Below, in pieces: positions 1 through 64,000 of a stretch of DNA of 64,000 nt (positions are counted from its first letter, which is position 1; each line of letters opens with the position of its first letter). Origin of the DNA: an uncultured Gammaproteobacteria bacterium (GTDB lineage: Bacteria; Patescibacteriota; Microgenomatia; UBA12405). The notes beneath the pieces were generated by a model. The model was not told the DNA's origin. It worked only from the letters and a program-made list of their open reading frames with translations, and did not search any database. The position numbers and the translations under genes were made by a program. Location of the stretch: the NCBI GenBank assembly GCA_964463925.1, contig CAYXDV010000002.1:19-64018 (forward strand), read 5' to 3'.

Positions 1-29
1 ACTCTTAATCTTCCCCTTTGCAATCCATT

Positions 30-257
30 TTATTTCCCTTTTTTAACTAACGCTACCCTAACAACATAATCATCTCCCCCTTTCTCAAAAATCACGTCTC
101 CACTTCTGGCCAAGCTCCACAATGCAAAGTCCAGATTATCTACCCGACCTCTAGTCTTACCTTCCAAATTTTCATATGAAATTGAACCAGTCTTTTTCCG
201 TCTAATTATAGATAATATTTTTTCTCTATCCTTTCTTATGCTTTCTTGAGTACTCAT
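30..257 (-). CDS. hypothetical small protein (75 aa)
   Basis: Intact ORF in the six-frame track. Basic, no recognisable motif. Confidence 0.3.
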   Translation of the reverse strand: MSTQESIRKDREKILSIIRRKKTGSISYENLEGKTRGRVDNLDFALWSLARSGDVIFEKGGDDYVVRVALVKKGK

Positions 258-428
258 TTATAAAAAACCATTAACAAACCAATCTAAGTCTGTGGTAAAT
301 ATATTTCTAGAACATTATCTAGCCATCTGTTTTTTGTATTTTAGATCAACTTGCTTGTAAATTTATCAAATCAAGACTTTTTTATAACCATATCTTGACA
401 TAACAAAGTTTTTATACTTATATTTTGT

Positions 429-986
429 ATGTCACCAATGGATTCTAAAAGCCAAGCACCACAACTTCCACGTACGGAAGCACAGAACATACTCGAACAA
501 AAGAGTTTCTTTTATCGAGGTCTTTTAAAATCTTTGGTAGACAGTAAACTCAACTTAGACCCCCAAATAAAAGATGTGTTAGAAAACAAACAGTTTGACC
601 TCGAAGATCCAAATTGCACTAATAATCTTCTAACGGAACTTATCGAAAGTGGAACCGGCAGAAATATATCTCAAATAGATCCTATTTCTGGTAAACCAAC
701 AGTCCGCAAAGAAAGCATCTACTTTCTTCTGGCTGGGTTTGAAGCTAGTCATAACAGCTCCCAGCAGTATCGTACTCTATATTTGGAACTCGCGCGTGCC
801 CTGTTTGGAAAAATAAGCCAGTTTCGCGAAATGCATAGTAATCTAGGGCGATTTGAAAAGCTTCTATTCAGAAAAAACCTAAAAGGCAAGCTCGGCATTG
901 ACATCGATGATAATAATTTGTGGGCTTTGACAGAAATTATTCACCAAGCCGTACAAAGGATGCAGTCCAATCCCCAACAAGCTTAA
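429..986 (+). CDS. hypothetical protein (185 aa)
   Basis: Intact ORF in an AT-rich context with no overlapping alternative. No motif recognised. Confidence 0.4.
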   Translation: MSPMDSKSQAPQLPRTEAQNILEQKSFFYRGLLKSLVDSKLNLDPQIKDVLENKQFDLEDPNCTNNLLTELIESGTGRNISQIDPISGKPTVRKESIYFLLAGFEASHNSSQQYRTLYLELARALFGKISQFREMHSNLGRFEKLLFRKNLKGKLGIDIDDNNLWALTEIIHQAVQRMQSNPQQA

Positions 987-1031
987 CTCCACTTCACTAG
1001 ATTTCTTATTTTTTAGCTCTACAATTGGCCT

Positions 1032-1742
1032 ATGAACACTACGAGTACCCAACCTTTCCATCCCATCCAGCTATCGATTTTACGAGAGCTACTGTTCTTA
1101 CCTTCAGCTCGATTCTCAGATCTAAACATTACTGATCTTAGTAGCGACCATTTTAATTTTCATATCAAACGCTTAATTGACTTGGGCTACGTTTTAAAAG
1201 TTGACTCAGGCTACACTTTATCTATCACTGGCAAAGAATTTGCCAATCGCCTTGACACCGACAAAATTCAAATAGAAAAACAAGCCAAACTATCAGTCAA
1301 GCCAATTTGCGTCAAAAACGACAACGGACAAATCCTGTATCTTATGCAGCAACGTTTAAAGCAACCCTTTTATGGCCTTTGGGGATTTCCAGGAGGAAAA
1401 ATTCGTTGGGGTGAAACCATTTATCAGTCAGCTCAAAGAGAACTGTTAGAAGAAACCGGACTAACCGGAGAATTTATCTTTCGAGGTATTCAGCACAAGC
1501 TCGATGTCACCAGCGACACCAAGCAACTGCTAGAAGATAAATTTTTCTATGTTTTCCGAATAGAAAACCCAGCAGGAGAACTCTTGGTCAACACCGAAGG
1601 CCACAAAAACCAATGGCTTTCTCTGGATGACATTAAAAAATTGGATATTTTTCAGGGAGTGTTGGAGCTAATCGATCTAGTAGGCCAGCCGAACATTCAA
1701 TTTATAGAACACGAGTACATCTACGAATCCACAAGATATTAA
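1032..1742 (+). CDS. winged-helix (N-terminal) + Nudix hydrolase domain protein
   Basis: Perfect Nudix box GGKIRWGETIYQSAQRELLEETGL (Gx5Ex7REUxEExGU). The N-terminal ~70 aa look like an ArsR/MarR-type winged HTH (LSILRELLF...HIKRLIDLGYV). Confidence 0.8.
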   Translation: MNTTSTQPFHPIQLSILRELLFLPSARFSDLNITDLSSDHFNFHIKRLIDLGYVLKVDSGYTLSITGKEFANRLDTDKIQIEKQAKLSVKPICVKNDNGQILYLMQQRLKQPFYGLWGFPGGKIRWGETIYQSAQRELLEETGLTGEFIFRGIQHKLDVTSDTKQLLEDKFFYVFRIENPAGELLVNTEGHKNQWLSLDDIKKLDIFQGVLELIDLVGQPNIQFIEHEYIYESTRY

Positions 1743-2170
1743 CTAATCACTATAAATAGTGTACCCTTCCACCAATGGTCACTTTAAGTGCTATGGTCTT
1801 TTTCACGACTGCTGTATGGCTAGTAGCAAAAGCATCTTCTGTAGCTGGCCTAACTTGATTGTGCAAACCAGCTTGTCTAGTCGCCACAGAAGGATCTGGC
1901 GTTTTACTACCTCTAAAGCCACAGAAACACTCGGGTTGTAAAACACTTTTATCTAATTCCATTTTTACTACAAAAGGCATAAACTTAGTATAGCATTTTT
2001 ATCTTTTCTCGATCTAGTCATACAACTTCTCAGATCCCAATCCCATTGTCTAATATCGCTATCAGCTTCTCTGGCTATATATATCCCAAAAAGGTACAAT
2101 TAAGCCCGATTTCCAGATATTTTTTACCCATACCATACAAAATCCGCTCCATAAACTAGTTTGTAATTTC

Positions 2171-2347
2171 CTACATTTCTTTAACAATCTCAGCAATCAT
2201 GGCTTGGTAAACCTTTATCTGCGTCTCTAAATATTCATCACCATACCTGCTTCCTCCTCTAGTAGCCGCCCAATCCTTTGTCATTTGAGCTAGTTTTTCC
2301 TTATACTTTTTCAAATCAGCAGCTAATTTTTTCTTTTTAGAATCCAT
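2171..2347 (-). CDS. possible small Lys-rich helical protein (58 aa), below the ORF-track cutoff
   Basis: My own translation of the reverse strand: MDSKKKKLAADLKKYKEKLAQMTKDWAATRGGSRYGDEYLETQIKVYQAMIAEIVKEM. Lies in the 660-nt gap between the convergent Nudix genes. Confidence 0.2.
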   Translation of the reverse strand: MDSKKKKLAADLKKYKEKLAQMTKDWAATRGGSRYGDEYLETQIKVYQAMIAEIVKEM

Positions 2348-2401
2348 CGCTCGATTCTAAATCACTTTTTTACAAAATCTACCGAAATCACCTTCGGTAA
2401 A

Positions 2402-3130
2402 TTAGTAAATTACGTTTCTTAGTTTTTCTTCCCAATAAAAAGGCAAATAATTTTTCCTCCAGACCCGTTCAATTACTTTTTGCTGAGTAATACTGCCAGC
2501 CTTATTCTTTTTTTGCCATTTTAAATAGTCCTCAAAACTGGCCCAGAAAAAATCACCATATTCGCTTTTTTCCCTTAGTTTTCCACTAAATTTCTCAGCT
2601 ACACAAACATGATATATAGTATCCTCCAAAAGATAATCATAATTGTCATATCTACACGACCGAAATGCTCCGACAAACTTAAATTTTGCTTTCAATCCTG
2701 TTTCTTCAAATAGTTTCCTGCTTGCGGCTTGACTAAAATTTTCACCAGACATCACTTTTCCAGACGGAGTATTGATATCCCCCAACAGCGGATGCCTCAG
2801 TCTTTTTTGTAACAAAATCTGGCTCTTAGAATCAACCACAAACAACAACACAGAAATGCGAAAATAGTCACATCTTTCCCTGCCTTCTGAATCATATTTC
2901 TGAATCTCAATTCTACCTTCAACACTCAGTCTATATAAATTGTCACTTTTTTCCACTAACCCTTTTTTACACAAATTTTGCAAATGATAATTAAACAAGT
3001 CGTCCTCTACCCCCATTCCTTCTTCAATCTCTGAATATTTAATCCCCTTTTCAGTCTTCATCAACTTTACTAAAATCTTGATCGCAATTGGGTTTAGCAT
3101 CTTATTTCTCCCATCTTTTAGTAAAGGCAT
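2402..3130 (-). CDS. winged-helix + Nudix hydrolase domain protein (paralog of 1032..1742)
   Basis: Nudix box SGKVMSGENFSQAASRKLFEETGL (REU degraded to RKL). Same N-terminal wHTH-like architecture. Its 3' end overlaps ruvC by 29 nt. Confidence 0.75.
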   Translation of the reverse strand: MPLLKDGRNKMLNPIAIKILVKLMKTEKGIKYSEIEEGMGVEDDLFNYHLQNLCKKGLVEKSDNLYRLSVEGRIEIQKYDSEGRERCDYFRISVLLFVVDSKSQILLQKRLRHPLLGDINTPSGKVMSGENFSQAASRKLFEETGLKAKFKFVGAFRSCRYDNYDYLLEDTIYHVCVAEKFSGKLREKSEYGDFFWASFEDYLKWQKKNKAGSITQQKVIERVWRKNYLPFYWEEKLRNVIY

Positions 3131-3578
3131 GGGTCAAAGCAATAGCTACCGCATCGCTGGCATGGCTGGGAGTAATTGTTTCTTTCAAATTCAGTATGCT
3201 CCTAACCATTTTTTCCACCTGCTCTTTTTCTGCTCTGCCATAACCTACCAAAGACATTTTTACCTGTAGTGGAGTATATTCAAAAAATTCTAATTTTTTT
3301 TTAGCTGTCAACAGTTTTACAACTCCAATTATTTGTGCCACCTCCATCACTGATTTGTTATTTTTAAACAAGAAAAGTTTTTCTACCGAAACTTGTTTTA
3401 TTTCTAGTTTATCTATAATTTCCGCTAGGTCATCATATATTTTTTCAGCTCGCTTTTCTGAACTCTGACTACTACTCGTCACCACGCAACCACAGTCAAT
3501 TAATTTCCAATTTCCATTATTTAAATTTACTACCCCCCAACCACAATTAGCCAAACCTGGATCAATACCCAAAATCAT
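3102..3578 (-). CDS. ruvC: Holliday junction resolvase RuvC
   Basis: N-terminus MILGIDPGLANCGWGVV, the classic RuvC start with catalytic Asp. Length about 158 aa. I chose the internal Met (3578) rather than the track start at 3593, because bacterial RuvC begins M-x-ILGIDPG. Confidence 0.9.
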   Translation of the reverse strand: MILGIDPGLANCGWGVVNLNNGNWKLIDCGCVVTSSSQSSEKRAEKIYDDLAEIIDKLEIKQVSVEKLFLFKNNKSVMEVAQIIGVVKLLTAKKKLEFFEYTPLQVKMSLVGYGRAEKEQVEKMVRSILNLKETITPSHASDAVAIALTHAFTKRWEK

Positions 3579-3697
3579 AACTGACAATAACACGCAAGCC
3601 TATTGGTGTAAACTAAAAACCATGGCAGCAGGATGTTAGTCGCCTGTTAAAAGTCCACGGAATAAGATTCATAGTCGCTGATAAATCAAATGGTAGT

Positions 3698-4072
3698 TTG
3701 CATAAGCTAAAACAGTACCCTTGTCTAATTGTATGCAACCATCCTCATGTAATCGAGCCAGGAATACTTTTAGCTTCTCTTCCAAAACTAAAAAATCTAC
3801 ACTTAATTATCCGCAATATTTTTTATAATCATCTTCCTCAACTTCACCATCAATTATTACCCGTAAACATCAACCATTTAGACCAATCAGTCCCCAATCG
3901 CCAAGAGCAACAAAAACTAAACCAGCAAAGTATTTTTCGGGCTAGTTTGCTACTTGAATCAGGCGCCAAAATAATAATTTTCCCAGGGGTAGGATTTGAT
4001 GATAAGTCTTGGAAACCCGGCCTGGGCCACATGCTACTACACACTAAAAATTTATCTGCAATTCATTTTTAA
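3698..4072 (+). CDS. doubtful ORF (124 aa) in the ruvC / hydrolase intergenic region
   Basis: ORF present but low complexity (His/Leu/Pro/Asn-rich). A 64-aa antisense ORF overlaps it. Neither is convincing. Confidence 0.15.
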   Translation: MHKLKQYPCLIVCNHPHVIEPGILLASLPKLKNLHLIIRNIFYNHLPQLHHQLLPVNINHLDQSVPNRQEQQKLNQQSIFRASLLLESGAKIIIFPGVGFDDKSWKPGLGHMLLHTKNLSAIHF

Positions 4073-4110
4073 TTACTATCAAAGCCTATGTCTGTAAGCT
4101 CAGTATTATT

Positions 4111-6717
4111 TTGACTTCCAAGAACCAAAAAGATAAACTGATAATCATGTCCAAATTTGTCTTGAGGGCGGTTTTTGTATTTATCTTATCTGTGGGGTTT
4201 GTAACCCAACACCCAAAGGCAACATATGCCATCTTATCTTTGGATATAGACTCTAATTGTAAAAATGTTTCTCCCTATATTTATGGATTTAGTAGTAATG
4301 GATATAAGCAATTACTTTCCAAAGACGACTTTACAACCCAATATAACTCACACGGACAACTAACCGAATTAAAACCAAATATAATACGTTTTCCTGGTGG
4401 CTGTCCTGGTGATAGCTATAATTACCATACCTCCAAAATGGAATACCAATCGCTATTAAACGGAGGTCCGGCAACCAAAGAATTTTTGTCAATCGATGAA
4501 ATGCTCTCGGCCGCAGGCGATGCTGGTAGCCAAATAATTTATCAAGTCAATATTGATGCCACCAAGACTCGCAATCCCTGTGGTGATATTTCTGCCTATC
4601 CAAATTTGGGGTCGTATGAAGCTAATTTAAACCAACTGATCACAGATGCCAAAGATATTGTCTCAACCTATGGTACTAGAATTTATCTGTATGAACTTGG
4701 AAACGAACAATGGGGCAATATGCAAGGGCCCCAGTATGCCCAAATTGCTCTTCAATTTGCCAAAGCCATGAAGAGTGTAAATCCAAATATCAACATAGGG
4801 CTGATTGGTTATCCAGCTTGGGGATTAAACCAGTCCCAAGAAATTGCCTGGGATAATGCAATTCTAGCTATAAAAGATACTTCTTGTGGACAAACCAACT
4901 GTTTTACTCATGTTACCGATCATCCTTATGCAGACACCCCAAGCGTCAGCAACGGAGGTTTGTTGGTCACTGAGATTCAAAAATACAAGATTGCTTTCCA
5001 AAAAAGGATAGCTGATTTCTATCCTCTAAAACTAGCTATAACCGAATGGAACATCAACAACTGCTGGTCAACCACTACCCCACCCTTTCGGGCACAAGAA
5101 CAATTGATGTATTCCATCAAAAGTTTATTAACTATGGCGGAAGCTGGGGTAGATATTGCCACTTATCACGACATGGGACGTGGCAACAACAGTTGTGCTG
5201 TTTTTCAATCAACAGATGGAAACGCAACCATCAATACCAAATCGCTTTACCTTTTTGGCCAAATTCAGCCAAGATTTTTCAAAACAATTAGATCTGGCAA
5301 CAACAATATCGCCAGTTATGGTATCGAAGGAAAAGATGGAAAACTGTACATCTTCTTACTAAACGAATCTAACATTAGTGAAACTATCCCTAATTTATCA
5401 ATTTCTGATGGCCTTCAAATAGTTGGCAATAGCTTTTCGGATCAAAACCCAATTTTTTCCAATTTAGGAAACCAATCTTCACTAAATCTGCCACCATATT
5501 CAATCACCAGAGTCACCCTTACACAAAACCCAAGCTCCTGCATCCCAACTCCAACCCTAATCCCAACTACTCCACCAACTAAGTGTGCCTCTTCATCTGT
5601 CTCTTCTACTTCTCTAGATATGAGAAGTATTGGCAATACAGTGACTGTTACAGCCATAATTGATAATCCAATAAATAGTTATGGAAAATTCGCCATATAC
5701 AACTTAGATAATTTATATTCTGCTAACAATCCAAAACCAGCTCTATTGCCAAGTAACGGTGCCTTGAAATCTTCTGCAAACGGAATTGACCCATCTTATC
5801 AGGATTCTCCCGCCGTAATCAATCTCTCCCCTACACAAAAAGAATTCATCTGGACAATCAAAGCCGGAGATTTAGACACCGTAGATCAGGCAACTAATAA
5901 AAAAATTAACAATATACAACTCAATATTTATGCTGGTAATTCAGTAGTTCAAGATATGCAAAATTGTATCCAAAAACTGAATTTATCAAGACCAAGTATT
6001 ACATCTCAAGGTGAACCGTGTACAGATGGAGCTGTATGTAGTTGGAGTACTCCTGACTCAGGAGTAAGAATATGTAAAAATGGATTCATAGACCGCAGTT
6101 GGAGCATGTATCCTAACCACAATTGCAATCTCCAAAAAAGAGTTGTCAGGACCATTGATGGTCTAGAAAAAGATGTCAGTTATATGTATGGACCACCCCT
6201 AAACAAACCTGCAATAGTTCCAGAAAATATTACTTGTAATAGTATTGCTTGGCATCGGCCAGACAATGCTAATAATAGTCCAGTGAGCTATGTTTTAATG
6301 ATCAATGATAAAAGCAGCAATATAAACTATCTACCGGATCACTCAAACCCTAACTACGATCCAAAAGATCAGTGGCTACAAATAACCAGCTCACCCCAAG
6401 ATACAATCATAACCAAGAACGTAACACTCACCCCAGATGTTAATTATGACATTAGCATCCAGCCTTCTTATTTAGGAGAACCATATGAAAAATGGAGTCG
6501 GCATTTTATTAACTCTTATACTTTCACTGCCAATTGCGGACAAGCAGGAGAGATCTTTAGAGTTGATAGCGATAAACAAATTAATATTCTAAGCAATGAC
6601 CTGAACTCTGATGGTCTAATTACTTTAGATGACTTCCTGGTTTGGAAGCAAAGTTATTTAAAAACACAAACAACAATAAATGGATTTTTGTCGTGGAAAA
6701 GCGCCTACAAACAGTAG
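4111..6717 (+). CDS. secreted multidomain putative glycoside hydrolase (GH clan-A-like catalytic domain + Cys-rich/Fn3-like modules + C-terminal single-loop dockerin-like module)
   Basis: Signal peptide. LGNEQWG (NE(P)-type acid/base) and LAITEWN (Glu nucleophile) resemble GH51/GH39/GH5 clan-A enzymes. A Thr/Pro linker follows. Contains the module CTDGAVCSWS...VRICKNGFIDRSWSMY, shared with 40839..44060. C-terminus DLNSDGLITLDDFLVWKQSY...FLSWKSAY. Confidence 0.8.
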   Translation: MTSKNQKDKLIIMSKFVLRAVFVFILSVGFVTQHPKATYAILSLDIDSNCKNVSPYIYGFSSNGYKQLLSKDDFTTQYNSHGQLTELKPNIIRFPGGCPGDSYNYHTSKMEYQSLLNGGPATKEFLSIDEMLSAAGDAGSQIIYQVNIDATKTRNPCGDISAYPNLGSYEANLNQLITDAKDIVSTYGTRIYLYELGNEQWGNMQGPQYAQIALQFAKAMKSVNPNINIGLIGYPAWGLNQSQEIAWDNAILAIKDTSCGQTNCFTHVTDHPYADTPSVSNGGLLVTEIQKYKIAFQKRIADFYPLKLAITEWNINNCWSTTTPPFRAQEQLMYSIKSLLTMAEAGVDIATYHDMGRGNNSCAVFQSTDGNATINTKSLYLFGQIQPRFFKTIRSGNNNIASYGIEGKDGKLYIFLLNESNISETIPNLSISDGLQIVGNSFSDQNPIFSNLGNQSSLNLPPYSITRVTLTQNPSSCIPTPTLIPTTPPTKCASSSVSSTSLDMRSIGNTVTVTAIIDNPINSYGKFAIYNLDNLYSANNPKPALLPSNGALKSSANGIDPSYQDSPAVINLSPTQKEFIWTIKAGDLDTVDQATNKKINNIQLNIYAGNSVVQDMQNCIQKLNLSRPSITSQGEPCTDGAVCSWSTPDSGVRICKNGFIDRSWSMYPNHNCNLQKRVVRTIDGLEKDVSYMYGPPLNKPAIVPENITCNSIAWHRPDNANNSPVSYVLMINDKSSNINYLPDHSNPNYDPKDQWLQITSSPQDTIITKNVTLTPDVNYDISIQPSYLGEPYEKWSRHFINSYTFTANCGQAGEIFRVDSDKQINILSNDLNSDGLITLDDFLVWKQSYLKTQTTINGFLSWKSAYKQ

Positions 6718-8260
6718 TATAAGAACTATTATCTTTTTTATAATTAGTTTTTTATCCTTCCATTCACCTTTTCAAGTGCTGGCCCTAGACATAAACATTC
6801 AAACTACCTGCAAATCTGTATCTCCTCACCTATTTGGGCTAAATACCAATGGTTATAGTCTATTTAACTCGGCTTCTGATTTTCTTGCTGCTTATAACCC
6901 CAATAATTTATTGTCTTCCTTAAAACCAAAAGTTCTTCGCTTTCCCGGGGGTTGTCCAGGCGATAGCTATAATTATCACAATCATCAATTTGAATATCAA
7001 AGTAAGTGGGGAGGTCCGGGTGGCAACGAATCTTTTATGTCCATAGACGAAATGCTCTCCGCAGCACACCAAACCAATTCCCAGGTCATTTACCAAATTA
7101 ATATAGATGCCACCAAAACGGCCAATCCTTGTGGTGATATTTCTGCTTATCCCAATCTTGGCTCTTATTCTTCCAATCTCAACCAGTTATTAGACGATGC
7201 CAAAAACATTGTGGCTACTTATGGCACTCAAATTTATCTTTACCAGCTAGGCAACGAACAGTGGGGCAATATGCAAGGGCCCCAGTATGCCCAAATTGCT
7301 CTTCAATTTGCCAAAGCCATGAAAAACGTTAATCCAGACATTCAAATTGCTCTAGTTTCTTATCCCACCTGGGGAATCGGACAACCCGCAGAGAATAACT
7401 GGTCTGCTTCACTTTTACAAATAAAAGACGAAACTTGCAACGGCACTCGCTGTTTTAGCTACCTCACTGACCATCCCTATGCTGACAAACCCAGTTCTAG
7501 TAACGGTTCTCTTCTTGGCACTACTATTGCCCAATATCAGGCTTCCTTTGCCAAGAGAATTCAAGATTTCTCGCCCCTTAAATTAGCTATTACCGAGTGG
7601 AATGTTGGTGGTTGCTGGAATACTTTTTCTGCCCCTTTTCAAGCCCAAGAACAAGTAATGTATGTCCTAAAAACTCTACAAACCATGGCTCAAACTGGGG
7701 TAGATATCTCTACTTATCATGATCTAACTAGCGGCAATAGTTGTAGTATTTTCAAATCAGAGGGTCAGTTAAGTTTAGTTAGTCAAACTATGCGCTTATT
7801 TTCAGAGCTAGAACCACGGTTTTTTCTTGAGATTACTACTAACAACCCGCAAGTTACTGGTTTTGGACTTCAAGGCTCAGACCAAAAAACCTACCTTTTT
7901 CTTCTCAATCAATCTAGTGGCAATCAATCCATTACTTCTCTTAATTTCCAATCGGGCATTCAAATTAAGGCTACTAGTTATGCCGACCAAAACCCTCAAA
8001 TCTCTAATTTAGATAGCAACAATGCTCTAAATCTACCTGCTTTTTCTATCACTAGAATTAGTCTAAGCAACCATGACTATTCCTGTGGCGATCCCAGCCA
8101 AACGACAGATATTCCTAAACAACAATTTCCCACTGGCGATATTAATCAAGACCACAATGTCAATTTACAAGATTTTTTAGTTTGGAAAATCGCCTACACT
8201 AATTCCAGTAGTAGCCTGCTAGAATTTTTAGTCTGGAAAAGTGCCTATAACACCTTTTGA
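6680..8260 (+). CDS. secreted putative glycoside hydrolase, tandem paralog of 4111..6717 (GH clan-A-like + C-terminal dockerin-like module)
   Basis: Same LGNEQWGNMQGPQYAQIALQFAKAMK and ITEWN motifs. A 62-nt stretch (7262..7323) is identical to 4711..4772. C-terminus DINQDHNVNLQDFLVWKIAY...FLVWKSAY. The track start overlaps the upstream gene by 38 nt. The true start may be a non-ATG codon further downstream. Confidence 0.75.
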   Translation: MDFCRGKAPTNSSIRTIIFFIISFLSFHSPFQVLALDINIQTTCKSVSPHLFGLNTNGYSLFNSASDFLAAYNPNNLLSSLKPKVLRFPGGCPGDSYNYHNHQFEYQSKWGGPGGNESFMSIDEMLSAAHQTNSQVIYQINIDATKTANPCGDISAYPNLGSYSSNLNQLLDDAKNIVATYGTQIYLYQLGNEQWGNMQGPQYAQIALQFAKAMKNVNPDIQIALVSYPTWGIGQPAENNWSASLLQIKDETCNGTRCFSYLTDHPYADKPSSSNGSLLGTTIAQYQASFAKRIQDFSPLKLAITEWNVGGCWNTFSAPFQAQEQVMYVLKTLQTMAQTGVDISTYHDLTSGNSCSIFKSEGQLSLVSQTMRLFSELEPRFFLEITTNNPQVTGFGLQGSDQKTYLFLLNQSSGNQSITSLNFQSGIQIKATSYADQNPQISNLDSNNALNLPAFSITRISLSNHDYSCGDPSQTTDIPKQQFPTGDINQDHNVNLQDFLVWKIAYTNSSSSLLEFLVWKSAYNTF

Positions 8261-8952
8261 TTTCTCGGCCATACGGCCACTGCTGGCCTCATATCCCAAC
8301 CACCTTCAGCCATTAAATTTCCTTCTTCAACCCGAAACCCACGCCTGCTCCAAAACCAGCGTTTTACAAAATCCTCGTATTTAATTTTGTAAAAACCCAT
8401 GTTCTTAAAATCTTTGTTCCCTGAATTTATACTACCTCTAAAACTGCTATCTGCAATTACTAACTCCCTTTCCACACTATATCCAATTATAGTAATAATA
8501 TGCTCATCAGTATCATTTTGGTCTAGCTCCCAAGACCCAACCACCATAACTCCTCCTTGATCAACTAACCATTTCAAATACTCATGGTTCCTGTATTGCT
8601 CATAAGGAGATAACATGAGAGTTTTGTGATCTAAATCAAACTTATCTAACATTTCAGTTAGGCCGTCCATCAACATCCCATCTTCGTCTAATAATTTTAA
8701 TCTTTCACCCATAGACAAAACTTTATAGAGAGGAACTCGTCTACCAAACAAATTATTGATTAAAAAACAGGCAGTTCTGGGACCACACAAATTTGGCCTT
8801 TTTGACATTCTTTTTGACTGGCAGGGACCATCAACTATGTCAAAAGCAGTTTTTAAATGCCCATTTCTCAAATCTTTGGCACTCAAAAAGACTATCTCAT
8901 CTGGCCATATTTCTTCTTGTTTAACCGGCCAGGCCCGAATTTCTGTTTTCAT
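8245..8952 (-). CDS. papain-like cysteine peptidase, C39-like domain protein
   Basis: CGPRTACFLIN resembles the C39 catalytic-Cys motif (CGxxC). A downstream His-containing segment (DEHIITIIGY) is present. Assignment rests on motifs only. Confidence 0.5.
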   Translation of the reverse strand: MKTEIRAWPVKQEEIWPDEIVFLSAKDLRNGHLKTAFDIVDGPCQSKRMSKRPNLCGPRTACFLINNLFGRRVPLYKVLSMGERLKLLDEDGMLMDGLTEMLDKFDLDHKTLMLSPYEQYRNHEYLKWLVDQGGVMVVGSWELDQNDTDEHIITIIGYSVERELVIADSSFRGSINSGNKDFKNMGFYKIKYEDFVKRWFWSRRGFRVEEGNLMAEGGWDMRPAVAVWPRNQKVL

Positions 8953-9781
8953 TTCTGCAAACCATTTTTATAAATTCTGGTAAATTTTTCCATTGCCTTT
9001 TGGCTCTGGCTGGGTCCAAAGCTGCAGAAAACAACCATTCCATCCCTAGTCTTCTAACCCATTTGGGAGCTCGAATCACTTTACCTGTATAGTAGTCAAA
9101 ACTTCTACCGACTCCCACAACTACTCCAGTAGGTAATAAAGCAAAACTTTCTTCTATCCACAGTTCCTGCTTTTTCATACCCAAGGCCACAAAAAAGATC
9201 GCTTTTTTTAATTTACCATTTTTTTGCAAGTTTTTTAAAAAATCGTCTGTTGCATACCCTCCAACTATTAGTTCGGGATATTTTTTAAGAAACTGATCAG
9301 CTACTTTCTCGGGCTCCCAACCACCCCAAAAAAATACTGGTATTTCGTTTTCACTTGCAATTTTTACCAAACTATCCACCAAATCTACACCAGTTATCAA
9401 TCTGTTCCTGTGTTTGCCTGCTATAAAAAACATCCCTAGTCTACTAATTTTTTCAGACAAACTTTTTACTTTACCAACGACGTCAGCAGCCCACAGCAAG
9501 CCAACCCCATCCACCACATTGTAAGTCGTCTTTTCTTTTAAAATCTGAAAAAATCTAGAATCTCTTCTCGACTCAACCACAAATTCTGGATTTACAGTGG
9601 CCACCCAAACTTTTTTATCTGCTCTCAAGTCATCAACCAACCGAATTAGAAACTGATCTTTTGTCCCAGTCCAGAGTCTAATTCCAAATATTTCCACCAC
9701 CAATTGTAACAAACCTACCTTATGGCCCGCTCGTATACACTTAGATTTTCGTAAATAATCCCGGCCCCACGGATCGTACAC
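8921..9781 (-). CDS. WecG/TagA/CpsF-family glycosyltransferase (GT26)
   Basis: VWVATVNPEFVVE, VVDGVGLLWA and the C-terminal YYTG...RAP...EW segments are typical of TagA / N-acetylmannosaminyltransferases. Confidence 0.7.
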   Translation of the reverse strand: MYDPWGRDYLRKSKCIRAGHKVGLLQLVVEIFGIRLWTGTKDQFLIRLVDDLRADKKVWVATVNPEFVVESRRDSRFFQILKEKTTYNVVDGVGLLWAADVVGKVKSLSEKISRLGMFFIAGKHRNRLITGVDLVDSLVKIASENEIPVFFWGGWEPEKVADQFLKKYPELIVGGYATDDFLKNLQKNGKLKKAIFFVALGMKKQELWIEESFALLPTGVVVGVGRSFDYYTGKVIRAPKWVRRLGMEWLFSAALDPARAKRQWKNLPEFIKMVCRNENRNSGLAG

Positions 9782-10716
9782 TCCATTGGATCATTTACTA
9801 AATGGACTGCAATATTCAATACTGAACTTAAATATTTAGCCATATTCTTTGTTTGTGCCAAACCACCTGCCAAAATCAAACCCCTGTCCATAATATCAGC
9901 AACCAGCTCTGGTGGAGTTTGGGCCAAAACCGAACCAGCCAGGCCGACAATATGATTCAGGCTATCTTTTAGGGCTTCATATAGCTCATCACTGCCAATA
10001 TTCACACTTTTTGGCAAACCATATACCACATCTCGCCCCATCACTTCTATTTTTTCTGGATGTTTTGGACGGACAGCTTCAAAATGTTGTTCTCTTAAGG
10101 TCCTTGCTCCTCCATATCCAATAAGTAAATTGTGTTGTTTTCGAAAGAACTCTACCAAACGTTCATCCATATCCCCACCACCAAATCGAATCGATTTGGC
10201 CGCTACCACCCCACCCAAGGCCAGAACAGCTGACTCTGAGATGCCCTCACCCAAATTCATCACCATATTTCCAAAGCTTTCAGCAATTGATATTTTTGCC
10301 CCCAAGGCAGTTGCCAGTGGGCCATCTACTAACAAAACTTTCACAGCCCCCGCAGCTTTAACTGCATCAGTTAATGCTTTTTGCTCCACTTGATTGGTTC
10401 CGTATGGCATTGGAAGCAAAACTTGGGAACCAAATAGCCAAGACATTTTTGCCACTTTTTTCAAAATGTGAGCCACAAAAATCCTCGTCGCCTCAAAATC
10501 CCTTACTACGCCTTGACGCACTGGCCTTACTACTTCCATATACTCTGGTTGTTTACCCTCCATTTCCAAGGCATCCTCGCCAATTGCCAATAGCTTATGG
10601 TCTTCGCTTCCCCAAACCAAAACCGTGGGTTCAGTCAAAATCAATCCAACACCAACTTCCCATACCCTGGTAGTTCTACTTCCAAGATCAATTGCAAATT
10701 TTTTTAAAACAGCCAT
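9715..10716 (-). CDS. mreB: MreB/Mbl-family actin-like ATPase
   Basis: N-terminal IDLGSRTTRVWE...ILTEPTVLVW matches the MreB phosphate-1/connect motifs (IDLGTANT...VLNEPSVVA). LVDGPLATALGAKI matches phosphate-2 and NLGEGISESAV matches the adenosine motif. Confidence 0.7.
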   Translation of the reverse strand: MAVLKKFAIDLGSRTTRVWEVGVGLILTEPTVLVWGSEDHKLLAIGEDALEMEGKQPEYMEVVRPVRQGVVRDFEATRIFVAHILKKVAKMSWLFGSQVLLPMPYGTNQVEQKALTDAVKAAGAVKVLLVDGPLATALGAKISIAESFGNMVMNLGEGISESAVLALGGVVAAKSIRFGGGDMDERLVEFFRKQHNLLIGYGGARTLREQHFEAVRPKHPEKIEVMGRDVVYGLPKSVNIGSDELYEALKDSLNHIVGLAGSVLAQTPPELVADIMDRGLILAGGLAQTKNMAKYLSSVLNIAVHLVNDPMECTIRGAGIIYENLSVYERAIR

Positions 10717-10751
10717 GCTACATTCTAACAGAGCAATTGTTATAATTAACC

Positions 10752-11957
10752 ATGTCCAAACTGCCCTTGGAGAAGATCTTTATTCCCACAGTCACTACTA
10801 GTGTGGTCGTAGCCACCGTTCTAGTAACTCTATATATACAGGGTTATCGTTTAAACCTTAACCGACAAGATCCAAACTCAAAACTCCTAAAAACCACCGG
10901 TATTCTTGCTGTCACCTCCCTACCCAAATCCGCAGCTGTCTATTTGGACAACAAATTAGTAGCCAGCACTGACAACAGCTTAACCCTAGACCCAAAAAAT
11001 TATCAACTCAAAATTGTCAAAGATGGTTATTTACCTTGGCAAAAAAATTATCAAATTAAACCAGAAGTAGTATTTACTACCAGCGCTAATTTGTTCAAAT
11101 CAGTTCCCAATCTTGAACCGATCACTCTATCCGGTGCTATTAACCCAAAATTGAGTTCAGACGGCAAGATAATTATCTTTGCTGTTAATTCAGCTGCCGC
11201 TAGTAAAGATAATGGTTTGTATTTATACGAAACCAACAGTAATTTAAATTTGATCAAAACCAATCCAAGGCAGATTGCTCCCAATTTTCCTCCGCTTGAT
11301 TGGGCCAAGGCTGTTTTTGAAATCTCGCCAAACAATCGTCAAGCACTTGCTTATTTCGGTACTGCCACCTATTCTTTTGATTTAATTGATAATTTAACCA
11401 GTAAATCTCTAACATTGCTTGATTCCAAGGAAATCCTCAATCTAAAAAAAGCTTGGCAAGATCAAAATGATTCCCTACTTGCTAATGAACTAAATAAACT
11501 ACCTTCAAATTTACAACCCTTTGTAGCTAGTTCTAGCGCCAATTCTTTGATATTTAACACTAGTAAAGACAAACTAATTTACCAGGCAAGCCAGGAGACC
11601 ACCTTGGGTTTCCAAATCAAGCCAACCATGCCTGCTCGAAGTACTCAAATAGAAACCAGACAAATAAAAACAGGTCAATATTATATCTATGATCTAATTG
11701 ACGATACAAATTATTTCCTGGCAGATGGTAAAAATATCCTTCGCCCACAATGGATACCCGACACAGACAATTTAATTTTTATTAAAGATAATCAAATCTA
11801 CGTTCAAGACTATGATTCAACCAACTCCCAGGTTATTTTTGCCGGGAGCTTTGACCAACATATATTGTCCAGCACTTCCGATGGAAAAAAATTAATCCTA
11901 CTAACCTCCCCTTATCCTGGAGCCAGCCAAAACCTTTACACCATAACAGTCCGCTAA
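10752..11957 (+). CDS. membrane-anchored PEGA-domain / beta-propeller (TolB-like) protein
   Basis: N-terminal TM helix. PEGA-like segment VTSLPKSAAVYLDNKLVAST...LKIVKDGYLPW. The C-terminal half has repeated beta-strand-rich segments reminiscent of TolB/WD40-like propellers. Confidence 0.5.
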   Translation: MSKLPLEKIFIPTVTTSVVVATVLVTLYIQGYRLNLNRQDPNSKLLKTTGILAVTSLPKSAAVYLDNKLVASTDNSLTLDPKNYQLKIVKDGYLPWQKNYQIKPEVVFTTSANLFKSVPNLEPITLSGAINPKLSSDGKIIIFAVNSAAASKDNGLYLYETNSNLNLIKTNPRQIAPNFPPLDWAKAVFEISPNNRQALAYFGTATYSFDLIDNLTSKSLTLLDSKEILNLKKAWQDQNDSLLANELNKLPSNLQPFVASSSANSLIFNTSKDKLIYQASQETTLGFQIKPTMPARSTQIETRQIKTGQYYIYDLIDDTNYFLADGKNILRPQWIPDTDNLIFIKDNQIYVQDYDSTNSQVIFAGSFDQHILSSTSDGKKLILLTSPYPGASQNLYTITVR

Positions 11958-11966
11958 TCTAATTTC

Positions 11967-12413
11967 TTATTTACAAACAGTCTGCAGAATTTCTTTGATC
12001 CTAAAAACCACAAATTCAACATTTTGAGAACTGGAAGAATTGGCAATCACACTTCTAACCATTTCCTGTGCTTGTGCAGCATTAATACAACTTGTACTTA
12101 CCCCCAAAACAGCTTGATTTGATCCAGCTAGTTGCATGGCTAATCTGGAATCAGAAACAGTCCGTCTGGCCACAAAACCACTAGATGCCCGTCGCAAATT
12201 AGCCAAATGCATAGCTTTAACGCTATTTACCTTAGCCATAATCTCTAGCCTATCTTGAGCTGCGGTAACTTCTTCCCCTGCAGTATAAAACTTCAAAGGC
12301 AACATAACTGCCAAACTCAAAACTAACCCCATAATTAGTGTTCTTGTATTTGCAGCATTCTCAGATAGTTTTCTCATATAAATCAGACTAGAGAAAATCA
12401 AACTTACTGTCAA
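11967..12413 (-). CDS. hypothetical membrane-associated protein (148 aa)
   Basis: Intact ORF with an N-terminal hydrophobic segment. It overlaps the upstream methyltransferase gene by 4 nt, which suggests an operon. Confidence 0.4.
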   Translation of the reverse strand: MTVSLIFSSLIYMRKLSENAANTRTLIMGLVLSLAVMLPLKFYTAGEEVTAAQDRLEIMAKVNSVKAMHLANLRRASSGFVARRTVSDSRLAMQLAGSNQAVLGVSTSCINAAQAQEMVRSVIANSSSSQNVEFVVFRIKEILQTVCK

Positions 12414-12916
12414 GCACCAATCAAATATAGATTCATTTTACCAACTGTTTTTTTTACCTTGGCCTCAGTTATTGCATAATCGTTTGTCACTAGTCTAATT
12501 TTCACTCCAGCAGATATTATCTTTTTGTAAAGTCGGTTCATAAATTCTGGAAACTGATATAAATAGACAATTTGTGCTTTTGAAAAATCAGCCTGCCACA
12601 TGCTTTTCCACTTAATTTTAATAAATTGCGACAATCCCGCTTTATCAATCTTTCTTCTGCTAATCCACACCAACCACGGGTTTATTTCATAACCAATCCC
12701 ATATACACCTCTTTGAGCAAATTCAATCAACACTCTTCCATCTCCAGAACCTAAATCGATAACCGTCTCACCTTCCTTAACTTTTGCTAATTTTATGGCC
12801 CTGTGTACTGCTTCTAGTCTAGAAGGAAAATACACTGCCCCTGGCTGCAAAAACTGACAATAAACCAACCACCCCAAAACCATAAAATCCAAAATAAGCA
12901 ATCCTACCAATATCAT
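12410..12916 (-). CDS. class I SAM-dependent methyltransferase with N-terminal TM helix
   Basis: Motif I VIDLGSGDGRVLIEF (GxGxG) followed by acidic motif II (GYEINP). 168 aa. Confidence 0.7.
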   Translation of the reverse strand: MILVGLLILDFMVLGWLVYCQFLQPGAVYFPSRLEAVHRAIKLAKVKEGETVIDLGSGDGRVLIEFAQRGVYGIGYEINPWLVWISRRKIDKAGLSQFIKIKWKSMWQADFSKAQIVYLYQFPEFMNRLYKKIISAGVKIRLVTNDYAITEAKVKKTVGKMNLYLIGA

Positions 12917-12954
12917 CCTGATCTAAGTATAGCAACTTGATTATTTCTAAACTG

Positions 12955-13028
12955 TCGGAGATACAGGATTCGAACCTGCAACCTCAGCGTCCCGAACGCT
13001 GCGCGCTAGCCAATTGCGCCAATCCCCG
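12955..13028 (-). tRNA. tRNA-Pro (anticodon CGG)
   Basis: Reverse-strand cloverleaf folded by hand. Acceptor CGGGGAT/ATCTCCG has one G-U pair. D-arm GCGCAATTGGCTAGCGC. Anticodon stem CAGCG/CGCTG with loop TTCGGGA. T-arm GCAGGTTCGAATCCTGT. CCA is not encoded. Confidence 0.8.
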
Positions 13029-13307
13029 TGATTAAATGTATTTTAGCAACCAACTTCTTGTATTTAAACTCAGGTTTTATTTCTGCTACAATTTGCAAGC
13101 TTTCTAAATGTATTTGCTCTTTTAATAAAAAATTACAAGTCTACTAGGCTTGCCTATTTTTGATCTATTTAGGTAAACTATTAGCAGTTGACTTTATTTT
13201 CTGATAACAGATAGTTAAACAACGATTATTTGTTAATATCCAGCAAAAATTTAAATAAAGTTATCTAGGTAATTTTTGACTTCTATTAAGAGTCTTCACA
13301 AATATAA

Positions 13308-13382
13308 GTCCAGGTAGTTCAACGGATAGAACGGCTGCCTCCTAAGCGGCAAATCCGGGTTCAATTCCCGGCCCGGACACCA
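13308..13382 (+). tRNA. tRNA-Arg (anticodon CCT), CCA encoded
   Basis: D-arm GTTCAACGGATAGAAC. Anticodon stem GCTGC/GCGGC with loop CTCCTAA. T-arm CCGGGTTCAATTCCCGG. Acceptor GTCCAGG/CCCGGAC has one A-C mismatch at 5-68. Terminal ACCA. Confidence 0.7.
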
Positions 13383-13969
13383 TCTATTTTTTGCTTTCTC
13401 TGTCTTCTATCTATTTAGTTTTACAAGAGTAATCTTCACACCAGAAAAAACAGTATCATTTGACAGATTTTGATATCATCAAGTACGGAATATTGTAAAT
13501 TACCGTATAACTTGAACTTAAATTACATTTTTTACCGCTTCAATAACCGTACAATACCGCAAATTAATTACCGTATAAATGGGTCATAATAATACTATCA
13601 ATTATATACTTTAAATATCATTTTAACCGAAAATACAACTTCACTATCAAACCAACTCAATACGTTTTTTTCTACAAAAAACAACTAACGCAGAGAGAAA
13701 AAAGCTAAAAGTTGCAATTTCATATTAAAAAATGTCTACTATGCATTTTTTAATAGCCAACAATAATCACACCTAACTCTTTATGTCTTTTTATTGTTAT
13801 TAAAAACAGATTTCTGTCATGTGCTAAAAATTATTCTTATAGGAATGTTCTTTTACTTTTACTTATTTTTACCTTCCTTTCAAGATTTTTTGCAAAAAAA
13901 CTTCTTTATCACTACAAACTACTTAGTGCTAAAATTTGTCAATACACGTATAAGTCAATACTATTGAGT

Positions 13970-15205
13970 TCATTTATTCGAAGTTAGTAGCAAAGAGCTG
14001 ATTTTCCCTGGTTCTAAAAACTGTTTAGCATAGTCAATCACCATTTCTAGGCTAATTTGACGATAATTATTGAGTTCTAATTCCAAATCTACTAACCTAC
14101 TTTCCAGTAATACTTTTTGTCCTATAAACTCAGACCAAAAAGTTACTTTATCCATCTGCATGCCAATATTTCCCAGCAAGAATTCTTTTGCTTGCACCAC
14201 CAACTCCTCATTAATCCATTTATTAAAGTCGGTAATTTCACTAATCGTTCTCTTCATTATCTCAGTTGCTTTGCTTTTGCTTACCCCCGCCTGAATCCCA
14301 CCAAAACCAAATTCAGAGATATTCTCACTAATTGATTGAACATAATAAGCAGCCCCCAACTCTTCTCTAAGAAGATAGGTCAAACGGGCCGAAAAATTTC
14401 CAGCAAGCAAAATATCAACCAAACGACTGGTCCAATACTTGGGGTCGCTTTTGGCAACTGCCATCCAACCAAGGCAAAAATGGGCTTGGTCTACTTCTTT
14501 TTTAACTATTTTAGAAAAGTTATTTGCTTTGATTACTAAATTACCCAAACTATCTCCAGTTGTTTTCCAAACTTCCCACGGAAACCTAATATCATTTTTA
14601 AATTTATCAAATTTTTTTCTATCACCCGCAACAACTATCACTGTCCTTTTTGAATCAAGCATTTTTTTTCTAAAATCGTGCATTTTTTTGCTATCTATGC
14701 TCATCAAATCATTTTCATTGCCCAATATATTCCAGCAGCCTGTTTTACCTGAGTCGATAAACATTTCAGCAAAATCAGAGGATAAGCGCATCATTGGATT
14801 ATCTTGATACATGGCAATCTCCTCAAGTACCACCCCCCTTTCTTTTTCCAGTTCAATTTGTTCAAACAATGGATTGATAATTATTTCGGCCAACAATTTA
14901 CTAGCCCAGGCTAATTGTTCCGGTAGACATTTAATATAATAAGATGTAGATTCTAAGCCAGTAGCAGCATTGTACGATACTCCTTTACTATCCAGCTCTT
15001 TAAATAGATCTTTGGCTTTTGGTATGTTCTTTGTACCCTTAAAGGCCATGTGTTCCATAAAATGGGACATACCAAATTCTTCTTTCTCTTCGTATTTTGA
15101 ACCTATTTGTACAAACACTTCCACAATAGCACTATATAGTCCAGGAGTATCAACCCATACTATTCTTGCTCCGTTATCTAAAGTAGTTAATTCAAATCGG
15201 CTCAT
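13970..15205 (-). CDS. M16-family zinc metallopeptidase (pitrilysin/insulinase-like)
   Basis: Inverted zinc-binding motif HFMEHMAFKGT (HxxEH) near the N-terminus. 411 aa, typical for an M16 peptidase. Confidence 0.85.
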   Translation of the reverse strand: MSRFELTTLDNGARIVWVDTPGLYSAIVEVFVQIGSKYEEKEEFGMSHFMEHMAFKGTKNIPKAKDLFKELDSKGVSYNAATGLESTSYYIKCLPEQLAWASKLLAEIIINPLFEQIELEKERGVVLEEIAMYQDNPMMRLSSDFAEMFIDSGKTGCWNILGNENDLMSIDSKKMHDFRKKMLDSKRTVIVVAGDRKKFDKFKNDIRFPWEVWKTTGDSLGNLVIKANNFSKIVKKEVDQAHFCLGWMAVAKSDPKYWTSRLVDILLAGNFSARLTYLLREELGAAYYVQSISENISEFGFGGIQAGVSKSKATEIMKRTISEITDFNKWINEELVVQAKEFLLGNIGMQMDKVTFWSEFIGQKVLLESRLVDLELELNNYRQISLEMVIDYAKQFLEPGKISSLLLTSNK

Positions 15206-15224
15206 TTGAATCCATTATAACCTA

Positions 15225-17717
15225 TTACACTACCAGATTTATCATTTTCCCCGGCACATACACAGCTCTTTTCACTTCCCTACCAGCCAAATACTTAAAA
15301 ACAGCCTCAGCTTCCATGGCTTTCCTCTTTATTTCTTCTTCTTGATCAACTTCTTCAACTGCTAACTTTATTTCACCCCTAATCTTTCCATTGATACAAA
15401 CTGGTACAACCAATATATCATTAACTATCTTACTAGCATCAGCTAATGGCCAAGGACTTTGGTGTACACTATCAGTTGATAAATTCAGTTTCACCCACAG
15501 TTCCTCTGCCAAATATGGCGCATACACTGCCAACATGGCCAGAATCTTACCCAGATCTTGTCGATTTACTATCATTTCTTCCTTCTGTAAGTTATTTACC
15601 AACTCCATTAATTTGGCCACCGGAGTATTAAATTTAAATTGAGCCAGATCTCGACTTATATCCTCAATTGTTTTATTAATCCAACTAGCTTCCTTAGCTC
15701 CTGTTTCTCCACCCTTGCTTAGTTTTTGCTCCATCATTTTTTCCATTTTATTCAAAAATCTGGCTACCCCCACCAAAGTTTTCTCATTCCAAGCCATAGT
15801 TGCTTCAAAAGGTCCCATAAACATCATATAAGTCCTAAGTACATCCACCCCATATTTTTGGGAATAATCTTCTGGCACAATTACATTCCCCCTGCTTTTG
15901 CTCATTCTAGAACCATCAGGTCCCAAAATCACCCCGTGAGATACACGTTTATCATATGGTTCTGGTACCGAAACTACCCCCATGTCGTACAAAAAGTTCA
16001 TAATAAACCGAGAATACAAAAGGTGTAAAGTATTGTGTTCATCACCACCTATATATACATCTACCGGTAGCCAGTATTTTTGTTTATCTAAATTCTCCAC
16101 AAAAACTGATTCTCTATCACTTTCAAGTTGGCCACAAAAGTTTTTCCACACCTGAGGCATCAAATATCCCACAAAATACCAGTCGCTACCTCCCCAATTA
16201 GGCATCGTATCCGTTTCCCTTTGTCCGATTATCACTCCAGTCTCATCTTTCACTTCTACAAATTCCTTAATTTTGGCTAAGGGACTTTCTCCCGTTTCGG
16301 TTGGTTCATAAGCTTCCACTTCGGGCAATTTAACAGGTAAATCTTTTTCTTCTACCGGACCCCAATCCTCAGATCCTTCCTTCTTCCACATCGGGATTGG
16401 TTCACCCCAATAATGTTGCCGGGAAAATATCCAATCACGCAAATGGTAAGTAGTCTCCCTTTGGCCAATATTATTTTCTTCTAACCAGGTGATAATTTTT
16501 TCTTTAGCCCTACTGGTCGTCAGTCCATCTATAAGTTCAGAATTAATAGCTACACCCTCCTCTTCCATAGGCTGCAACTCGTTCAATTGTTGCTCAGTCT
16601 TCCCAGCATCTTTTACTACCATCTTTACCTCCAATCTATATTTTTTTGCAAATTCCCAGTCTCGTTTGTCATGACCAGGTACCAGCATAATCGCCCCGGT
16701 TCCAAAACCAGCCAATACATAATCAGCAATCCATATAGGAACCTTTTCCTGATTAATTGGATTAATTGCCCACAAACCACTAAATACTCCGCTTTTGTCT
16801 TTGTTTAAATCAGTCCGCTCTAAATCGGACTTATTTTTTATTTCTTCTACATATTTCCTAATCTCTGGTTTATCCAACAACCCAGCCACCAATTCATGTT
16901 CCGGAGCTACCACCAGGGCGCTAACTCCATAAATTGTATCTGGTCTGGTTGTAAATACCTCTAACTTCTTTCCCTGTCTATTCTGTTCCAATTCAAATCT
17001 AATTTTTGCCCCTTCTTTTTTCCCAATCCAGTTTATTTGACTGGCTTTTACTTTGTCAATAAAATTAGTTTTCTCCAAACCAGACAATAGCTTTTCGGCA
17101 TATTCGGTAATCTTAAAAACCCATTGTCCCATTTCTCTTCTTTCTGTCTTGGCCCCACATCTCTCACATTTTCCATCTACCACTTCTTCATTGGCTAAAC
17201 CAATTTTGCAACTGGGACACCAATTTATGTTCATTTTCTGTTTTTGGGCCAAACCTTTTTTCCAAAGTTGTATAAATATCCACTGTGTCCATTTGTAATA
17301 ATTTGCATCCGTGGTGTTTAACTCCCTTTGCCAATCAAAACTCATAGCCAAATCCTGCATTTGCTCTTTAAACTTGGCACAATTTTTCTCAGTTACTGCT
17401 TGGGGTCTTTGCTTAGTCTTTATGGCGTGGTTTTCGGTAGGCAAACCAAAAGCATCCCAACCCATTGGACACAAAACATTATATCCCTGCATTCGGTAAA
17501 ATCTGGCATAAACATCAGCAGCTGTAAAAGAAAACGCGTGACCAATATGCAGTCCAGTTCCTGATGGATAGGGAAACTCCACTAAAATATATTTTTTACC
17601 CTTACTCTTAAAACCTTTCGCCTTCTCAAATTCCTCCTCGCCATCATAAGCTTTATACAAATCCGGTCTTTTCTTCCATTCCTTTTTCCACTTTTCTTCT
17701 AGCTCCTTAAAATTCAT
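15225..17717 (-). CDS. leuS: leucyl-tRNA synthetase
   Basis: Class I aaRS. HIGH motif (PYPSGTGLHIGHAFSF), GWDAFGLPTEN and KMSKS (RMSKSRGN). 830 aa, matching bacterial LeuRS. Confidence 0.9.
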   Translation of the reverse strand: MNFKELEEKWKKEWKKRPDLYKAYDGEEEFEKAKGFKSKGKKYILVEFPYPSGTGLHIGHAFSFTAADVYARFYRMQGYNVLCPMGWDAFGLPTENHAIKTKQRPQAVTEKNCAKFKEQMQDLAMSFDWQRELNTTDANYYKWTQWIFIQLWKKGLAQKQKMNINWCPSCKIGLANEEVVDGKCERCGAKTERREMGQWVFKITEYAEKLLSGLEKTNFIDKVKASQINWIGKKEGAKIRFELEQNRQGKKLEVFTTRPDTIYGVSALVVAPEHELVAGLLDKPEIRKYVEEIKNKSDLERTDLNKDKSGVFSGLWAINPINQEKVPIWIADYVLAGFGTGAIMLVPGHDKRDWEFAKKYRLEVKMVVKDAGKTEQQLNELQPMEEEGVAINSELIDGLTTSRAKEKIITWLEENNIGQRETTYHLRDWIFSRQHYWGEPIPMWKKEGSEDWGPVEEKDLPVKLPEVEAYEPTETGESPLAKIKEFVEVKDETGVIIGQRETDTMPNWGGSDWYFVGYLMPQVWKNFCGQLESDRESVFVENLDKQKYWLPVDVYIGGDEHNTLHLLYSRFIMNFLYDMGVVSVPEPYDKRVSHGVILGPDGSRMSKSRGNVIVPEDYSQKYGVDVLRTYMMFMGPFEATMAWNEKTLVGVARFLNKMEKMMEQKLSKGGETGAKEASWINKTIEDISRDLAQFKFNTPVAKLMELVNNLQKEEMIVNRQDLGKILAMLAVYAPYLAEELWVKLNLSTDSVHQSPWPLADASKIVNDILVVPVCINGKIRGEIKLAVEEVDQEEEIKRKAMEAEAVFKYLAGREVKRAVYVPGKMINLVV

Positions 17718-17765
17718 GAAGAATTATACTATACAGACTAGCTAGAAGGCCTAAGCAGAGAATAT

Positions 17766-18104
17766 CTAACGAGAATTTCTCTCCACCTCTCCTCTACACA
17801 TAAGCCTCTCCACTGCTTGCATCTCTTTCCCGGTTTTTGGCATACAATCTCTGAAAACTATCCCTCCATGGTATCCACCACTCTTCATCATTTCCTCAAC
17901 TAGACCGTCTCTCTTCCTCCGAAATAAAGCAACAGCACCTGTTGGGTCACCAGCTTGTAGTAATTCCAACTGCAATTGTCACTTTCTATAGTCCATCTCA
18001 GAAGGAGGCAAAGCTCCAGAAACTCCAGCCACCCAAAGATTCCCCCTAGTAGTAGCTTCACTCAATTTGAGTGCCATATTTACAAGTTCGTTTGCACCTG
18101 CCAT
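17766..18104 (-). pseudogene. two in-frame small ORFs (41 aa + 69 aa) separated by a single TGA, in a GC-elevated patch
   Basis: My translation of the reverse strand gives MAGANELVNMALKLSEATTRGNLWVAGVSGALPPSEMDYRK, then TGA, then QLQLELLQAGDPTGAVALFRRKRDGLVEEMMKSGGYHGGIVFRDCMP... continuing in frame. Local GC is about 45-52 % against about 35 % background. Confidence 0.25.
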
Positions 18105-18131
18105 ACGCAATTATATCTTATAATCTAAAAA

Positions 18132-18398
18132 TCAAGCTATCTCCATTTTAGCCTGAAATCCACCGTCTACCACCTGGCCACTATTAGCATACGAGCCAGG
18201 ACAACCCGATCCACCCACATGTCTTGGCTGAGCTTTCCGTCTCTTTCCAACTTTCTCATTTGTCCCTCGTCCTTCATAATATGACCATGATCTCCCACCA
18301 ACATTTAGTCCACCACCATCTCTTAAAACCACATACTTGCCCCTATTTTTCCACAGCCCTCTAGTATCAGGTCTTTTTTGCTCCACCAAATTCGTCAT
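18132..18398 (-). CDS. Gly/Arg-rich small ORF (88 aa) coupled to the comEC stop, in a GC-elevated patch
   Basis: ATGA overlap with the comEC stop. Sequence ...YVVLRDGGGLNVGGRSW...RHVGGSGCPGSYANSG. No family recognised. It may be a gene fragment. Confidence 0.3.
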   Translation of the reverse strand: MTNLVEQKRPDTRGLWKNRGKYVVLRDGGGLNVGGRSWSYYEGRGTNEKVGKRRKAQPRHVGGSGCPGSYANSGQVVDGGFQAKMEIA

Positions 18399-19252
18399 CG
18401 AATTTCTTTTTTAATTTTATAACCAGCTATTCCAATTAAAATTATATACCAAACTACCACCAACCATTTTTGCGGCATAAAATTTATTTGAGCCACAGGC
18501 CACTTGGAAAAACTATCACTTAAATATATCAAGCAATCAACCAAGCATCCTGCTAAGTAGAATAGTTTTTGCCCAAGACAAGGAAAAATTATATATCCAA
18601 CAGTTCCCAAAAATCCCCCAGCCGTTATTAACTCTACCAAAGGCATCACTATCGGTCCTACAACCAAACCAATTAGGCTTACCTTACCAAAAGCCAGTCC
18701 CAACATCGGCCACAGCCACAGACTAACCCACCAATTTTTTCTGAATTGATCTATCAACCACAATCGACTCCGTGGTGCACTAGCCATACCCACAAAGGCC
18801 ACTATACTTAACCAAAAAGACAAAGATAAAAACATATCTCTGTCAGCCAAAAATACCATTAGACACACCAAAACCAAAGCTCTACTCCATACAAATTGTC
18901 TACCAATAATTTCTGCCCCATAGCGGATACATAACAATAGAATTGCTCTGACAATGGGTGGGTTAAAGCCAGATATCCAAGCATACCACCAACCCAGTAT
19001 TAAACCCACAACAATTGACTTTTTCCTACCAATCAACCAAGCAAACACTTCTATCGCTCCACCAACTAACCAAAATACATTTGCCCCACTTGCCACCATA
19101 ATATGTGCCAATCCAATTATTTTTGTTTGCTCGTAGTCCTGCCAACTCAAACCATTTTTAAATCCCCAAACGATTCCTTGAATATACCCAGCTTCTTCAC
19201 TTGGCAACAGTAGTTGTGGTATTGATAAAATTAGATCTCTGCCCCAATCCAT
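18395..19252 (-). CDS. comEC: ComEC/Rec2-family DNA-uptake channel protein (core competence domain only)
   Basis: Polytopic membrane protein. IIGLAHIMVASGANVFWLVGG matches the ComEC signature (tGtaHLlAISGlhv). 285 aa, with no metallo-beta-lactamase domain. Confidence 0.65.
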   Translation of the reverse strand: MDWGRDLILSIPQLLLPSEEAGYIQGIVWGFKNGLSWQDYEQTKIIGLAHIMVASGANVFWLVGGAIEVFAWLIGRKKSIVVGLILGWWYAWISGFNPPIVRAILLLCIRYGAEIIGRQFVWSRALVLVCLMVFLADRDMFLSLSFWLSIVAFVGMASAPRSRLWLIDQFRKNWWVSLWLWPMLGLAFGKVSLIGLVVGPIVMPLVELITAGGFLGTVGYIIFPCLGQKLFYLAGCLVDCLIYLSDSFSKWPVAQINFMPQKWLVVVWYIILIGIAGYKIKKEIR

Positions 19253-19301
19253 ACTTAATTTTACCCCTAGTACTTTCTTCCAAATTGTTTCACACTAAAG
19301 G

Positions 19302-19934
19302 GTGCCGGATATTTTACGCAAAATTCCTTGGCTCGATGGACTTCTGATTTTAGGTATTCTCTTGGTTAGTGCCGGCATAGGCTCAACTTTTAGATCGAAG
19401 CCAGCTTTTCCTTATTCTTCAGTAAAAGGGTCATCTACTACAACCGCTTCAAAACCAACTCAGAATCCACCAGTTCTGGTTCCAATTCAAGTCGACATTG
19501 CCGGTGCTGTACTCAAACCAGGGGTCTATAGTCTATCTTCCGGTAGTCGTATCCAAAATGTTTTAATCCTAGCCGGTGGCTTGTCGGCCAATGCCAATCG
19601 GCTTTGGGTAGCCCAAAATTTAAATCAAGCTCAAATCCTTGTTGACCAACAAAAAATTTACATCCCCAGTCAAAACGAAAGTCCCTCTTCCTACTCAAAT
19701 AAAACTAGTACCAATAACCAAGTTGGCACCTCCAGCTCTTCTACCAAGCCAAGTCTAAATCACAGTAGTCTAGAAGAGTTAGTCGCCGTCAATGGTATTG
19801 GCCCGGCCACCGCCAAAGCCATTATTGACTATCGTAATCAAAATGGAGACTTCAAAAGTCTAGAGGATCTAATGAAAATTCCCAACATTGGTGCCAAAAC
19901 CTTTGCCAAACTCGCCCCCCAGCTAAGTTTGTAA
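19302..19934 (+). CDS. comEA: competence protein ComEA (SLBB domain + tandem helix-hairpin-helix DNA-binding domain)
   Basis: N-terminal TM. SLBB-like segment VDIAGAVLKPGVYSLSSGSRIQNVLILAGG. C-terminal LEELVAVNGIGPATAKAIIDYRNQNGDFKSLEDLMKIPNIGAKTFAKL (HhH x2). Confidence 0.85.
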   Translation: MPDILRKIPWLDGLLILGILLVSAGIGSTFRSKPAFPYSSVKGSSTTTASKPTQNPPVLVPIQVDIAGAVLKPGVYSLSSGSRIQNVLILAGGLSANANRLWVAQNLNQAQILVDQQKIYIPSQNESPSSYSNKTSTNNQVGTSSSSTKPSLNHSSLEELVAVNGIGPATAKAIIDYRNQNGDFKSLEDLMKIPNIGAKTFAKLAPQLSL

Positions 19935-19955
19935 ACCATGGTTTATACTTAATTT

Positions 19956-20588
19956 ATGCCTGCCGCATTACTCCTTTGTCTGCCTGCCTTTTTGGCCTTT
20001 ATTTACAACTTCTTCCTTTCCAGTCTCGATTTTACTCCTCAACTGATTGCCATACTTTCAATTGCCCTAACCATTTACTCTCTAAAAACCAAAAACCTTT
20101 ATTTACCACTATTGGTGGCAATCATCTGCCTGCTTGTCTTTACTACCAGTGGGCTTACTTCGCCTTTTTTTATTCTCATTGATTTTCTTCTGTTTAGTAC
20201 TGCTTTTCTTTATCATCCTTTGCAAACCTTTACCCTAGCCAGTCTTCTGGTTTTTTTACTCGCCAACAGCATAGACGGCACTCTACGTTCCTGGGTCAAT
20301 TTAGGCGGACTCCTTCTAATTGTCCCCTTAGCCTGGCTGACAGCCAAATTCCAACAAAATTACACCAATAATCTACACGAGCTAGCCCAAGATCAAACCG
20401 ATATTGGCCTTTGGTTGCACCTAGAATTCAAACGGCGCTTACTAAAAAACTTGGAAATTCTAGAGTCACTTCTTAGTAAACCAGACTTATCCGAACGGAC
20501 CAAAAAAGATCTAGATACTGTCCTCCAACATGAAAAATATTTTCTTCACAGTAGTAAAAAATTATCTCAGGAACTAAGCCAAAAGTAA
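19956..20588 (+). CDS. hypothetical polytopic membrane protein with C-terminal cytoplasmic helical tail
   Basis: 4-5 predicted TM helices followed by a charged coiled-coil-like C-terminus. Confidence 0.5.
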   Translation: MPAALLLCLPAFLAFIYNFFLSSLDFTPQLIAILSIALTIYSLKTKNLYLPLLVAIICLLVFTTSGLTSPFFILIDFLLFSTAFLYHPLQTFTLASLLVFLLANSIDGTLRSWVNLGGLLLIVPLAWLTAKFQQNYTNNLHELAQDQTDIGLWLHLEFKRRLLKNLEILESLLSKPDLSERTKKDLDTVLQHEKYFLHSSKKLSQELSQK

Positions 20589-20594
20589 AACAAC

Positions 20595-21314
20595 TTGCTA
20601 CACTTATTCATGCTTCTGTGGCTAAATATTTTTTTTCATTTTCTCTATCCCCTTTTTGCCCAAAATTATTCTTCTTCCAATTTCAAAATCGATTTTGGCA
20701 ATATTAATCTAACTAGCGGCAGCAAAACCTCACCGAGTTTTAATCTAACCGATACCGTAGGCCAAAACGCTCCGGGACAATTTAACAGCTCCACTACCCT
20801 CATCAAATCTGGTTTTCAATATATTTATGATAACTTTAAATTTTTCAAGTTTTCCATTTCTAATCTAAATATCGCTTTTGGTTCTTTGGTTCCCGGTACA
20901 CCAAGCACAGCCACCAACACTCTGACTATTACCACTCCCTATGGTCAAGGATACAATATTTTAGCTCTGGAAACTAATGCTCTAAGTAACCAGGTAGGCA
21001 ACACTATTCCCGACACTAAGTGTGACTCTAATACTTGCTCCGAATCAACTTCCGGAGCTTGGACTAGTAATTCCATTTATGGTTTTGGTCTAAATGCCTC
21101 CGGAGCCGGTTCTAGTGGAATTTTTAGCGCTAGTAGTCAATACCGCCAATTTGCCAATCAAAATTTAGGAGAATCTCCACAAATAATTGCTACTGAAAAT
21201 TCTTCGGTAACTAATCGTCAAACTACCATCACTTACAAAATCAACATCCCAGCTACCCAAGCCTCTGGTGACTACCAAAACAAGGTTATCTTTATTGCCA
21301 TACCCAAATACTAA
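20595..21314 (+). CDS. secreted beta-rich surface protein (WxL-like paralog family member A)
   Basis: Signal peptide. Motif GNTIPDTKCDSNTCSESTSGAWTSNSIYGFG and C-terminal GDYQNKVIFIAIPKY are shared with 22229..23740. Confidence 0.6.
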   Translation: MLHLFMLLWLNIFFHFLYPLFAQNYSSSNFKIDFGNINLTSGSKTSPSFNLTDTVGQNAPGQFNSSTTLIKSGFQYIYDNFKFFKFSISNLNIAFGSLVPGTPSTATNTLTITTPYGQGYNILALETNALSNQVGNTIPDTKCDSNTCSESTSGAWTSNSIYGFGLNASGAGSSGIFSASSQYRQFANQNLGESPQIIATENSSVTNRQTTITYKINIPATQASGDYQNKVIFIAIPKY

Positions 21315-21317
21315 CCT

Positions 21318-22178
21318 ATGCCCTTCTCCCTTTCCCTCTCTCCACCCAAAACTCAACTCAATCTTAATCCCGGTCAGCCAGCTAGTAAAGCTTATGACCT
21401 AATCAACGATAGCGATTCTCCTCAAACTCTAGAACTTCAAGTTTTACCTTGGAAGCCAACTGGTTACGATGGTGATTTCCAATTCTCCAAACAAAATTCG
21501 CCTTTTAGTTTCCATATAAATAATGCCGATATGCAGGGAAAAAATACCTTTACGTTGGCCCCAGGACAAAAACAGCAAATAGTGTTGGGGCTTAGCACTC
21601 CCACTTCCGCAATGACAGGAGACTATTATTTCACTGTTTTTTTTAATCAGGTTAATCCCTTAAATCCAGAAATCAACTCAAGTCAAAGTTCTGGCCAAAT
21701 CGGTTCCAACTTATTAATCCACCTTGGCAGTTCCGAAGCCAAAACCTTAGCAGTTGATAAGTTGGATCTGCCAAAATTAGTTGATTCTGTTTTCTCGCCA
21801 TTAACTATCGCCGGCTTAGTTCAAAATCCAACCAATAGTTTTTTTAATTTTACCGGTTATTTAGAATTAAAGTACCAAAATAAGATCACCAGTCAAATCG
21901 TACTTGCCGGAGACACTATTTTAGCCAACCACGCTCGCTTCTTACGTTGTGTTGACAATCCAGAATCCAACAACCCACAAATAATTCCTTGTCAAATTAA
22001 AAAGCCATTACCTCCAGGAATTTATACGCTTACTCTCCATTCGACTGATGATATACAGCTTACTGGAACTACTAGTCACACTTTTTTTGTTTTTCCAATA
22101 TATCTCTCAATCATCTTTGCTCTGGCTATTCTTACCTCAACTTTAGTTTATCTCTTTTTTAGAAAACACAAAAAATAG
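21318..22178 (+). CDS. surface protein with C-terminal TM anchor (DUF916/CscA-like architecture)
   Basis: N-terminal LSLSPPKTQLNLNPGQ (compare LTAIPPRLELEGKPGE in 23742..24683). Beta-rich body. C-terminal TM helix plus short basic tail (FRKHKK). Confidence 0.55.
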   Translation: MPFSLSLSPPKTQLNLNPGQPASKAYDLINDSDSPQTLELQVLPWKPTGYDGDFQFSKQNSPFSFHINNADMQGKNTFTLAPGQKQQIVLGLSTPTSAMTGDYYFTVFFNQVNPLNPEINSSQSSGQIGSNLLIHLGSSEAKTLAVDKLDLPKLVDSVFSPLTIAGLVQNPTNSFFNFTGYLELKYQNKITSQIVLAGDTILANHARFLRCVDNPESNNPQIIPCQIKKPLPPGIYTLTLHSTDDIQLTGTTSHTFFVFPIYLSIIFALAILTSTLVYLFFRKHKK

Positions 22179-22228
22179 CTCCCGCTTGACTATCTTGATT
22201 TTTTAGACCATATTTATCTATATATAGA

Positions 22229-23740
22229 ATGAAAATTATAAAATTAACCACTGCCCTATTCGTAGTCTTTTTGTTTTACGCCTGGTTACACGTAGTCCAG
22301 CCAAATGCAGCCAACTTTACCAACATCAAAGATACTATGTCTTCCTCACAGTTATCTTATTTTGCTCGTATGGGTGCAGGTGTCTCTGGCGGTCAAAACG
22401 TGGCCACCATTTATACTTCCGGCTTCCCCAGCAATACAACTTCGAATTTGTTTGTAGGAGATACTATTGCTATCGGCCATACTGGACCTAGTACTGCACT
22501 AACACCTTATGTTGTCAGTGGCATTGGAAATACTGCTACTTTTAGCGTATCTTCCGCTCTAAATGTGGTCAATGCTGGAACATCTGTAGCCATCATCGCC
22601 ACTAGGTCAGCTACCCATACTCTAACTTTTGTACCTGTTAACGCCATTAGTAACGGAGCTTTCGAATTTCTAATCAAGGCCACCAGTCGCTCTGGCGAAA
22701 ACCGAGCCGACGGTATACCCGATCAACAAGGTTTTGATTTTGGTATGGCTGTTGGTTCTACTACTATTGGTCCAGGCACCTCCCTGGCAGCTGCTGATGT
22801 TGCATGTCCAACCGGTCTGGGTACAACAACGGTCACCCTCGGTCCTGGCACCACTGCTGTTGTAGGTGGCAATACCTATTTTTCCATTAAATGTGGCTAT
22901 TCAGGCACCAACTTGAATACTGGTACAACTTACACCATGGTTATCGGCCGTGCCCTGTCTACTGGTAGTCAACTGACTAACCCTGCTCCAGGCTTAAGTC
23001 ACACTGAAGGCTCAACTGAAACAGCTGGCACTCCCACTGATATTTATAGTTACTACATTCGCCATTTAAATTCTGCTGGCACAGTCATTGACTCTACTCA
23101 AGGTAAGTTAGCTGTAATTGAGGCTGTTCGTGTCACTGCCACCGTTGATCCAATTATTTCCTTCTTTATCGACAATGTTGGTAGCGGTTCTACGGCTACA
23201 AGTGGCACTGCAATTGCTGTTGGTGAAACTCGCTGTGGTGCTCCTATGGGCTCTGGTCAATCTAGTGTCAACGGCACTTCAGCCACTTTTGGTAGCTTAA
23301 GTATTAATGCTTTTAGTACCATTGCCCAACGCTTGTCCGTAGTTACTAACGCAGCCAATGGCTACACTCTAACCGCCTACGAAGATAAATACATGACCAA
23401 CGGAGTAGGTCAAACAATACCCGATACTTCATGCGACTCCAGTTGTACTTCCAGCACTCCAACCGAGTGGAATACAGCCACTAATTATGGTCTTGGCTAT
23501 TCTCTGGAAGCTCTAAATGGCACCACTACCCAATCTTTTAATTACAACGATTCTGGTAACACTTTCCGTTCGAAACGTTTCGGGTTTGGCTCAGGCAACG
23601 CCGCTACCCTGCTCTCTAGAACTAGCGTTCCGGCCAACACTGAACGTACTTATGTCTGCTATCGTATCGCTATTGGTACAGCTCAACCTGCAGGTGATTA
23701 CGAAGGAAGAGTTATTTATACTGCCACCGCTACTTTCTAA
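22229..23740 (+). CDS. secreted Gly/Thr-rich surface protein (WxL-like paralog family member B)
   Basis: Signal peptide. GQTIPDTSCDSSCTSSTPTEWNTATNYGLGYS and C-terminal GDYEGRVIYTATATF parallel the motifs of 20595..21314. Confidence 0.6.
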   Translation: MKIIKLTTALFVVFLFYAWLHVVQPNAANFTNIKDTMSSSQLSYFARMGAGVSGGQNVATIYTSGFPSNTTSNLFVGDTIAIGHTGPSTALTPYVVSGIGNTATFSVSSALNVVNAGTSVAIIATRSATHTLTFVPVNAISNGAFEFLIKATSRSGENRADGIPDQQGFDFGMAVGSTTIGPGTSLAAADVACPTGLGTTTVTLGPGTTAVVGGNTYFSIKCGYSGTNLNTGTTYTMVIGRALSTGSQLTNPAPGLSHTEGSTETAGTPTDIYSYYIRHLNSAGTVIDSTQGKLAVIEAVRVTATVDPIISFFIDNVGSGSTATSGTAIAVGETRCGAPMGSGQSSVNGTSATFGSLSINAFSTIAQRLSVVTNAANGYTLTAYEDKYMTNGVGQTIPDTSCDSSCTSSTPTEWNTATNYGLGYSLEALNGTTTQSFNYNDSGNTFRSKRFGFGSGNAATLLSRTSVPANTERTYVCYRIAIGTAQPAGDYEGRVIYTATATF

Positions 23741-23741
23741 T

Positions 23742-24683
23742 ATGTCAAAATCTGCCCAAAAACTAAATTTCATTTTTCTTCTTGCTACTATTTTTTATTT
23801 GTTTACCAAATCAGCAATAGCCCAAGATGCCACTGCCAATGGTTTTGGTCTAACTGCTATCCCGCCCAGACTTGAATTAGAAGGAAAACCAGGAGAAGTA
23901 ATCACTAAAGTCTTAAAAATTCGCAATGAAACCAATCAAGAAAAAGTCTTATCTTCAAGCATTAAGGATTTTGTTGTCCTAGACGAAAAAGGGACACCTG
24001 TTCGTATTGAAAACCTTCCAGACGGTTCTAACAAATGGGCTCTGTCCCCTTGGCTGCAAATAAGTCAAACTAATTTCAAATTAAAACCAGGAGAAACCAA
24101 AGCTTATACTGTTACCGCCATCATCCCAGATGATGCCACTGCTGGTGCTCATTATGCTGTTGTTCTACACTCAATCAGCAACGAAACAATTTTAGGTGCC
24201 AGTGGAAATGCTATTCAGCCAGAAGTTGGAACTTTAATTTATTTGCGCATACCTGGAGAAATCAAAGAAGAGGCTACTGCCCTAATTGATGTCCCTAAAT
24301 TTTCTGAATTTGGTCCAATAAACCTAAAAACAACAGTTTTAAATAAATCTGACATCCATCTAGCTCCACAAGGTCAAATAGAAATTACTGATCTTTTGGG
24401 TCGCAAATTCGCCCTACCTTTTGAAGCAGGAAATATCTTTCCACAAACCAGCCGAAACTTTAATACTCTACTCAACAAAAAATGGCTTTTTGGTCGCTTT
24501 AGAGCTGAGCTAGTAGCTACCTATGGTAGTCAAGGCCAACTCTTGAACCCTGTGGTTTTCTTCTGGGTATTGCCAATCCGTTTAATCTTAGCCTTAATAA
24601 CTATTTTCTGCTTACTTATAGGTATTATTCTAATCTTCCAAACTCCAAGTGGCCAGAAAAATAAATCTGCCAATCGTCCTTAG
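23742..24683 (+). CDS. surface protein with signal peptide and C-terminal TM anchor (DUF916/CscA-like)
   Basis: Start reassigned to MSKSAQKL (the ATG immediately after the upstream stop). LTAIPPRLELEGKPGE motif. C-terminal TM helix plus basic tail. Confidence 0.6.
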   Translation: MSKSAQKLNFIFLLATIFYLFTKSAIAQDATANGFGLTAIPPRLELEGKPGEVITKVLKIRNETNQEKVLSSSIKDFVVLDEKGTPVRIENLPDGSNKWALSPWLQISQTNFKLKPGETKAYTVTAIIPDDATAGAHYAVVLHSISNETILGASGNAIQPEVGTLIYLRIPGEIKEEATALIDVPKFSEFGPINLKTTVLNKSDIHLAPQGQIEITDLLGRKFALPFEAGNIFPQTSRNFNTLLNKKWLFGRFRAELVATYGSQGQLLNPVVFFWVLPIRLILALITIFCLLIGIILIFQTPSGQKNKSANRP

Positions 24684-25458
24684 CTACTTAGCCGCCGTTC
24701 CACTTACTGCTCGAATTGGCTATAGTCAGCCTTTTACTCTTTTTGGTTATACTAGCAGTAATTCTTACGTTCAGCTTCAAGCACCGTCGACCTCAGCTCA
24801 AACTATATCCGATAGCACTGGCTATTTTGAGTTTAGCCAAATTATCCTTCCAACTCAAGCGAAAGAATTGTGCTTTACTAGCAAAGACTCTGCAAATCGT
24901 AGCAATCCTCCAATTTGCATTGTTACTCCAAATTTTTCAAAAAATTACCAAAAGGTAGGGCCAATATTACTTGCACCAACTCTGAGTTTGTCAAATTCCA
25001 ATCCAAAACCGGGAGAAACTCTTATTGCTTCAGGCCAAACTATCCCCAACCGTCCCCTTACAATAAATCTCTATGCCCAAAATCCCACTGCCCCCAATTT
25101 TCCCAAATCAGCTATGGCAGCCTCAAATACCCAAATTTTACAGATTCCTATTCAAGCTGATACTCAGGGAAATTTTAGCCTCAACTTACCCACCACCAAA
25201 GCCACAGCATACAAAGTAATTGCTCAGACGATTTTTGAAACCAACAATCTATCTCCGCCTTCTTTCCCACTCTATTTTTCTCTACCAACCCTTCTGATTT
25301 TCTTGTTACAAATTCTACCAATTTTCGTCTTGTTTCTACCACTTTTGTGTCTGTTTTTCTTTCTCCTTTTTATTCAACACCAAACTAAACCACATTTTTA
25401 TCCCGCACTGTATCCTAAACAATTAATTCCCTACTCCAATTTATGTCCAAAATCCTAA
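24649..25458 (+). CDS. Ig-like surface protein with C-terminal TM anchor
   Basis: Beta-rich body with a very hydrophobic C-terminus (LLIFLLQILPIFVLFLPLLCLFFFLLF). The track start overlaps the upstream gene by 35 nt, so the true start is uncertain. Confidence 0.45.
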   Translation: MARKINLPIVLSYLAAVPLTARIGYSQPFTLFGYTSSNSYVQLQAPSTSAQTISDSTGYFEFSQIILPTQAKELCFTSKDSANRSNPPICIVTPNFSKNYQKVGPILLAPTLSLSNSNPKPGETLIASGQTIPNRPLTINLYAQNPTAPNFPKSAMAASNTQILQIPIQADTQGNFSLNLPTTKATAYKVIAQTIFETNNLSPPSFPLYFSLPTLLIFLLQILPIFVLFLPLLCLFFFLLFIQHQTKPHFYPALYPKQLIPYSNLCPKS

Positions 25459-25859
25459 AGCTATTTATTCTACTAGTTCTCTTACTCTCCTTGTTTTTTA
25501 GCAGCTATTACCTGGCCAAAATCACTGTTCTTAGCAGTAGGGCTTCCAACTATGTTACTGTTCTCAACCCAGACAATTCTTATGTCTTTGCCTCTCCTGT
25601 TGCTGCCAAAGCTGACAACGATCAACGTATTCGAATTACTGTATTTTTACTAAACAACCAGGGACTGCCAGTTGTTGGAGCCACAGTCAAACTAACCACT
25701 TCCCGTCAAACTGTAAATATTAGTCAGGTCTCCCCACAAACTGACGAAACGGGTAAGGCTTATTTCGATTTAAACAGCAATCTGGCTGGGCCAGCTACTA
25801 TCCTAGCTAGTATAGAATCCCAAACCCTACCCCAAAAAATCACCGTCAGTTTCTACTAA
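25443..25859 (+). CDS. membrane-anchored bacterial Ig-like (Big-1/invasin-like) domain protein
   Basis: N-terminal TM. IRITVFLLNNQGLPVVGATVKL...TDETGKAYFDLNS...ATILASI matches the Big_1 domain pattern. Confidence 0.5.
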   Translation: MSKILKLFILLVLLLSLFFSSYYLAKITVLSSRASNYVTVLNPDNSYVFASPVAAKADNDQRIRITVFLLNNQGLPVVGATVKLTTSRQTVNISQVSPQTDETGKAYFDLNSNLAGPATILASIESQTLPQKITVSFY

Positions 25860-26479
25860 GCCAGCCTTTTCTCCACTACTCCCCAATCAATTATCTGCCG
25901 AACGGCTGCCAAGTATTCAGCTCTCCTGTTTTGATACTTTAAATAATAAGCATGTTCCCACACATCAATTCCCAAAAGTGGCTTCTTACCTTGCATAACT
26001 GGATTATCTTGGTTAGCCGTAGTCACAATCTCTAGTAAACCATTGCCACCAATCACTAGCCAAACCCATCCGCTGCCAAATCTACTCAAACCAGCTTTAG
26101 TCATTTCTTCCCAAAAAGTAGCCAAACTCCCAAATCTTTCTTCCAACTTCTTCTGCAAACTTTCACTTGGTTTATTATCCACCTCTGGTGATTTTAACTG
26201 CTCCCACCATAACCTGTGATTGAAATCACCCCCAGCATTGTTAACTACTCCGCTTCTTATCATCTCAGGGAGTAAAGAATAACTAAGTAGCATTTGCTCT
26301 GTTGTCATTTCAACAAATTTTTGTCCTGCAATCTCTAGATTTGGATTTGCTTCTAATATTTTATTTAGATTATTTACATAAGCCTGATGATGAGCACTCC
26401 AATGTATCTCCATTGTTTTTGCATCAATTACTGGCTCCAAACTCTCAAAACTATAATTTAATGGTCTCAACGTGATCAT
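25856..26479 (-). CDS. sodA: Fe/Mn superoxide dismutase
   Basis: HWSAHHQAYVNNLN and DVWEHAYYLKYQNRRAEY are canonical Fe/Mn-SOD metal-ligand segments. 207 aa. Confidence 0.95.
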   Translation of the reverse strand: MITLRPLNYSFESLEPVIDAKTMEIHWSAHHQAYVNNLNKILEANPNLEIAGQKFVEMTTEQMLLSYSLLPEMIRSGVVNNAGGDFNHRLWWEQLKSPEVDNKPSESLQKKLEERFGSLATFWEEMTKAGLSRFGSGWVWLVIGGNGLLEIVTTANQDNPVMQGKKPLLGIDVWEHAYYLKYQNRRAEYLAAVRQIIDWGVVEKRLA

Positions 26480-26486
26480 ATATTTA

Positions 26487-26921
26487 TTATTTAAATGTTA
26501 ATATAACTTCGCCAGGTAATGGAACGCCGTTGACGCTAGCAGTCAATGCAAACTGTCCAGAGACACTTGAAGTTGCTTCAAAACTAGCCATACCATCAGT
26601 ATCCGTCTTTGCTTCCCTGCCTTCCAAGCTTGGCAAGCCACTTACTGTCACCACTTTAGCGGCCACCCCTCTACTTTCTGCATCGCGGACAAAAACCAAG
26701 AATTTGGCAACATCTTTACCATCAGCTACAGCCGTTAATTTAGATCCCAAAACATAAGACTCAGACAAAGAAATACTCCCCGCAGGCGCTGCCTTGGTCA
26801 ATAAAACCACCCCTCTAGCAACCAAGTTGCTACCCAGCAATAACAAAAAAGCTAAGCCCAAAAACAAAACAGTCAAATTTCTTAAATCTTTATGTTCTCT
26901 CAACCACATCCATAGATTCAT
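26487..26921 (-). CDS. membrane-anchored Ig-like (Big-1-like) domain protein, paralogous architecture to 25443..25859
   Basis: N-terminal TM. VAAKVVTVSGLPSLEGREAKTDTDGMASFEATSSVSGQFALTASV follows the same Big_1-type pattern. Confidence 0.5.
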   Translation of the reverse strand: MNLWMWLREHKDLRNLTVLFLGLAFLLLLGSNLVARGVVLLTKAAPAGSISLSESYVLGSKLTAVADGKDVAKFLVFVRDAESRGVAAKVVTVSGLPSLEGREAKTDTDGMASFEATSSVSGQFALTASVNGVPLPGEVILTFK

Positions 26922-27629
26922 TATATTTATTATATAGTATATATTGAATTAATATTACTGATATCTACGCGTGCAAATATTACAAGACTAAATTAGCAAA
27001 AAAATGAGTTATCTGCTATCAAACGGTCTGCAAAAAGATTCCGAATAGTATTGAAGAAAACATACACTAAAAGATTAGAATCAAACACAGAGAAACACCC
27101 ATATAAATACTAAATTTTCCTAGTATTCTTTCTATTCGCAAACCAGTGATACTCTTTCGGGGTAGAAAAATACATTTTTTAAAAGACAATATCTAGCTAA
27201 AATACTAGTATCAAACATGATCAGCCCGCAATTTTACTTTTCCGCATTTCTCCGAAACATATTTTTTTGCCTGTGATCATTTTTACAGTATATATATCAG
27301 TTCTATATATATCGATAGTATATAGTTCCCTGTTTTTAGTACTAGTGAAAATTAACCGCAACTAATTTTCGGCAAAAATTATATATTTTGATCATTTCAT
27401 TAAATATATCAAACAAAGACAAACCTTCTCTAGTTAGTCCTTGACACAGCTATTATAGTAGTTCATCATGATAATTAATTACAAATTTATCGTTGATAAA
27501 CATGTATAAAAAAGCACTATTTGAATCTGAGAAATTATCACCGCAAAATTTAATCCCCTGGCTTATTTTGTTGTCAGCCTACTTCTTTATTTGGCGCTAA
27601 AAAAAACTTTTAGTTTTTATTAACATCTA

Positions 27630-28049
27630 ATGCTTGCTGCCTTTTCTCTCTGGTTAAAAAATAAACCGTATACCACCCATACACAGAGAAATTACCTAGT
27701 AGATATCCGTAAATTTTTAACTTGGACCCAATCTCAACCAAGCTCAAAATTTAACCAAAAACTCCTAATTAGCTATTTATCCCTTATCTCTCAGGAAAAA
27801 AGCTATTCAAGACAGTTGGCATCTATAAAGCTCTTTTGCCAGTTTGCCAAAGACCAGAACTTGACTGCTTCTGATATATTTGCCTCTAGCCTTAAAGCTA
27901 TTACTCATCTCGGTAATTCAGAAATTATCAATCAGCAAAACCTACTTGCGGAATATGCTCATTGGTTAAAACTCCAAAAAGTCTCCAAGTCCACTCTTCG
28001 AAACTATCTTAGCGACCTTAATGATTATCTAAACTGGCTCCATGCTTAA
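27630..28049 (+). CDS. stand-alone tyrosine-recombinase N-terminal SAM-like (core-binding) domain repeats, no catalytic domain
   Basis: Two repeats resembling XerD/phage-integrase N-terminal domains (AFSLWLKNK...TQRNYLVDIRKFLTW and LLAEYAHWLKLQKVSKSTLRNYLSDLNDYLNWL). The stop overlaps the ATG of the giant gene (ATGCTTAA), +1 frame. Confidence 0.45.
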   Translation: MLAAFSLWLKNKPYTTHTQRNYLVDIRKFLTWTQSQPSSKFNQKLLISYLSLISQEKSYSRQLASIKLFCQFAKDQNLTASDIFASSLKAITHLGNSEIINQQNLLAEYAHWLKLQKVSKSTLRNYLSDLNDYLNWLHA

Positions 28050-31000
28050 CCTAGGTCAAATTTCCAGTCATCAAAAGCAAGAAGCCTATTTAAACAAACT
28101 AAAATCCAGCGGCACCAGTCAATCCACCTTAGCCAGAAAACAAGCCAGCCTAAACACCTTTAATCGCTTTGCTGCCATAAAATTTCCTAAATCTACTACA
28201 TCAAAAATAGTATCTACCACCTCAAAGTCAATTAAATTAGCACCAAGCTTTAATCCACTGAAAATTTTAATACCCGTAACTCTTTTCCTTCTAATAGGAG
28301 CCCTAACCTATGGATTTTTTCGTCAAACTATTCAGCAGGCAGTTCAAAGCTTTGCTTACCCGAATACCCCAACACGTCCAACCAGGCGTTTATCTTTCCA
28401 GGGTCGCCTAACAGATACCACTGGTACCCCTATTACCAGTCCTAGTAACGTTAAATTCGGTTTGTGGAACGCTGGCACTGGAGGTACTGAACTATATAAC
28501 ACTGGAACAGGTGGAACAGTAGTACCAGATCAAAATGGTATTTTTTCAGTCTTAATAGGTGATCAAGTTGGCACTGAAATACCAGCCAACATCTTTACTG
28601 AAAACCAAAACATCTACTTAGAAATTACCATGAACCCCAGCTCATCAGCAGAGACCATGACTCCCCGCCAACAGATAGCTAGTGTTGGTTATGCCTTAAA
28701 TTCCGAAACTTTGCAAGGTTACCCCCCACTTGGAGTAGGACAGTCAAATGTTGTATTGGTTTTAGATAATACTGGTGTTTTGAATCTTGGCTATACCTCC
28801 CCAACATTCAAATCTACTGCTGGTACTTTTGGCCTTGAAGGCCAAGCTATGACTCTAAAAGCCACAGATACCAGCAATGGCAGCCTCAATCTAAACCCAG
28901 ACGGTACTGGAAATGTAAACATGATTTTCGAAGGAACTTCTGCTGTTGGGGCTACTGGGTTCCTGAGTTTGACAAATGCCAATTTAAGCGGTGGCGCTTT
29001 GATCTATTCTAATATCAACAATACTAATCGTGGCTACGATTTCATCAATTTTCAAAACTATAATCCAGCCACCACTACTCTAGCCAGTCGTTTTCGAGTT
29101 GATGCCTACGGCAATGCTTCTATTGGTGGCACCATGTCTGCTGTTAATATTGCAGTTTCGGGCAATTCAAATATTGGTGGCACTCTTAATTTAACCAACA
29201 CCCCTCAGGGTGTCGGAACGACCGTTCTCTATCTAAGCAACACTGGCGTAGTTACCCAGGGCACATTACCAGCAACTTCTAGTGGAATTGCTTCTGGCTA
29301 CAATGGGCTCAGTATTGGCGGCACCGCAATTGGACTAGGAGGCACTCTAAATCAGAACACCAATATTGGCACTAGCAACTTTTATCTTCGTTTTACCGGA
29401 CAGACTAACCAAGAAGCTTTATATATAAATAATGCAGGTGACCTAGGTGTTGGCACTACTAATGCCTATGCTAATGCCCAGTTAAGCCTAGAAGGTGGCT
29501 ACCTCGGCTTAGAAAATGGTGATTTTGGCGGCAGCAGAGGTATTCGTTTCCGCAACAGTGCTGATACAGGAACCGCATCTATTTCTGGCGGCGGAATATA
29601 TCAAGCAAGCAATGATGTTCTTTATCTTCAAGATGGAGCAACAAACATAACCATCCTTCGCAATAGTATTGGTGGTGAAAAACTTAGGATTACTAACTCA
29701 GGCATTGGTATCACAGGTGGAGGAATCATTTATCCAAGTAGCGATTCTACTAATGGTTTATCTATTGCCAATTCGTCTGGTACCAAATTCGTCGGTTTTG
29801 ATACCACTAATCAAAGGGTCGGCATTGGTACCACAATTCCAAACGACACTTTTTCCGTAAACAATCAATTCACAATTAATAGTTCTGGGGTTGCCAAAGC
29901 AGCCAATGGTTCTACCACCACTCCGTCATACAGTTATCTAAACGATACTTCTAGTGGTCTTTATCTAAACACAACCAGTGATATTCGAGTTTCCATCGGC
30001 ACCACTTCAGTAGCTCAATTTACACCACTCGGAATGACTATTGGTAAAAGCCTGGGTTATGACACTGGTGCCACCCTGCGTCTTAGTAACAGTTCATCTG
30101 GTGGCAGGAATAGTCTCGTTTTATTAAATGCAAACACTGGGGTTGGTAGTAGTAGCTCTGCCTTAACTTGGAAAAATGCATCGAATACAACTCTTTGGGA
30201 AATGGCCAATGATAATGGTGCCAACGGAGGACAGAATTTTTATCTCTACGACGGCCTCGCCGGACAATATCGTTGGCACGTAAATTCTTCAGGCAATATG
30301 GGCATTGGTACTGTAAATCAAACAGGTAAACTCTCAGTAGTTGGCTCCCAGGGAGACACTCGCTCAGTATCAATTGATAATCGTGAAATAAAATTCCGAG
30401 GAGATGGTGTGGCCCATATGTCAATCTTTGGCCCAGACACTAGTAAATCTTACTTAACAATCCAGAATACTAGCAGTAGCTCAGCCGTTGGAACAACAGG
30501 CGCTGATCTATTAACAGTACTGTCTTCTGGCTCAGTTGGTATTGGCACAACTTCTCCAAGAGGTATCCTGCAGGTTGGCCAAGATATCGGTGGTACTGGA
30601 CCAATTTTAACTTTCTTATCAGCAGGAACAACAGGTAAATTTGGTGTTGGGACCACCAACCCAGTCGATACGTTAGAAGTTGTCGGCAATGCCGTAGCCA
30701 ATACCTTTGTCGACCGCCAAAATATTAGTTATTTACTTGACCCAGCTCAAACCAGCAACACAGCCTCTTCTCTATCTCTTACATCTACAGGATCCGTTCG
30801 CTTCAACTCTACTTACAACACTGGCTGGAAATCTATCGATACTGGAAACGATACTCTAATTAAGCTTGAAGCTCAAAGCAATAGTGCCACTAATCGTGGC
30901 TTGATTCTTGGTATTGCCACTACTGGCGCCGGCGGAACCATGACTCCAGGCTTGTGGGATTCACAGTCTTTATATCTAAAAAACAATGGTTACATTGGCA

Positions 31001-34000
31001 TCGGTACCACTAATCCAAGTTATCGTTTGGAGGTTGCTGGTTCAGTCCGAATTGGTGGAACTTTATTTGATACCACAAGTCAAGCAGGTACGGCAGGCCA
31101 AGTTTTAATGAGTACTGGAACCGGTGTCAGCTGGGGTTCGGGTTCCACTCCTACCAATGGTTTGCAATACATCGGCAACAGTATTGGTCTTGGTGGAACT
31201 CTGGTCCAAAACACAACCATTGGAACTAGTAGTTTCTACTTAAATTTTTTGGGTCTTGGTAACACCCAATCACTTTATTTGGCATCCAGCGGTTATATTG
31301 GTATAGGTACCACCACTGCCAACGCCAAACTTAGCTTGGGCAACAATGTTGCTACTGGATTTTTAGATACATATGGCGAATATCAAATTTTATTATTTGA
31401 TGCCGGTGGAGCCGGCGGTTCTTATGGATTGGGTGTTAAAGGAAGCACTTTAGTAATGAATAGTGGTGCCGGAGCTTATAGTTTCGACCGTGCCGGTAAT
31501 GCCACAACTCTGTATATGGACACCTCCGGTAATGTCGGTATTGGCACCACTAGCCCTTCTGGTAGATTAGATGTTGTTAATGGGACAACTAATTATTTAG
31601 GAACTAATCAATTTGCAGATGGAATAGCTGAATTGGGCTCTAGGGGAACAGGAAACAGATATTCATATATCGATTTTCATGGAGATGATACCTATACAGA
31701 TTTTGGCTTAAGAATAATTCGTAACAATACTGGGGCCAATGCCGACTCTCAAATAAGTCACCGAGGCACAGGACAGCTTGCCATTCGCACCGAAGAAGCT
31801 GGAAGTAATATCGGACTGTGGACAGCAGCTGGAGAAAGAGTGCGTATTACTGACACTGGCAATGTTGGTATTGGCACCACGGTCCCAAGAAATGGTTTAG
31901 AATTAGCCAAATTAGACAGTAATTATATTACATCGCTTAGGATTGGAGGAATAACTGGGGGTAATACAGGGGTCGGTCTCAGTACAGAAACCTCTAGACA
32001 CCAAATTCTCTTTTCTAGCTGGAGAGATACTCAAACCGATACCGTAGGAGCCAAAATCGCTGCCATAAACTTAAATAACTGGTCGGCTGGAAATGCTGCT
32101 GTACAAAAAACTGACTTAGCTTTTTTTACTCTTGGAACAACCCCAACCAGCACAGACAATACAACTGAAAAAATGAGATTAACTAGTAACGGCTATTTAG
32201 GAGTAGGTACCACCAATCCTTATGCTGGCCTAGATGTCAAAGGTGGAGCTTTTTTTGATGGTAATCTGTTTAACTATAATACGAATGGTGTCAATGGAAT
32301 TTCTGACGAAGCTAGTTTGGTACCCAATACCGGTTTTGAGATAGTCGATCCCAATAATTCAAACTTAGCTATTGGTTGGACTGCTCTTATGGTCGGTAGC
32401 TCTGGATTACAAACCGTAACTCGAGAAACCGGCAGTACTATGGTCACCCAAGGTAATGCTGCTGTAAAAATTACTCGAGGTGGAACTTCGGGTCAAGGTT
32501 ACATTCTACTTTCCTCTTGTATTCCTATCAGCCAAAATCGCAATTACATTCTCTCTTGGATCGATATTGGCACCACCAGTGATAATAACGGTATGTACGG
32601 AGCCTATGAGGGTTATACCACTCTATCTGATTGTGCCAGTCGTAATATAGGTGCCGGAACTTCTGGCAATAGTGTTCAAACATATTATGGAGCAACTGCC
32701 GAAGGAACACTGACCAAAAACACCTTCAAACCTCATTACACCACACCGTTTAATGCTGGCACAGGATATAAATGGGCTCGTTTTGGTTTCCGCAGCAACA
32801 CTTTTGCTGTTAGTGGTGGCACTGCTTATTTTGATGCCTTCAAAGCCTGGACTGATGATAATTATTCATCCAACACCCAAGGTGGAGTCGACCTTGCAGA
32901 AAATTATCCCGTCAATCCAGATCAAAACATTGAACCTGGAGATCTTGTCGCCCTATCCCCAACTCTTTCCACAGAAGCTGGAATCAATGTTTTAGAAAAG
33001 TCAACTACCCCCAATCAATCCACTTTATTTGGAGTAGTTTCTACTAAACCAGGGTTGGTTTTGGATGATTCTATACCTTACACTCGTGCTGCCATTGCCC
33101 TAGCTGGTCGGGTTCCAATCAAAATTAGTCCCAACTCAGCACCAATTTTAGCTGGAGATTATATTACTAGTAGTTCTTACGCTGGTTTTGGACAAAAATC
33201 ACTTTCAGCCGGAAAAGTCATTGGCCAAGCATTGGAATCCTGGACTCCAGAATCAGGTAAATCAACCATCACTATCCTTATCAATAACACCTACTACACT
33301 CCACAAATATTCCTCACAAACTCCGGACACATCCAAACAAATTTTGTAACAGATTCCAAAGCTTTAGCCAGCTTGGGACTTGAAAGTAGTCAGGATGCCA
33401 TAGTTCATGCTAACTATGATCTTGTTGACCAACTTGGAAATACTTTGAATCGTACTGAACAGTTTAGTAATATTTTGAGTGCAAAAATTATGACTGGATT
33501 ATTGGAAGCCAACAATATTGTAACAAACATTACCACAAGTAAAACTACTATTACAAAAGACCTCTATACTGAGACCATCTCTCCTCTGGGCAACAACACT
33601 CAAATTAAAATAAATTCAGACTTAAATGTTGCCGGCAATTTACTTGCCACCGATATTGCTACTACAAAATTGATTGCTTCTGAAGCCAGTATTAGTGGCA
33701 CCCTTTATGCTGACAGGATTGTTTCCAAAGAAGGCAACTTCAATGATTTGTTAACAAGCAGAGTTGTCGCCCTTAGAACTGAATTGCAAACATTCATCAG
33801 TAGCAACACAGCTCCTGCAATGCCACCCTCTACCATCGCTAGTCAAATACCTCTTTGGTCCTTTGATGTAGGCACAAGTGCCACTGAAATCAAAGGTGAT
33901 TTAAAACTATCTGACAATTTAATAGTTGCTGCCAAACTACAAGTACAGGGACAAGCCCAATTAGCATCTGCCCTAGTTGCTCATGATCTCACAATCGACC

Positions 34001-34542
34001 AGATCCAAATATCACAAAACTATATCAAATCATCTACAAACAGCCTTGCCATCCAACCACAAAAGACAGGCATAGTGACCATTCTTGGCGATCTGTTGAC
34101 TCTTGCAGACAATGGATCTGTCACTATTAATGGTGATTTAACAGTATCAGGCACCATTGCTAGTAGTGGTGTTTTAACTAGCAACTTAATAGCAACAGAT
34201 GCCAGCATTAGCGGAACGCTAACCTCTGGCAAATTGAATATTGCTACTGATAGTGCCACTCTGATTATCGCTCAGGATAATAACCTCAACCAAACAGCCG
34301 GCTCTTCTGCTCAAATTATCAGTAATGCCAGTGCAGGCCTGGCAACTCTACCGGCAGGCAGTACTGAACTCATTGTTCAATCAAATCAGCTGCATTCCAA
34401 TTCTATGGTCTATTTAACTCCAAATTCTTCCACCCAAAATCAAGTTGTCTATGTCAAGTCTAAAGATGACAAAAGCTTTACGATCGGTATCGATACCCCG
34501 CTACCCACTTCCATTCCTATCAACTGGTGGATAATTAATTAG
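28042..34542 (+). CDS. giant membrane-anchored surface protein (2166 aa) with tail-fibre-like GIGTTxP repeats
   Basis: Uninterrupted 6.5-kb ORF. The N-terminal ~40 aa carry a third SAM-like repeat (AYLNKLKSSGTSQSTLARKQASLNTFNRF), followed by a TM helix (ILIPVTLFLLIGALTYGFF). At least eight copies of (V/I)GIGTT(S/N/T/V/I)P...L(D/E/Q/S)V, as in phage tail-fibre proteins. Gly/Thr/Asn-rich, beta-rich. Confidence 0.9.
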   Translation: MLNLGQISSHQKQEAYLNKLKSSGTSQSTLARKQASLNTFNRFAAIKFPKSTTSKIVSTTSKSIKLAPSFNPLKILIPVTLFLLIGALTYGFFRQTIQQAVQSFAYPNTPTRPTRRLSFQGRLTDTTGTPITSPSNVKFGLWNAGTGGTELYNTGTGGTVVPDQNGIFSVLIGDQVGTEIPANIFTENQNIYLEITMNPSSSAETMTPRQQIASVGYALNSETLQGYPPLGVGQSNVVLVLDNTGVLNLGYTSPTFKSTAGTFGLEGQAMTLKATDTSNGSLNLNPDGTGNVNMIFEGTSAVGATGFLSLTNANLSGGALIYSNINNTNRGYDFINFQNYNPATTTLASRFRVDAYGNASIGGTMSAVNIAVSGNSNIGGTLNLTNTPQGVGTTVLYLSNTGVVTQGTLPATSSGIASGYNGLSIGGTAIGLGGTLNQNTNIGTSNFYLRFTGQTNQEALYINNAGDLGVGTTNAYANAQLSLEGGYLGLENGDFGGSRGIRFRNSADTGTASISGGGIYQASNDVLYLQDGATNITILRNSIGGEKLRITNSGIGITGGGIIYPSSDSTNGLSIANSSGTKFVGFDTTNQRVGIGTTIPNDTFSVNNQFTINSSGVAKAANGSTTTPSYSYLNDTSSGLYLNTTSDIRVSIGTTSVAQFTPLGMTIGKSLGYDTGATLRLSNSSSGGRNSLVLLNANTGVGSSSSALTWKNASNTTLWEMANDNGANGGQNFYLYDGLAGQYRWHVNSSGNMGIGTVNQTGKLSVVGSQGDTRSVSIDNREIKFRGDGVAHMSIFGPDTSKSYLTIQNTSSSSAVGTTGADLLTVLSSGSVGIGTTSPRGILQVGQDIGGTGPILTFLSAGTTGKFGVGTTNPVDTLEVVGNAVANTFVDRQNISYLLDPAQTSNTASSLSLTSTGSVRFNSTYNTGWKSIDTGNDTLIKLEAQSNSATNRGLILGIATTGAGGTMTPGLWDSQSLYLKNNGYIGIGTTNPSYRLEVAGSVRIGGTLFDTTSQAGTAGQVLMSTGTGVSWGSGSTPTNGLQYIGNSIGLGGTLVQNTTIGTSSFYLNFLGLGNTQSLYLASSGYIGIGTTTANAKLSLGNNVATGFLDTYGEYQILLFDAGGAGGSYGLGVKGSTLVMNSGAGAYSFDRAGNATTLYMDTSGNVGIGTTSPSGRLDVVNGTTNYLGTNQFADGIAELGSRGTGNRYSYIDFHGDDTYTDFGLRIIRNNTGANADSQISHRGTGQLAIRTEEAGSNIGLWTAAGERVRITDTGNVGIGTTVPRNGLELAKLDSNYITSLRIGGITGGNTGVGLSTETSRHQILFSSWRDTQTDTVGAKIAAINLNNWSAGNAAVQKTDLAFFTLGTTPTSTDNTTEKMRLTSNGYLGVGTTNPYAGLDVKGGAFFDGNLFNYNTNGVNGISDEASLVPNTGFEIVDPNNSNLAIGWTALMVGSSGLQTVTRETGSTMVTQGNAAVKITRGGTSGQGYILLSSCIPISQNRNYILSWIDIGTTSDNNGMYGAYEGYTTLSDCASRNIGAGTSGNSVQTYYGATAEGTLTKNTFKPHYTTPFNAGTGYKWARFGFRSNTFAVSGGTAYFDAFKAWTDDNYSSNTQGGVDLAENYPVNPDQNIEPGDLVALSPTLSTEAGINVLEKSTTPNQSTLFGVVSTKPGLVLDDSIPYTRAAIALAGRVPIKISPNSAPILAGDYITSSSYAGFGQKSLSAGKVIGQALESWTPESGKSTITILINNTYYTPQIFLTNSGHIQTNFVTDSKALASLGLESSQDAIVHANYDLVDQLGNTLNRTEQFSNILSAKIMTGLLEANNIVTNITTSKTTITKDLYTETISPLGNNTQIKINSDLNVAGNLLATDIATTKLIASEASISGTLYADRIVSKEGNFNDLLTSRVVALRTELQTFISSNTAPAMPPSTIASQIPLWSFDVGTSATEIKGDLKLSDNLIVAAKLQVQGQAQLASALVAHDLTIDQIQISQNYIKSSTNSLAIQPQKTGIVTILGDLLTLADNGSVTINGDLTVSGTIASSGVLTSNLIATDASISGTLTSGKLNIATDSATLIIAQDNNLNQTAGSSAQIISNASAGLATLPAGSTELIVQSNQLHSNSMVYLTPNSSTQNQVVYVKSKDDKSFTIGIDTPLPTSIPINWWIIN

Positions 34543-36352
34543 CTGTATACTTTTCTTTCCATTCTAAAAAATCATCTATTTTAAGCAGATTTATTACGTA
34601 CAATTGTTTCCAGTATGTAAAATCATTCAGATCTACAGCCATGTCTTTATTTAAATCAGCATCTGAATAATAAAATTTAGATACTCCCGGACTAGTATCA
34701 ACAATAGGCTCAACAAAAACCCCATCAAGTCTATATTCAGTTGACTTTTCCAAATAAAACTCTATTCGTAATTTCACTGTCAATGGGTTGACTTTAGTAT
34801 CTTGAGTTATCTCTTTATATTCTGGAGAGCTAAAAAAGGTGGTCTCAGAAGAATCTAGTACATTGCCTTTATCTCCAAACTGCCACATTTTTATCGTCAG
34901 CTGACCATTACTCAAACTACTTACTATGCCCCCAAATTTCAAAATAGTATATTTTCCAGGTATGATTTCTACATCTTGATAAATACTTTGTCTAGGCCTA
35001 CATTCACCGCCACAGTTTGTTGCCAAAAAACATCTTGCATCATAAGATTCCTCTGGCTTTCTTAAAACTAAATAGTTAGTTGTGCTGCCAACCGGTTGCA
35101 TTCGATCCCAGCCAGAAAAATCACATCTATCAAAATCACCATTAGTTAATAGGTTTTTTTTAAAAACAAGCTCGTAAATATATATACCAGTGTAGCCGCC
35201 CATTTCCTCCCAATTTGGATCTCTAGAAACATGCATATAATATTTTCCAGTCTTGTCATCCTGAAATATAGATGCATATTGTAAATCACAAGCCGGAGTT
35301 TCCCCTTTCTTATCCATTCTTTTTGAAGAGTATAAAATTGGATTTCCAGCAGGCAGCTGTTCCAAATTCCTCAACCATATATCAGAACTTCTAACAACTC
35401 CATAATCCCAATTCTGGTCCTTCATACACAACAAACTAGTATCCATCGATTCAGTAATCAAATAATATTCATCACCTTCTTTCCAGCTTCTAGCAAAACC
35501 AAAACCTTTGTTCTCGCCCTGCCAAAGCTCCCTCCATATTCTGGAATCTCTCTTGGATAATACAGAATCATCACCTGTTTCATAATCCACAAAATTTTTT
35601 GTTCTAGCTGTCCCACGAAAACCAGCAAGCCCATCAAAACCATGAAAACTAATGTAATAATAGCCATCTATTTTGTCATAAATATCAAAGGTACCTTCGT
35701 CAGCAACCTTACCAATTCCTCCAGATTCTTGAACACACACATCAGCATTTGAATTACATATTTTCCTCCACAATTCACCACCAACAATTACCGGAGCAGT
35801 TTTAAGTTCAAAATCACCATAAGGGTCAATATTATTTCTAGTTGCCAAACACCCGTTCCAATGCCCGTCAGATCCTAAGCATTGAAACAAATATAGCCAT
35901 TGGTTTTTGTCCCTGTCAAAGTACATACTTCCATCAGTACCGCTGCACTCCCAAGGACTTCCAGCCACAGCCTTTGGGACAATCACTTGGGGCCAGGACC
36001 AAGTTTTACCCTGGTCATATGATCTCCTTATTGTAGAACCAGATGCACCTTGACCATTGGTAATGTCCAAACATTTCTTCGAGGTTTTATTTTCCCAATC
36101 ATATTCTCTAGCCACCATATACCACACCCCATTCTTAACAAAAATCTGAGTTCCTGCTTGATATCCATATATATTTATAAATTTATCAACATTTTCTTGC
36201 CATTGACTAGAATCTTTGATTAGTAATGAATTATTTAGTTTCCATTCGGCTTTCCCTTCCCAATAATCTTTCAAAATCGGTTCACTGGCTATTGCGCAGT
36301 TTGCCACAGACATACCCCACAACATAAAAAAACATAATATATATTTTTTCAT
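34535..36352 (-). CDS. secreted BNR/Asp-box repeat (sialidase-superfamily beta-propeller) protein with C-terminal dockerin-like module
   Basis: Signal peptide. Asp-box SYDQGKTWS (SxDxGxTW). C-terminal DLNKDMAVDLNDFTYWKQLY...DDFLEWKEKY. Confidence 0.7.
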   Translation of the reverse strand: MKKYILCFFMLWGMSVANCAIASEPILKDYWEGKAEWKLNNSLLIKDSSQWQENVDKFINIYGYQAGTQIFVKNGVWYMVAREYDWENKTSKKCLDITNGQGASGSTIRRSYDQGKTWSWPQVIVPKAVAGSPWECSGTDGSMYFDRDKNQWLYLFQCLGSDGHWNGCLATRNNIDPYGDFELKTAPVIVGGELWRKICNSNADVCVQESGGIGKVADEGTFDIYDKIDGYYYISFHGFDGLAGFRGTARTKNFVDYETGDDSVLSKRDSRIWRELWQGENKGFGFARSWKEGDEYYLITESMDTSLLCMKDQNWDYGVVRSSDIWLRNLEQLPAGNPILYSSKRMDKKGETPACDLQYASIFQDDKTGKYYMHVSRDPNWEEMGGYTGIYIYELVFKKNLLTNGDFDRCDFSGWDRMQPVGSTTNYLVLRKPEESYDARCFLATNCGGECRPRQSIYQDVEIIPGKYTILKFGGIVSSLSNGQLTIKMWQFGDKGNVLDSSETTFFSSPEYKEITQDTKVNPLTVKLRIEFYLEKSTEYRLDGVFVEPIVDTSPGVSKFYYSDADLNKDMAVDLNDFTYWKQLYVINLLKIDDFLEWKEKYTAN

Positions 36353-36366
36353 TATTTCAAAATCAA

Positions 36367-38307
36367 CTAATTGACCCCAGGTGCCACCGTCACTATCGGA
36401 CTCAGACTAGGAGCAAGAGTTGGCGTGACCAAGTCATTTAGTTCTTTATTCCAAGTATTCAATTCTTTATTAGCCTTTTCATAATCAGAACTATCTACTG
36501 GAACTAGTTTTACAGCCTGCTGCATATAGCCAACAGCCTGCTGTAGCTTTCCAATTCTAGCCAGCGATTCTTTTCCCATTGCTTGTGATTGCAAATATGC
36601 CGTATGGGCCAGGTTATACCAGGCATTTGGTAAGTCTGGCTTAATCTTTACTGCTTCTTCAAAAATTTTAGCTGCTGTTTCCAAATCCCCTGCACCAAAA
36701 AACATTCCGCCCAATTCTATTCTAGTTAGTGGATTGGCCGGATCTACGTGTGCCATTTGTTGATAAGCCTGAATTGCCCAATCATATGCCCCATCCACCG
36801 TACCTACCATATTTTTATAAAACAAACCCAAAGTAGCCCACATATTTGGGTTAGCAGGCTCCAAGGCTACAGAGGCCTTTGCTTCATCAATTGCCTGGCC
36901 AAGTAAAACTGACAAATTTTGCTTATCACCATCTTTTACTGTTTTATCTTTACTGTTGGTAATATTTTGCATAATAGCCTGAGCTAGTGCAAAATTAGTT
37001 TGGGCGTAGGATCTTCTAATTTCCGCTAGTTGCGGACAGGAAAGGACAGCCTTTTGTTGCCAATTATATGCTCCATTCGGATCATTTTTCGACACCGCCT
37101 CCAAACCTAAACGCCAATAATATTCAGCCAGTGTTGGTTTTGCTAACCACCAAATACCCCCTCCTGTAGTCAACAGCACCACAACAAAAATTAACCATCC
37201 AGAAATATTTCTTCCCTTATTGCCAATTGTAAGCAATAGACCATGTTGATTTAATCTGTTGCTACTATAACCCAAAATCAAAAAACCAACCAAAAGTTGC
37301 GTCAACCAAAACCAAGGACCAGCCCAGCCCAACATTGCCACCAATATTAAAAGCCAGCCAAAATTGCTATGTTTGCGATAAGAGATTAACCACCAAAAAC
37401 CAAGTAACAATGCCAAAAAACCCAATAACCCAGCTTCTACTATCCAACTTAACCAGCCAAAGACTGAAGTAGAATATACCCGCATCCAATCAATGCCACT
37501 ATTTGTACTGGTCAAACGATATTTCCAAAAACCTTCAATAAAGTTGCCGGCGCCCAAACCCAAAAAAGGGTTTTGGCCGATTGTTTGCAATCCAATATTC
37601 CAGGAATTTTTTACATCGAGCCAACTAAAAGAAGATTTACTCAAACGATAGCCACCAGAAACCAGTCCCAGAATCAAAAAAACAAGTATAACTCCAGATT
37701 TAACATAACTATTCCCACCTTTGTAAGCAGTCCACCAACGCTGTAATCCCACTACTGTCAACAATAATAAAAATAATACTTCTGCATGTAAGGAACCAAA
37801 AAAGGAAAAAGTGGTCGACAAATTCAGCCATGGCAAGTTTTTACTAGGCAAAATTAAAGGCCAAATATTCTCAGGTAAAACAAAAATTATTAAACTAAGA
37901 ATCGAGAAAAAAACACCAAGCCACAGCCAAATCCCAATCATTTTCTTTAACCAACCAACACCCGATTGCATGCCCAAAAACCACCAAATACCCAGTGCCA
38001 ACAAGCTACCAATTCCCCAAGGATAATACATGCTTTTTGCCACAACTCCAGCTGGCTTACCAACCAACGACAATCCAGCGATTATCAGCATTAACAACCA
38101 CCAACTCAAAAACGGATGCCAAACCAATTTTGCATCTTTTTGCTTGATTATTAAAAGCGACCAAAATAGTAATCCCAAAAAACCGGAAAAAAGAAAAAAT
38201 GCTTGTTTTCCAAAGCCAAAACTATCAACTAAAAATGGATTAAAAACCCATAAAAGTAAAGCTAAACACAGCCACAAATATATCTTCCAAATTTTATCTA
38301 ATCTCAT
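36367..38307 (-). CDS. O-antigen ligase-like polytopic membrane protein with C-terminal TPR repeats
   Basis: About 12 TM helices in the N-terminal 400 aa. The C-terminal ~230 aa carry TPR-like helical repeats (WATLGLFYKNM, AWYNLAHTAYLQSQAMG). Confidence 0.55.
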   Translation of the reverse strand: MRLDKIWKIYLWLCLALLLWVFNPFLVDSFGFGKQAFFLFSGFLGLLFWSLLIIKQKDAKLVWHPFLSWWLLMLIIAGLSLVGKPAGVVAKSMYYPWGIGSLLALGIWWFLGMQSGVGWLKKMIGIWLWLGVFFSILSLIIFVLPENIWPLILPSKNLPWLNLSTTFSFFGSLHAEVLFLLLLTVVGLQRWWTAYKGGNSYVKSGVILVFLILGLVSGGYRLSKSSFSWLDVKNSWNIGLQTIGQNPFLGLGAGNFIEGFWKYRLTSTNSGIDWMRVYSTSVFGWLSWIVEAGLLGFLALLLGFWWLISYRKHSNFGWLLILVAMLGWAGPWFWLTQLLVGFLILGYSSNRLNQHGLLLTIGNKGRNISGWLIFVVVLLTTGGGIWWLAKPTLAEYYWRLGLEAVSKNDPNGAYNWQQKAVLSCPQLAEIRRSYAQTNFALAQAIMQNITNSKDKTVKDGDKQNLSVLLGQAIDEAKASVALEPANPNMWATLGLFYKNMVGTVDGAYDWAIQAYQQMAHVDPANPLTRIELGGMFFGAGDLETAAKIFEEAVKIKPDLPNAWYNLAHTAYLQSQAMGKESLARIGKLQQAVGYMQQAVKLVPVDSSDYEKANKELNTWNKELNDLVTPTLAPSLSPIVTVAPGVN

Positions 38308-38352
38308 TACTAAACGATAACATAATTTCCAGCTGCTTTCTTCACTCAGAAA

Positions 38353-39462
38353 CTATAGTTTTGGCAGAACCGCCATTGGATCCATTCTCTTATTGTCTTT
38401 AAAAACTTCAAAATGTAAATGGGTACCAGTCGAACGTCCAGTTGAACCCATAGTTCCAATTTGTTGGTGTTGATGTACCACATCTCCAGCTTTCACCAAA
38501 AGTGAATTGTTCAACATGTGCCCATACAAGGTTTTATAGCCATTCCCGTGGTCAATAACTACATAGTTACCATATCCACCACCATTCCAGCCAGCCTTTA
38601 CTACAGTTCCACCTTGTGCAGCCCAAATAGGTGGGTTTGATCTATTGGCCAAATCTACCCCAGTATGAAACCAACCATATCTCTGAGTAATAATCCCATA
38701 GCTCGCCCATATAAAGTTGCCTTCTCCTTTTATTCCAGGTACTGGTGGAACTTCAGTTGCTATATTCTTAGGACGATCAGTCACCACGCTATTTGGTTTT
38801 ATACCATCAGGAACAAATAAGTCTTGCCCAGGATTCAAAGCGAAAGTTTCATCATTTGCAAAAGTATTGAATGGATAATCCACGATCGATTGTGGATCAA
38901 CTTGAAAATCTTTTGCAATCGAATAAATTGTTTCACCACGATTCACTGCATGTCTTACTCCAGATGCTGGCAAAATCCTAATTATCTGTCTTGGTTTAAT
39001 GCTATCAACTGTTTTTAAATTATTTTCCCATAAAATAGTATCGATACTTACTCCAAAGGTTTTTGCAATACTAGCCACAGTATCAGTTTCGGTTACTCGA
39101 TATTCCACTATTTCACCTTTGTTTCCTTCAGATACCTGAGTGTCAGCCACATAACTAGTATCATTTGCCAAAACAAACTGTGGATCATAAGTTCTTCTCT
39201 GGCCTCCTTTATTTAAAATCAAATTTTCAACCGAAGACGAAAAGATAATAACCAAAATCGTAAAGGTTGCCATACCTCCATGCAAAAACCATCCAGAAAA
39301 TCTACCCTGCTGACGATACATCAAACTGGTAATAATTTTTTTTATGAATGTACTCCAGCCAAGCAGCTGAGTTAATATTTCTGACCAAAAAATCATTTGC
39401 TCTTGCCAAAACAAGCCCCAATATTCCCACTCTCTACTTAACCAATTTAAAATTCTTTGCAT
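38353..39462 (-). CDS. LysM-domain M23-family peptidoglycan metalloendopeptidase
   Basis: Two LysM repeats (DTVASIAKTFGVSIDTILWENNL and ETIYSIAKDFQVDPQSIVDYP). M23 catalytic core HTGVDLA...GYGNYVVIDHGNGYKTLYGHM...GSTGRSTGTHLHFEV. Confidence 0.9.
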   Translation of the reverse strand: MQRILNWLSREWEYWGLFWQEQMIFWSEILTQLLGWSTFIKKIITSLMYRQQGRFSGWFLHGGMATFTILVIIFSSSVENLILNKGGQRRTYDPQFVLANDTSYVADTQVSEGNKGEIVEYRVTETDTVASIAKTFGVSIDTILWENNLKTVDSIKPRQIIRILPASGVRHAVNRGETIYSIAKDFQVDPQSIVDYPFNTFANDETFALNPGQDLFVPDGIKPNSVVTDRPKNIATEVPPVPGIKGEGNFIWASYGIITQRYGWFHTGVDLANRSNPPIWAAQGGTVVKAGWNGGGYGNYVVIDHGNGYKTLYGHMLNNSLLVKAGDVVHQHQQIGTMGSTGRSTGTHLHFEVFKDNKRMDPMAVLPKL

Positions 39463-40755
39463 CTATTTTTTGCCAAATTTGGCTAGGAACTCAGTGTTGT
39501 TTTTAGTCTTTTTCATTTGCTCAAGTATCATTTCTGTAATCTGTAATTTATCCATCAGTGCATCCATTGCCCTCCTCATTTGAGCAATTTTGTTATACAC
39601 TTCTGGAGCCATTAACAAGTCATCTCTCCTGGTTCCAGATGCCAAAACATTTACTGCAGGGTAAATCTTTCTTATTTCTGCCAATTCTCTTTCCAGCCTA
39701 ATTTCCATATTTCCGGTACCCTTAAATTCTTCAAAAATCAGCTCATCCATTTTTGAACCAGTATCTACCAATGCTGTTCCGATAATCGTCAATGATCCAC
39801 CATTTTCAATCTTTCTAGCAGCTCCAAAAAAACGTTTACTTGGATACAAAGCCGCAGGATCAAAACCGCCAGACAAGGTTCTTCCAGAAGTTGGCATCGC
39901 CAAATTATATGCTCTTGCCAATCTAGTGATCGAATCAAAAATTATAAAAACATCCTCACCCATTTCTACCAATCTTTTTGCTCTTTCCAAAGCAATCTCG
40001 GCAGCTTTAGTTTGTTCTTCTGGTTTTTGATCAAAAGAACTAGCAATCACCTCTCCTTTAATAAATCTTTGCATATCAGTTACCTCTTCTGGACGCTCAC
40101 CAACCAACACTGCCATCAAATGCACTTTTGGGTGATTTATGGCCACTCCAGCAGCTATCTCCTTTAAGAGGGTGGTTTTTCCAGCCTTTGGGGGAGACAC
40201 CACCATACCTCTCTGTCCAAATCCAATCGGAGCAAATAAATCTAAAACTCTTGTTGATAAAATCAAGGGGTCGGTCTCCAAAACAACCTGTTTTTGGGCA
40301 TAAATAGGAGTTAACTCTGAAAAGTTTGGTCTTCTCTTTGCCAAGGCAGGGTCAAATCCATTTATCGTTTCTATTTTTAACAACGCAGGATGTTTTTCGT
40401 TTTCGCGTCTAGAACGCATTAAGCCAACCACCATATCTCCAGGTCTAACCCCCCATTGACGAATTATCTGCGAAGCAATATAAGCATCCCCTGTTGCTGG
40501 AATAAATTTAGGTCTTAAAAATCCACCACCATCATTCATCACATCCACAACTCCAGAAATCCTGATTAACATTTCGGGTGTAGGTGCTTTTAAAACAGGG
40601 ACTGTTTGTCCCACAATAGGCGCCGGCACAACCGCAGGTTGAGCTGGTAATGCTATTGGTTTTACAGACACAGCAGGCTGTGGCGTAAACGAAACTTTAT
40701 TTTTTACAGATTCTAACTCTACTTCTGTTATAGGAGGTTTTTTGCGCGTTGGCAT
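39463..40755 (-). CDS. rho: transcription termination factor Rho (with divergent Pro/Val-rich N-terminal region)
   Basis: Walker A GFGQRGMVVSPPKAGKTTLL. Rho Q/R-loop region ...FIIFDSITRLARAYN.... 430 aa. Confidence 0.9.
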   Translation of the reverse strand: MPTRKKPPITEVELESVKNKVSFTPQPAVSVKPIALPAQPAVVPAPIVGQTVPVLKAPTPEMLIRISGVVDVMNDGGGFLRPKFIPATGDAYIASQIIRQWGVRPGDMVVGLMRSRRENEKHPALLKIETINGFDPALAKRRPNFSELTPIYAQKQVVLETDPLILSTRVLDLFAPIGFGQRGMVVSPPKAGKTTLLKEIAAGVAINHPKVHLMAVLVGERPEEVTDMQRFIKGEVIASSFDQKPEEQTKAAEIALERAKRLVEMGEDVFIIFDSITRLARAYNLAMPTSGRTLSGGFDPAALYPSKRFFGAARKIENGGSLTIIGTALVDTGSKMDELIFEEFKGTGNMEIRLERELAEIRKIYPAVNVLASGTRRDDLLMAPEVYNKIAQMRRAMDALMDKLQITEMILEQMKKTKNNTEFLAKFGKK

Positions 40756-40838
40756 GGGGAATACAAAGGGAAAAATCAGTTAACTATTGATTTTAATAAC
40801 TAACTTCGTCAAAGTCAAGATAAGGCAATTTTAATCGA

Positions 40839-43800
40839 TTATGGAGGAGCAATTGTCGAGCTAATCGTTTCAGGTGCCAAATAAGCTGTCTTCCAAACTA
40901 AAAAGTCGCCAAATGTCATTTGTCCTAAGTTATATCTATCTTTCCAAATCATAAAATCGCTAATATCGACTTTAGCATCATTATTGTAATCACCCAAAAG
41001 TGTACTACTACAACTGACACCATCTGTAGCACAGCTATTTGCACCGGAACCAGTGACCGTTCTACATGAATTGTTTACACAAGTCCTGTGGCAACACCTC
41101 CAATCAGTACCCAAGCCCCCATCGTTTTTACAGCCAGGTCCAGCACAAGCGCAGGCCACCGGAGTACCAGGGCAAGAATAAGTTGAATCACCAGCTCTAC
41201 TCAAATGTAGCTTTTGTACACAGCTTTCCATATTCTCAATTGGCCAACCACCTGCATAAGTATTAAATTGTAGGTCATTTACTACTTTGCCAGTTGCAGC
41301 ATCTGTCCCGCCTATGTCTCCGGCTTTTACTATCCAACTAAAAGTTTTTCTAGCTGTCGAAATTGTACTTACAGTCGCATTGTTTTGATAAGAAGGTTGT
41401 CCAGCAGTGGCTCCAATATGAACATTATCTCCAACCAATATCGCTGGACGTGCATTTCCGTTACTATCAGTATTTCCTATGTTATACATAGCCAAGGTGT
41501 TCCAATTACCAGTAGGATTATCAATAGTTGCTGTAACAGTTACGGTGTTCCCAACACTGGACATGTCTAAACTGCCAGAAGAAATACCAGAGCTAACACA
41601 ACGAACAGCTTCTGCCGTACACATTACCTGCGGACCAAATCTGTAAATCGAATGTCTAGGCCATTTTTCAAAAGGTTCAGCGACATAATAAGGCCAAACC
41701 CCAATATCATAAGATACCCCAGGAGTAAGATTTAGAGTAGTAGATCCCACTCCAGTTTTTTGATCACTAATCACAATCCATCTATCTTTGGGGTCATAGT
41801 TAGGATCAGTAGTAGTTGGTGTGTAATTTACATTTGTACTTCTATCATTAACCATAACCACATAGGCCAAAGGTGAAGTTCCAGCGTTGGCCGGTCTATT
41901 CCATGTCAAGATTTTACTGGAACAAGAATATCCATTGCCAACAGAAACAGTTGGGGCATTTAGATTTGGACCATACATATAACTAACGTCTTGCTCTACT
42001 CCACCAACATTCTTCACTACCCTCTTTTGTCCATTACAAGTATGTCCGGAATACATAGACCAATTACGATCTATATAACCATCCTTACAAATTCTAACTG
42101 CATTGTCAGCATCACTCCAGTCACACACAGCACCAACAGAACAGGGTTGAGATGTGGTAACTCTACTTAAATGTAATCTCTGTACACAGCTTTCCATATT
42201 CTCAATTGGCCAACCACCTGCATAAGTATTAAATTGTAGGTCATTTACTACTTTGCCAGTTGCAGCATCGATTCCAGAAATATCACCAGCTCTTACTGCC
42301 CAGGTAAAGGTCTTGTTAGGTCCAGAAGTACTTACCGCCGCATTGTCTTGATAAGATGGTTGTCCAGCAGTGGCTCCAATATGAACATTACCTCCTGTTA
42401 TTATTGCTGGTTTGGCATTGCCACCAGCATCAGTGTTCCCGATGTTATACATAGCTAACGAATTCCAATTACCAGTAGCATTGGCCATAGTAGCTATAAC
42501 TGTCACCGTATTTCCCAGGTTCGACATATCCAAACTGCCAGAAGAAATACTAGAGCTGACACAACGAACAGGAATTCTTGTTGGTGATGGACTGGTTGGT
42601 GAAGTACACATGATTTGTGGACCAATTATGCCAACTCCATGTCTAGACCATTGAGCATAATCTTCAGCTTTGTAATAAGGTTGTACTGCAATATCAATAG
42701 AATCATCTGCCACAAGACTTAGTGATTTACTAAGATTAATAGCTGATTGCTGATCATTAACCACAATCCATTGATCATTTGGATCTTTACCGGTTCCGGT
42801 ACCAGGCAAATAGGAATCATTCAACTTGTGATCATTAACCATAATCACATAGTTAATTAAATTAGAACCAGCATTAGTTGGTCTATTCCAGGTTAAAGTT
42901 GTATTACTACAACTGTATGTAATTGATGTAGGAGCTAGAAGAGCAGTAGAAGGTATGTTTGTTGGTGATGGATTGGTTCTACTCAAATGTAACTTTTGTA
43001 CACAGCTTTCCATATTCTCAATTGGCCAACCACCAGCATAAGTATGAAACTGTAAATCATTTACTACTTTGCCAGTTGCAGCATCAATTCCAGAAATATC
43101 ACCGGCTTTTACTGCCCAGGTAAAGGTCTTTCTAGTTGCCGAGACTGTATTTACAATCGCATTATCTTGATAAGAAGCAGTTGTACCACTATTGCCAATT
43201 TTTACATTACCTACAGCTGGCAACAAGGCATCTTTAGGATTGTTTGCACTATAGAGATTCTCTAGATTATACATAGCCAGTGAATTCCAATTACCAGTAG
43301 GATTATCAATAGTTGCCGTAACGGTTACGGTGTTGCCAACATTGGACATATCCAAACTGCCAGAAGAAATACTAGAGCTGACACAACGAACAGGAATCTT
43401 TGTCGGTGGTGGATTAGTTGGTGCAGCACACATGACTTGTGGACCAATTCGGTAAATCGAATGTCTAGACCATTTTCCATATGGCTCATTAAGATAATAA
43501 GGCCAAACCCCAATATCATAAGATACCCCAGGTGTAAGGTTTAAGGCCGCATATCCCAACGCAACCTGATGGTCAGTCACCACAATCCACTTGTCTTTAG
43601 GATCATAATTGGAAGCTGTAGAAGTGGGCACATAATCAGCATTTATACTCCTGTCATTAACCATTACCACATAAGCCATTGGAGCACCTAAAGAAGCATT
43701 GCTAGGCCTCACCCAAGTTAACCCTCCGCTAGAACAGCTATAACCACTATTATCTCCATATGCAGTTGGGGCATTTAAATTTGGACCATACATATAACTA

Positions 43801-44060
43801 ACATCAACACCAGAAGCATCAATCACTCTCTTTTGTCCATTACAAGTATGTCCGGAATACATAGACCAATTACGATCTATATAACCATCCTTACAAATTC
43901 TAACTGCATTGTCAGCATCACTCCAGTCACACACAGCACCAACAGAACAATCCTGGGCAGGTATTAGACTCGTGACTGCCTCCACTTTACCAACCACCCC
44001 AAATATCATAATAAACCCAAAAATTAGTACACCAAAAAGATCCATACTTAAACATAACAA
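40839..44060 (-). CDS. secreted 1073-aa repeat protein (three ~270-aa tandem modules + Cys-rich knot + C-terminal dockerin-like module)
   Basis: Signal/TM. The module VRCVSSSISSGSLDMSNVGNTVTVTATIDNPTGNW...IENMESCVQKLHLSR occurs three times. The shared CSVGAVCDWSDADNAVRICKDGYIDRNWSMY module occurs twice. C-terminus CKNDGGLGTDWRCCHRTCVNNSC...DYNNDAKVDISDFMIWKDRY...FLVWKTAY. Confidence 0.85.
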   Translation of the reverse strand: MLCLSMDLFGVLIFGFIMIFGVVGKVEAVTSLIPAQDCSVGAVCDWSDADNAVRICKDGYIDRNWSMYSGHTCNGQKRVIDASGVDVSYMYGPNLNAPTAYGDNSGYSCSSGGLTWVRPSNASLGAPMAYVVMVNDRSINADYVPTSTASNYDPKDKWIVVTDHQVALGYAALNLTPGVSYDIGVWPYYLNEPYGKWSRHSIYRIGPQVMCAAPTNPPPTKIPVRCVSSSISSGSLDMSNVGNTVTVTATIDNPTGNWNSLAMYNLENLYSANNPKDALLPAVGNVKIGNSGTTASYQDNAIVNTVSATRKTFTWAVKAGDISGIDAATGKVVNDLQFHTYAGGWPIENMESCVQKLHLSRTNPSPTNIPSTALLAPTSITYSCSNTTLTWNRPTNAGSNLINYVIMVNDHKLNDSYLPGTGTGKDPNDQWIVVNDQQSAINLSKSLSLVADDSIDIAVQPYYKAEDYAQWSRHGVGIIGPQIMCTSPTSPSPTRIPVRCVSSSISSGSLDMSNLGNTVTVIATMANATGNWNSLAMYNIGNTDAGGNAKPAIITGGNVHIGATAGQPSYQDNAAVSTSGPNKTFTWAVRAGDISGIDAATGKVVNDLQFNTYAGGWPIENMESCVQRLHLSRVTTSQPCSVGAVCDWSDADNAVRICKDGYIDRNWSMYSGHTCNGQKRVVKNVGGVEQDVSYMYGPNLNAPTVSVGNGYSCSSKILTWNRPANAGTSPLAYVVMVNDRSTNVNYTPTTTDPNYDPKDRWIVISDQKTGVGSTTLNLTPGVSYDIGVWPYYVAEPFEKWPRHSIYRFGPQVMCTAEAVRCVSSGISSGSLDMSSVGNTVTVTATIDNPTGNWNTLAMYNIGNTDSNGNARPAILVGDNVHIGATAGQPSYQNNATVSTISTARKTFSWIVKAGDIGGTDAATGKVVNDLQFNTYAGGWPIENMESCVQKLHLSRAGDSTYSCPGTPVACACAGPGCKNDGGLGTDWRCCHRTCVNNSCRTVTGSGANSCATDGVSCSSTLLGDYNNDAKVDISDFMIWKDRYNLGQMTFGDFLVWKTAYLAPETISSTIAPP

Positions 44061-44081
44061 TTATCTATTTCAAATGCAATA

Positions 44082-46481
44082 TTATTCCTCAATAATCCAG
44101 TTTTTAATCTTTGCAGCTAATGCGTTTTCTCCAAAATCAGCTAGTCCAGCTGCACCCCACATCTGAAAACAAGAAGACTGTGGGTCACAAGGAAAATTTA
44201 GAATAGTAAACCAAAAAACTTTCTCAGCACCTGATTTCAATTGATCATCTATCCACCAATCAAAATTATTAACAACGTTTCCAACTGAATTTCCTCCAGC
44301 TGGGATATTGGCAGATCTCTTAAAATATTGATCTATGTTTGTCTCAGTTACCCAAACAGGTATTTCCCCCCACCCCAAACTCTGTAAATATCTATGTGTC
44401 CTTGCCACCTCTTCTCCAGGCGGAATTATCGAATATGTATGTATATTCATCACATCAAAAGGTATTCCAACATTCCTCTTCTTTATTTCAGAAAGCATAG
44501 AGTTACCAATCAAGGCCGGTTCCCCAGGTTCTGCTATCTGCCAAGCACCAAAAGCATTTACTACTACTTTTGCTTCAGGATCTATTTTTTTTATTTCTCT
44601 ATAAGTCGCAATCAGCAAATCTGCATAACTTTGTTCTTTTGTCTTTCCTGGTTCAGGCACAAAAAAAGCGCTATCCACGTCTGCTTCATTCCAAATCTCC
44701 CAATTTTTTACTTTATTTTTATATCTAGTAACTACAGCATCCACATATCCAAGCCAGTCAGTTAAATTTTGAGCTGGATATTTTTCCCTTTCTGCAGGAA
44801 TAGAAACTGAACTTGGAGCTGAGCTAGCCCAAGCTGGAGATGTACCCAATATCACTGATAAGTTATCTTCAGTTTGATATAGATTCATCACATAATCAGA
44901 CGCAGCCCAATTCCATTGTCCCTTGTTTGTTTCTAACGCACGCCATGGAAGATCTTCTCTGGCCAATTTCAACCCCATACCTTTAAAAACCCCATATTGT
45001 TTCTCTACATTTTGTAATGCATCTTGGGGTGTTTTACCTCCTGCTCCTGTAGCCCAAACATAATAATTAAACAAATAATTACCCATCCCAAACTGACTTT
45101 TCCTTAATCCTCCTTTGGCCACATAAACATCCTTCCACTTTAGGAAATCACTTATTGCTAATTGATTTAGTACATATTTTTGCTTCCAATAAACAAAGTC
45201 ATTCAAGTCAATAAAGTTATCATGATTCACATCAGCAGGAGAATACACAGTCCCACACTTACTACCTTCTCCGTCACATTTATTATCACCACTGCCAGCA
45301 ACCGTACTGCAGGCATTATTCACGCATTCCCGATGACAACACCTAAAATCAGTGTTTGACCCTGCCTCGTTCTTGCAGGCACCACCTATACAAGAACAAA
45401 CACCAAAGGATCCTGTACATGCAAAGCTGGTATCTATCAAATGCATACCTTGCAGTTGCCAGTATCCCCAATTATCGCTTGCCGATAGTTCATAAGGAGC
45501 CCCAAAGCCAGCATAAATGTCGCTTATCCCGTAAATCTTTCCTTCTCTGTCACTCAATAGCCCAACATTGTGGGCAAAATCTGGAAAGTTATTTTCAGCC
45601 TCAATCATTCTTATTTCACTCCAGTTAACTCCATCTTGAGATGTTCTATACCCCAAAGCACTATTAGATGTATGCGAATTTTGTATTTGCATCATCACAA
45701 ATTGTTTATTCACCTCATCATATTTTATATCGGGTGAATGACCACGTACGTTGCTCAAATTCGTTTCTTTGGAAATAAAGTTTATTCCATCATCTGACGT
45801 AGCCATAAAAAGACCAGGGATCGATCGATATGCAGTATCATCCATATACCACATATAAGCTTTATTATCCCTCCAAACAACCGATTGTTGTCCGGCTCCA
45901 TACGGCGCATCCAATGTTGTTATATTTTTTGCTTTCACTATTTTCTTTGGAAATTGTGGGTTGTTTTGCCAAGTATTGTCTTCCGCTAAGGTTAAGTATG
46001 GGCCTTCTATATCTTGAGATCTGGCTACCGAAATATAGCTCGAAAACAAACTTGTGGCCAAATCAATTTCCAAGGCATTCGAATAATACAAATAGTAATA
46101 GCCATCTTTATAAGTCAAACTTGGATCACAAGCTGCCAGATTTTCATATTTACCAACTGAATTTTTTGTTTGTCGTGAAAATAAAACCACTTTTGGCTGG
46201 CTCCAAGTTTTTAGATCAGTACTTTTTACCAATCTAACAACATCCCATCCATCAGCCTCATCTATATTAATAGGTCTGCTGCAAAAAAAAGCATAGTAGG
46301 ATCCATTATCTTTTATCAAAGATGGAGCATAGGCGTAATTGTAACCACCCTTTTGGGGTAATGCTATTGGATTAGAAAAGTCAATTCTGTAGTCCTCGGC
46401 TTTTACCCAAGCTGGTTTTACACCAAAGATAAAGGCTATCAACCCTGCTATTGCCAATAATAAAGTTTTTTTAAATATCAT
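44082..46481 (-). CDS. secreted two-catalytic-domain protein: N-terminal GH43-like beta-propeller, internal Cys-rich knot + dockerin-like module, C-terminal GH5/GH39-like (clan GH-A) domain
   Basis: Signal peptide. ACDPSLTYKDGYYYLYYS, a GH43-type DPS...GxYYLYY motif. CKNEAGSNTDFRCCHRECVNNAC...DVNHDNFIDLNDFVYWKQKY...FLKWKDVY. NWEIWNEAD, a clan-A acid/base EIWNE motif, and VWVTETN, a nucleophile-like motif. Confidence 0.75.
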   Translation of the reverse strand: MIFKKTLLLAIAGLIAFIFGVKPAWVKAEDYRIDFSNPIALPQKGGYNYAYAPSLIKDNGSYYAFFCSRPINIDEADGWDVVRLVKSTDLKTWSQPKVVLFSRQTKNSVGKYENLAACDPSLTYKDGYYYLYYSNALEIDLATSLFSSYISVARSQDIEGPYLTLAEDNTWQNNPQFPKKIVKAKNITTLDAPYGAGQQSVVWRDNKAYMWYMDDTAYRSIPGLFMATSDDGINFISKETNLSNVRGHSPDIKYDEVNKQFVMMQIQNSHTSNSALGYRTSQDGVNWSEIRMIEAENNFPDFAHNVGLLSDREGKIYGISDIYAGFGAPYELSASDNWGYWQLQGMHLIDTSFACTGSFGVCSCIGGACKNEAGSNTDFRCCHRECVNNACSTVAGSGDNKCDGEGSKCGTVYSPADVNHDNFIDLNDFVYWKQKYVLNQLAISDFLKWKDVYVAKGGLRKSQFGMGNYLFNYYVWATGAGGKTPQDALQNVEKQYGVFKGMGLKLAREDLPWRALETNKGQWNWAASDYVMNLYQTEDNLSVILGTSPAWASSAPSSVSIPAEREKYPAQNLTDWLGYVDAVVTRYKNKVKNWEIWNEADVDSAFFVPEPGKTKEQSYADLLIATYREIKKIDPEAKVVVNAFGAWQIAEPGEPALIGNSMLSEIKKRNVGIPFDVMNIHTYSIIPPGEEVARTHRYLQSLGWGEIPVWVTETNIDQYFKRSANIPAGGNSVGNVVNNFDWWIDDQLKSGAEKVFWFTILNFPCDPQSSCFQMWGAAGLADFGENALAAKIKNWIIEE

Positions 46482-47649
46482 AGCTACCCTTCCAATCTAA
46501 AAATTTTGAAAGATTAGATGTTCCAGAGATATATCCTTGTTTCCAGAATAAGAAATCATTTAAATCAACTTTTCCATCTTTGTTCAAATCGGCATTATAA
46601 GAATCACATCCAAAAGTAACTGGATAATCAGTTTTCAATTCACCGCTCTTATACATTTCCTGCAAATGTAAACTTACATTTTTTACCCTAGACATAAATT
46701 CAGGATTTCTAATCATTGGCACTTCACCCAGATTAGCCGTAATTTCACCTGTCCCAGGCCATTCATAAAAATACCACCACATCAAACCAAAATTATCACT
46801 GTATTCTCTGGTAATGTTTATCTGTTCCATTAGTTGGTCTTCGCTGGGCCAGTAGATATTGTCTCTATTGCAATTAACAGTACCGCTAAGCAAACCACAA
46901 TTCCACATGCCCATACCTTGAATTATTCTATACAGATTCTTTGGCCTAGACATTTGGTTGGGAACATCTGCCACTCTATTCATTAATAGTTGAAGTAAGT
47001 TTCTAAGTTCACCTAGATTACGCATATAAGCAGGCGAGCCATCCTGCTTTTTTACAGTAGAATCATTTGGATTCCAATAAGGAAACCAGACTAAACCGGT
47101 CATGTCTGCATAATTGGTGTATAGCAAAGCTCTATCATCACCTGTGTTTACCATGTGTACCATTGTCGGATGAGCTGAGTCTATTTGTCTAATAAAATCA
47201 ATAATCGGCTTAAAATTCTTACGAACCACACCATCCATCGGCACGTTTATTTCTGGTTCATCAAAATACATATATCCATACAAACCTTCATTATTTTTTA
47301 TTCCATTCAACCAAGTTCTGAGTTGGTCTTGCATATTTACACTGCTGGCAAAATCTCCTCCTCCAACAAATCCAGTCATATTCAAAATAACTTTTACCCT
47401 TGCTGCCTTGGCTGCATTTAAGGCCTCCAGCGTAGACGACAAACTCCCATACCTACCCATTAAAATATTTGCCCCAGCATCATCTCTAATCTTTGTAGCA
47501 TAATCAGCCGTACCCCCAAAATTATGCCACACGGCAACTGGATATTCTTTTGTGCAAGTATCTTGCGATGCCAAAATTTTTATTGGATTAAACAGCTCCA
47601 AGATTAACAGTCCAAAAACAAACCAACAGTAAATGCTGAATTTAAACAT
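46471..47649 (-). CDS. secreted hydrolase-like protein with C-terminal dockerin-like module (paralog of 47642..48781)
   Basis: Signal peptide. YMYFDEPE segment, possibly a TIM-barrel glycosidase acid/base. C-terminus DLNKDGKVDLNDFLFWKQGY...FLDWKGSY. Confidence 0.7.
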   Translation of the reverse strand: MFKFSIYCWFVFGLLILELFNPIKILASQDTCTKEYPVAVWHNFGGTADYATKIRDDAGANILMGRYGSLSSTLEALNAAKAARVKVILNMTGFVGGGDFASSVNMQDQLRTWLNGIKNNEGLYGYMYFDEPEINVPMDGVVRKNFKPIIDFIRQIDSAHPTMVHMVNTGDDRALLYTNYADMTGLVWFPYWNPNDSTVKKQDGSPAYMRNLGELRNLLQLLMNRVADVPNQMSRPKNLYRIIQGMGMWNCGLLSGTVNCNRDNIYWPSEDQLMEQINITREYSDNFGLMWWYFYEWPGTGEITANLGEVPMIRNPEFMSRVKNVSLHLQEMYKSGELKTDYPVTFGCDSYNADLNKDGKVDLNDFLFWKQGYISGTSNLSKFLDWKGSYDI

Positions 47650-48781
47650 AACTTGCCCTCCAACTCAAAAAAGTATTTATATTAGTCTTGCCACCCACAT
47701 ATTCATTCTTCCAGAATAAAAAATCATTTAAATCAACTTTTCCGTCTTTGTTTAAATCGGCACCAATAGCAGACAATCCACCACCACAGCCAACTCTAAC
47801 TGGGTAATTTGTATTGATCTCTCCATCTTTATACATTTTCTGAACTTCTTGGTTCACGTATTTAACATCATTCATAAGACGAGGACTATTAACCATCCCT
47901 ATTTCCCAAGCACTAGTATCTGTTATCGAAGTTGGCCAACTGTACATATACCACCAAACTGCTCCAAATTTATTTGTAATCTTTTTCATAGTATCTATTT
48001 GCCTTCTCACTTCATCATAACTTAAAAAATAAGGATCTTCTCCTTCACGATTACCATAATAGGGTCTCATACCATCAGCCTGAGCGATAAAATAGTAATT
48101 TTTACTAAGAGCTGGATTCGCTTGTTCACTTCTTTGAACCATTCTTGTCCAAGCATTAACAACATCCTCATATTTCCAGGCATATCTATTGGAGTCAGAA
48201 TAATCCTTTGGGTTCATAACTCCATAAGACACTGCCCCTGTCATATCAGCATATCCAAAAAAGGGAGTAGAATTGTCAGGATCTACACCCATATTCATAG
48301 CCCCTCCCCCCGAGGTATGTGCTAATACAGGATGTTCAGGATCTTCTTCTCTAATCAAATCTAACATTATTCTAAAATTATCCTTCAACCAATACATGCC
48401 ATTGCTCTGAACTCTCAACTCTGGTTCGTCCGCATACACATAGCCATACAGCCCAGGATGGTTTTTAATCTGCCTAATTTTCTGCCGCAAACTATTTTGT
48501 AAATTTATATCTGTCGAAAAATCCTTCATTGTGGCATATGTCTCCATAAACACCAACAATTGCACCCCATTAATTTGAGCCGCATCTAAACTGCTTTTTA
48601 ATGAATCATAACCAATATCAGTCATTACCACATTTATCCCGGTTCTGCCATAAACTTGACTAGCATATTCACCGGCTCCTCCAAAGTTGTTCCAACCAAA
48701 AATAGGAAACTCTAAATGGCAACTATCCACAGCCAACACTCCTCTAATTGATAAAAGTATCCAAGACAAGAACCAAAGCAT
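47642..48781 (-). CDS. secreted hydrolase-like protein with C-terminal dockerin-like module (paralog of 46471..47649)
   Basis: Signal peptide. YVYADEPE. C-terminus DLNKDGKVDLNDFLFWKNEY...FLSWRASY. It overlaps its paralog by 8 nt, which suggests an operon. Confidence 0.7.
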   Translation of the reverse strand: MLWFLSWILLSIRGVLAVDSCHLEFPIFGWNNFGGAGEYASQVYGRTGINVVMTDIGYDSLKSSLDAAQINGVQLLVFMETYATMKDFSTDINLQNSLRQKIRQIKNHPGLYGYVYADEPELRVQSNGMYWLKDNFRIMLDLIREEDPEHPVLAHTSGGGAMNMGVDPDNSTPFFGYADMTGAVSYGVMNPKDYSDSNRYAWKYEDVVNAWTRMVQRSEQANPALSKNYYFIAQADGMRPYYGNREGEDPYFLSYDEVRRQIDTMKKITNKFGAVWWYMYSWPTSITDTSAWEIGMVNSPRLMNDVKYVNQEVQKMYKDGEINTNYPVRVGCGGGLSAIGADLNKDGKVDLNDFLFWKNEYVGGKTNINTFLSWRASYV

Positions 48782-48783
48782 AC

Positions 48784-48860
48784 TTCAGCTTAAAATAAAA
48801 ACACCCTGCAGTAAAGCGTAGTAGGCCTGCCCACCCCACTACGCTTTACCCCAGGGTGTC
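48784..48860 (-). terminator. strong GC-rich hairpin followed by a T-run on the minus strand (intrinsic terminator-like), immediately 5' of the 47642..48781 start codon
   Basis: ACACCCTG-CA-GTAAAGCGTAGT...ACTACGCTTTAC-CC-CAGGGTGT inverted repeat (20 bp of stem) with loop AGGCCTGCCCACCCC. On the minus strand it is followed by TTTTTATTTT. Confidence 0.45.
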
Positions 48861-48968
48861 ATTTCAACTCTTGACACAACCCAAAGGTTTTTCTAGTCTG
48901 TATACAGAAACATCTCAATTCGTATTCCACCTGCTTTGAGAATATCGGTTTAGATGTTTCGTCCAAAC

Positions 48969-48998
48969 AGTCCGCTACGGCGGACTTTTTGTTTTTAT
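48969..48998 (+). terminator. rho-independent terminator (plus-strand orientation)
   Basis: GTCCGC-TACG-GCGGAC hairpin followed by TTTTTGTTTTTAT. No protein gene lies upstream on this strand. Confidence 0.5.
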
Positions 48999-49183
48999 CA
49001 AAGAACTAATTTTCCCCTAAGCTGAGCCATTTGCCCTATTTGCAGTTTAGCCCATTCTCTTAACTGCTGCATTTCCTGACTTGCCACTTCTTTCTTTTTT
49101 CTTTTCAAATCAAATTTCGATACCAACCATTTTCGCAGCATGAATAAATCATAACATCTGTTTTTTTCTTGTCTATATCCCAT
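48998..49183 (-). CDS. possible small basic protein (61 aa)
   Basis: Intact ORF, Lys/Arg-rich (MGYRQEKNRCYDLFMLRKWLVSKFDLKRKKKEVASQEMQQLREWAKLQ...). No motif. Confidence 0.25.
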   Translation of the reverse strand: MGYRQEKNRCYDLFMLRKWLVSKFDLKRKKKEVASQEMQQLREWAKLQIGQMAQLRGKLVL

Positions 49184-49460
49184 ATTAATTATCTTTCTTT
49201 ATAACCATAATCCTGTATTTTTTTTTATAAAAAAAAAGAACTCAAAAATAGTCAATTAAAAGATTACCAACATCATGTGGAAAACACTGTTAATTCTATT
49301 TTTGTCTCTTTCAAGTCATTAAAAACTCTACTTTTTTTCTAAAAAGAATAATTTAAGCTTAATTTGTCACAAAACAATTACAGAAAAAGTTCTGGCTACT
49401 TCTGTGGAAAAAATCTCAAAAAAACTATTCTGTAAAAAAATAATTACTCATTTTTTGAAT

Positions 49461-49516
49461 CGTTTTTTTGTAAGTTTGCGATTTACAAAAAAATAATATA
49501 TTGTATGTGTACAATG
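49461..49516. promoter_or_regulatory. two palindromic operator-like sites in the promoter / start-codon region of the TrmB-like regulator gene
   Basis: TTTTTTTGTAA-N9-TTACAAAAAAA (49462..49494) and ATTGTA-TGTG-TACAAT (49500..49515). The second overlaps the ATG at 49505. Confidence 0.4.
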
Positions 49517-50011
49517 TTAACTAAAATTCTTGTCCAATTGGGTCTTACAGCCAAAGAAGCAGAAGTTTATTCCCTTTTACTTGAATATGGACCCCAAACC
49601 ATCCAACAGCTAAGTAAAACTTCCAGACTCGGTCGAACCCACCTATATCAAATTACTAAGCAGTTAATTACCCGGGGCTTTATTCAATCTGATAAGTCTA
49701 AAATTTTGCGGTTTTCGATTACAAATCCAATCAGTTTATCTAATTTTCTAAACGAACAGGAAAAGAATCTTTTAAAAACCAAGCAGCTTCTAAACTCACT
49801 TTTACCTGATTTAACTAAAAGTTATAATTTGTACAAGAATAATATAGAAGTATCCTATTTAGACACAGTTTCTATACCACCCCAAACTAAAACAAAAACA
49901 CTCACCTACCCAAAGTCAGGTATTGTTATCTATGATGATATTGTTCTTTTGGGACATTTAAAAATCCAGAGTAAAGATATCGCTAATCGGCTCAGACAAG
50001 AATTATCTTAA
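49505..50011 (+). CDS. TrmB-family winged-HTH transcriptional regulator
   Basis: N-terminus ILVQLGLTAKEAEVYSLLLEYGPQTIQQLSKTSRLGRTHLYQITKQLITRGFI matches the TrmB N-terminal wHTH pattern. Confidence 0.7.
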   Translation: MCTMLTKILVQLGLTAKEAEVYSLLLEYGPQTIQQLSKTSRLGRTHLYQITKQLITRGFIQSDKSKILRFSITNPISLSNFLNEQEKNLLKTKQLLNSLLPDLTKSYNLYKNNIEVSYLDTVSIPPQTKTKTLTYPKSGIVIYDDIVLLGHLKIQSKDIANRLRQELS

Positions 50012-51301
50012 CTGATCAACTCGATCTATTTTTGCCATTATCTTTCCCAAGGCTTTTGCTTCTTTCTCTCTTTTTTCTACATTCCTTGGAAGTTTCACTT
50101 TTCCTAAAAGTGAAACTTCGCCAACAAACACTGTTTGCCTTTCCTCAGTAAAAGTTTTCAAAGGCTTGTTTTTATACGAGCTATAGATAGCGGCAATTAT
50201 GGCTAAATCGGCCGATGGGTCATTTATTCTAATGCCTCCAGTCACCTGTAAAAAAACATCGTATTTATACAAAGGTATGTTTAGAATTTTTTGTGATACT
50301 GCAAGCATCAATTGACCTCTATCGTATGCCACCCCAGAAAAAACTCTTTTCGGTTGTGGTGCAAAACTCTCCACTACCAAAGCCTGAATTTCTACTAACA
50401 TTGGTCTAGTTCCATCCATTACGATAGTCATTGCCGAACCAGACAATGATTCGCTAGATTCCGCAAAAATCAAATCTTCACTTCTTACCTCTTCCAAACC
50501 TATAGCTTTCATTCTAAAAACACCGACCTCATCCGTAGGTCCAAAACGGTTCTTGTAACATCTCAATATTCTAAAGTCACTAGTTTTATCTCCTTCCAGA
50601 TATAAAACTACATCTACCATGTGCTCCAACATTTTTGGGCCAGCAATATCACCTTCTTTGGTAACGTGACCTACAATTACCATTGGCAGCTTTTTCCTTT
50701 TTGCTATTTCAATAAGGCGTAAACAACACTCTTTAATCTGTCCAGGACTTCCTGCCCCACCATTAGCTTCAGGAGTCGACAAAACCTGAATCGAATCAAC
50801 GACTATCAAATTGAATACTTTTTGTGTTCTTTCCAAAAATTCAACAATTTGATCAACATCAGTCGCTTCCAAAACTTCTACCGACTCTTTTTTCAAACCT
50901 AATCTGGAAACCCTTATTCCAATCTGGTCAGCAGACTCTTCACCGCCAACATATAATCCTCCAGTTTTGGCAATCAACTGCGTTAATAAAGTACTCTTTC
51001 CTATACCTGGCTCTCCAGCAAACAATACCACTCCACCTCTTACTAGCCCGCCACCCAACACCCTCTCTACTTCCTGCAATCCTACTTTTTGTCTATCTTC
51101 TGCTTTGTTTTGATTGGATATATTCACCAAACTTATACTTTCTAAACTTCCATTTCTAATTTTACTTTTAACCGAAGTTTTCTTCTCAAAAGATTTTAGG
51201 GTGTTCCACTCACCACACTTTAAACAAGTGCCACTCCATTTAGTAAATTCGTTTCCACATGCAGAACAAACAAAAATTTCAACTTTCGACTCTTTCGACA
51301 T
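50003..51301 (-). CDS. radA: DNA repair protein RadA/Sms
   Basis: C4 zinc finger CSACGNEFTKWSGTCLKCGEWNTL. Walker A GEPGIGKSTLL. KNRFGPTDEVGVF (KNRFG motif). Lon-protease-like C-terminal domain. Confidence 0.92.
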   Translation of the reverse strand: MSKESKVEIFVCSACGNEFTKWSGTCLKCGEWNTLKSFEKKTSVKSKIRNGSLESISLVNISNQNKAEDRQKVGLQEVERVLGGGLVRGGVVLFAGEPGIGKSTLLTQLIAKTGGLYVGGEESADQIGIRVSRLGLKKESVEVLEATDVDQIVEFLERTQKVFNLIVVDSIQVLSTPEANGGAGSPGQIKECCLRLIEIAKRKKLPMVIVGHVTKEGDIAGPKMLEHMVDVVLYLEGDKTSDFRILRCYKNRFGPTDEVGVFRMKAIGLEEVRSEDLIFAESSESLSGSAMTIVMDGTRPMLVEIQALVVESFAPQPKRVFSGVAYDRGQLMLAVSQKILNIPLYKYDVFLQVTGGIRINDPSADLAIIAAIYSSYKNKPLKTFTEERQTVFVGEVSLLGKVKLPRNVEKREKEAKALGKIMAKIDRVDQLR

Positions 51302-51316
51302 ATACTATGATACCTT

Positions 51317-52618
51317 ATGGTCAAAATAAAACATTTATCTTTGGTGTTTATTTTGTTATTAGGCCTATTACTTCGTTTTTATCTAGCTACCCAATCCTTT
51401 CATGTAGATTTACTTATCCAAGCTGGTTGGGGAGAATATGTCGGAAGCATAGGAGCAATTAATCTCTACGAACACACAGAATGGATTTTTTCCTGGCCAA
51501 ATCATCCACCGCTAATTAATCTGTTTTACGGCCTTTCCTACCAAATCTATATAAAACTTTTTTACTTTCTACCTCGTACCGCCCTTTATCTACACAACCA
51601 TCCTTTATTACCACCCACACTAGTCGATCAATATACATCTTTTGCTTCTTCCTTTACTACCGACCTAAGTCCCAGTCAGCCTTTTCCTTTCGGCTTTCTT
51701 CTTTGCCTAAAATTATGGCCTATCCTGGCTGACCTTTTGCTCTGTCTTGTTATTTATTTTTTTGCCCAAAAATTCTCCCGTCATGGGTTTTTCTTTGCCA
51801 TTTTATATCTCTTTTCTCCTTTTGTTTTCTATCTATCTTCTGCTTGGGGACAAACTGATCAGCTTGGTTTTCTACCAGTACTACTAAGTGCCCTTAGTTT
51901 GAACTCCGTACCCATTTTATCGCTTCCTTTACTTTGGCTTGGAATTTCTCTAAAACCCACGGCTCTACTTTTACTCCCATCCTTTGGGCTACTCTACTCA
52001 AAATACAAAATTCCGCAAAAGTACGTATTTATTGGTGTTCTATTTTGTTTTATTTTTACTTACCTATACACCCACCCATTTACCAACCAACCTGTTTGGC
52101 CGTATCTGATTCACGAGATCATTCCTAAGGTTTTTAATCGAGGTGAAGGTCGGCTCACTACCAACTCTTACAATTTCTGGCATATCGCCACCCTTGGCCA
52201 ACCAGTTTCCGACTCAATTGTCTATTTTCTTCTACCTAGCAAATATTTCAGCTATTTTTTTGTTATTTTTATTCATCTATTTGCCTGGTTAAAAACCAGA
52301 CACTCCAAAAATATTTTCTCAATCCTAACTTTCCTTTTCATTACTTCAGGTGGTATTTGGATATTTTCTAGCAACATGTTAGATCGGTATTTTTTCCCAG
52401 CGCTGATTTTTGGCTTATTTATTTCTATCCGTAAACCAAAGCTATTATTTTTTTGGTCGCCCCTGTCTCTGATCTTTCTACTTAATCTGACCCGCGGTTA
52501 CTGGTATCCAGGGCCACTAATCCATATTAAGGACCTGTTTGAGAAACAGCCACAGCTAGAAGTCATTCCAGCAATCCTCAACACTGTTTTGTATACAATC
52601 ATAGCCACATTAGCCTAA
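51317..52618 (+). CDS. polytopic membrane protein, GT-C-fold glycosyltransferase-like (ArnT/PMT-type)
   Basis: More than 10 hydrophobic helices with Trp/Tyr/Pro-rich loops. Assignment by architecture only. Confidence 0.4.
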   Translation: MVKIKHLSLVFILLLGLLLRFYLATQSFHVDLLIQAGWGEYVGSIGAINLYEHTEWIFSWPNHPPLINLFYGLSYQIYIKLFYFLPRTALYLHNHPLLPPTLVDQYTSFASSFTTDLSPSQPFPFGFLLCLKLWPILADLLLCLVIYFFAQKFSRHGFFFAILYLFSPFVFYLSSAWGQTDQLGFLPVLLSALSLNSVPILSLPLLWLGISLKPTALLLLPSFGLLYSKYKIPQKYVFIGVLFCFIFTYLYTHPFTNQPVWPYLIHEIIPKVFNRGEGRLTTNSYNFWHIATLGQPVSDSIVYFLLPSKYFSYFFVIFIHLFAWLKTRHSKNIFSILTFLFITSGGIWIFSSNMLDRYFFPALIFGLFISIRKPKLLFFWSPLSLIFLLNLTRGYWYPGPLIHIKDLFEKQPQLEVIPAILNTVLYTIIATLA

Positions 52619-52664
52619 CAAAAACAGTTCTCTCAAAGTTTCACCAGTTCTTGTCGCAATCAAG

Positions 52665-53762
52665 TTATTTATATAATACCTTCTTGCCGGTATTTACCAA
52701 TCCTAGAGATATTTTTCTCTTTGGCACATCAATAGACTCAATGTAAACTTGAACTTTTTCTCCATCGTGTAGCTCCACTCCCCCGTTTAGTTTAGATATG
52801 TGAACCAAACCTTCAACGGCAGTTTCCAATCTTACAAGAGCTCCATAAGCAGCCAAACGAATGACTACACCTTCGCATTCTTTATCCTTTGGATATTTTT
52901 CTTCGATACTTTCCCATGGATCATTTTTCAATCTCTTAACAGAAAATTGCAATCTACCTTCATCTTTATTAATTAATTTAACTTGAATTTTGTCCTTTGC
53001 CTTATACATGGTTTGAACATTATCAACTTTTTCCCAGGAAATCTCACTTATGTGAACCAAACCCTCTAGCTCAAATTTACGATCTGATACTTCTGGATAA
53101 ATCTTTACAAATATCCCAAATGGTTCCACACGAACAATCTCCGCTTCTAAAATACTTCCTATTTCTATCTTATCAATAGCGCTAAATTCTTCACCAACTT
53201 TTTCTGGTTCAGAAACCAATCTTTCAGAAAAAACCAATCTGTTTTTTGCTTGATCTACTTCCAACACTTTCACCTTAATTTTCTTACCTAGCATCTTTTC
53301 CGGATCATTGTCATATTTGCTTCCAATCTGAGATCCAGGTATGAATCCAAAAAAGCCAAATGGGGCCATAACCACTGTGCCGCCTCGATTCAACTCACGT
53401 CCAGTCACTGTAAGTTCACCTCCTGACTTCAATTTTTCTTCAAAATACTGCCAACCAAACCCCATAGCAGCTCCTCGAATTGAAACCAAAATCTGACCGC
53501 GATCGTTTTCAGGATGTTTAACCAAAACTTCTATCTCATCACCAAGCTTCAAATCGCCTATAAAATCACGAACATATTCTAGCTCTTTTCCCATCACAAC
53601 AGCATCAGTCTTACCGCCAATATCTATAAATACACCTTTATTTTTAATTGCCGTTATTTTTCCCTTAACTGTCTGACCACTTTGTAGACCAACTGCTCCA
53701 ACCTCAGCACTAGCCAATAACTCTTCCATGCTCAAAATACTCTTTTTACTAGTTTTTACCAT
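52665..53762 (-). CDS. rpsA: 30S ribosomal protein S1 (four S1 domains)
   Basis: Repeated S1-domain motifs (GxxVxGxVxxIxxxGxFVxL). Start placed at MVKTSKKS (53762), since the track's upstream extension runs into the rRNA terminator hairpin. Confidence 0.8.
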   Translation of the reverse strand: MVKTSKKSILSMEELLASAEVGAVGLQSGQTVKGKITAIKNKGVFIDIGGKTDAVVMGKELEYVRDFIGDLKLGDEIEVLVKHPENDRGQILVSIRGAAMGFGWQYFEEKLKSGGELTVTGRELNRGGTVVMAPFGFFGFIPGSQIGSKYDNDPEKMLGKKIKVKVLEVDQAKNRLVFSERLVSEPEKVGEEFSAIDKIEIGSILEAEIVRVEPFGIFVKIYPEVSDRKFELEGLVHISEISWEKVDNVQTMYKAKDKIQVKLINKDEGRLQFSVKRLKNDPWESIEEKYPKDKECEGVVIRLAAYGALVRLETAVEGLVHISKLNGGVELHDGEKVQVYIESIDVPKRKISLGLVNTGKKVLYK

Positions 53763-53821
53763 AAAAAAATCCCCATTTACTCGGGGATTTGAAAATAAAT
53801 GAATAATAAAAACTGCACTTA

Positions 53822-53943
53822 GTTCTGGCCGCGACCTATCTTCGGCACCCCGTTGCCGGGGCACTATTGTCAGCGCTATCGTGTTTCACGACTCTGTTCG
53901 GAATGGGAAGAGGTGGTACCACAGATGCTCTGGCGACCAGAAC
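53822..53943 (-). rRNA. rrf: 5S ribosomal RNA
   Basis: The reverse strand reads GTTCTGGTCGCCAGAGC...CCCATTCCGAACAGAGTCGTGAAACACGATAGCGC...GGTCGCGGCCAGAAC. This is the 5S helix I/III/IV/V pattern, about 122 nt. Confidence 0.85.
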
Positions 53944-56370
53944 AAAATGCAGTGTATTTGTTTGACCAATTATTAAAAATTTAACAACTTGAGTAAGCTG
54001 CTTGAAATGAAACTAAAAAATAGTGATTCGATCTTGCCATCGCTTAGCTAAAACTCTTACGAGCCTTCCACCTGCAACGTATCAACCAGTAGTCTCCTGG
54101 CGATCTAATGATGGTTCCTTATCTTAGGGTCAGTTTCCTGCTTGAGATGCTTTCAGCAGTTATCTAATAGAAACGTGGCTACCCAGCATTGCACTTGAAA
54201 GCACAACTGGCACACCAGGGGTTTCCTCATCTAGGTCCTCTCGTACTGTAGATGAATCCCTTCAAGAACCAAACGATTATAGAGGATAGAGACCGAGCTG
54301 TCTCACGACGCTCTGAACCCAACTAACGCAGCGCTTTAATGGGCGAACAGACCAACCCTTGGCCCCTTCTTCAGGGCCAGGATGCGCCAAGTCGACATCG
54401 AGGTGCCGAACCCTGTCGTCAATGTGAACTATCGGACAGGACTAGCCTGTTATCCCCAGAGTAGCTTTTATCCAGTAAGCCCGTGCCCAAACCAATTGGG
54501 TCACGAGGATCACTAAAACCGTCTTTCGACCCTGCTTCCAAACTCAAAATTGGTTGGAAGTCCGCCTTACGGCGGATTCGACCTGTTTGTCTCACAGTCA
54601 AGCCAGCTTATGCTTTTGTACATACAGTCCGATTTCCTGCCGGACCAAGCTGACCTTTGTATACCCGCGTTACCTTTTAGCAGGTGCCTGCCCCAGGCAA
54701 ACTAGCAACCATACACTGTCTCCCCGTTTTTTCGGGGGTAAGACTCGCATGCAATCAAGGGAGGTGTTCCATTGTCGCCCGAAGGCTCCCTCCTACACTC
54801 GACAATAAAGGCATACTCATCAATGTAAAGATCCAGTAAAGCTTCATGGGGTCTTTTTGTCCTTCTATAATTAAACGGCATCTTCACCGCTCTTTCAATT
54901 TCGCTGGATGGATGATTAAGACAGTTACACGGTCGTTAACTCTTTCATACGCGTCGGAACTTACCCGACAAAGGACTTCGCTACCTTAGAACAGTTAGAG
55001 TTACTGCTGACGTTCACGAGGGCTTGTAAACAAGGCTCAACCTTGCGGTATCACCCGGCTTTTTAACCTTCTCGCACCGGTCAGAGTCCAGCCCCTATAC
55101 TTCCCCTTACGGGTTTGCAGAGACCTGTGTTTTTGGTAAACAGTCGCCGTGTATTCTTTTGTTGTAGCCTCGATAAATCGAGGCAGGGCATCTCGTAGAC
55201 TTACGCCCAGCTAATTTGCCAAGTTCCTTAACCATCCTTCTTCCAATCACCTTGGTCTACTCGACCAACCCACCAGTGTCGGTTTACGGTACGATTACAT
55301 TTTTATCTAGTTACTACATTTTTTTCAGACGCATGGATCGCAATACTCCCAAGCTTACGCCTAGTTGTATTCATAGCTCGCTTTAAAACGGTAAACCGGA
55401 TTTTCCTAATTTACCTAGCTAAACTTCTTTAAAAGTCGAATTCAGATCGACTCTATTGCTACCACACCCCGTCCTGCTATAACTTAAAACGATAAAAACG
55501 TAGGACCGGAATATTTACCGGTTATCCATCCACTTATCTACCATTACAGTAGCTTCATGTTAGGATCGCCTTACCCGCAGTCGATAAACGTAGCTGCGGA
55601 AACCTTGGGTATTCGGTGGCCTGGATTCTCACCAGGCTTACGCTACTCATGTCTGCATTCTCACTTCTAGCCACTCCACCAGCCCTTACGGACCAACTTC
55701 ATCGCAACTAGAACGCTCTCCTACCAGATGTCCGCCAAAGGCGGACAAATCTCCAATTTCGGCACTATGCTTGAGCCTCGTTACATTTTCGGCGCGCAAT
55801 ACCTAAGTAGACCTGTGAGCTATTACGCTTTCTTTAAAGGATGGCTGCTTCTAAGCCAACCTCCAGGCTGTCTAAGGTATCACACTTCCTTTCCCACTGA
55901 GCATAGATTTAGAGGCCTTAATTGAGAGTCCGGGATCTTCCCCTTTTGTCTAACCAGCTTAGCCCGGCTAGACTGACTGCCACGCTTAGATGTATGGTAT
56001 TCAGAGTTTGGTTAAACACCAGTCCTTGCGAACTAAATGCTCATCCAGTAGCTTTACCCCCACACATAAACACGTGACGCTATACCTAAATATATTTCGG
56101 AGAGAGCCAGCTATCTCCGGTTTCGATTGGCATATTACCCCTAACCACAGATCATCCGATACCTTTACAGCGGTAATCAGTACGGGCCTCACCCCGATTT
56201 TCGTCGGGGGTCACCCTGCCCATGGTTAGCTCAACCGGTTTCGGGTTAACTGCAACCGTCTATTCGCCTTATTCAGACTCGCTTTCGCTACGCCTACTCC
56301 GCCTTAGGCGGATTAAACTTGACGGCAACAATCACTCGCAGACTCATTCTTCAATAGGCACGACATCACC

Positions 56371-56510
56371 CATGTCCAACACTCGAAATCTAGACATTCA
56401 AAACAAAATAAATTTTTTCGAGAACGTCCCCGCAGCGTAGCGAGGAAGTCCGGCGAGAAAAAATTACGTTTTGTTTTGAAATAAGTTTAGGTTTCCAGTG
56501 TCAGACACAG
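56371..56510 (-). repeat. 23S rRNA intervening sequence at the helix-25 position (hairpin with conserved 17-19-bp base stem)
   Basis: rRNA-sense TGTGTCTGACACTGGAAAC...about 100 nt AT-rich with a GC-rich core...GTTTCGAGTGTTGGACATG. It sits between the conserved GAAACC...ACAAGC and CCTATTGAAGAATGAGTC flanks that correspond to E. coli helix 25. Confidence 0.55.
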
Positions 56511-56905
56511 GCTTTGTCTGTTTGTTAGCATATGGTTTCAGATCTATTTCACTCCGGTAACTACCGGTGTTTTTCACCTTTCCCTCGCGGTACTAGTTCA
56601 CTATCGGTCCGCCAAAGTATTTAGCCTTGGAGATTGGTCTCCCCAGATTCCTACGGGATTTCACGTGCTCCGCAGTACTCAGGTACCAAACCATACTTTT
56701 ACTAGTTTTCGGATACGGGACGTTCGCCCTTTTTAGTCGACTGTTCCAAGTCGTTCTCCTGACTTTCAAAGTAATTATGTCTGGCCCTACAACCCCTATC
56801 TTGCGATAGGTTTAGGCTCTTCCGTTTTCGCTCACCGCTACTGACGGAATCTTTTTAATTTCTTTTCCTCCGGGTACTTAGATGTTTCAGTTCCCCGACT
56901 TACCC

Positions 56906-57049
56906 AGCTGTCCAACACTCGAAACTTGTTATACCTATTTAAATTTACGAAATAACTAATTTTTCGCACGCAATCATGCACGGCGCGTGAGTACAAAAAA
57001 TTATGTTATGAGTAAAAATTTAAATACAAGTTTCCAGTGTCAGACAGCT
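56906..57049 (-). repeat. 23S rRNA intervening sequence at the helix-9 position, homologous termini to the helix-25 element
   Basis: rRNA-sense AGCTGTCTGACACTGGAAAC...about 105 nt AT-rich...GTTTCGAGTGTTGGACAGCT. It sits between CCGAATGAGGAAAC...ATGGAAGC and GGGTAAGTCGGGGAACTGAAACATC. Confidence 0.55.
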
Positions 57050-57324
57050 TCCATAGTATTTCTACTACAGGAGTTTCCTCATTCGGACATTGTGGGATCA
57101 CAGCTTGTAGACAGCTCCCCCACACATTTCGCCGTCTTCCGCGTCCTTCATCGGCTTTGGCAACCAAGGCATCCACCATATGCTTTATTTCAATATTTTC
57201 CAGCTTATTTCAAGCAACTTAATTAAGTTGTCAATTTTCTTATATTAGTCAAACAAATTGTTAAAGTACAAATTATATTCAAAAAACCTAGTTTTCGACC
57301 AGGCTTTAGAGAATATAACCAGTG

Positions 57325-57397
57325 TGGACCTAAGGGGACTCGAACCCCTGACCCCCTCATTGCAAATGAGGTGCTCTACCAACTGAGCCATAGGCCC
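57325..57397 (-). tRNA. tRNA-Ala (anticodon TGC), immediately upstream of 23S
   Basis: Reverse strand GGGCCTATGGCTCAGTTGGTAGAGCACCTCATTTGCAATGAGGGGGTCAGGGGTTCGAGTCCCCTTAGGTCCA. The G3-U70 pair typical of tRNA-Ala is present. Confidence 0.85.
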
Positions 57398-57403
57398 TCG
57401 CAC

Positions 57404-57440
57404 CCCATTATTATACCTAAAAGAGCTATATAAATAAAAA
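57404..57440 (-). promoter_or_regulatory. candidate promoter of the tRNA-Ala/23S/5S transcript (perfect -10 TATAAT)
   Basis: The minus strand reads ...TTTATT(-35-like)...N17...TATAAT, then 12 nt to the tRNA 5' end. The -35 is weak and AT-rich. Confidence 0.35.
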
Positions 57441-57462
57441 AGCCGAAGCTTTTTGCTTCGGC
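57436..57462 (-). terminator. rho-independent terminator of the GH18-like gene (minus strand)
   Basis: GCCGAAGC-AAAAA-GCTTCGGC hairpin followed by TTTTTT on the minus strand. Confidence 0.55.
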
Positions 57463-57568
57463 CATAAGACATTTGTTTTTAGATCAACAATAGTTTATGT
57501 GTATACATGCCGAAGTTTTATAGGTGAGGCCATTTTAGCCCAGAAAACACCCCAAGTCAACGAGGTAG

Positions 57569-58612
57569 TTATTCCAATAATCTGGCTAATTTATCTCCGA
57601 ACTTACCTTCATACCCCAATGCCCACCAAGCCACACCTCCATAACCATATTTTTCTACCCGACCTATCTTTGCCATCAAGCTTCGTTCGTTTTCAAAATA
57701 GATTTGCCTAATTTGCGATCCCAATTTATAAACTAACCAAGGAGTATCTGTAACCTCATCGTAATTTACTTTGATTTTCCAGTTGTTTTTTAAAAAGTCT
57801 TCCATTCTACCCAGGCTGGCCAACATCCTCACACTTCGGGGATGGAGTATTGAACCAAAATCAGTGGTTTTAGTTCTCCATTCATACCCATACAAAGGCA
57901 GGGCTACCACCAAACGTCCTTTATCTACTGGCAACTGATTTACTCTTTCAAATATATTTTCCAAATCTACCCCAGCCTTGCCAGCCAATGGAGCCACTGG
58001 TCCAGCTAATCCAGAATCATAAAAATCATAGGCCATAAAGACTACCCTATCTGTTTTTTCAAATAATTTTTTTAGTTTGCCGGCATCACCTTTGTATAAG
58101 GTGTTTCCAAAAACATCAACCGACAACTCCCCGCCTATCCGCGATCTTAAAACTGATAAAAAGCTAAAATAACTCTCATCGAGTATGGCTGTGGGGCTCT
58201 TTTGATATTCAAAATCAATATTAAACATATCTGCTCCAATTTTCTTCTCCAGTTCACTAGCCTGTCTAAAAAATACTTCCCAATAATCTTTATTAGTTAA
58301 AAACTTATCTAAATCCTTGTCTTTTAACATACTAAAAACCACACCAACTTTCCCACCTTTATTCCTAACTATCTCACTTTGTTTTTTAAAGGATTCTGAA
58401 AAAATTCTACGACTAGCAAAGTCCCACTGTAAGTTGCCATCGCCTTTTACTGGCACCGAAAAAAAGAAAAGTTTGTCCACCAAATCTACTCTAGGATTAT
58501 CAGCTAATCTCCAGTTAGGCAAAAATCCCCACTGTTCTGTCTTGGCAAATATTTCTCCACATGCAGTCGTCAAAAACAAAAATACAAAAAACAATGTTAC
58601 TTTCCAACTCAT
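57569..58612 (-). CDS. secreted glycoside hydrolase family 18-like protein (chitinase/peptidoglycan-hydrolase-like TIM barrel)
   Basis: Signal peptide. GADMFNIDFEY resembles the GH18 DxxDxDxE catalytic motif. The C-terminal YGYEW...GGVAWWALGYE resembles the GH18 end. It lies between tRNA-Ile and tRNA-Ala. Confidence 0.65.
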   Translation of the reverse strand: MSWKVTLFFVFLFLTTACGEIFAKTEQWGFLPNWRLADNPRVDLVDKLFFFSVPVKGDGNLQWDFASRRIFSESFKKQSEIVRNKGGKVGVVFSMLKDKDLDKFLTNKDYWEVFFRQASELEKKIGADMFNIDFEYQKSPTAILDESYFSFLSVLRSRIGGELSVDVFGNTLYKGDAGKLKKLFEKTDRVVFMAYDFYDSGLAGPVAPLAGKAGVDLENIFERVNQLPVDKGRLVVALPLYGYEWRTKTTDFGSILHPRSVRMLASLGRMEDFLKNNWKIKVNYDEVTDTPWLVYKLGSQIRQIYFENERSLMAKIGRVEKYGYGGVAWWALGYEGKFGDKLARLLE

Positions 58613-58650
58613 TTATTCATCCTACGTAGTTTTCCTTTGATAGTCAATTG

Positions 58651-58724
58651 TGCGCGAGCATGGACTCGAACCATGGACCTCAGTCTTATCAGGACTGCGC
58701 TCTAACCAACTGAGCTACACGCGC
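58651..58724 (-). tRNA. tRNA-Ile (anticodon GAT)
   Basis: Reverse strand GCGCGTGTAGCTCAGTTGGTTAGAGCGCAGTCCTGATAAGACTGAGGTCCATGGTTCGAGTCCATGCTCGCGCA. There is one U-U mismatch at 6-67. CCA is not encoded. Confidence 0.75.
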
Positions 58725-58773
58725 AATTACTGCTATTCTACCAGCCAAACCTCCCAAACTCTAGACAGCTGAA

Positions 58774-60366
58774 TTAATACTTCTGTGCTTGCCGTTCACT
58801 AAGGGTCAATTTCAACAAATTCAAATCCTGAGCGTTAACAGTACAATTAAAGTCCATATCATAACTTCCCAAATTACTACTACCAAGATTCTTTATCAAT
58901 TCAGCATAGTCCAATCCATTAACCACATCATCACTGTTTGTATCACCTGGCGATAGTGGGTACTTTGAAAAATCAAAAGTTGCTCCAGGAATAATTCTCA
59001 GTTTTCCTTGAAGAGCATTGTAGTACTGACTCTGACCATCTTCACCAAATTTAGTAGTAACTTCCAAGGGACCTCTGACCAAAATAGAAGCGTTATCAAG
59101 TGGGTTTGGCAACCCCTCAGTACTTACAGAAGCTGTATAAACTGCATTAAACAAATCGCATTTATTTTCTGCGTTATTCCAAACACGACAATAATTTCCA
59201 GATTTAATAATTGGTACTTTTTTGTATTCTTTCTCAACTCCAGCTCCTTTAATAATTACATCAACCGTCTGCGGCTTCGCACAGATAGTGGTGGCATAAT
59301 CCATCAAACCAGAAAAACTAAGTTTAAACTGCATATTCCCAGCTGATCCCCCAGTAACTGGTATCGCAACATCTGGAGATATCGACAAAGTAGTATTTTG
59401 CAAACTTGCAGTTGCAGATGCATCAAAAGATGTACCTTTCCAAGCAGTAAATTCGTAATTACCAACAGACATAACTGTAGTATTTTGACTTGAGTCAGTG
59501 TTGGTAAGCTTAATGGTGGCAAGTTCAACATCACCACTAGGTAAAGAAGAGTTGGGAGAAGTTGAGTCTACTCGACGCAAACCATAAATTGAAACAGATC
59601 TATCACTATTCTTTGTAAAACTAGGACTAAATAGCGCAGAATTTACGCTAGAATTACCCATTGAGGATGCAAAAATCCAACCTCCAGCGGCAGGCAGATT
59701 CAAATCTAAAGCATAAGAATCAAATCTCGCATCTTGAGGCACTTTTGCAAAAAGCTTAAAAGATACTTCACTACCTACCTGGGAAACAGGTCCCGCAAAA
59801 AGTCCAAACGTAAAATCCTTAGCACTAGCTGGAGGGGTTGTATTTTTTTTTTGATCGACAAATGTAACTCCGACTAAATTAGTGGAAATTGGCGAAGCCA
59901 CATTAAACTGCGTCAGCATCGTCTCTGTTCCGAAATTTAAATTAGAAGGCAACTGAAGTGGCTTCACTACAACATCAGCAACATGAACTACTCCAGTAGG
60001 AAAATCAGGTGGATCTTTTACTAAATTCAGTCTAGCCACGCCATCGCCAATAGTATTTCTAACTTGTGTTTGAAAAGCAGCAGTTTTTGTAATGCTAACG
60101 ATCCGCAATTTAGATGGATCAAAAGTAAACCTGATGTCCGCACTGTTCATTGGAACATTCAAACTATCTACCATCAATTGCAGAGAAATTTGCTGTCCTA
60201 CTTGTCCCTCGATCTCACCCAATTTATTTCCTGAAGAATCAACAAAATAAACAGAAGCACTACTAGCATCAGCCGACCTTCGCAAATCAGCATTTTTACC
60301 AAGCAACAAGACTGCAGCCGCCAAACCCAAAGCCAACAAACATACAACAACTATCTTTTTGCCCAT
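58774..60366 (-). CDS. membrane/signal-anchored cohesin-domain protein with C-terminal canonical tandem dockerin (scaffoldin/adaptor-like)
   Basis: N-terminal hydrophobic anchor. The cohesin-like segment VGQQISLQLMVDSLNVPMNSADIRFTFDPSKLRIVSI parallels type-I cohesin GDTVRIPV...CDFVYSYDPNVLEI. C-terminus GDTNSDDVVNGLDYAELIKNL...DMDFNCTVNAQDLNLLKLTL, two dockerin Ca-loop/helix repeats. Confidence 0.6.
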   Translation of the reverse strand: MGKKIVVVCLLALGLAAAVLLLGKNADLRRSADASSASVYFVDSSGNKLGEIEGQVGQQISLQLMVDSLNVPMNSADIRFTFDPSKLRIVSITKTAAFQTQVRNTIGDGVARLNLVKDPPDFPTGVVHVADVVVKPLQLPSNLNFGTETMLTQFNVASPISTNLVGVTFVDQKKNTTPPASAKDFTFGLFAGPVSQVGSEVSFKLFAKVPQDARFDSYALDLNLPAAGGWIFASSMGNSSVNSALFSPSFTKNSDRSVSIYGLRRVDSTSPNSSLPSGDVELATIKLTNTDSSQNTTVMSVGNYEFTAWKGTSFDASATASLQNTTLSISPDVAIPVTGGSAGNMQFKLSFSGLMDYATTICAKPQTVDVIIKGAGVEKEYKKVPIIKSGNYCRVWNNAENKCDLFNAVYTASVSTEGLPNPLDNASILVRGPLEVTTKFGEDGQSQYYNALQGKLRIIPGATFDFSKYPLSPGDTNSDDVVNGLDYAELIKNLGSSNLGSYDMDFNCTVNAQDLNLLKLTLSERQAQKY

Positions 60367-60369
60367 ATT

Positions 60370-61674
60370 TTATTGATGAACAATGGTGTTTGCCCACAAT
60401 TGGTAATCAGCTAAAGTAACTTTTCCATCACAATTAAAATCTCCTTGCCAATGGTCAGATTGCTGACTCCTGGCAACTCCAGCAGAGCCGTTTGTTTGAA
60501 AATATTCTCCGGCCCACATTGTGTAGTCAGTGTTATTTATCAGATTATCGCATGCATTCAAACTAACCGAATAAGCATTACCTGCAGATCTTGGTGGCTG
60601 CTCTGAAGTACAAATTCTACAAACTCCCACTCCAGTAATTGGGACAACAGTACTAACAGGTGCGGTTGGTATCGGGGAAGCAGGGGGCGTTGTCGGTTCT
60701 GAACCAGCAGGAGGTACACACTTCCAAACCTTACAATTCAAATCGCCTTTTGTAGAAATAGTCTTCATTACTGAAGTCCATCCGGCGGGACATTGTTCTC
60801 TACACAAAGCAAGTTTTGAACCTGGGTCAGTCGAGTCAGAACAACCAAACTGAAGAGTACTGCATGCAGGAACGGTATAGGTCGACCCAAAACACGAACT
60901 CACCGATTTATTTAAGCAATAATTATCATCACCCACTTCAGAGCCACTACATGACCCAGATGGTTTAGTGCAATTAGTTGGGGGATTGGTCGGAGGCACA
61001 GATGTCGCCGAAGGAATTGTTGGTTCCGGGGCCACTGATCCAACTGGATCAACACCTTTTATATTGATAGTGGTTTTACCAGAGGCACTAGTGCTAATTG
61101 GTTCAGCCACAGAACTACCCACATATCCCACATTACCACTAGACAGGGATAAATCTGTGCTAGTGTTAGCCCCACTTTTAATCCTAAAATAATACCCAAC
61201 CACATATACTTCCCCTGGATTTTCTACTCCTCCTGATGCCGTCGAGACGCCTGTAAAATCAATGGTTCCCGAAGAAGAGGTATTTTTTACCACCGAAGTA
61301 GTATCCGGATCAAAGAACAAAGTATTGGTTGCTGTTACCCCACCAATAAGGTTAGTTCCTGGTCTTAGGGCATATCCTATCGCCGAAGCACTTTGTGGCA
61401 AAACTTCTAGTTTAGAAGCATCGTATTGCATCCTAAATTCCACAGCAGTTACTTTCTTGGCCGTTTCTCCGGCTCCTGGAAGAGGAGGACTAATTTTTAC
61501 ATATACCAAAAAGGTATCCCCTACTGATCTGGTAACCGATTCAGGAAAAAACAGCAACCTGTTCTCTCCACTATAAGCACTTTTCTGTAAATTCTGATTT
61601 TTGTTTAATAGAACAAATCCAGCTAGTAATCCAGACAGCAACAATGCCAAAGAAACCACTTTTACTAATTTCAT
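60370..61674 (-). CDS. anchored cohesin-domain protein with Thr/Pro/Cys-rich region and C-terminal single dockerin-like repeat
   Basis: N-terminal TM/signal. The cohesin-like VGDTFLVYVKISPPLPGAGETAKKVTAVEFRMQYDASKLEVL. Pro/Thr linkers and many Cys. C-terminus GDFNCDGKVTLADYQLWANTIV. Confidence 0.55.
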   Translation of the reverse strand: MKLVKVVSLALLLSGLLAGFVLLNKNQNLQKSAYSGENRLLFFPESVTRSVGDTFLVYVKISPPLPGAGETAKKVTAVEFRMQYDASKLEVLPQSASAIGYALRPGTNLIGGVTATNTLFFDPDTTSVVKNTSSSGTIDFTGVSTASGGVENPGEVYVVGYYFRIKSGANTSTDLSLSSGNVGYVGSSVAEPISTSASGKTTINIKGVDPVGSVAPEPTIPSATSVPPTNPPTNCTKPSGSCSGSEVGDDNYCLNKSVSSCFGSTYTVPACSTLQFGCSDSTDPGSKLALCREQCPAGWTSVMKTISTKGDLNCKVWKCVPPAGSEPTTPPASPIPTAPVSTVVPITGVGVCRICTSEQPPRSAGNAYSVSLNACDNLINNTDYTMWAGEYFQTNGSAGVARSQQSDHWQGDFNCDGKVTLADYQLWANTIVHQ

Positions 61675-61694
61675 TATCTAAGATAACCATATTC

Positions 61695-62588
61695 TCAACC
61701 CTCCGTCAACAAGGAAACTATGGCCTTTGCTACATTTATGCCAGTACTTTTTTCAAATCCCTGAAACTGACATTGCCGGTTTACTTCCAGCACATAGCTC
61801 CTGCCATTTTCATCTTTCATAATATCTACGCCACAATAATCCAAACCTACTACTTTGGCTACTTTTTCAGCAATTTGTCTATCTTCTTCACTCAAATCAT
61901 ATTTTTCCACTGCCCCGCCCAAACTAAAATTACTTCTAAATTCGCTCCCCACTGCCATCCTCTTCATTGCTCCTAAAACCTTACCCCCAATCACAATTAC
62001 GCGTATATCCCATTTTAGACTTAAATAATCTTGCCATATGTGCATTCCCAGTTTGATCTCATCCATCTTATCCAAGCGCATCAAAAGTTCCTGTTCATTG
62101 TTTAGCTTTCTGACACTCCTTCCTTGAAATCCACGATCATGCTTTACAATCACAGGGTAAGAAAATTGGTATTTTTTAACCTGCTCTTTTGTATAAAAGA
62201 TCCTGCTTGGTACTACTGGTATTTCGTTTACCACATATACTCCATGCTGAGCTATTTTTCCCATTCTTTCCCATTTGGTATAGCTATCTCCGTTACAGCA
62301 AAAAACTCCTTTTTCTCTTAAAACTCTAATCATGGCTGCTCGTCCAATTGGGTATTTGCCAGTTTTTGTTCCAGCCACCCTGAACCACAAACCAAAAGTA
62401 TTTTCTGCACTTACTTTTTCCCCTCCCACCAAAACTTCTGCTTGGTTATTATTCAGTTCCAATTGCATTTCCCGATAAGCAGCGTGTCGAGCTAGCACAC
62501 CCATTTTTTCCGCCTCCTCCAGTACCCTAGCCACCTCATACCCTCGACGTTTATTGTTCATTGTAAATAATAAGATTTTTTTATTCAT
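61695..62588 (-). CDS. RimK-family ATP-grasp ligase (alpha-L-glutamate ligase-like)
   Basis: ATP-grasp segments YPVIVKHDRGFQGRSVRKL, VIVIGGKVLGAMKR and YVLEVNRQCQFQGFEKSTGINVAKAIV match the RimK/LysX pattern. Confidence 0.8.
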   Translation of the reverse strand: MNKKILLFTMNNKRRGYEVARVLEEAEKMGVLARHAAYREMQLELNNNQAEVLVGGEKVSAENTFGLWFRVAGTKTGKYPIGRAAMIRVLREKGVFCCNGDSYTKWERMGKIAQHGVYVVNEIPVVPSRIFYTKEQVKKYQFSYPVIVKHDRGFQGRSVRKLNNEQELLMRLDKMDEIKLGMHIWQDYLSLKWDIRVIVIGGKVLGAMKRMAVGSEFRSNFSLGGAVEKYDLSEEDRQIAEKVAKVVGLDYCGVDIMKDENGRSYVLEVNRQCQFQGFEKSTGINVAKAIVSLLTEG

Positions 62589-62591
62589 ATA

Positions 62592-63518
62592 CTATATATA
62601 GTATAAATTTTTAAATAATTTAATTATTTCTCTAGGTACATCAATCCCTGTCGCCTGCATAAAACCTTTAAATTGAGGTCCTCTATTCACTTCCCAAAAC
62701 ATTGGCTTGTTCAGATTATCGTCTTCAAATACCAAATCTACCCCTGCAATTGCCAAACCGCAGGCACTAGCCGCCCTAACACACAAGGCTTTGGCTTCCT
62801 CACTTATCCAAGCTACTTCTACTTTTCCTCCCCTGGAAAAATTATTTCTAAATTCTCCCTCCACCTGCCTACTTCTTTTCATAGCTCCAAGTACTTTATT
62901 ACCCATTACAATTACTCGATAGTCTCCATCATTTTTTATATACTCTTGGGCCAAATACCTGCGCCCATCGTTAATCTCGCTAACTCTAAGCTCACGCACT
63001 AGTTTAGTCAATTCTTCTTGATTTTCCACTTTATACACACTCCCGCCTCGGTGACCGCCACTACCTTTTATGATCATCGGAAACCCCAAATAGGCAGCTG
63101 CTTCCCGATTTAAATACCACAAACTACCATATAGAGTTTTGGGTATCGGCAGCCCTGCCCGACTCAGGGCCAACATCTGGTAAGCTTTACAGGCATCTGT
63201 TGGTCTTGCTTGTTCGACTATTGGGTCAATTACAATCTTCTTTAGCCTTTTTGCCTCATCAACTATCCAAGATACTTCTTGCCAGTGTTTTTTAGCCGTA
63301 CGAATAAATATCAAATCAAAATCAGCAATGGTAAATTCCTTTTGATTTCTGGTTGATTTAGTTAACCCATCACGCAACATTACCTTAGCTTCTTGACTAT
63401 TAAAATAAATTCTATTGTAAGAAAAAAGCTGCAAAAAGACATCTTCTTTTTTAGCTGCTCTTTTTAGCTCCACCAAATGGTTACTGAGTTTTCCTCCATA
63501 AAATACAGCTATTTTCAT
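62592..63518 (-). CDS. RimK-family ATP-grasp ligase (second tandem paralog)
   Basis: FPMIIKGSGGHRGGSVYKV, VIVMGNKVLGAMKR and FWEVNRGPQFKGFMQATGIDVPREII. Confidence 0.8.
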   Translation of the reverse strand: MKIAVFYGGKLSNHLVELKRAAKKEDVFLQLFSYNRIYFNSQEAKVMLRDGLTKSTRNQKEFTIADFDLIFIRTAKKHWQEVSWIVDEAKRLKKIVIDPIVEQARPTDACKAYQMLALSRAGLPIPKTLYGSLWYLNREAAAYLGFPMIIKGSGGHRGGSVYKVENQEELTKLVRELRVSEINDGRRYLAQEYIKNDGDYRVIVMGNKVLGAMKRSRQVEGEFRNNFSRGGKVEVAWISEEAKALCVRAASACGLAIAGVDLVFEDDNLNKPMFWEVNRGPQFKGFMQATGIDVPREIIKLFKNLYYI

Positions 63519-63922
63519 ATTTTTTTTGTTTTACCAACTAATTTCTTTTTCTTCTTTGGTCCTTTAAGTTTAACCACAAAACCTCTTAGATCTCTTCTTC
63601 CAATCAAGAATTTAGTCTTTAATTTCCCTCTTGGAGCAACACCGACCTGTCCACGTACTAACTTACCAGCTAAATAAAAAGTTACTCCAACAACCGGTCT
63701 GTCAACGTCTCTTCCCAAGGATGACCTAAAATGCCTTGTATACAAAACTTTGTCTGGGTTTAACAATTTTAATTTCTCTGCCAAATCTCGATCAATTGAA
63801 CTACGATAAGCACCTGTATCAATTTTAGCTCTAACTGGAACTACCTCTTTTTTCTTCCTGCCTATTTTTACAAGTATTCTTTCGATTGGTTTTACTACCA
63901 CTACCTCTTTTTTTGGTTCCAC
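63515..63922 (-). CDS. retropepsin-like aspartic peptidase family protein (the RimK-associated 'ATP-dependent Zn protease' family), basic C-terminal tail
   Basis: AKIDTGAYRSSID carries a D-T-G-A active-site-like motif. This family is typically encoded next to rimK. The ORF stays open upstream to the window edge (GTG start assumed in the track), so the true 5' end is uncertain. Confidence 0.6.
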   Translation of the reverse strand: MEPKKEVVVVKPIERILVKIGRKKKEVVPVRAKIDTGAYRSSIDRDLAEKLKLLNPDKVLYTRHFRSSLGRDVDRPVVGVTFYLAGKLVRGQVGVAPRGKLKTKFLIGRRDLRGFVVKLKGPKKKKKLVGKTKKI

Positions 63923-64000
63923 ACTTTCTATTCTTTCTCCAAATAAATATCTGGCAACATTGTATGCATGTCCAACACTTTTTGGAACAATTCCTTCAAC

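Follow-up and report, generated by a model that had tools for sequence, protein, structure and literature searches.

In the accessible portion of a survey of 305,693 assemblies, a cellulosome is defined by a scaffoldin that carries at least two cohesins and an N-terminal CBM3, and the producers named there are clostridial or clostridia-related genera (PMC11557425). Closer to the DNA studied here, Bell et al. 2022 (PMC9123182) reported that Ca. Shapirobacterales BG1-G2 expresses genes for cohesin- and dockerin-domain proteins, and the authors cite Geesink et al. 2020 for such genes in Ca. Roizmanbacterium. In addition, a cultured Saccharibacterium has an essential envelope protein with a dockerin domain, for which the authors speculate that a host glycan is the target (PMC10633639). 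Cohesin and dockerin domains in Microgenomates are not new in themselves, and the proposal of a first-pass annotation that the locus described below is an undescribed system does not hold, as such genes had already been reported in Ca. Shapirobacterales and cited for Ca. Roizmanbacterium.

Here we describe a locus in a 64-kb stretch of low-GC DNA (the window, by which we mean the whole of the stretch analysed) that encodes two adjacent cohesin proteins, A and B, together with seven other exported proteins that carry a short dockerin. We put at roughly 60% the probability that the secreted short-dockerin proteins dock, in a calcium-dependent manner, onto membrane-anchored cohesins of A and B, with A and B themselves stacking in the manner of adaptors.

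The tandem pair and its cohesin domains

ORF A (58774-60366, minus strand, 530 aa) and ORF B (60370-61674, minus strand, 434 aa) are separated by 3 nt and encode proteins of a common layout, namely a predicted N-terminal hydrophobic anchor, one cohesin and a C-terminal dockerin. The gene order is kept in loci L001-L005, and in two of these (L001 and L002) a T4SS-pilin cluster and an ATP-grasp operon adjoin the pair. Orthologues were found for A (P0002, 89%; P0003, 67%) and for B (P0007, 90% identity; P0005, 73%), and more distant orthologues of A with the same ends are P0023 and ORF 4477 of L098. The closest relatives of both proteins in the genome collection are in Shapirobacteria MAGs (L071, L098 and L102). 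A and B form a conserved tandem pair and, judging from sequence, are probably surface proteins of a Microgenomates-type CPR bacterium related to Shapirobacteria; this placement is drawn from the low GC, the pilin and ATP-grasp genes beside the pair in L001 and L002, and the Shapirobacteria MAGs that hold the nearest relatives of both modules and proteins. Next to A, on its downstream side, is a GH18 gene, and a gene for an M23 peptidase with LysM sits within the dockerin gene cluster of the window; neither product carries a dockerin.

All nine proteins (A, B and the seven others) have one N-terminal hydrophobic segment each. In A the helix spans aa 5-23 (60298-60354, minus strand) and is followed by LLGKNADLRRSADAS, and in B it spans aa 6-24 (61603-61659, minus strand) and is followed by the polar motif LLNKNQNLQKSAYSG; the 19-residue Kyte-Doolittle maxima are 2.99 at aa 5 and 2.29 at aa 6, respectively, and in each protein this is the sole hydrophobic segment. 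Other Microgenomates cohesin proteins share the helix-plus-polar-motif of B. A and B are most likely exported through Sec and held in the membrane by the N-terminal helix. Alternatively, the conserved polar motif that follows the helix might serve, unusually, as the place where a signal peptide is cut, and A and B would then be set free and not anchored.

The domain that follows the anchor in A (aa 31-176; 59839-60276, minus strand) scores 25.7 bits against Pfam Cohesin (PF00963), above the cut-off of 24.1 bits but with only aa 48-101 aligned, whereas that of B (aa 33-208; 61051-61578, minus strand), which contains an insertion of ~20 residues, scores 22.7 bits (E 1.2e-4) over profile positions 7-135 of 139 and is borderline, just below the cut-off. 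An AF2 model of the A domain is all-beta (pLDDT 86.1, pTM 0.82) and superposes on solved cohesins, the fold of which is a nine-stranded beta-sandwich (jelly-roll), with the proviso that its input alignment included true cohesins, which may favour this fold. The best 50 matches of the model in a Foldseek search of the PDB are all cohesins (TM 0.51-0.75), with 6kgf_C at the top (E 4.8e-9, TM 0.74) and 1g1k_A at TM 0.75. For B, a full-length AF2 model built on a 3-sequence alignment reached a pLDDT of only 36.5, too low for a fold to be read from it, and a B-only profile aligned by hhalign with scaffoldin cohesins at a probability of 73% (E 3.1e-5, 117 columns). Word-index homologue searches with A and B returned close orthologues only, and NCBIfam gave no match for either protein. 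When a profile of both domains was run exhaustively with HMMER against 1.84 billion representatives, the matches that came after the orthologues were multi-cohesin scaffoldins, with E values down to 7e-20; all eight of the scaffoldin matches that we checked contain Pfam Cohesin (E 1e-38 to 1e-268), and several also have CBM3, GH9 or a dockerin. These findings support the identification of the N-terminal domains of A and B as cohesins, as the first-pass annotation had claimed for both neighbours. Chance resemblance is ruled out by the HMMER search, the Pfam content of the scaffoldins and the Foldseek matches, together with counts of the dockerin motif against shuffled sequence (given below). 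The string VGSEVSFKLFAK...YALDLNL had suggested that aa 176-335 of A might hold another cohesin, a reading that was rejected: Pfam gave no match up to E 10, and a cohesin HMM gave an i-E of 20.

Dockerins of three sequence types

The dockerins encoded in the window are of three clearly different sequence types. Beyond its cohesin, A continues through an unassigned beta-rich middle and a conserved domain (aa 343-472; 58951-59340, minus strand) to a dockerin at aa 473-521 (58804-58950, minus strand), which has two calcium loops, DTNSDDVVNGLD and DMDFNCTVNAQD. This dockerin scores 35.7 bits (E 1e-8) against Pfam Dockerin_1 (PF00404; cut-off 22.9 bits) over profile positions 1-55 of 57 and has both segments of a type I dockerin, a module defined by two tandem segments of ~22 residues that each combine a 12-residue EF-hand-like calcium loop with a helix; this bears out the two classical repeats read there earlier. 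The domain just before it, which has no Pfam match, stands where an X-module would sit; along with the dockerin, it aligns with aa 576-758 of the L098 ORF 4477 (27% identity, E 4e-18) and also with the C-terminus of P0023.

In B, Pro/Thr linkers and a middle region with 14 Cys residues lead to a dockerin-like module (aa 370-434; 60373-60567, minus strand) in which loop 1 is degenerate and loop 2 is canonical (GDFNCDGKVTLADYQLWANTIV). The first-pass annotation had counted one dockerin repeat here. There is one canonical calcium loop, DFNCDGKVTLAD, but because a degenerate repeat, LNACDNLINNTDYTMW, lies upstream of it we regard the module as a decayed two-segment dockerin and not as a single repeat. 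Aligned by BLASTP, aa 349-434 match the C-terminus of a Shapirobacteria ORF (L071; 35% identity, E 8e-13) that is itself a Pfam Dockerin_1 match at 26.3 bits; the C-terminal fragment of B alone scores 14.8 bits, below the 22.9-bit cut-off, and is short of two intact loops.

The short dockerin occurs in seven exported proteins, five of them on the minus strand. Two of these, of 392 aa (46471-47649; motif DNA 46540-46590) and 379 aa (47642-48781; motif DNA 47708-47758), are paralogous (35% identity) and carry it at the C-terminus, in the latter as a 41-aa module; the former matches Pfam Dockerin_1 at E 0.038. The protein encoded at 44082-46481 has, in order, GH43 (Pfam, 37.2 bits), a Cys-rich module, an internal short dockerin (aa 415-455; motif DNA 45183-45233) and GH10 (44.5 bits). 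By motif, the module is also found near the C-terminus of a 1073-aa protein (40839-44060; motif DNA 40941-40991), after three ~300-aa repeats and a Cys-rich module and before a short Ser/Thr/Pro tail, and at the C-terminus of a 605-aa protein (34535-36352; motif DNA 34607-34657), the passenger of which has no Pfam, NCBIfam or PDB assignment. On the plus strand, an 868-aa protein (4111-6717; motif DNA 6598-6648) has a GH51-like N-terminal domain, a repeat shared with the 40839-44060 protein and a C-terminal short dockerin, and is 55% identical over 460 aa to a 526-aa protein (6680-8260; motif DNA 8138-8188) that likewise ends in the module and is weakly GH51/arabinofuranosidase-like (NCBIfam ArfA, E 0.001; PDB GH51 arabinofuranosidases, E 0.12-0.7). 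The GH51/ArfA-like matches of these two proteins are weak (E 0.001-0.1), and the remaining four of the seven passengers gave no family match in the searches made. The window encodes one clear dockerin-bearing glycoside hydrolase of lignocellulose type (GH43+GH10) and two weak, GH51-like ones, and no cellulase family was found in these 64 kb of the genome. Where seven hydrolase-like proteins with dockerin modules had been claimed, the seven modules stand, but a hydrolase is clear only in 44082-46481 and weak in 4111-6717 and 6680-8260.

The back-translated motif DxNxDxx[VI]x[LI]xDFxxWK occurs seven times in the window against none expected in shuffles. The 41-residue module aligns, with one gap, to the Microgenomates "DFxxWKxxYL" dockerin less 12 residues, and the deletion strips the second calcium loop of the half that contains DxNxDG, leaving one intact loop, a truncated second repeat and two F-x-x-W-K-x-x-Y helices. 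At ~14.5 bits against Pfam Dockerin_1 (cut-off 22.9) the short modules are not canonical members; nevertheless, a profile of all seven finds the type I dockerin 3ul4_B as its best match in the PDB (E 1e-4), and Pfam Dockerin_1 is detected in 26 of 45 motif-bearing proteins from CPR-named loci and from low-GC loci titled 'Gammaproteobacteria'. A word-index search with the seven-module alignment returned two fragments only. Among the genome-collection loci examined, the short form was found in Shapirobacteria-titled MAGs only. Taken together, comparisons of this kind support descent of the seven modules from dockerins.

Descent need not imply function as a cohesin ligand. Because half of the second loop is gone and the Pfam score is only ~14.5 bits, the enzyme-borne module may not be a competent partner for a cohesin, and it could instead be a calcium-stabilised structural element or a tag that binds something other than a cohesin. 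Indeed, the same loop-plus-helix sequence, GDxNxDGxVDxxDFxxWK, occurs in high-GC genomes of Planctomycetota as a lone loop with a PEP-CTERM sorting signal behind it, and no cohesin ORF lies in any of the 60-odd Planctomycetota loci examined. We nonetheless consider a role of this sort very improbable. The module is strongly conserved on passengers that are otherwise unrelated (the alignment of all seven has 12 invariant columns; BLAST between the proteins gives E 1e-5 to 1e-13), which argues for a specific binding function, and genomes with the short form, such as Shapirobacteria AlinenLipids_bin-9586 and nzgw405, also hold the long form and cohesins.

Proposed docking and its alternatives

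Evidence that bears on docking onto A and B comes from related genomes. In loci found through the dockerin DNA motif alone, a cohesin ORF was present within 8 kb in 10 of 38 low-GC CPR-type loci versus 2 of 72 others (Fisher p 4e-4). The linked ORF is usually immediately downstream of the dockerin gene; five such ORFs score above the Pfam Cohesin cut-off, and one of these (Shapirobacteria L102) also has three SLH domains. Viewed from the other side, the product of the gene just upstream of an anchored cohesin gene in related genomes is usually a secreted protein that has a DFxxWK dockerin and is not itself a cohesin protein, which indicates cohesin-passenger pairs. Among the domains carried as passengers in relatives are M4 peptidase, HINT/toxin, feruloyl and GDSL esterases, beta-helix/GH141 and CBM4_9. 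A and B fit an informal group of proteins that have an N-terminal helix, a polar Q/N-x-R-x-A motif, a cohesin, a spacer, a C-terminal dockerin and a neighbouring dockerin gene, and their layout recurs in L071, L077, L098, L057, L014, P0023, P0026 and P0031.

In the docking arrangement that we favour, A and B, each of which ends in its own dockerin, would display a single type-I-like cohesin apiece on spacers rich in Pro/Thr or Cys. Secreted proteins (at least seven in the window) that end in a lineage-specific dockerin, including the GH43+GH10 protein of xylanase/arabinofuranosidase type and the two GH51-like proteins, would dock by calcium onto these anchored cohesins, and a very small cell would in this way retain polysaccharide-degrading enzymes at its surface. 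Through their own dockerins, A and B would also bind each other or further cohesin proteins.

That last step might be the whole of the function. If the cohesins of A and B accept no dockerins except those of A, of B and of similar proteins that have both modules, the result would be a self-assembling surface layer, fibre or tether, and the short modules would bind another partner, whether a cohesin encoded elsewhere in the genome, a cell-wall glycan or a host glycan. The presence of cohesin and dockerin on one chain in a conserved tandem pair fits such a scaffold, as do the position of the A dockerin behind a conserved domain, like the X-dockerins borne by scaffoldins, the clear differences among the three dockerin types, and the distance of the enzyme genes, which lie at least 10 kb from A and B in the window and are not adjacent to them. 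We regard this reading as unlikely, if the strongest of the rivals, given that relatives pair an anchored cohesin gene with an upstream gene for a secreted DFxxWK-dockerin protein and that the tally of cohesins covers just 64 kb of the genome.

Another rival reading is host attachment, in which the docked hydrolases and the surface cohesin-dockerin proteins would fasten onto the envelope of a host cell and reshape it rather than act on free plant polymer. Other CPR bacteria are episymbiotic, and the essential dockerin-domain protein of Saccharibacterium (PMC10633639) is in keeping with such a role, as are the GH18 gene next to A, the M23+LysM gene in the dockerin cluster, and the M4 peptidase and HINT/toxin passengers of relatives. 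However, the passengers that can be assigned in the window belong to hemicellulase families (GH10, GH43 and GH51-like), the esterases, beta-helix/GH141 and CBM4_9 of relatives are typical of plant-polymer degradation, and the GH18 and M23 proteins are themselves free of dockerins. Host attachment therefore seems to us a distinctly poor prospect.

A further possibility, which we advance tentatively and think doubtful, is that the locus exemplifies a distinct minimal Microgenomates system, in which single cohesins held in the membrane by an N-terminal helix with a conserved juxtamembrane motif would capture secreted enzymes through a 41-residue, 'one-and-a-half-repeat', single-calcium dockerin, and cohesin proteins would be chained by their own dockerins. 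The CPR makes up a large share of bacterial diversity, and to our knowledge almost nothing is known about the organisation of its cell surface. The locus provides a small, defined candidate receptor-ligand set of two cohesins and three dockerin sequence types. Were the minimal system real, it would equip an ultra-small cell, possibly an episymbiont, with a modular set of surface tools for feeding on polymers or on the envelope of a host, and a truncated dockerin that works with a single calcium ion would represent a mode of binding new to the module family. Should the truncated form bind, no smaller dockerin would occur in nature, it could serve as a compact tag when enzyme display is designed, and it would show how cells with ~1 Mb genomes keep the scarce hydrolases that they secrete on their own surface; should it fail to bind, it would be an example of dockerin decay or re-use.

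Comparison with described systems

The clostridial cellulosomes of C. thermocellum, R. cellulolyticum, C. acetobutylicum and R. flavefaciens share with this locus a type-I-like cohesin fold, EF-hand-type dockerins on secreted glycoside hydrolases, and scaffold proteins with a dockerin of their own (the logic of adaptor and primary scaffoldins), and the cohesin-SLH protein of the relative L102 can be likened to a clostridial anchoring scaffoldin. Unlike them, A and B have one detectable cohesin each, as against 2-14 per protein, and fall outside the multi-cohesin, CBM3-bearing scaffoldin definition (PMC11557425). The window encodes no CBM3, X2 or GH5/9/48 cellulase, and the scans of its proteins turned up no CBM. 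A and B have neither an SLH domain nor an LPXTG signal, their predicted anchor being a hydrophobic helix at the N-terminus in place of SLH or sortase attachment, and the enzyme dockerin has one complete calcium loop. A cellulosome in the strict sense is ruled out by the lack of a multi-cohesin scaffoldin, a CBM and a cellulase family in the window, so that the earlier label 'cellulosome-like' survives only loosely.

Non-cellulosomal single cohesins offer a second comparison. Those of Archaeoglobus fulgidus (2xdh) and of the Clostridium perfringens GH84/GH33 toxin modules (2jh2, 2vo8 and 2w1n) are examples, and such structures rank 19 and 33-38 among the fold matches of A. Cohesins of this kind, sometimes on one chain with a dockerin, assemble hydrolases in organisms that make no cellulosome; non-cellulosomal cohesin and dockerin proteins were reportedly surveyed by Peer et al. 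in 2009. The present locus differs from these examples in its lineage, its dockerin variant, its predicted membrane anchoring and its dense local set of dockerin-tagged secreted proteins.

Closest of all are the reports on Ca. Shapirobacterales and Ca. Roizmanbacterium, which, in the portions available, resemble the present case in type of lineage, in Pfam modules and in the glycoside hydrolases that occur alongside. The accessible text of the literature searched contains no description of the anchor with its polar motif, of a cohesin with its own dockerin, of the tandem pair or of the 41-residue truncated dockerin. Whereas those reports, as far as their accessible portions go, make statements at the level of annotation or expression, the architecture of the proteins is worked out here.

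Cohesin and dockerin domains of a tandem gene pair

ORF B (60370-61674, minus strand, 434 aa) and ORF A (58774-60366, minus strand, 530 aa) lie head to tail on the same strand, B first and A 3 nt after it, in a window with a GC content of ~38-40%. The first-pass annotation had claimed a cohesin segment in each. In A, the Pfam Cohesin model scored 25.7 bits (cut-off 24.1) over an aligned stretch confined to aa 48-101. Among PDB sequences, the best matches to A alone were exclusively cohesins, those of R. flavefaciens ScaB (E 0.02), and the best match to a profile of the A and B domains was an A. cellulolyticus ScaB cohesin (E 0.005). When 1.84 billion cluster representatives were searched exhaustively by HMMER with a six-sequence profile of the A and B domains, 26 proteins matched at E <= 1e-3. 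After two orthologues, the best matches were long proteins with 4-8 matched stretches each; all eight of the matches scanned were classical multi-cohesin scaffoldins (Pfam Cohesin E 1e-38 to 1e-268), several of which also bore CBM3, CBM2, GH9 or a dockerin. From an 18-sequence alignment drawn from this search, AlphaFold2 produced a confident, all-beta model of A aa 31-176 (pLDDT 86.1, pTM 0.82), seven rows of the alignment being true cohesins that may bias the fold and that came via a significant, unbiased profile search. In a Foldseek comparison with the PDB, the best 50 matches to this model were all cohesins, type I leading (6kgf_C, E 4.8e-9, TM 0.74; 1g1k_A, TM 0.75).

The evidence for B is weaker than that for A, yet consistent with a cohesin. 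The Pfam Cohesin match (22.7 bits, E 1.2e-4) falls below the cut-off and covers positions 7-135 of the 139-position model, and hhalign aligned a profile of B and two orthologues with a scaffoldin-cohesin profile over 117 columns (probability 73%, E 3.1e-5), with an insertion of ~20 residues in the B domain. Full-length B gave no usable AlphaFold2 model (pLDDT 36.5). Both claimed cohesin segments are thus borne out, that of A also by its predicted fold.

The tandem dockerin proposed at the end of A likewise holds: the C-terminus is a canonical two-loop dockerin (Pfam Dockerin_1 35.7 bits, E 1e-8, aa 473-521). At the end of B, where a single repeat had been read, there is indeed one canonical loop, DFNCDGKVTLAD-YQLW, but a degenerate copy, LNACDNLINNTD-YTMW, lies ~30 residues upstream of it. 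Over its 86 residues, the tail of B shares 35% identity (E 8e-13) with that of a Shapirobacteria protein whose own tail Pfam assigns to Dockerin_1 (26.3 bits).

The short dockerin-like module and its relatives

Seven other ORFs of the window (4111-6717, 6680-8260, 34535-36352, 40839-44060, 44082-46481, 46471-47649 and 47642-48781) carry a 41-residue module, here termed the short module, with the consensus (A/G)DxNxDxxVxLxDFxxWKxxY-x6-(L/I)xxFLxWKxxY. Its back-translated motif occurs seven times in the window versus 0 times in 100 shuffles, and BLAST matches the module between otherwise unrelated proteins at E 1e-5 to 1e-13. Pfam gives a weak Dockerin_1 match (E ~0.04), and the best PDB match to a seven-module profile is the type I dockerin 3ul4_B (E 1e-4), followed by more dockerins and EF-hands. 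All seven carriers had been described as hydrolase-like; the modules are present in each, but a hydrolase family is clear in one, GH43+GH10 (44082-46481), and weak in two GH51-like proteins (4111-6717 and 6680-8260).

These proteins have further features. A Cys-rich module of ~55-70 residues without a Pfam match directly precedes the dockerin in 40839-44060 (aa 948-1020) and 44082-46481 (aa 343-412), with 45% identity over 116 aa between the two; similar Cys-rich stretches (CGWCG..., C..C..C) occur in B (aa 233-320; 60715-60978) and in several Shapirobacteria relatives. The 1073-aa product of 40839-44060 (minus strand) consists of three repeats of ~300 aa. This repeat unit recurs as the C-terminal half of the 4111-6717 product (plus strand; 46% identity over 348 aa); it matches nothing in Pfam or NCBIfam and might be a binding domain. 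Between the dockerin-gene clusters lies a 2166-aa ORF (28042-34542, plus strand) without a significant Pfam match.

A scan for the motif in one genome per GTDB species returned 110 stretches, which fall into two main groups. The first comprises ~60 high-GC Planctomycetota loci (range L006-L115) in which a single loop stands just ahead of a PEP-CTERM anchor, with no cohesin ORF nearby. In these loci (for example L012, L018, L021 and L027), GDLNxDGxVDxxDFxxWK precedes by 15-35 residues a PEP-CTERM signal made up of VPEPS, a hydrophobic stretch and RRR. The second comprises 38 low-GC loci from Microgenomates-type MAGs, 24 of them titled Shapiro-, Woese-, Gottesman-, Roizman- or Levybacteria, Microgenomates, Patescibacteria or Saccharibacteria, and 14 titled 'uncultured Gammaproteobacteria' with the GC and gene types of the other 24. 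The record taxonomy of these 14 MAG loci (L008, L009, L011, L014, L019, L024, L026, L037, L057, L058, L064, L066, L085 and L089), where GC is ~0.42 and the dockerin and anchored-cohesin genes are of CPR type, looks doubtful.

The motif is C-terminal in the low-GC group and occurs as either a long or a short form. A complete two-loop dockerin, GDANxDGKVxLxDFxxWKxEYL-x6-ADFNxDGKVDLxDFxxWKxxYL, makes up the long form. The short form matches that of the window exactly and, among the 110 stretches, is confined to MAGs titled Shapirobacteria. When the two are aligned, the short form is the long form minus a single 12-residue block, namely the inter-repeat linker and the DxNxDG half of loop 2. Pfam Dockerin_1 matched 26 of 45 motif-bearing proteins of the low-GC loci at E <= 1e-3 (best 5e-9). 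From this alignment and these matches we infer that the short module derives from a genuine dockerin by truncation and is specific to the lineage. It falls outside the definition of a canonical dockerin, and a rival reading is that it is a decayed tag that does not bind; the truncated dockerin variant of the window merits testing. (Among the passenger domains of the low-GC motif-bearing proteins are DUF4434, beta-helix/GH141, feruloyl and GDSL esterases, BNR, CBM4_9, an M4 peptidase and HINT/toxin domains.)

Cohesin-dockerin linkage and the setting of A and B

The 110 loci owed their selection to the dockerin motif alone. An HMM from the cohesin alignment, applied to every ORF in them, detected cohesin ORFs at 10 of 38 low-GC loci versus 2 of the 72 others (Fisher p 4e-4). 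At eight loci the cohesin gene starts ~20-400 nt downstream of a dockerin-bearing gene on the same strand, and in an independent Pfam check five of the detected cohesin ORFs, one of them at L102, exceeded the Cohesin cut-off (24.2-37.4 bits). The sole non-CPR-type loci with a cohesin ORF and the DFxxWK motif were L073 (Ca. Bathyarchaeota chromosome CP070759.1) and L115 (an Anaerolineae MAG), the latter with both in one protein.

Nearly all of the Microgenomates cohesin proteins found have an N-terminal hydrophobic helix of ~20 residues and then a conserved polar motif, ...LV(K/R/Q)xNQ(E/N)x(R/K)RGAAA..ETS in relatives (general form LVKNNQETRRGAAASETS-like). Carriers are encoded at loci L014, L042, L048, L057, L071, L077, L098 and L102, and include the homologous proteins P0023, P0026 and P0031. 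In the window, the helices are encoded at 60298-60354 (A) and 61603-61659 (B), with the motif, LLGKNADLRRSADAS (in A) and LLNKNQNLQKSAYSG, in the ~15 codons downstream of each. No family model matches this combination; it may be an anchoring element next to the membrane or an unusual cleavage region of a signal peptide. Many of these proteins have a C-terminal dockerin of their own, and the Shapirobacteria locus L098 carries B-like and A-like genes in tandem, the A-like protein matching the last 190 residues of A (pre-dockerin domain and dockerin) with 27% identity (E 4e-18). The linkage, the helix with its polar motif, the dockerins and the L098 tandem together lead us to infer that A and B are members of a recurrent Microgenomates protein class.

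On the 5' side of B, two RimK-type ATP-grasp genes and a small aspartyl/Zn-protease-like gene lie on the same strand. A relative with an A of 67% identity shows the order ATP-grasp genes-B-A-(DUF4256)-GH18 again, and farther upstream in that relative, as in a contig matching the window exactly, there is a T4SS-pilin-like gene cluster. The A-B pair is therefore conserved, in a lineage with CPR (Patescibacteria) hallmarks. The set upstream of B (61695-63922, minus strand; 4235-8247 in related locus L001 and 4680-8698 in L002) comprises 7TM_transglut, ATPgrasp_ST, the RimK-type pair and the protease-like ORF. It is a peptide-ligase-type operon that keeps its place beside the cohesin pair in two lineages, with five T4SS-pilin-like genes beyond it. 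On the 3' side of A, the rRNA region (53823-58724, minus strand) is unusual in having a protein gene, GH18 (57569-58612), between two spacer tRNAs, tRNA-Ile(gat) (58650-58724) and tRNA-Ala(tgc) (57324-57397); 23S (54015-57199) and 5S rRNA (53823-53941) follow, all on the minus strand. No 16S gene lies ahead of the spacer tRNAs, its expected place being occupied by the cohesin genes. The 23S match spans 3185 nt versus 2925 model positions, and the surplus of ~260 nt may be an insertion of the kind that CPR rRNA genes often contain.

Proposed working and comparison with known systems

Exactly one N-terminal hydrophobic segment is present in each of nine proteins (A, B and the seven module-bearing ones). 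In the seven it resembles a common signal peptide whose end is of the Ala-x-Ala type. The segments of A and B exceed this in length and hydrophobicity (Kyte-Doolittle 2.99 and 2.29, respectively), and each is a predicted signal-anchor that may also be cleaved. In the simplest model, the A and/or B cohesins would capture secreted dockerin-tagged proteins at the cell surface in a calcium-dependent manner, and the dockerins of A and B would let the two stack on each other or attach to other cohesin proteins, all of these pairings being predicted ones. Rival readings are that A and B self-assemble as a scaffold only, each having both a cohesin and a dockerin(-like) module, or that the system has a role in host attachment. 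The assignable passengers (GH43+GH10 and the two weakly GH51-like proteins) point to hemicellulose (xylan/arabinan) as the putative substrate, in line with what published work has inferred for Microgenomates of groundwater (Bell et al. 2022, PMC9123182).

The system had also been called undescribed, which does not stand: published work already covers cohesin and dockerin genes of Microgenomates. Ca. Shapirobacterales express type I/II cohesin and dockerin genes (Bell et al. 2022, PMC9123182), cohesin/dockerin genes of Ca. Roizmanbacterium are attributed to Geesink et al. 2020 as cited in that paper, and a cultured Saccharibacterium has an essential dockerin-domain envelope protein (Wang et al. 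2023, PMC10633639). In the literature covered, which is incomplete, we found no published description of the anchor motif, of a single cohesin with its own dockerin, of the tandem pair or of a truncated dockerin with one calcium loop. The original observation is confirmed and its interpretation partly supported. The term cellulosome-like fits the logic of the window system, with its cohesins, dockerins, tagged glycoside hydrolases and scaffold proteins bearing their own dockerin, but multi-cohesin scaffoldins, CBMs, cellulases and SLH/sortase anchoring are absent from these 64 kb; by the definition given in PMC11557425 (a scaffoldin with at least two cohesins and an N-terminal CBM3), the predicted system is not a cellulosome. 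The Shapirobacteria locus L102 (nzgw405; 6472-7998, plus strand) encodes a hydrophobic anchor, a Pfam cohesin (35.9 bits) and three SLH domains, a layout like that of a classical anchoring scaffoldin, in a CPR genome. The window system itself is closer to non-cellulosomal cohesin-dockerin systems, such as those of A. fulgidus and C. perfringens, both of which are among the fold matches of the A domain.
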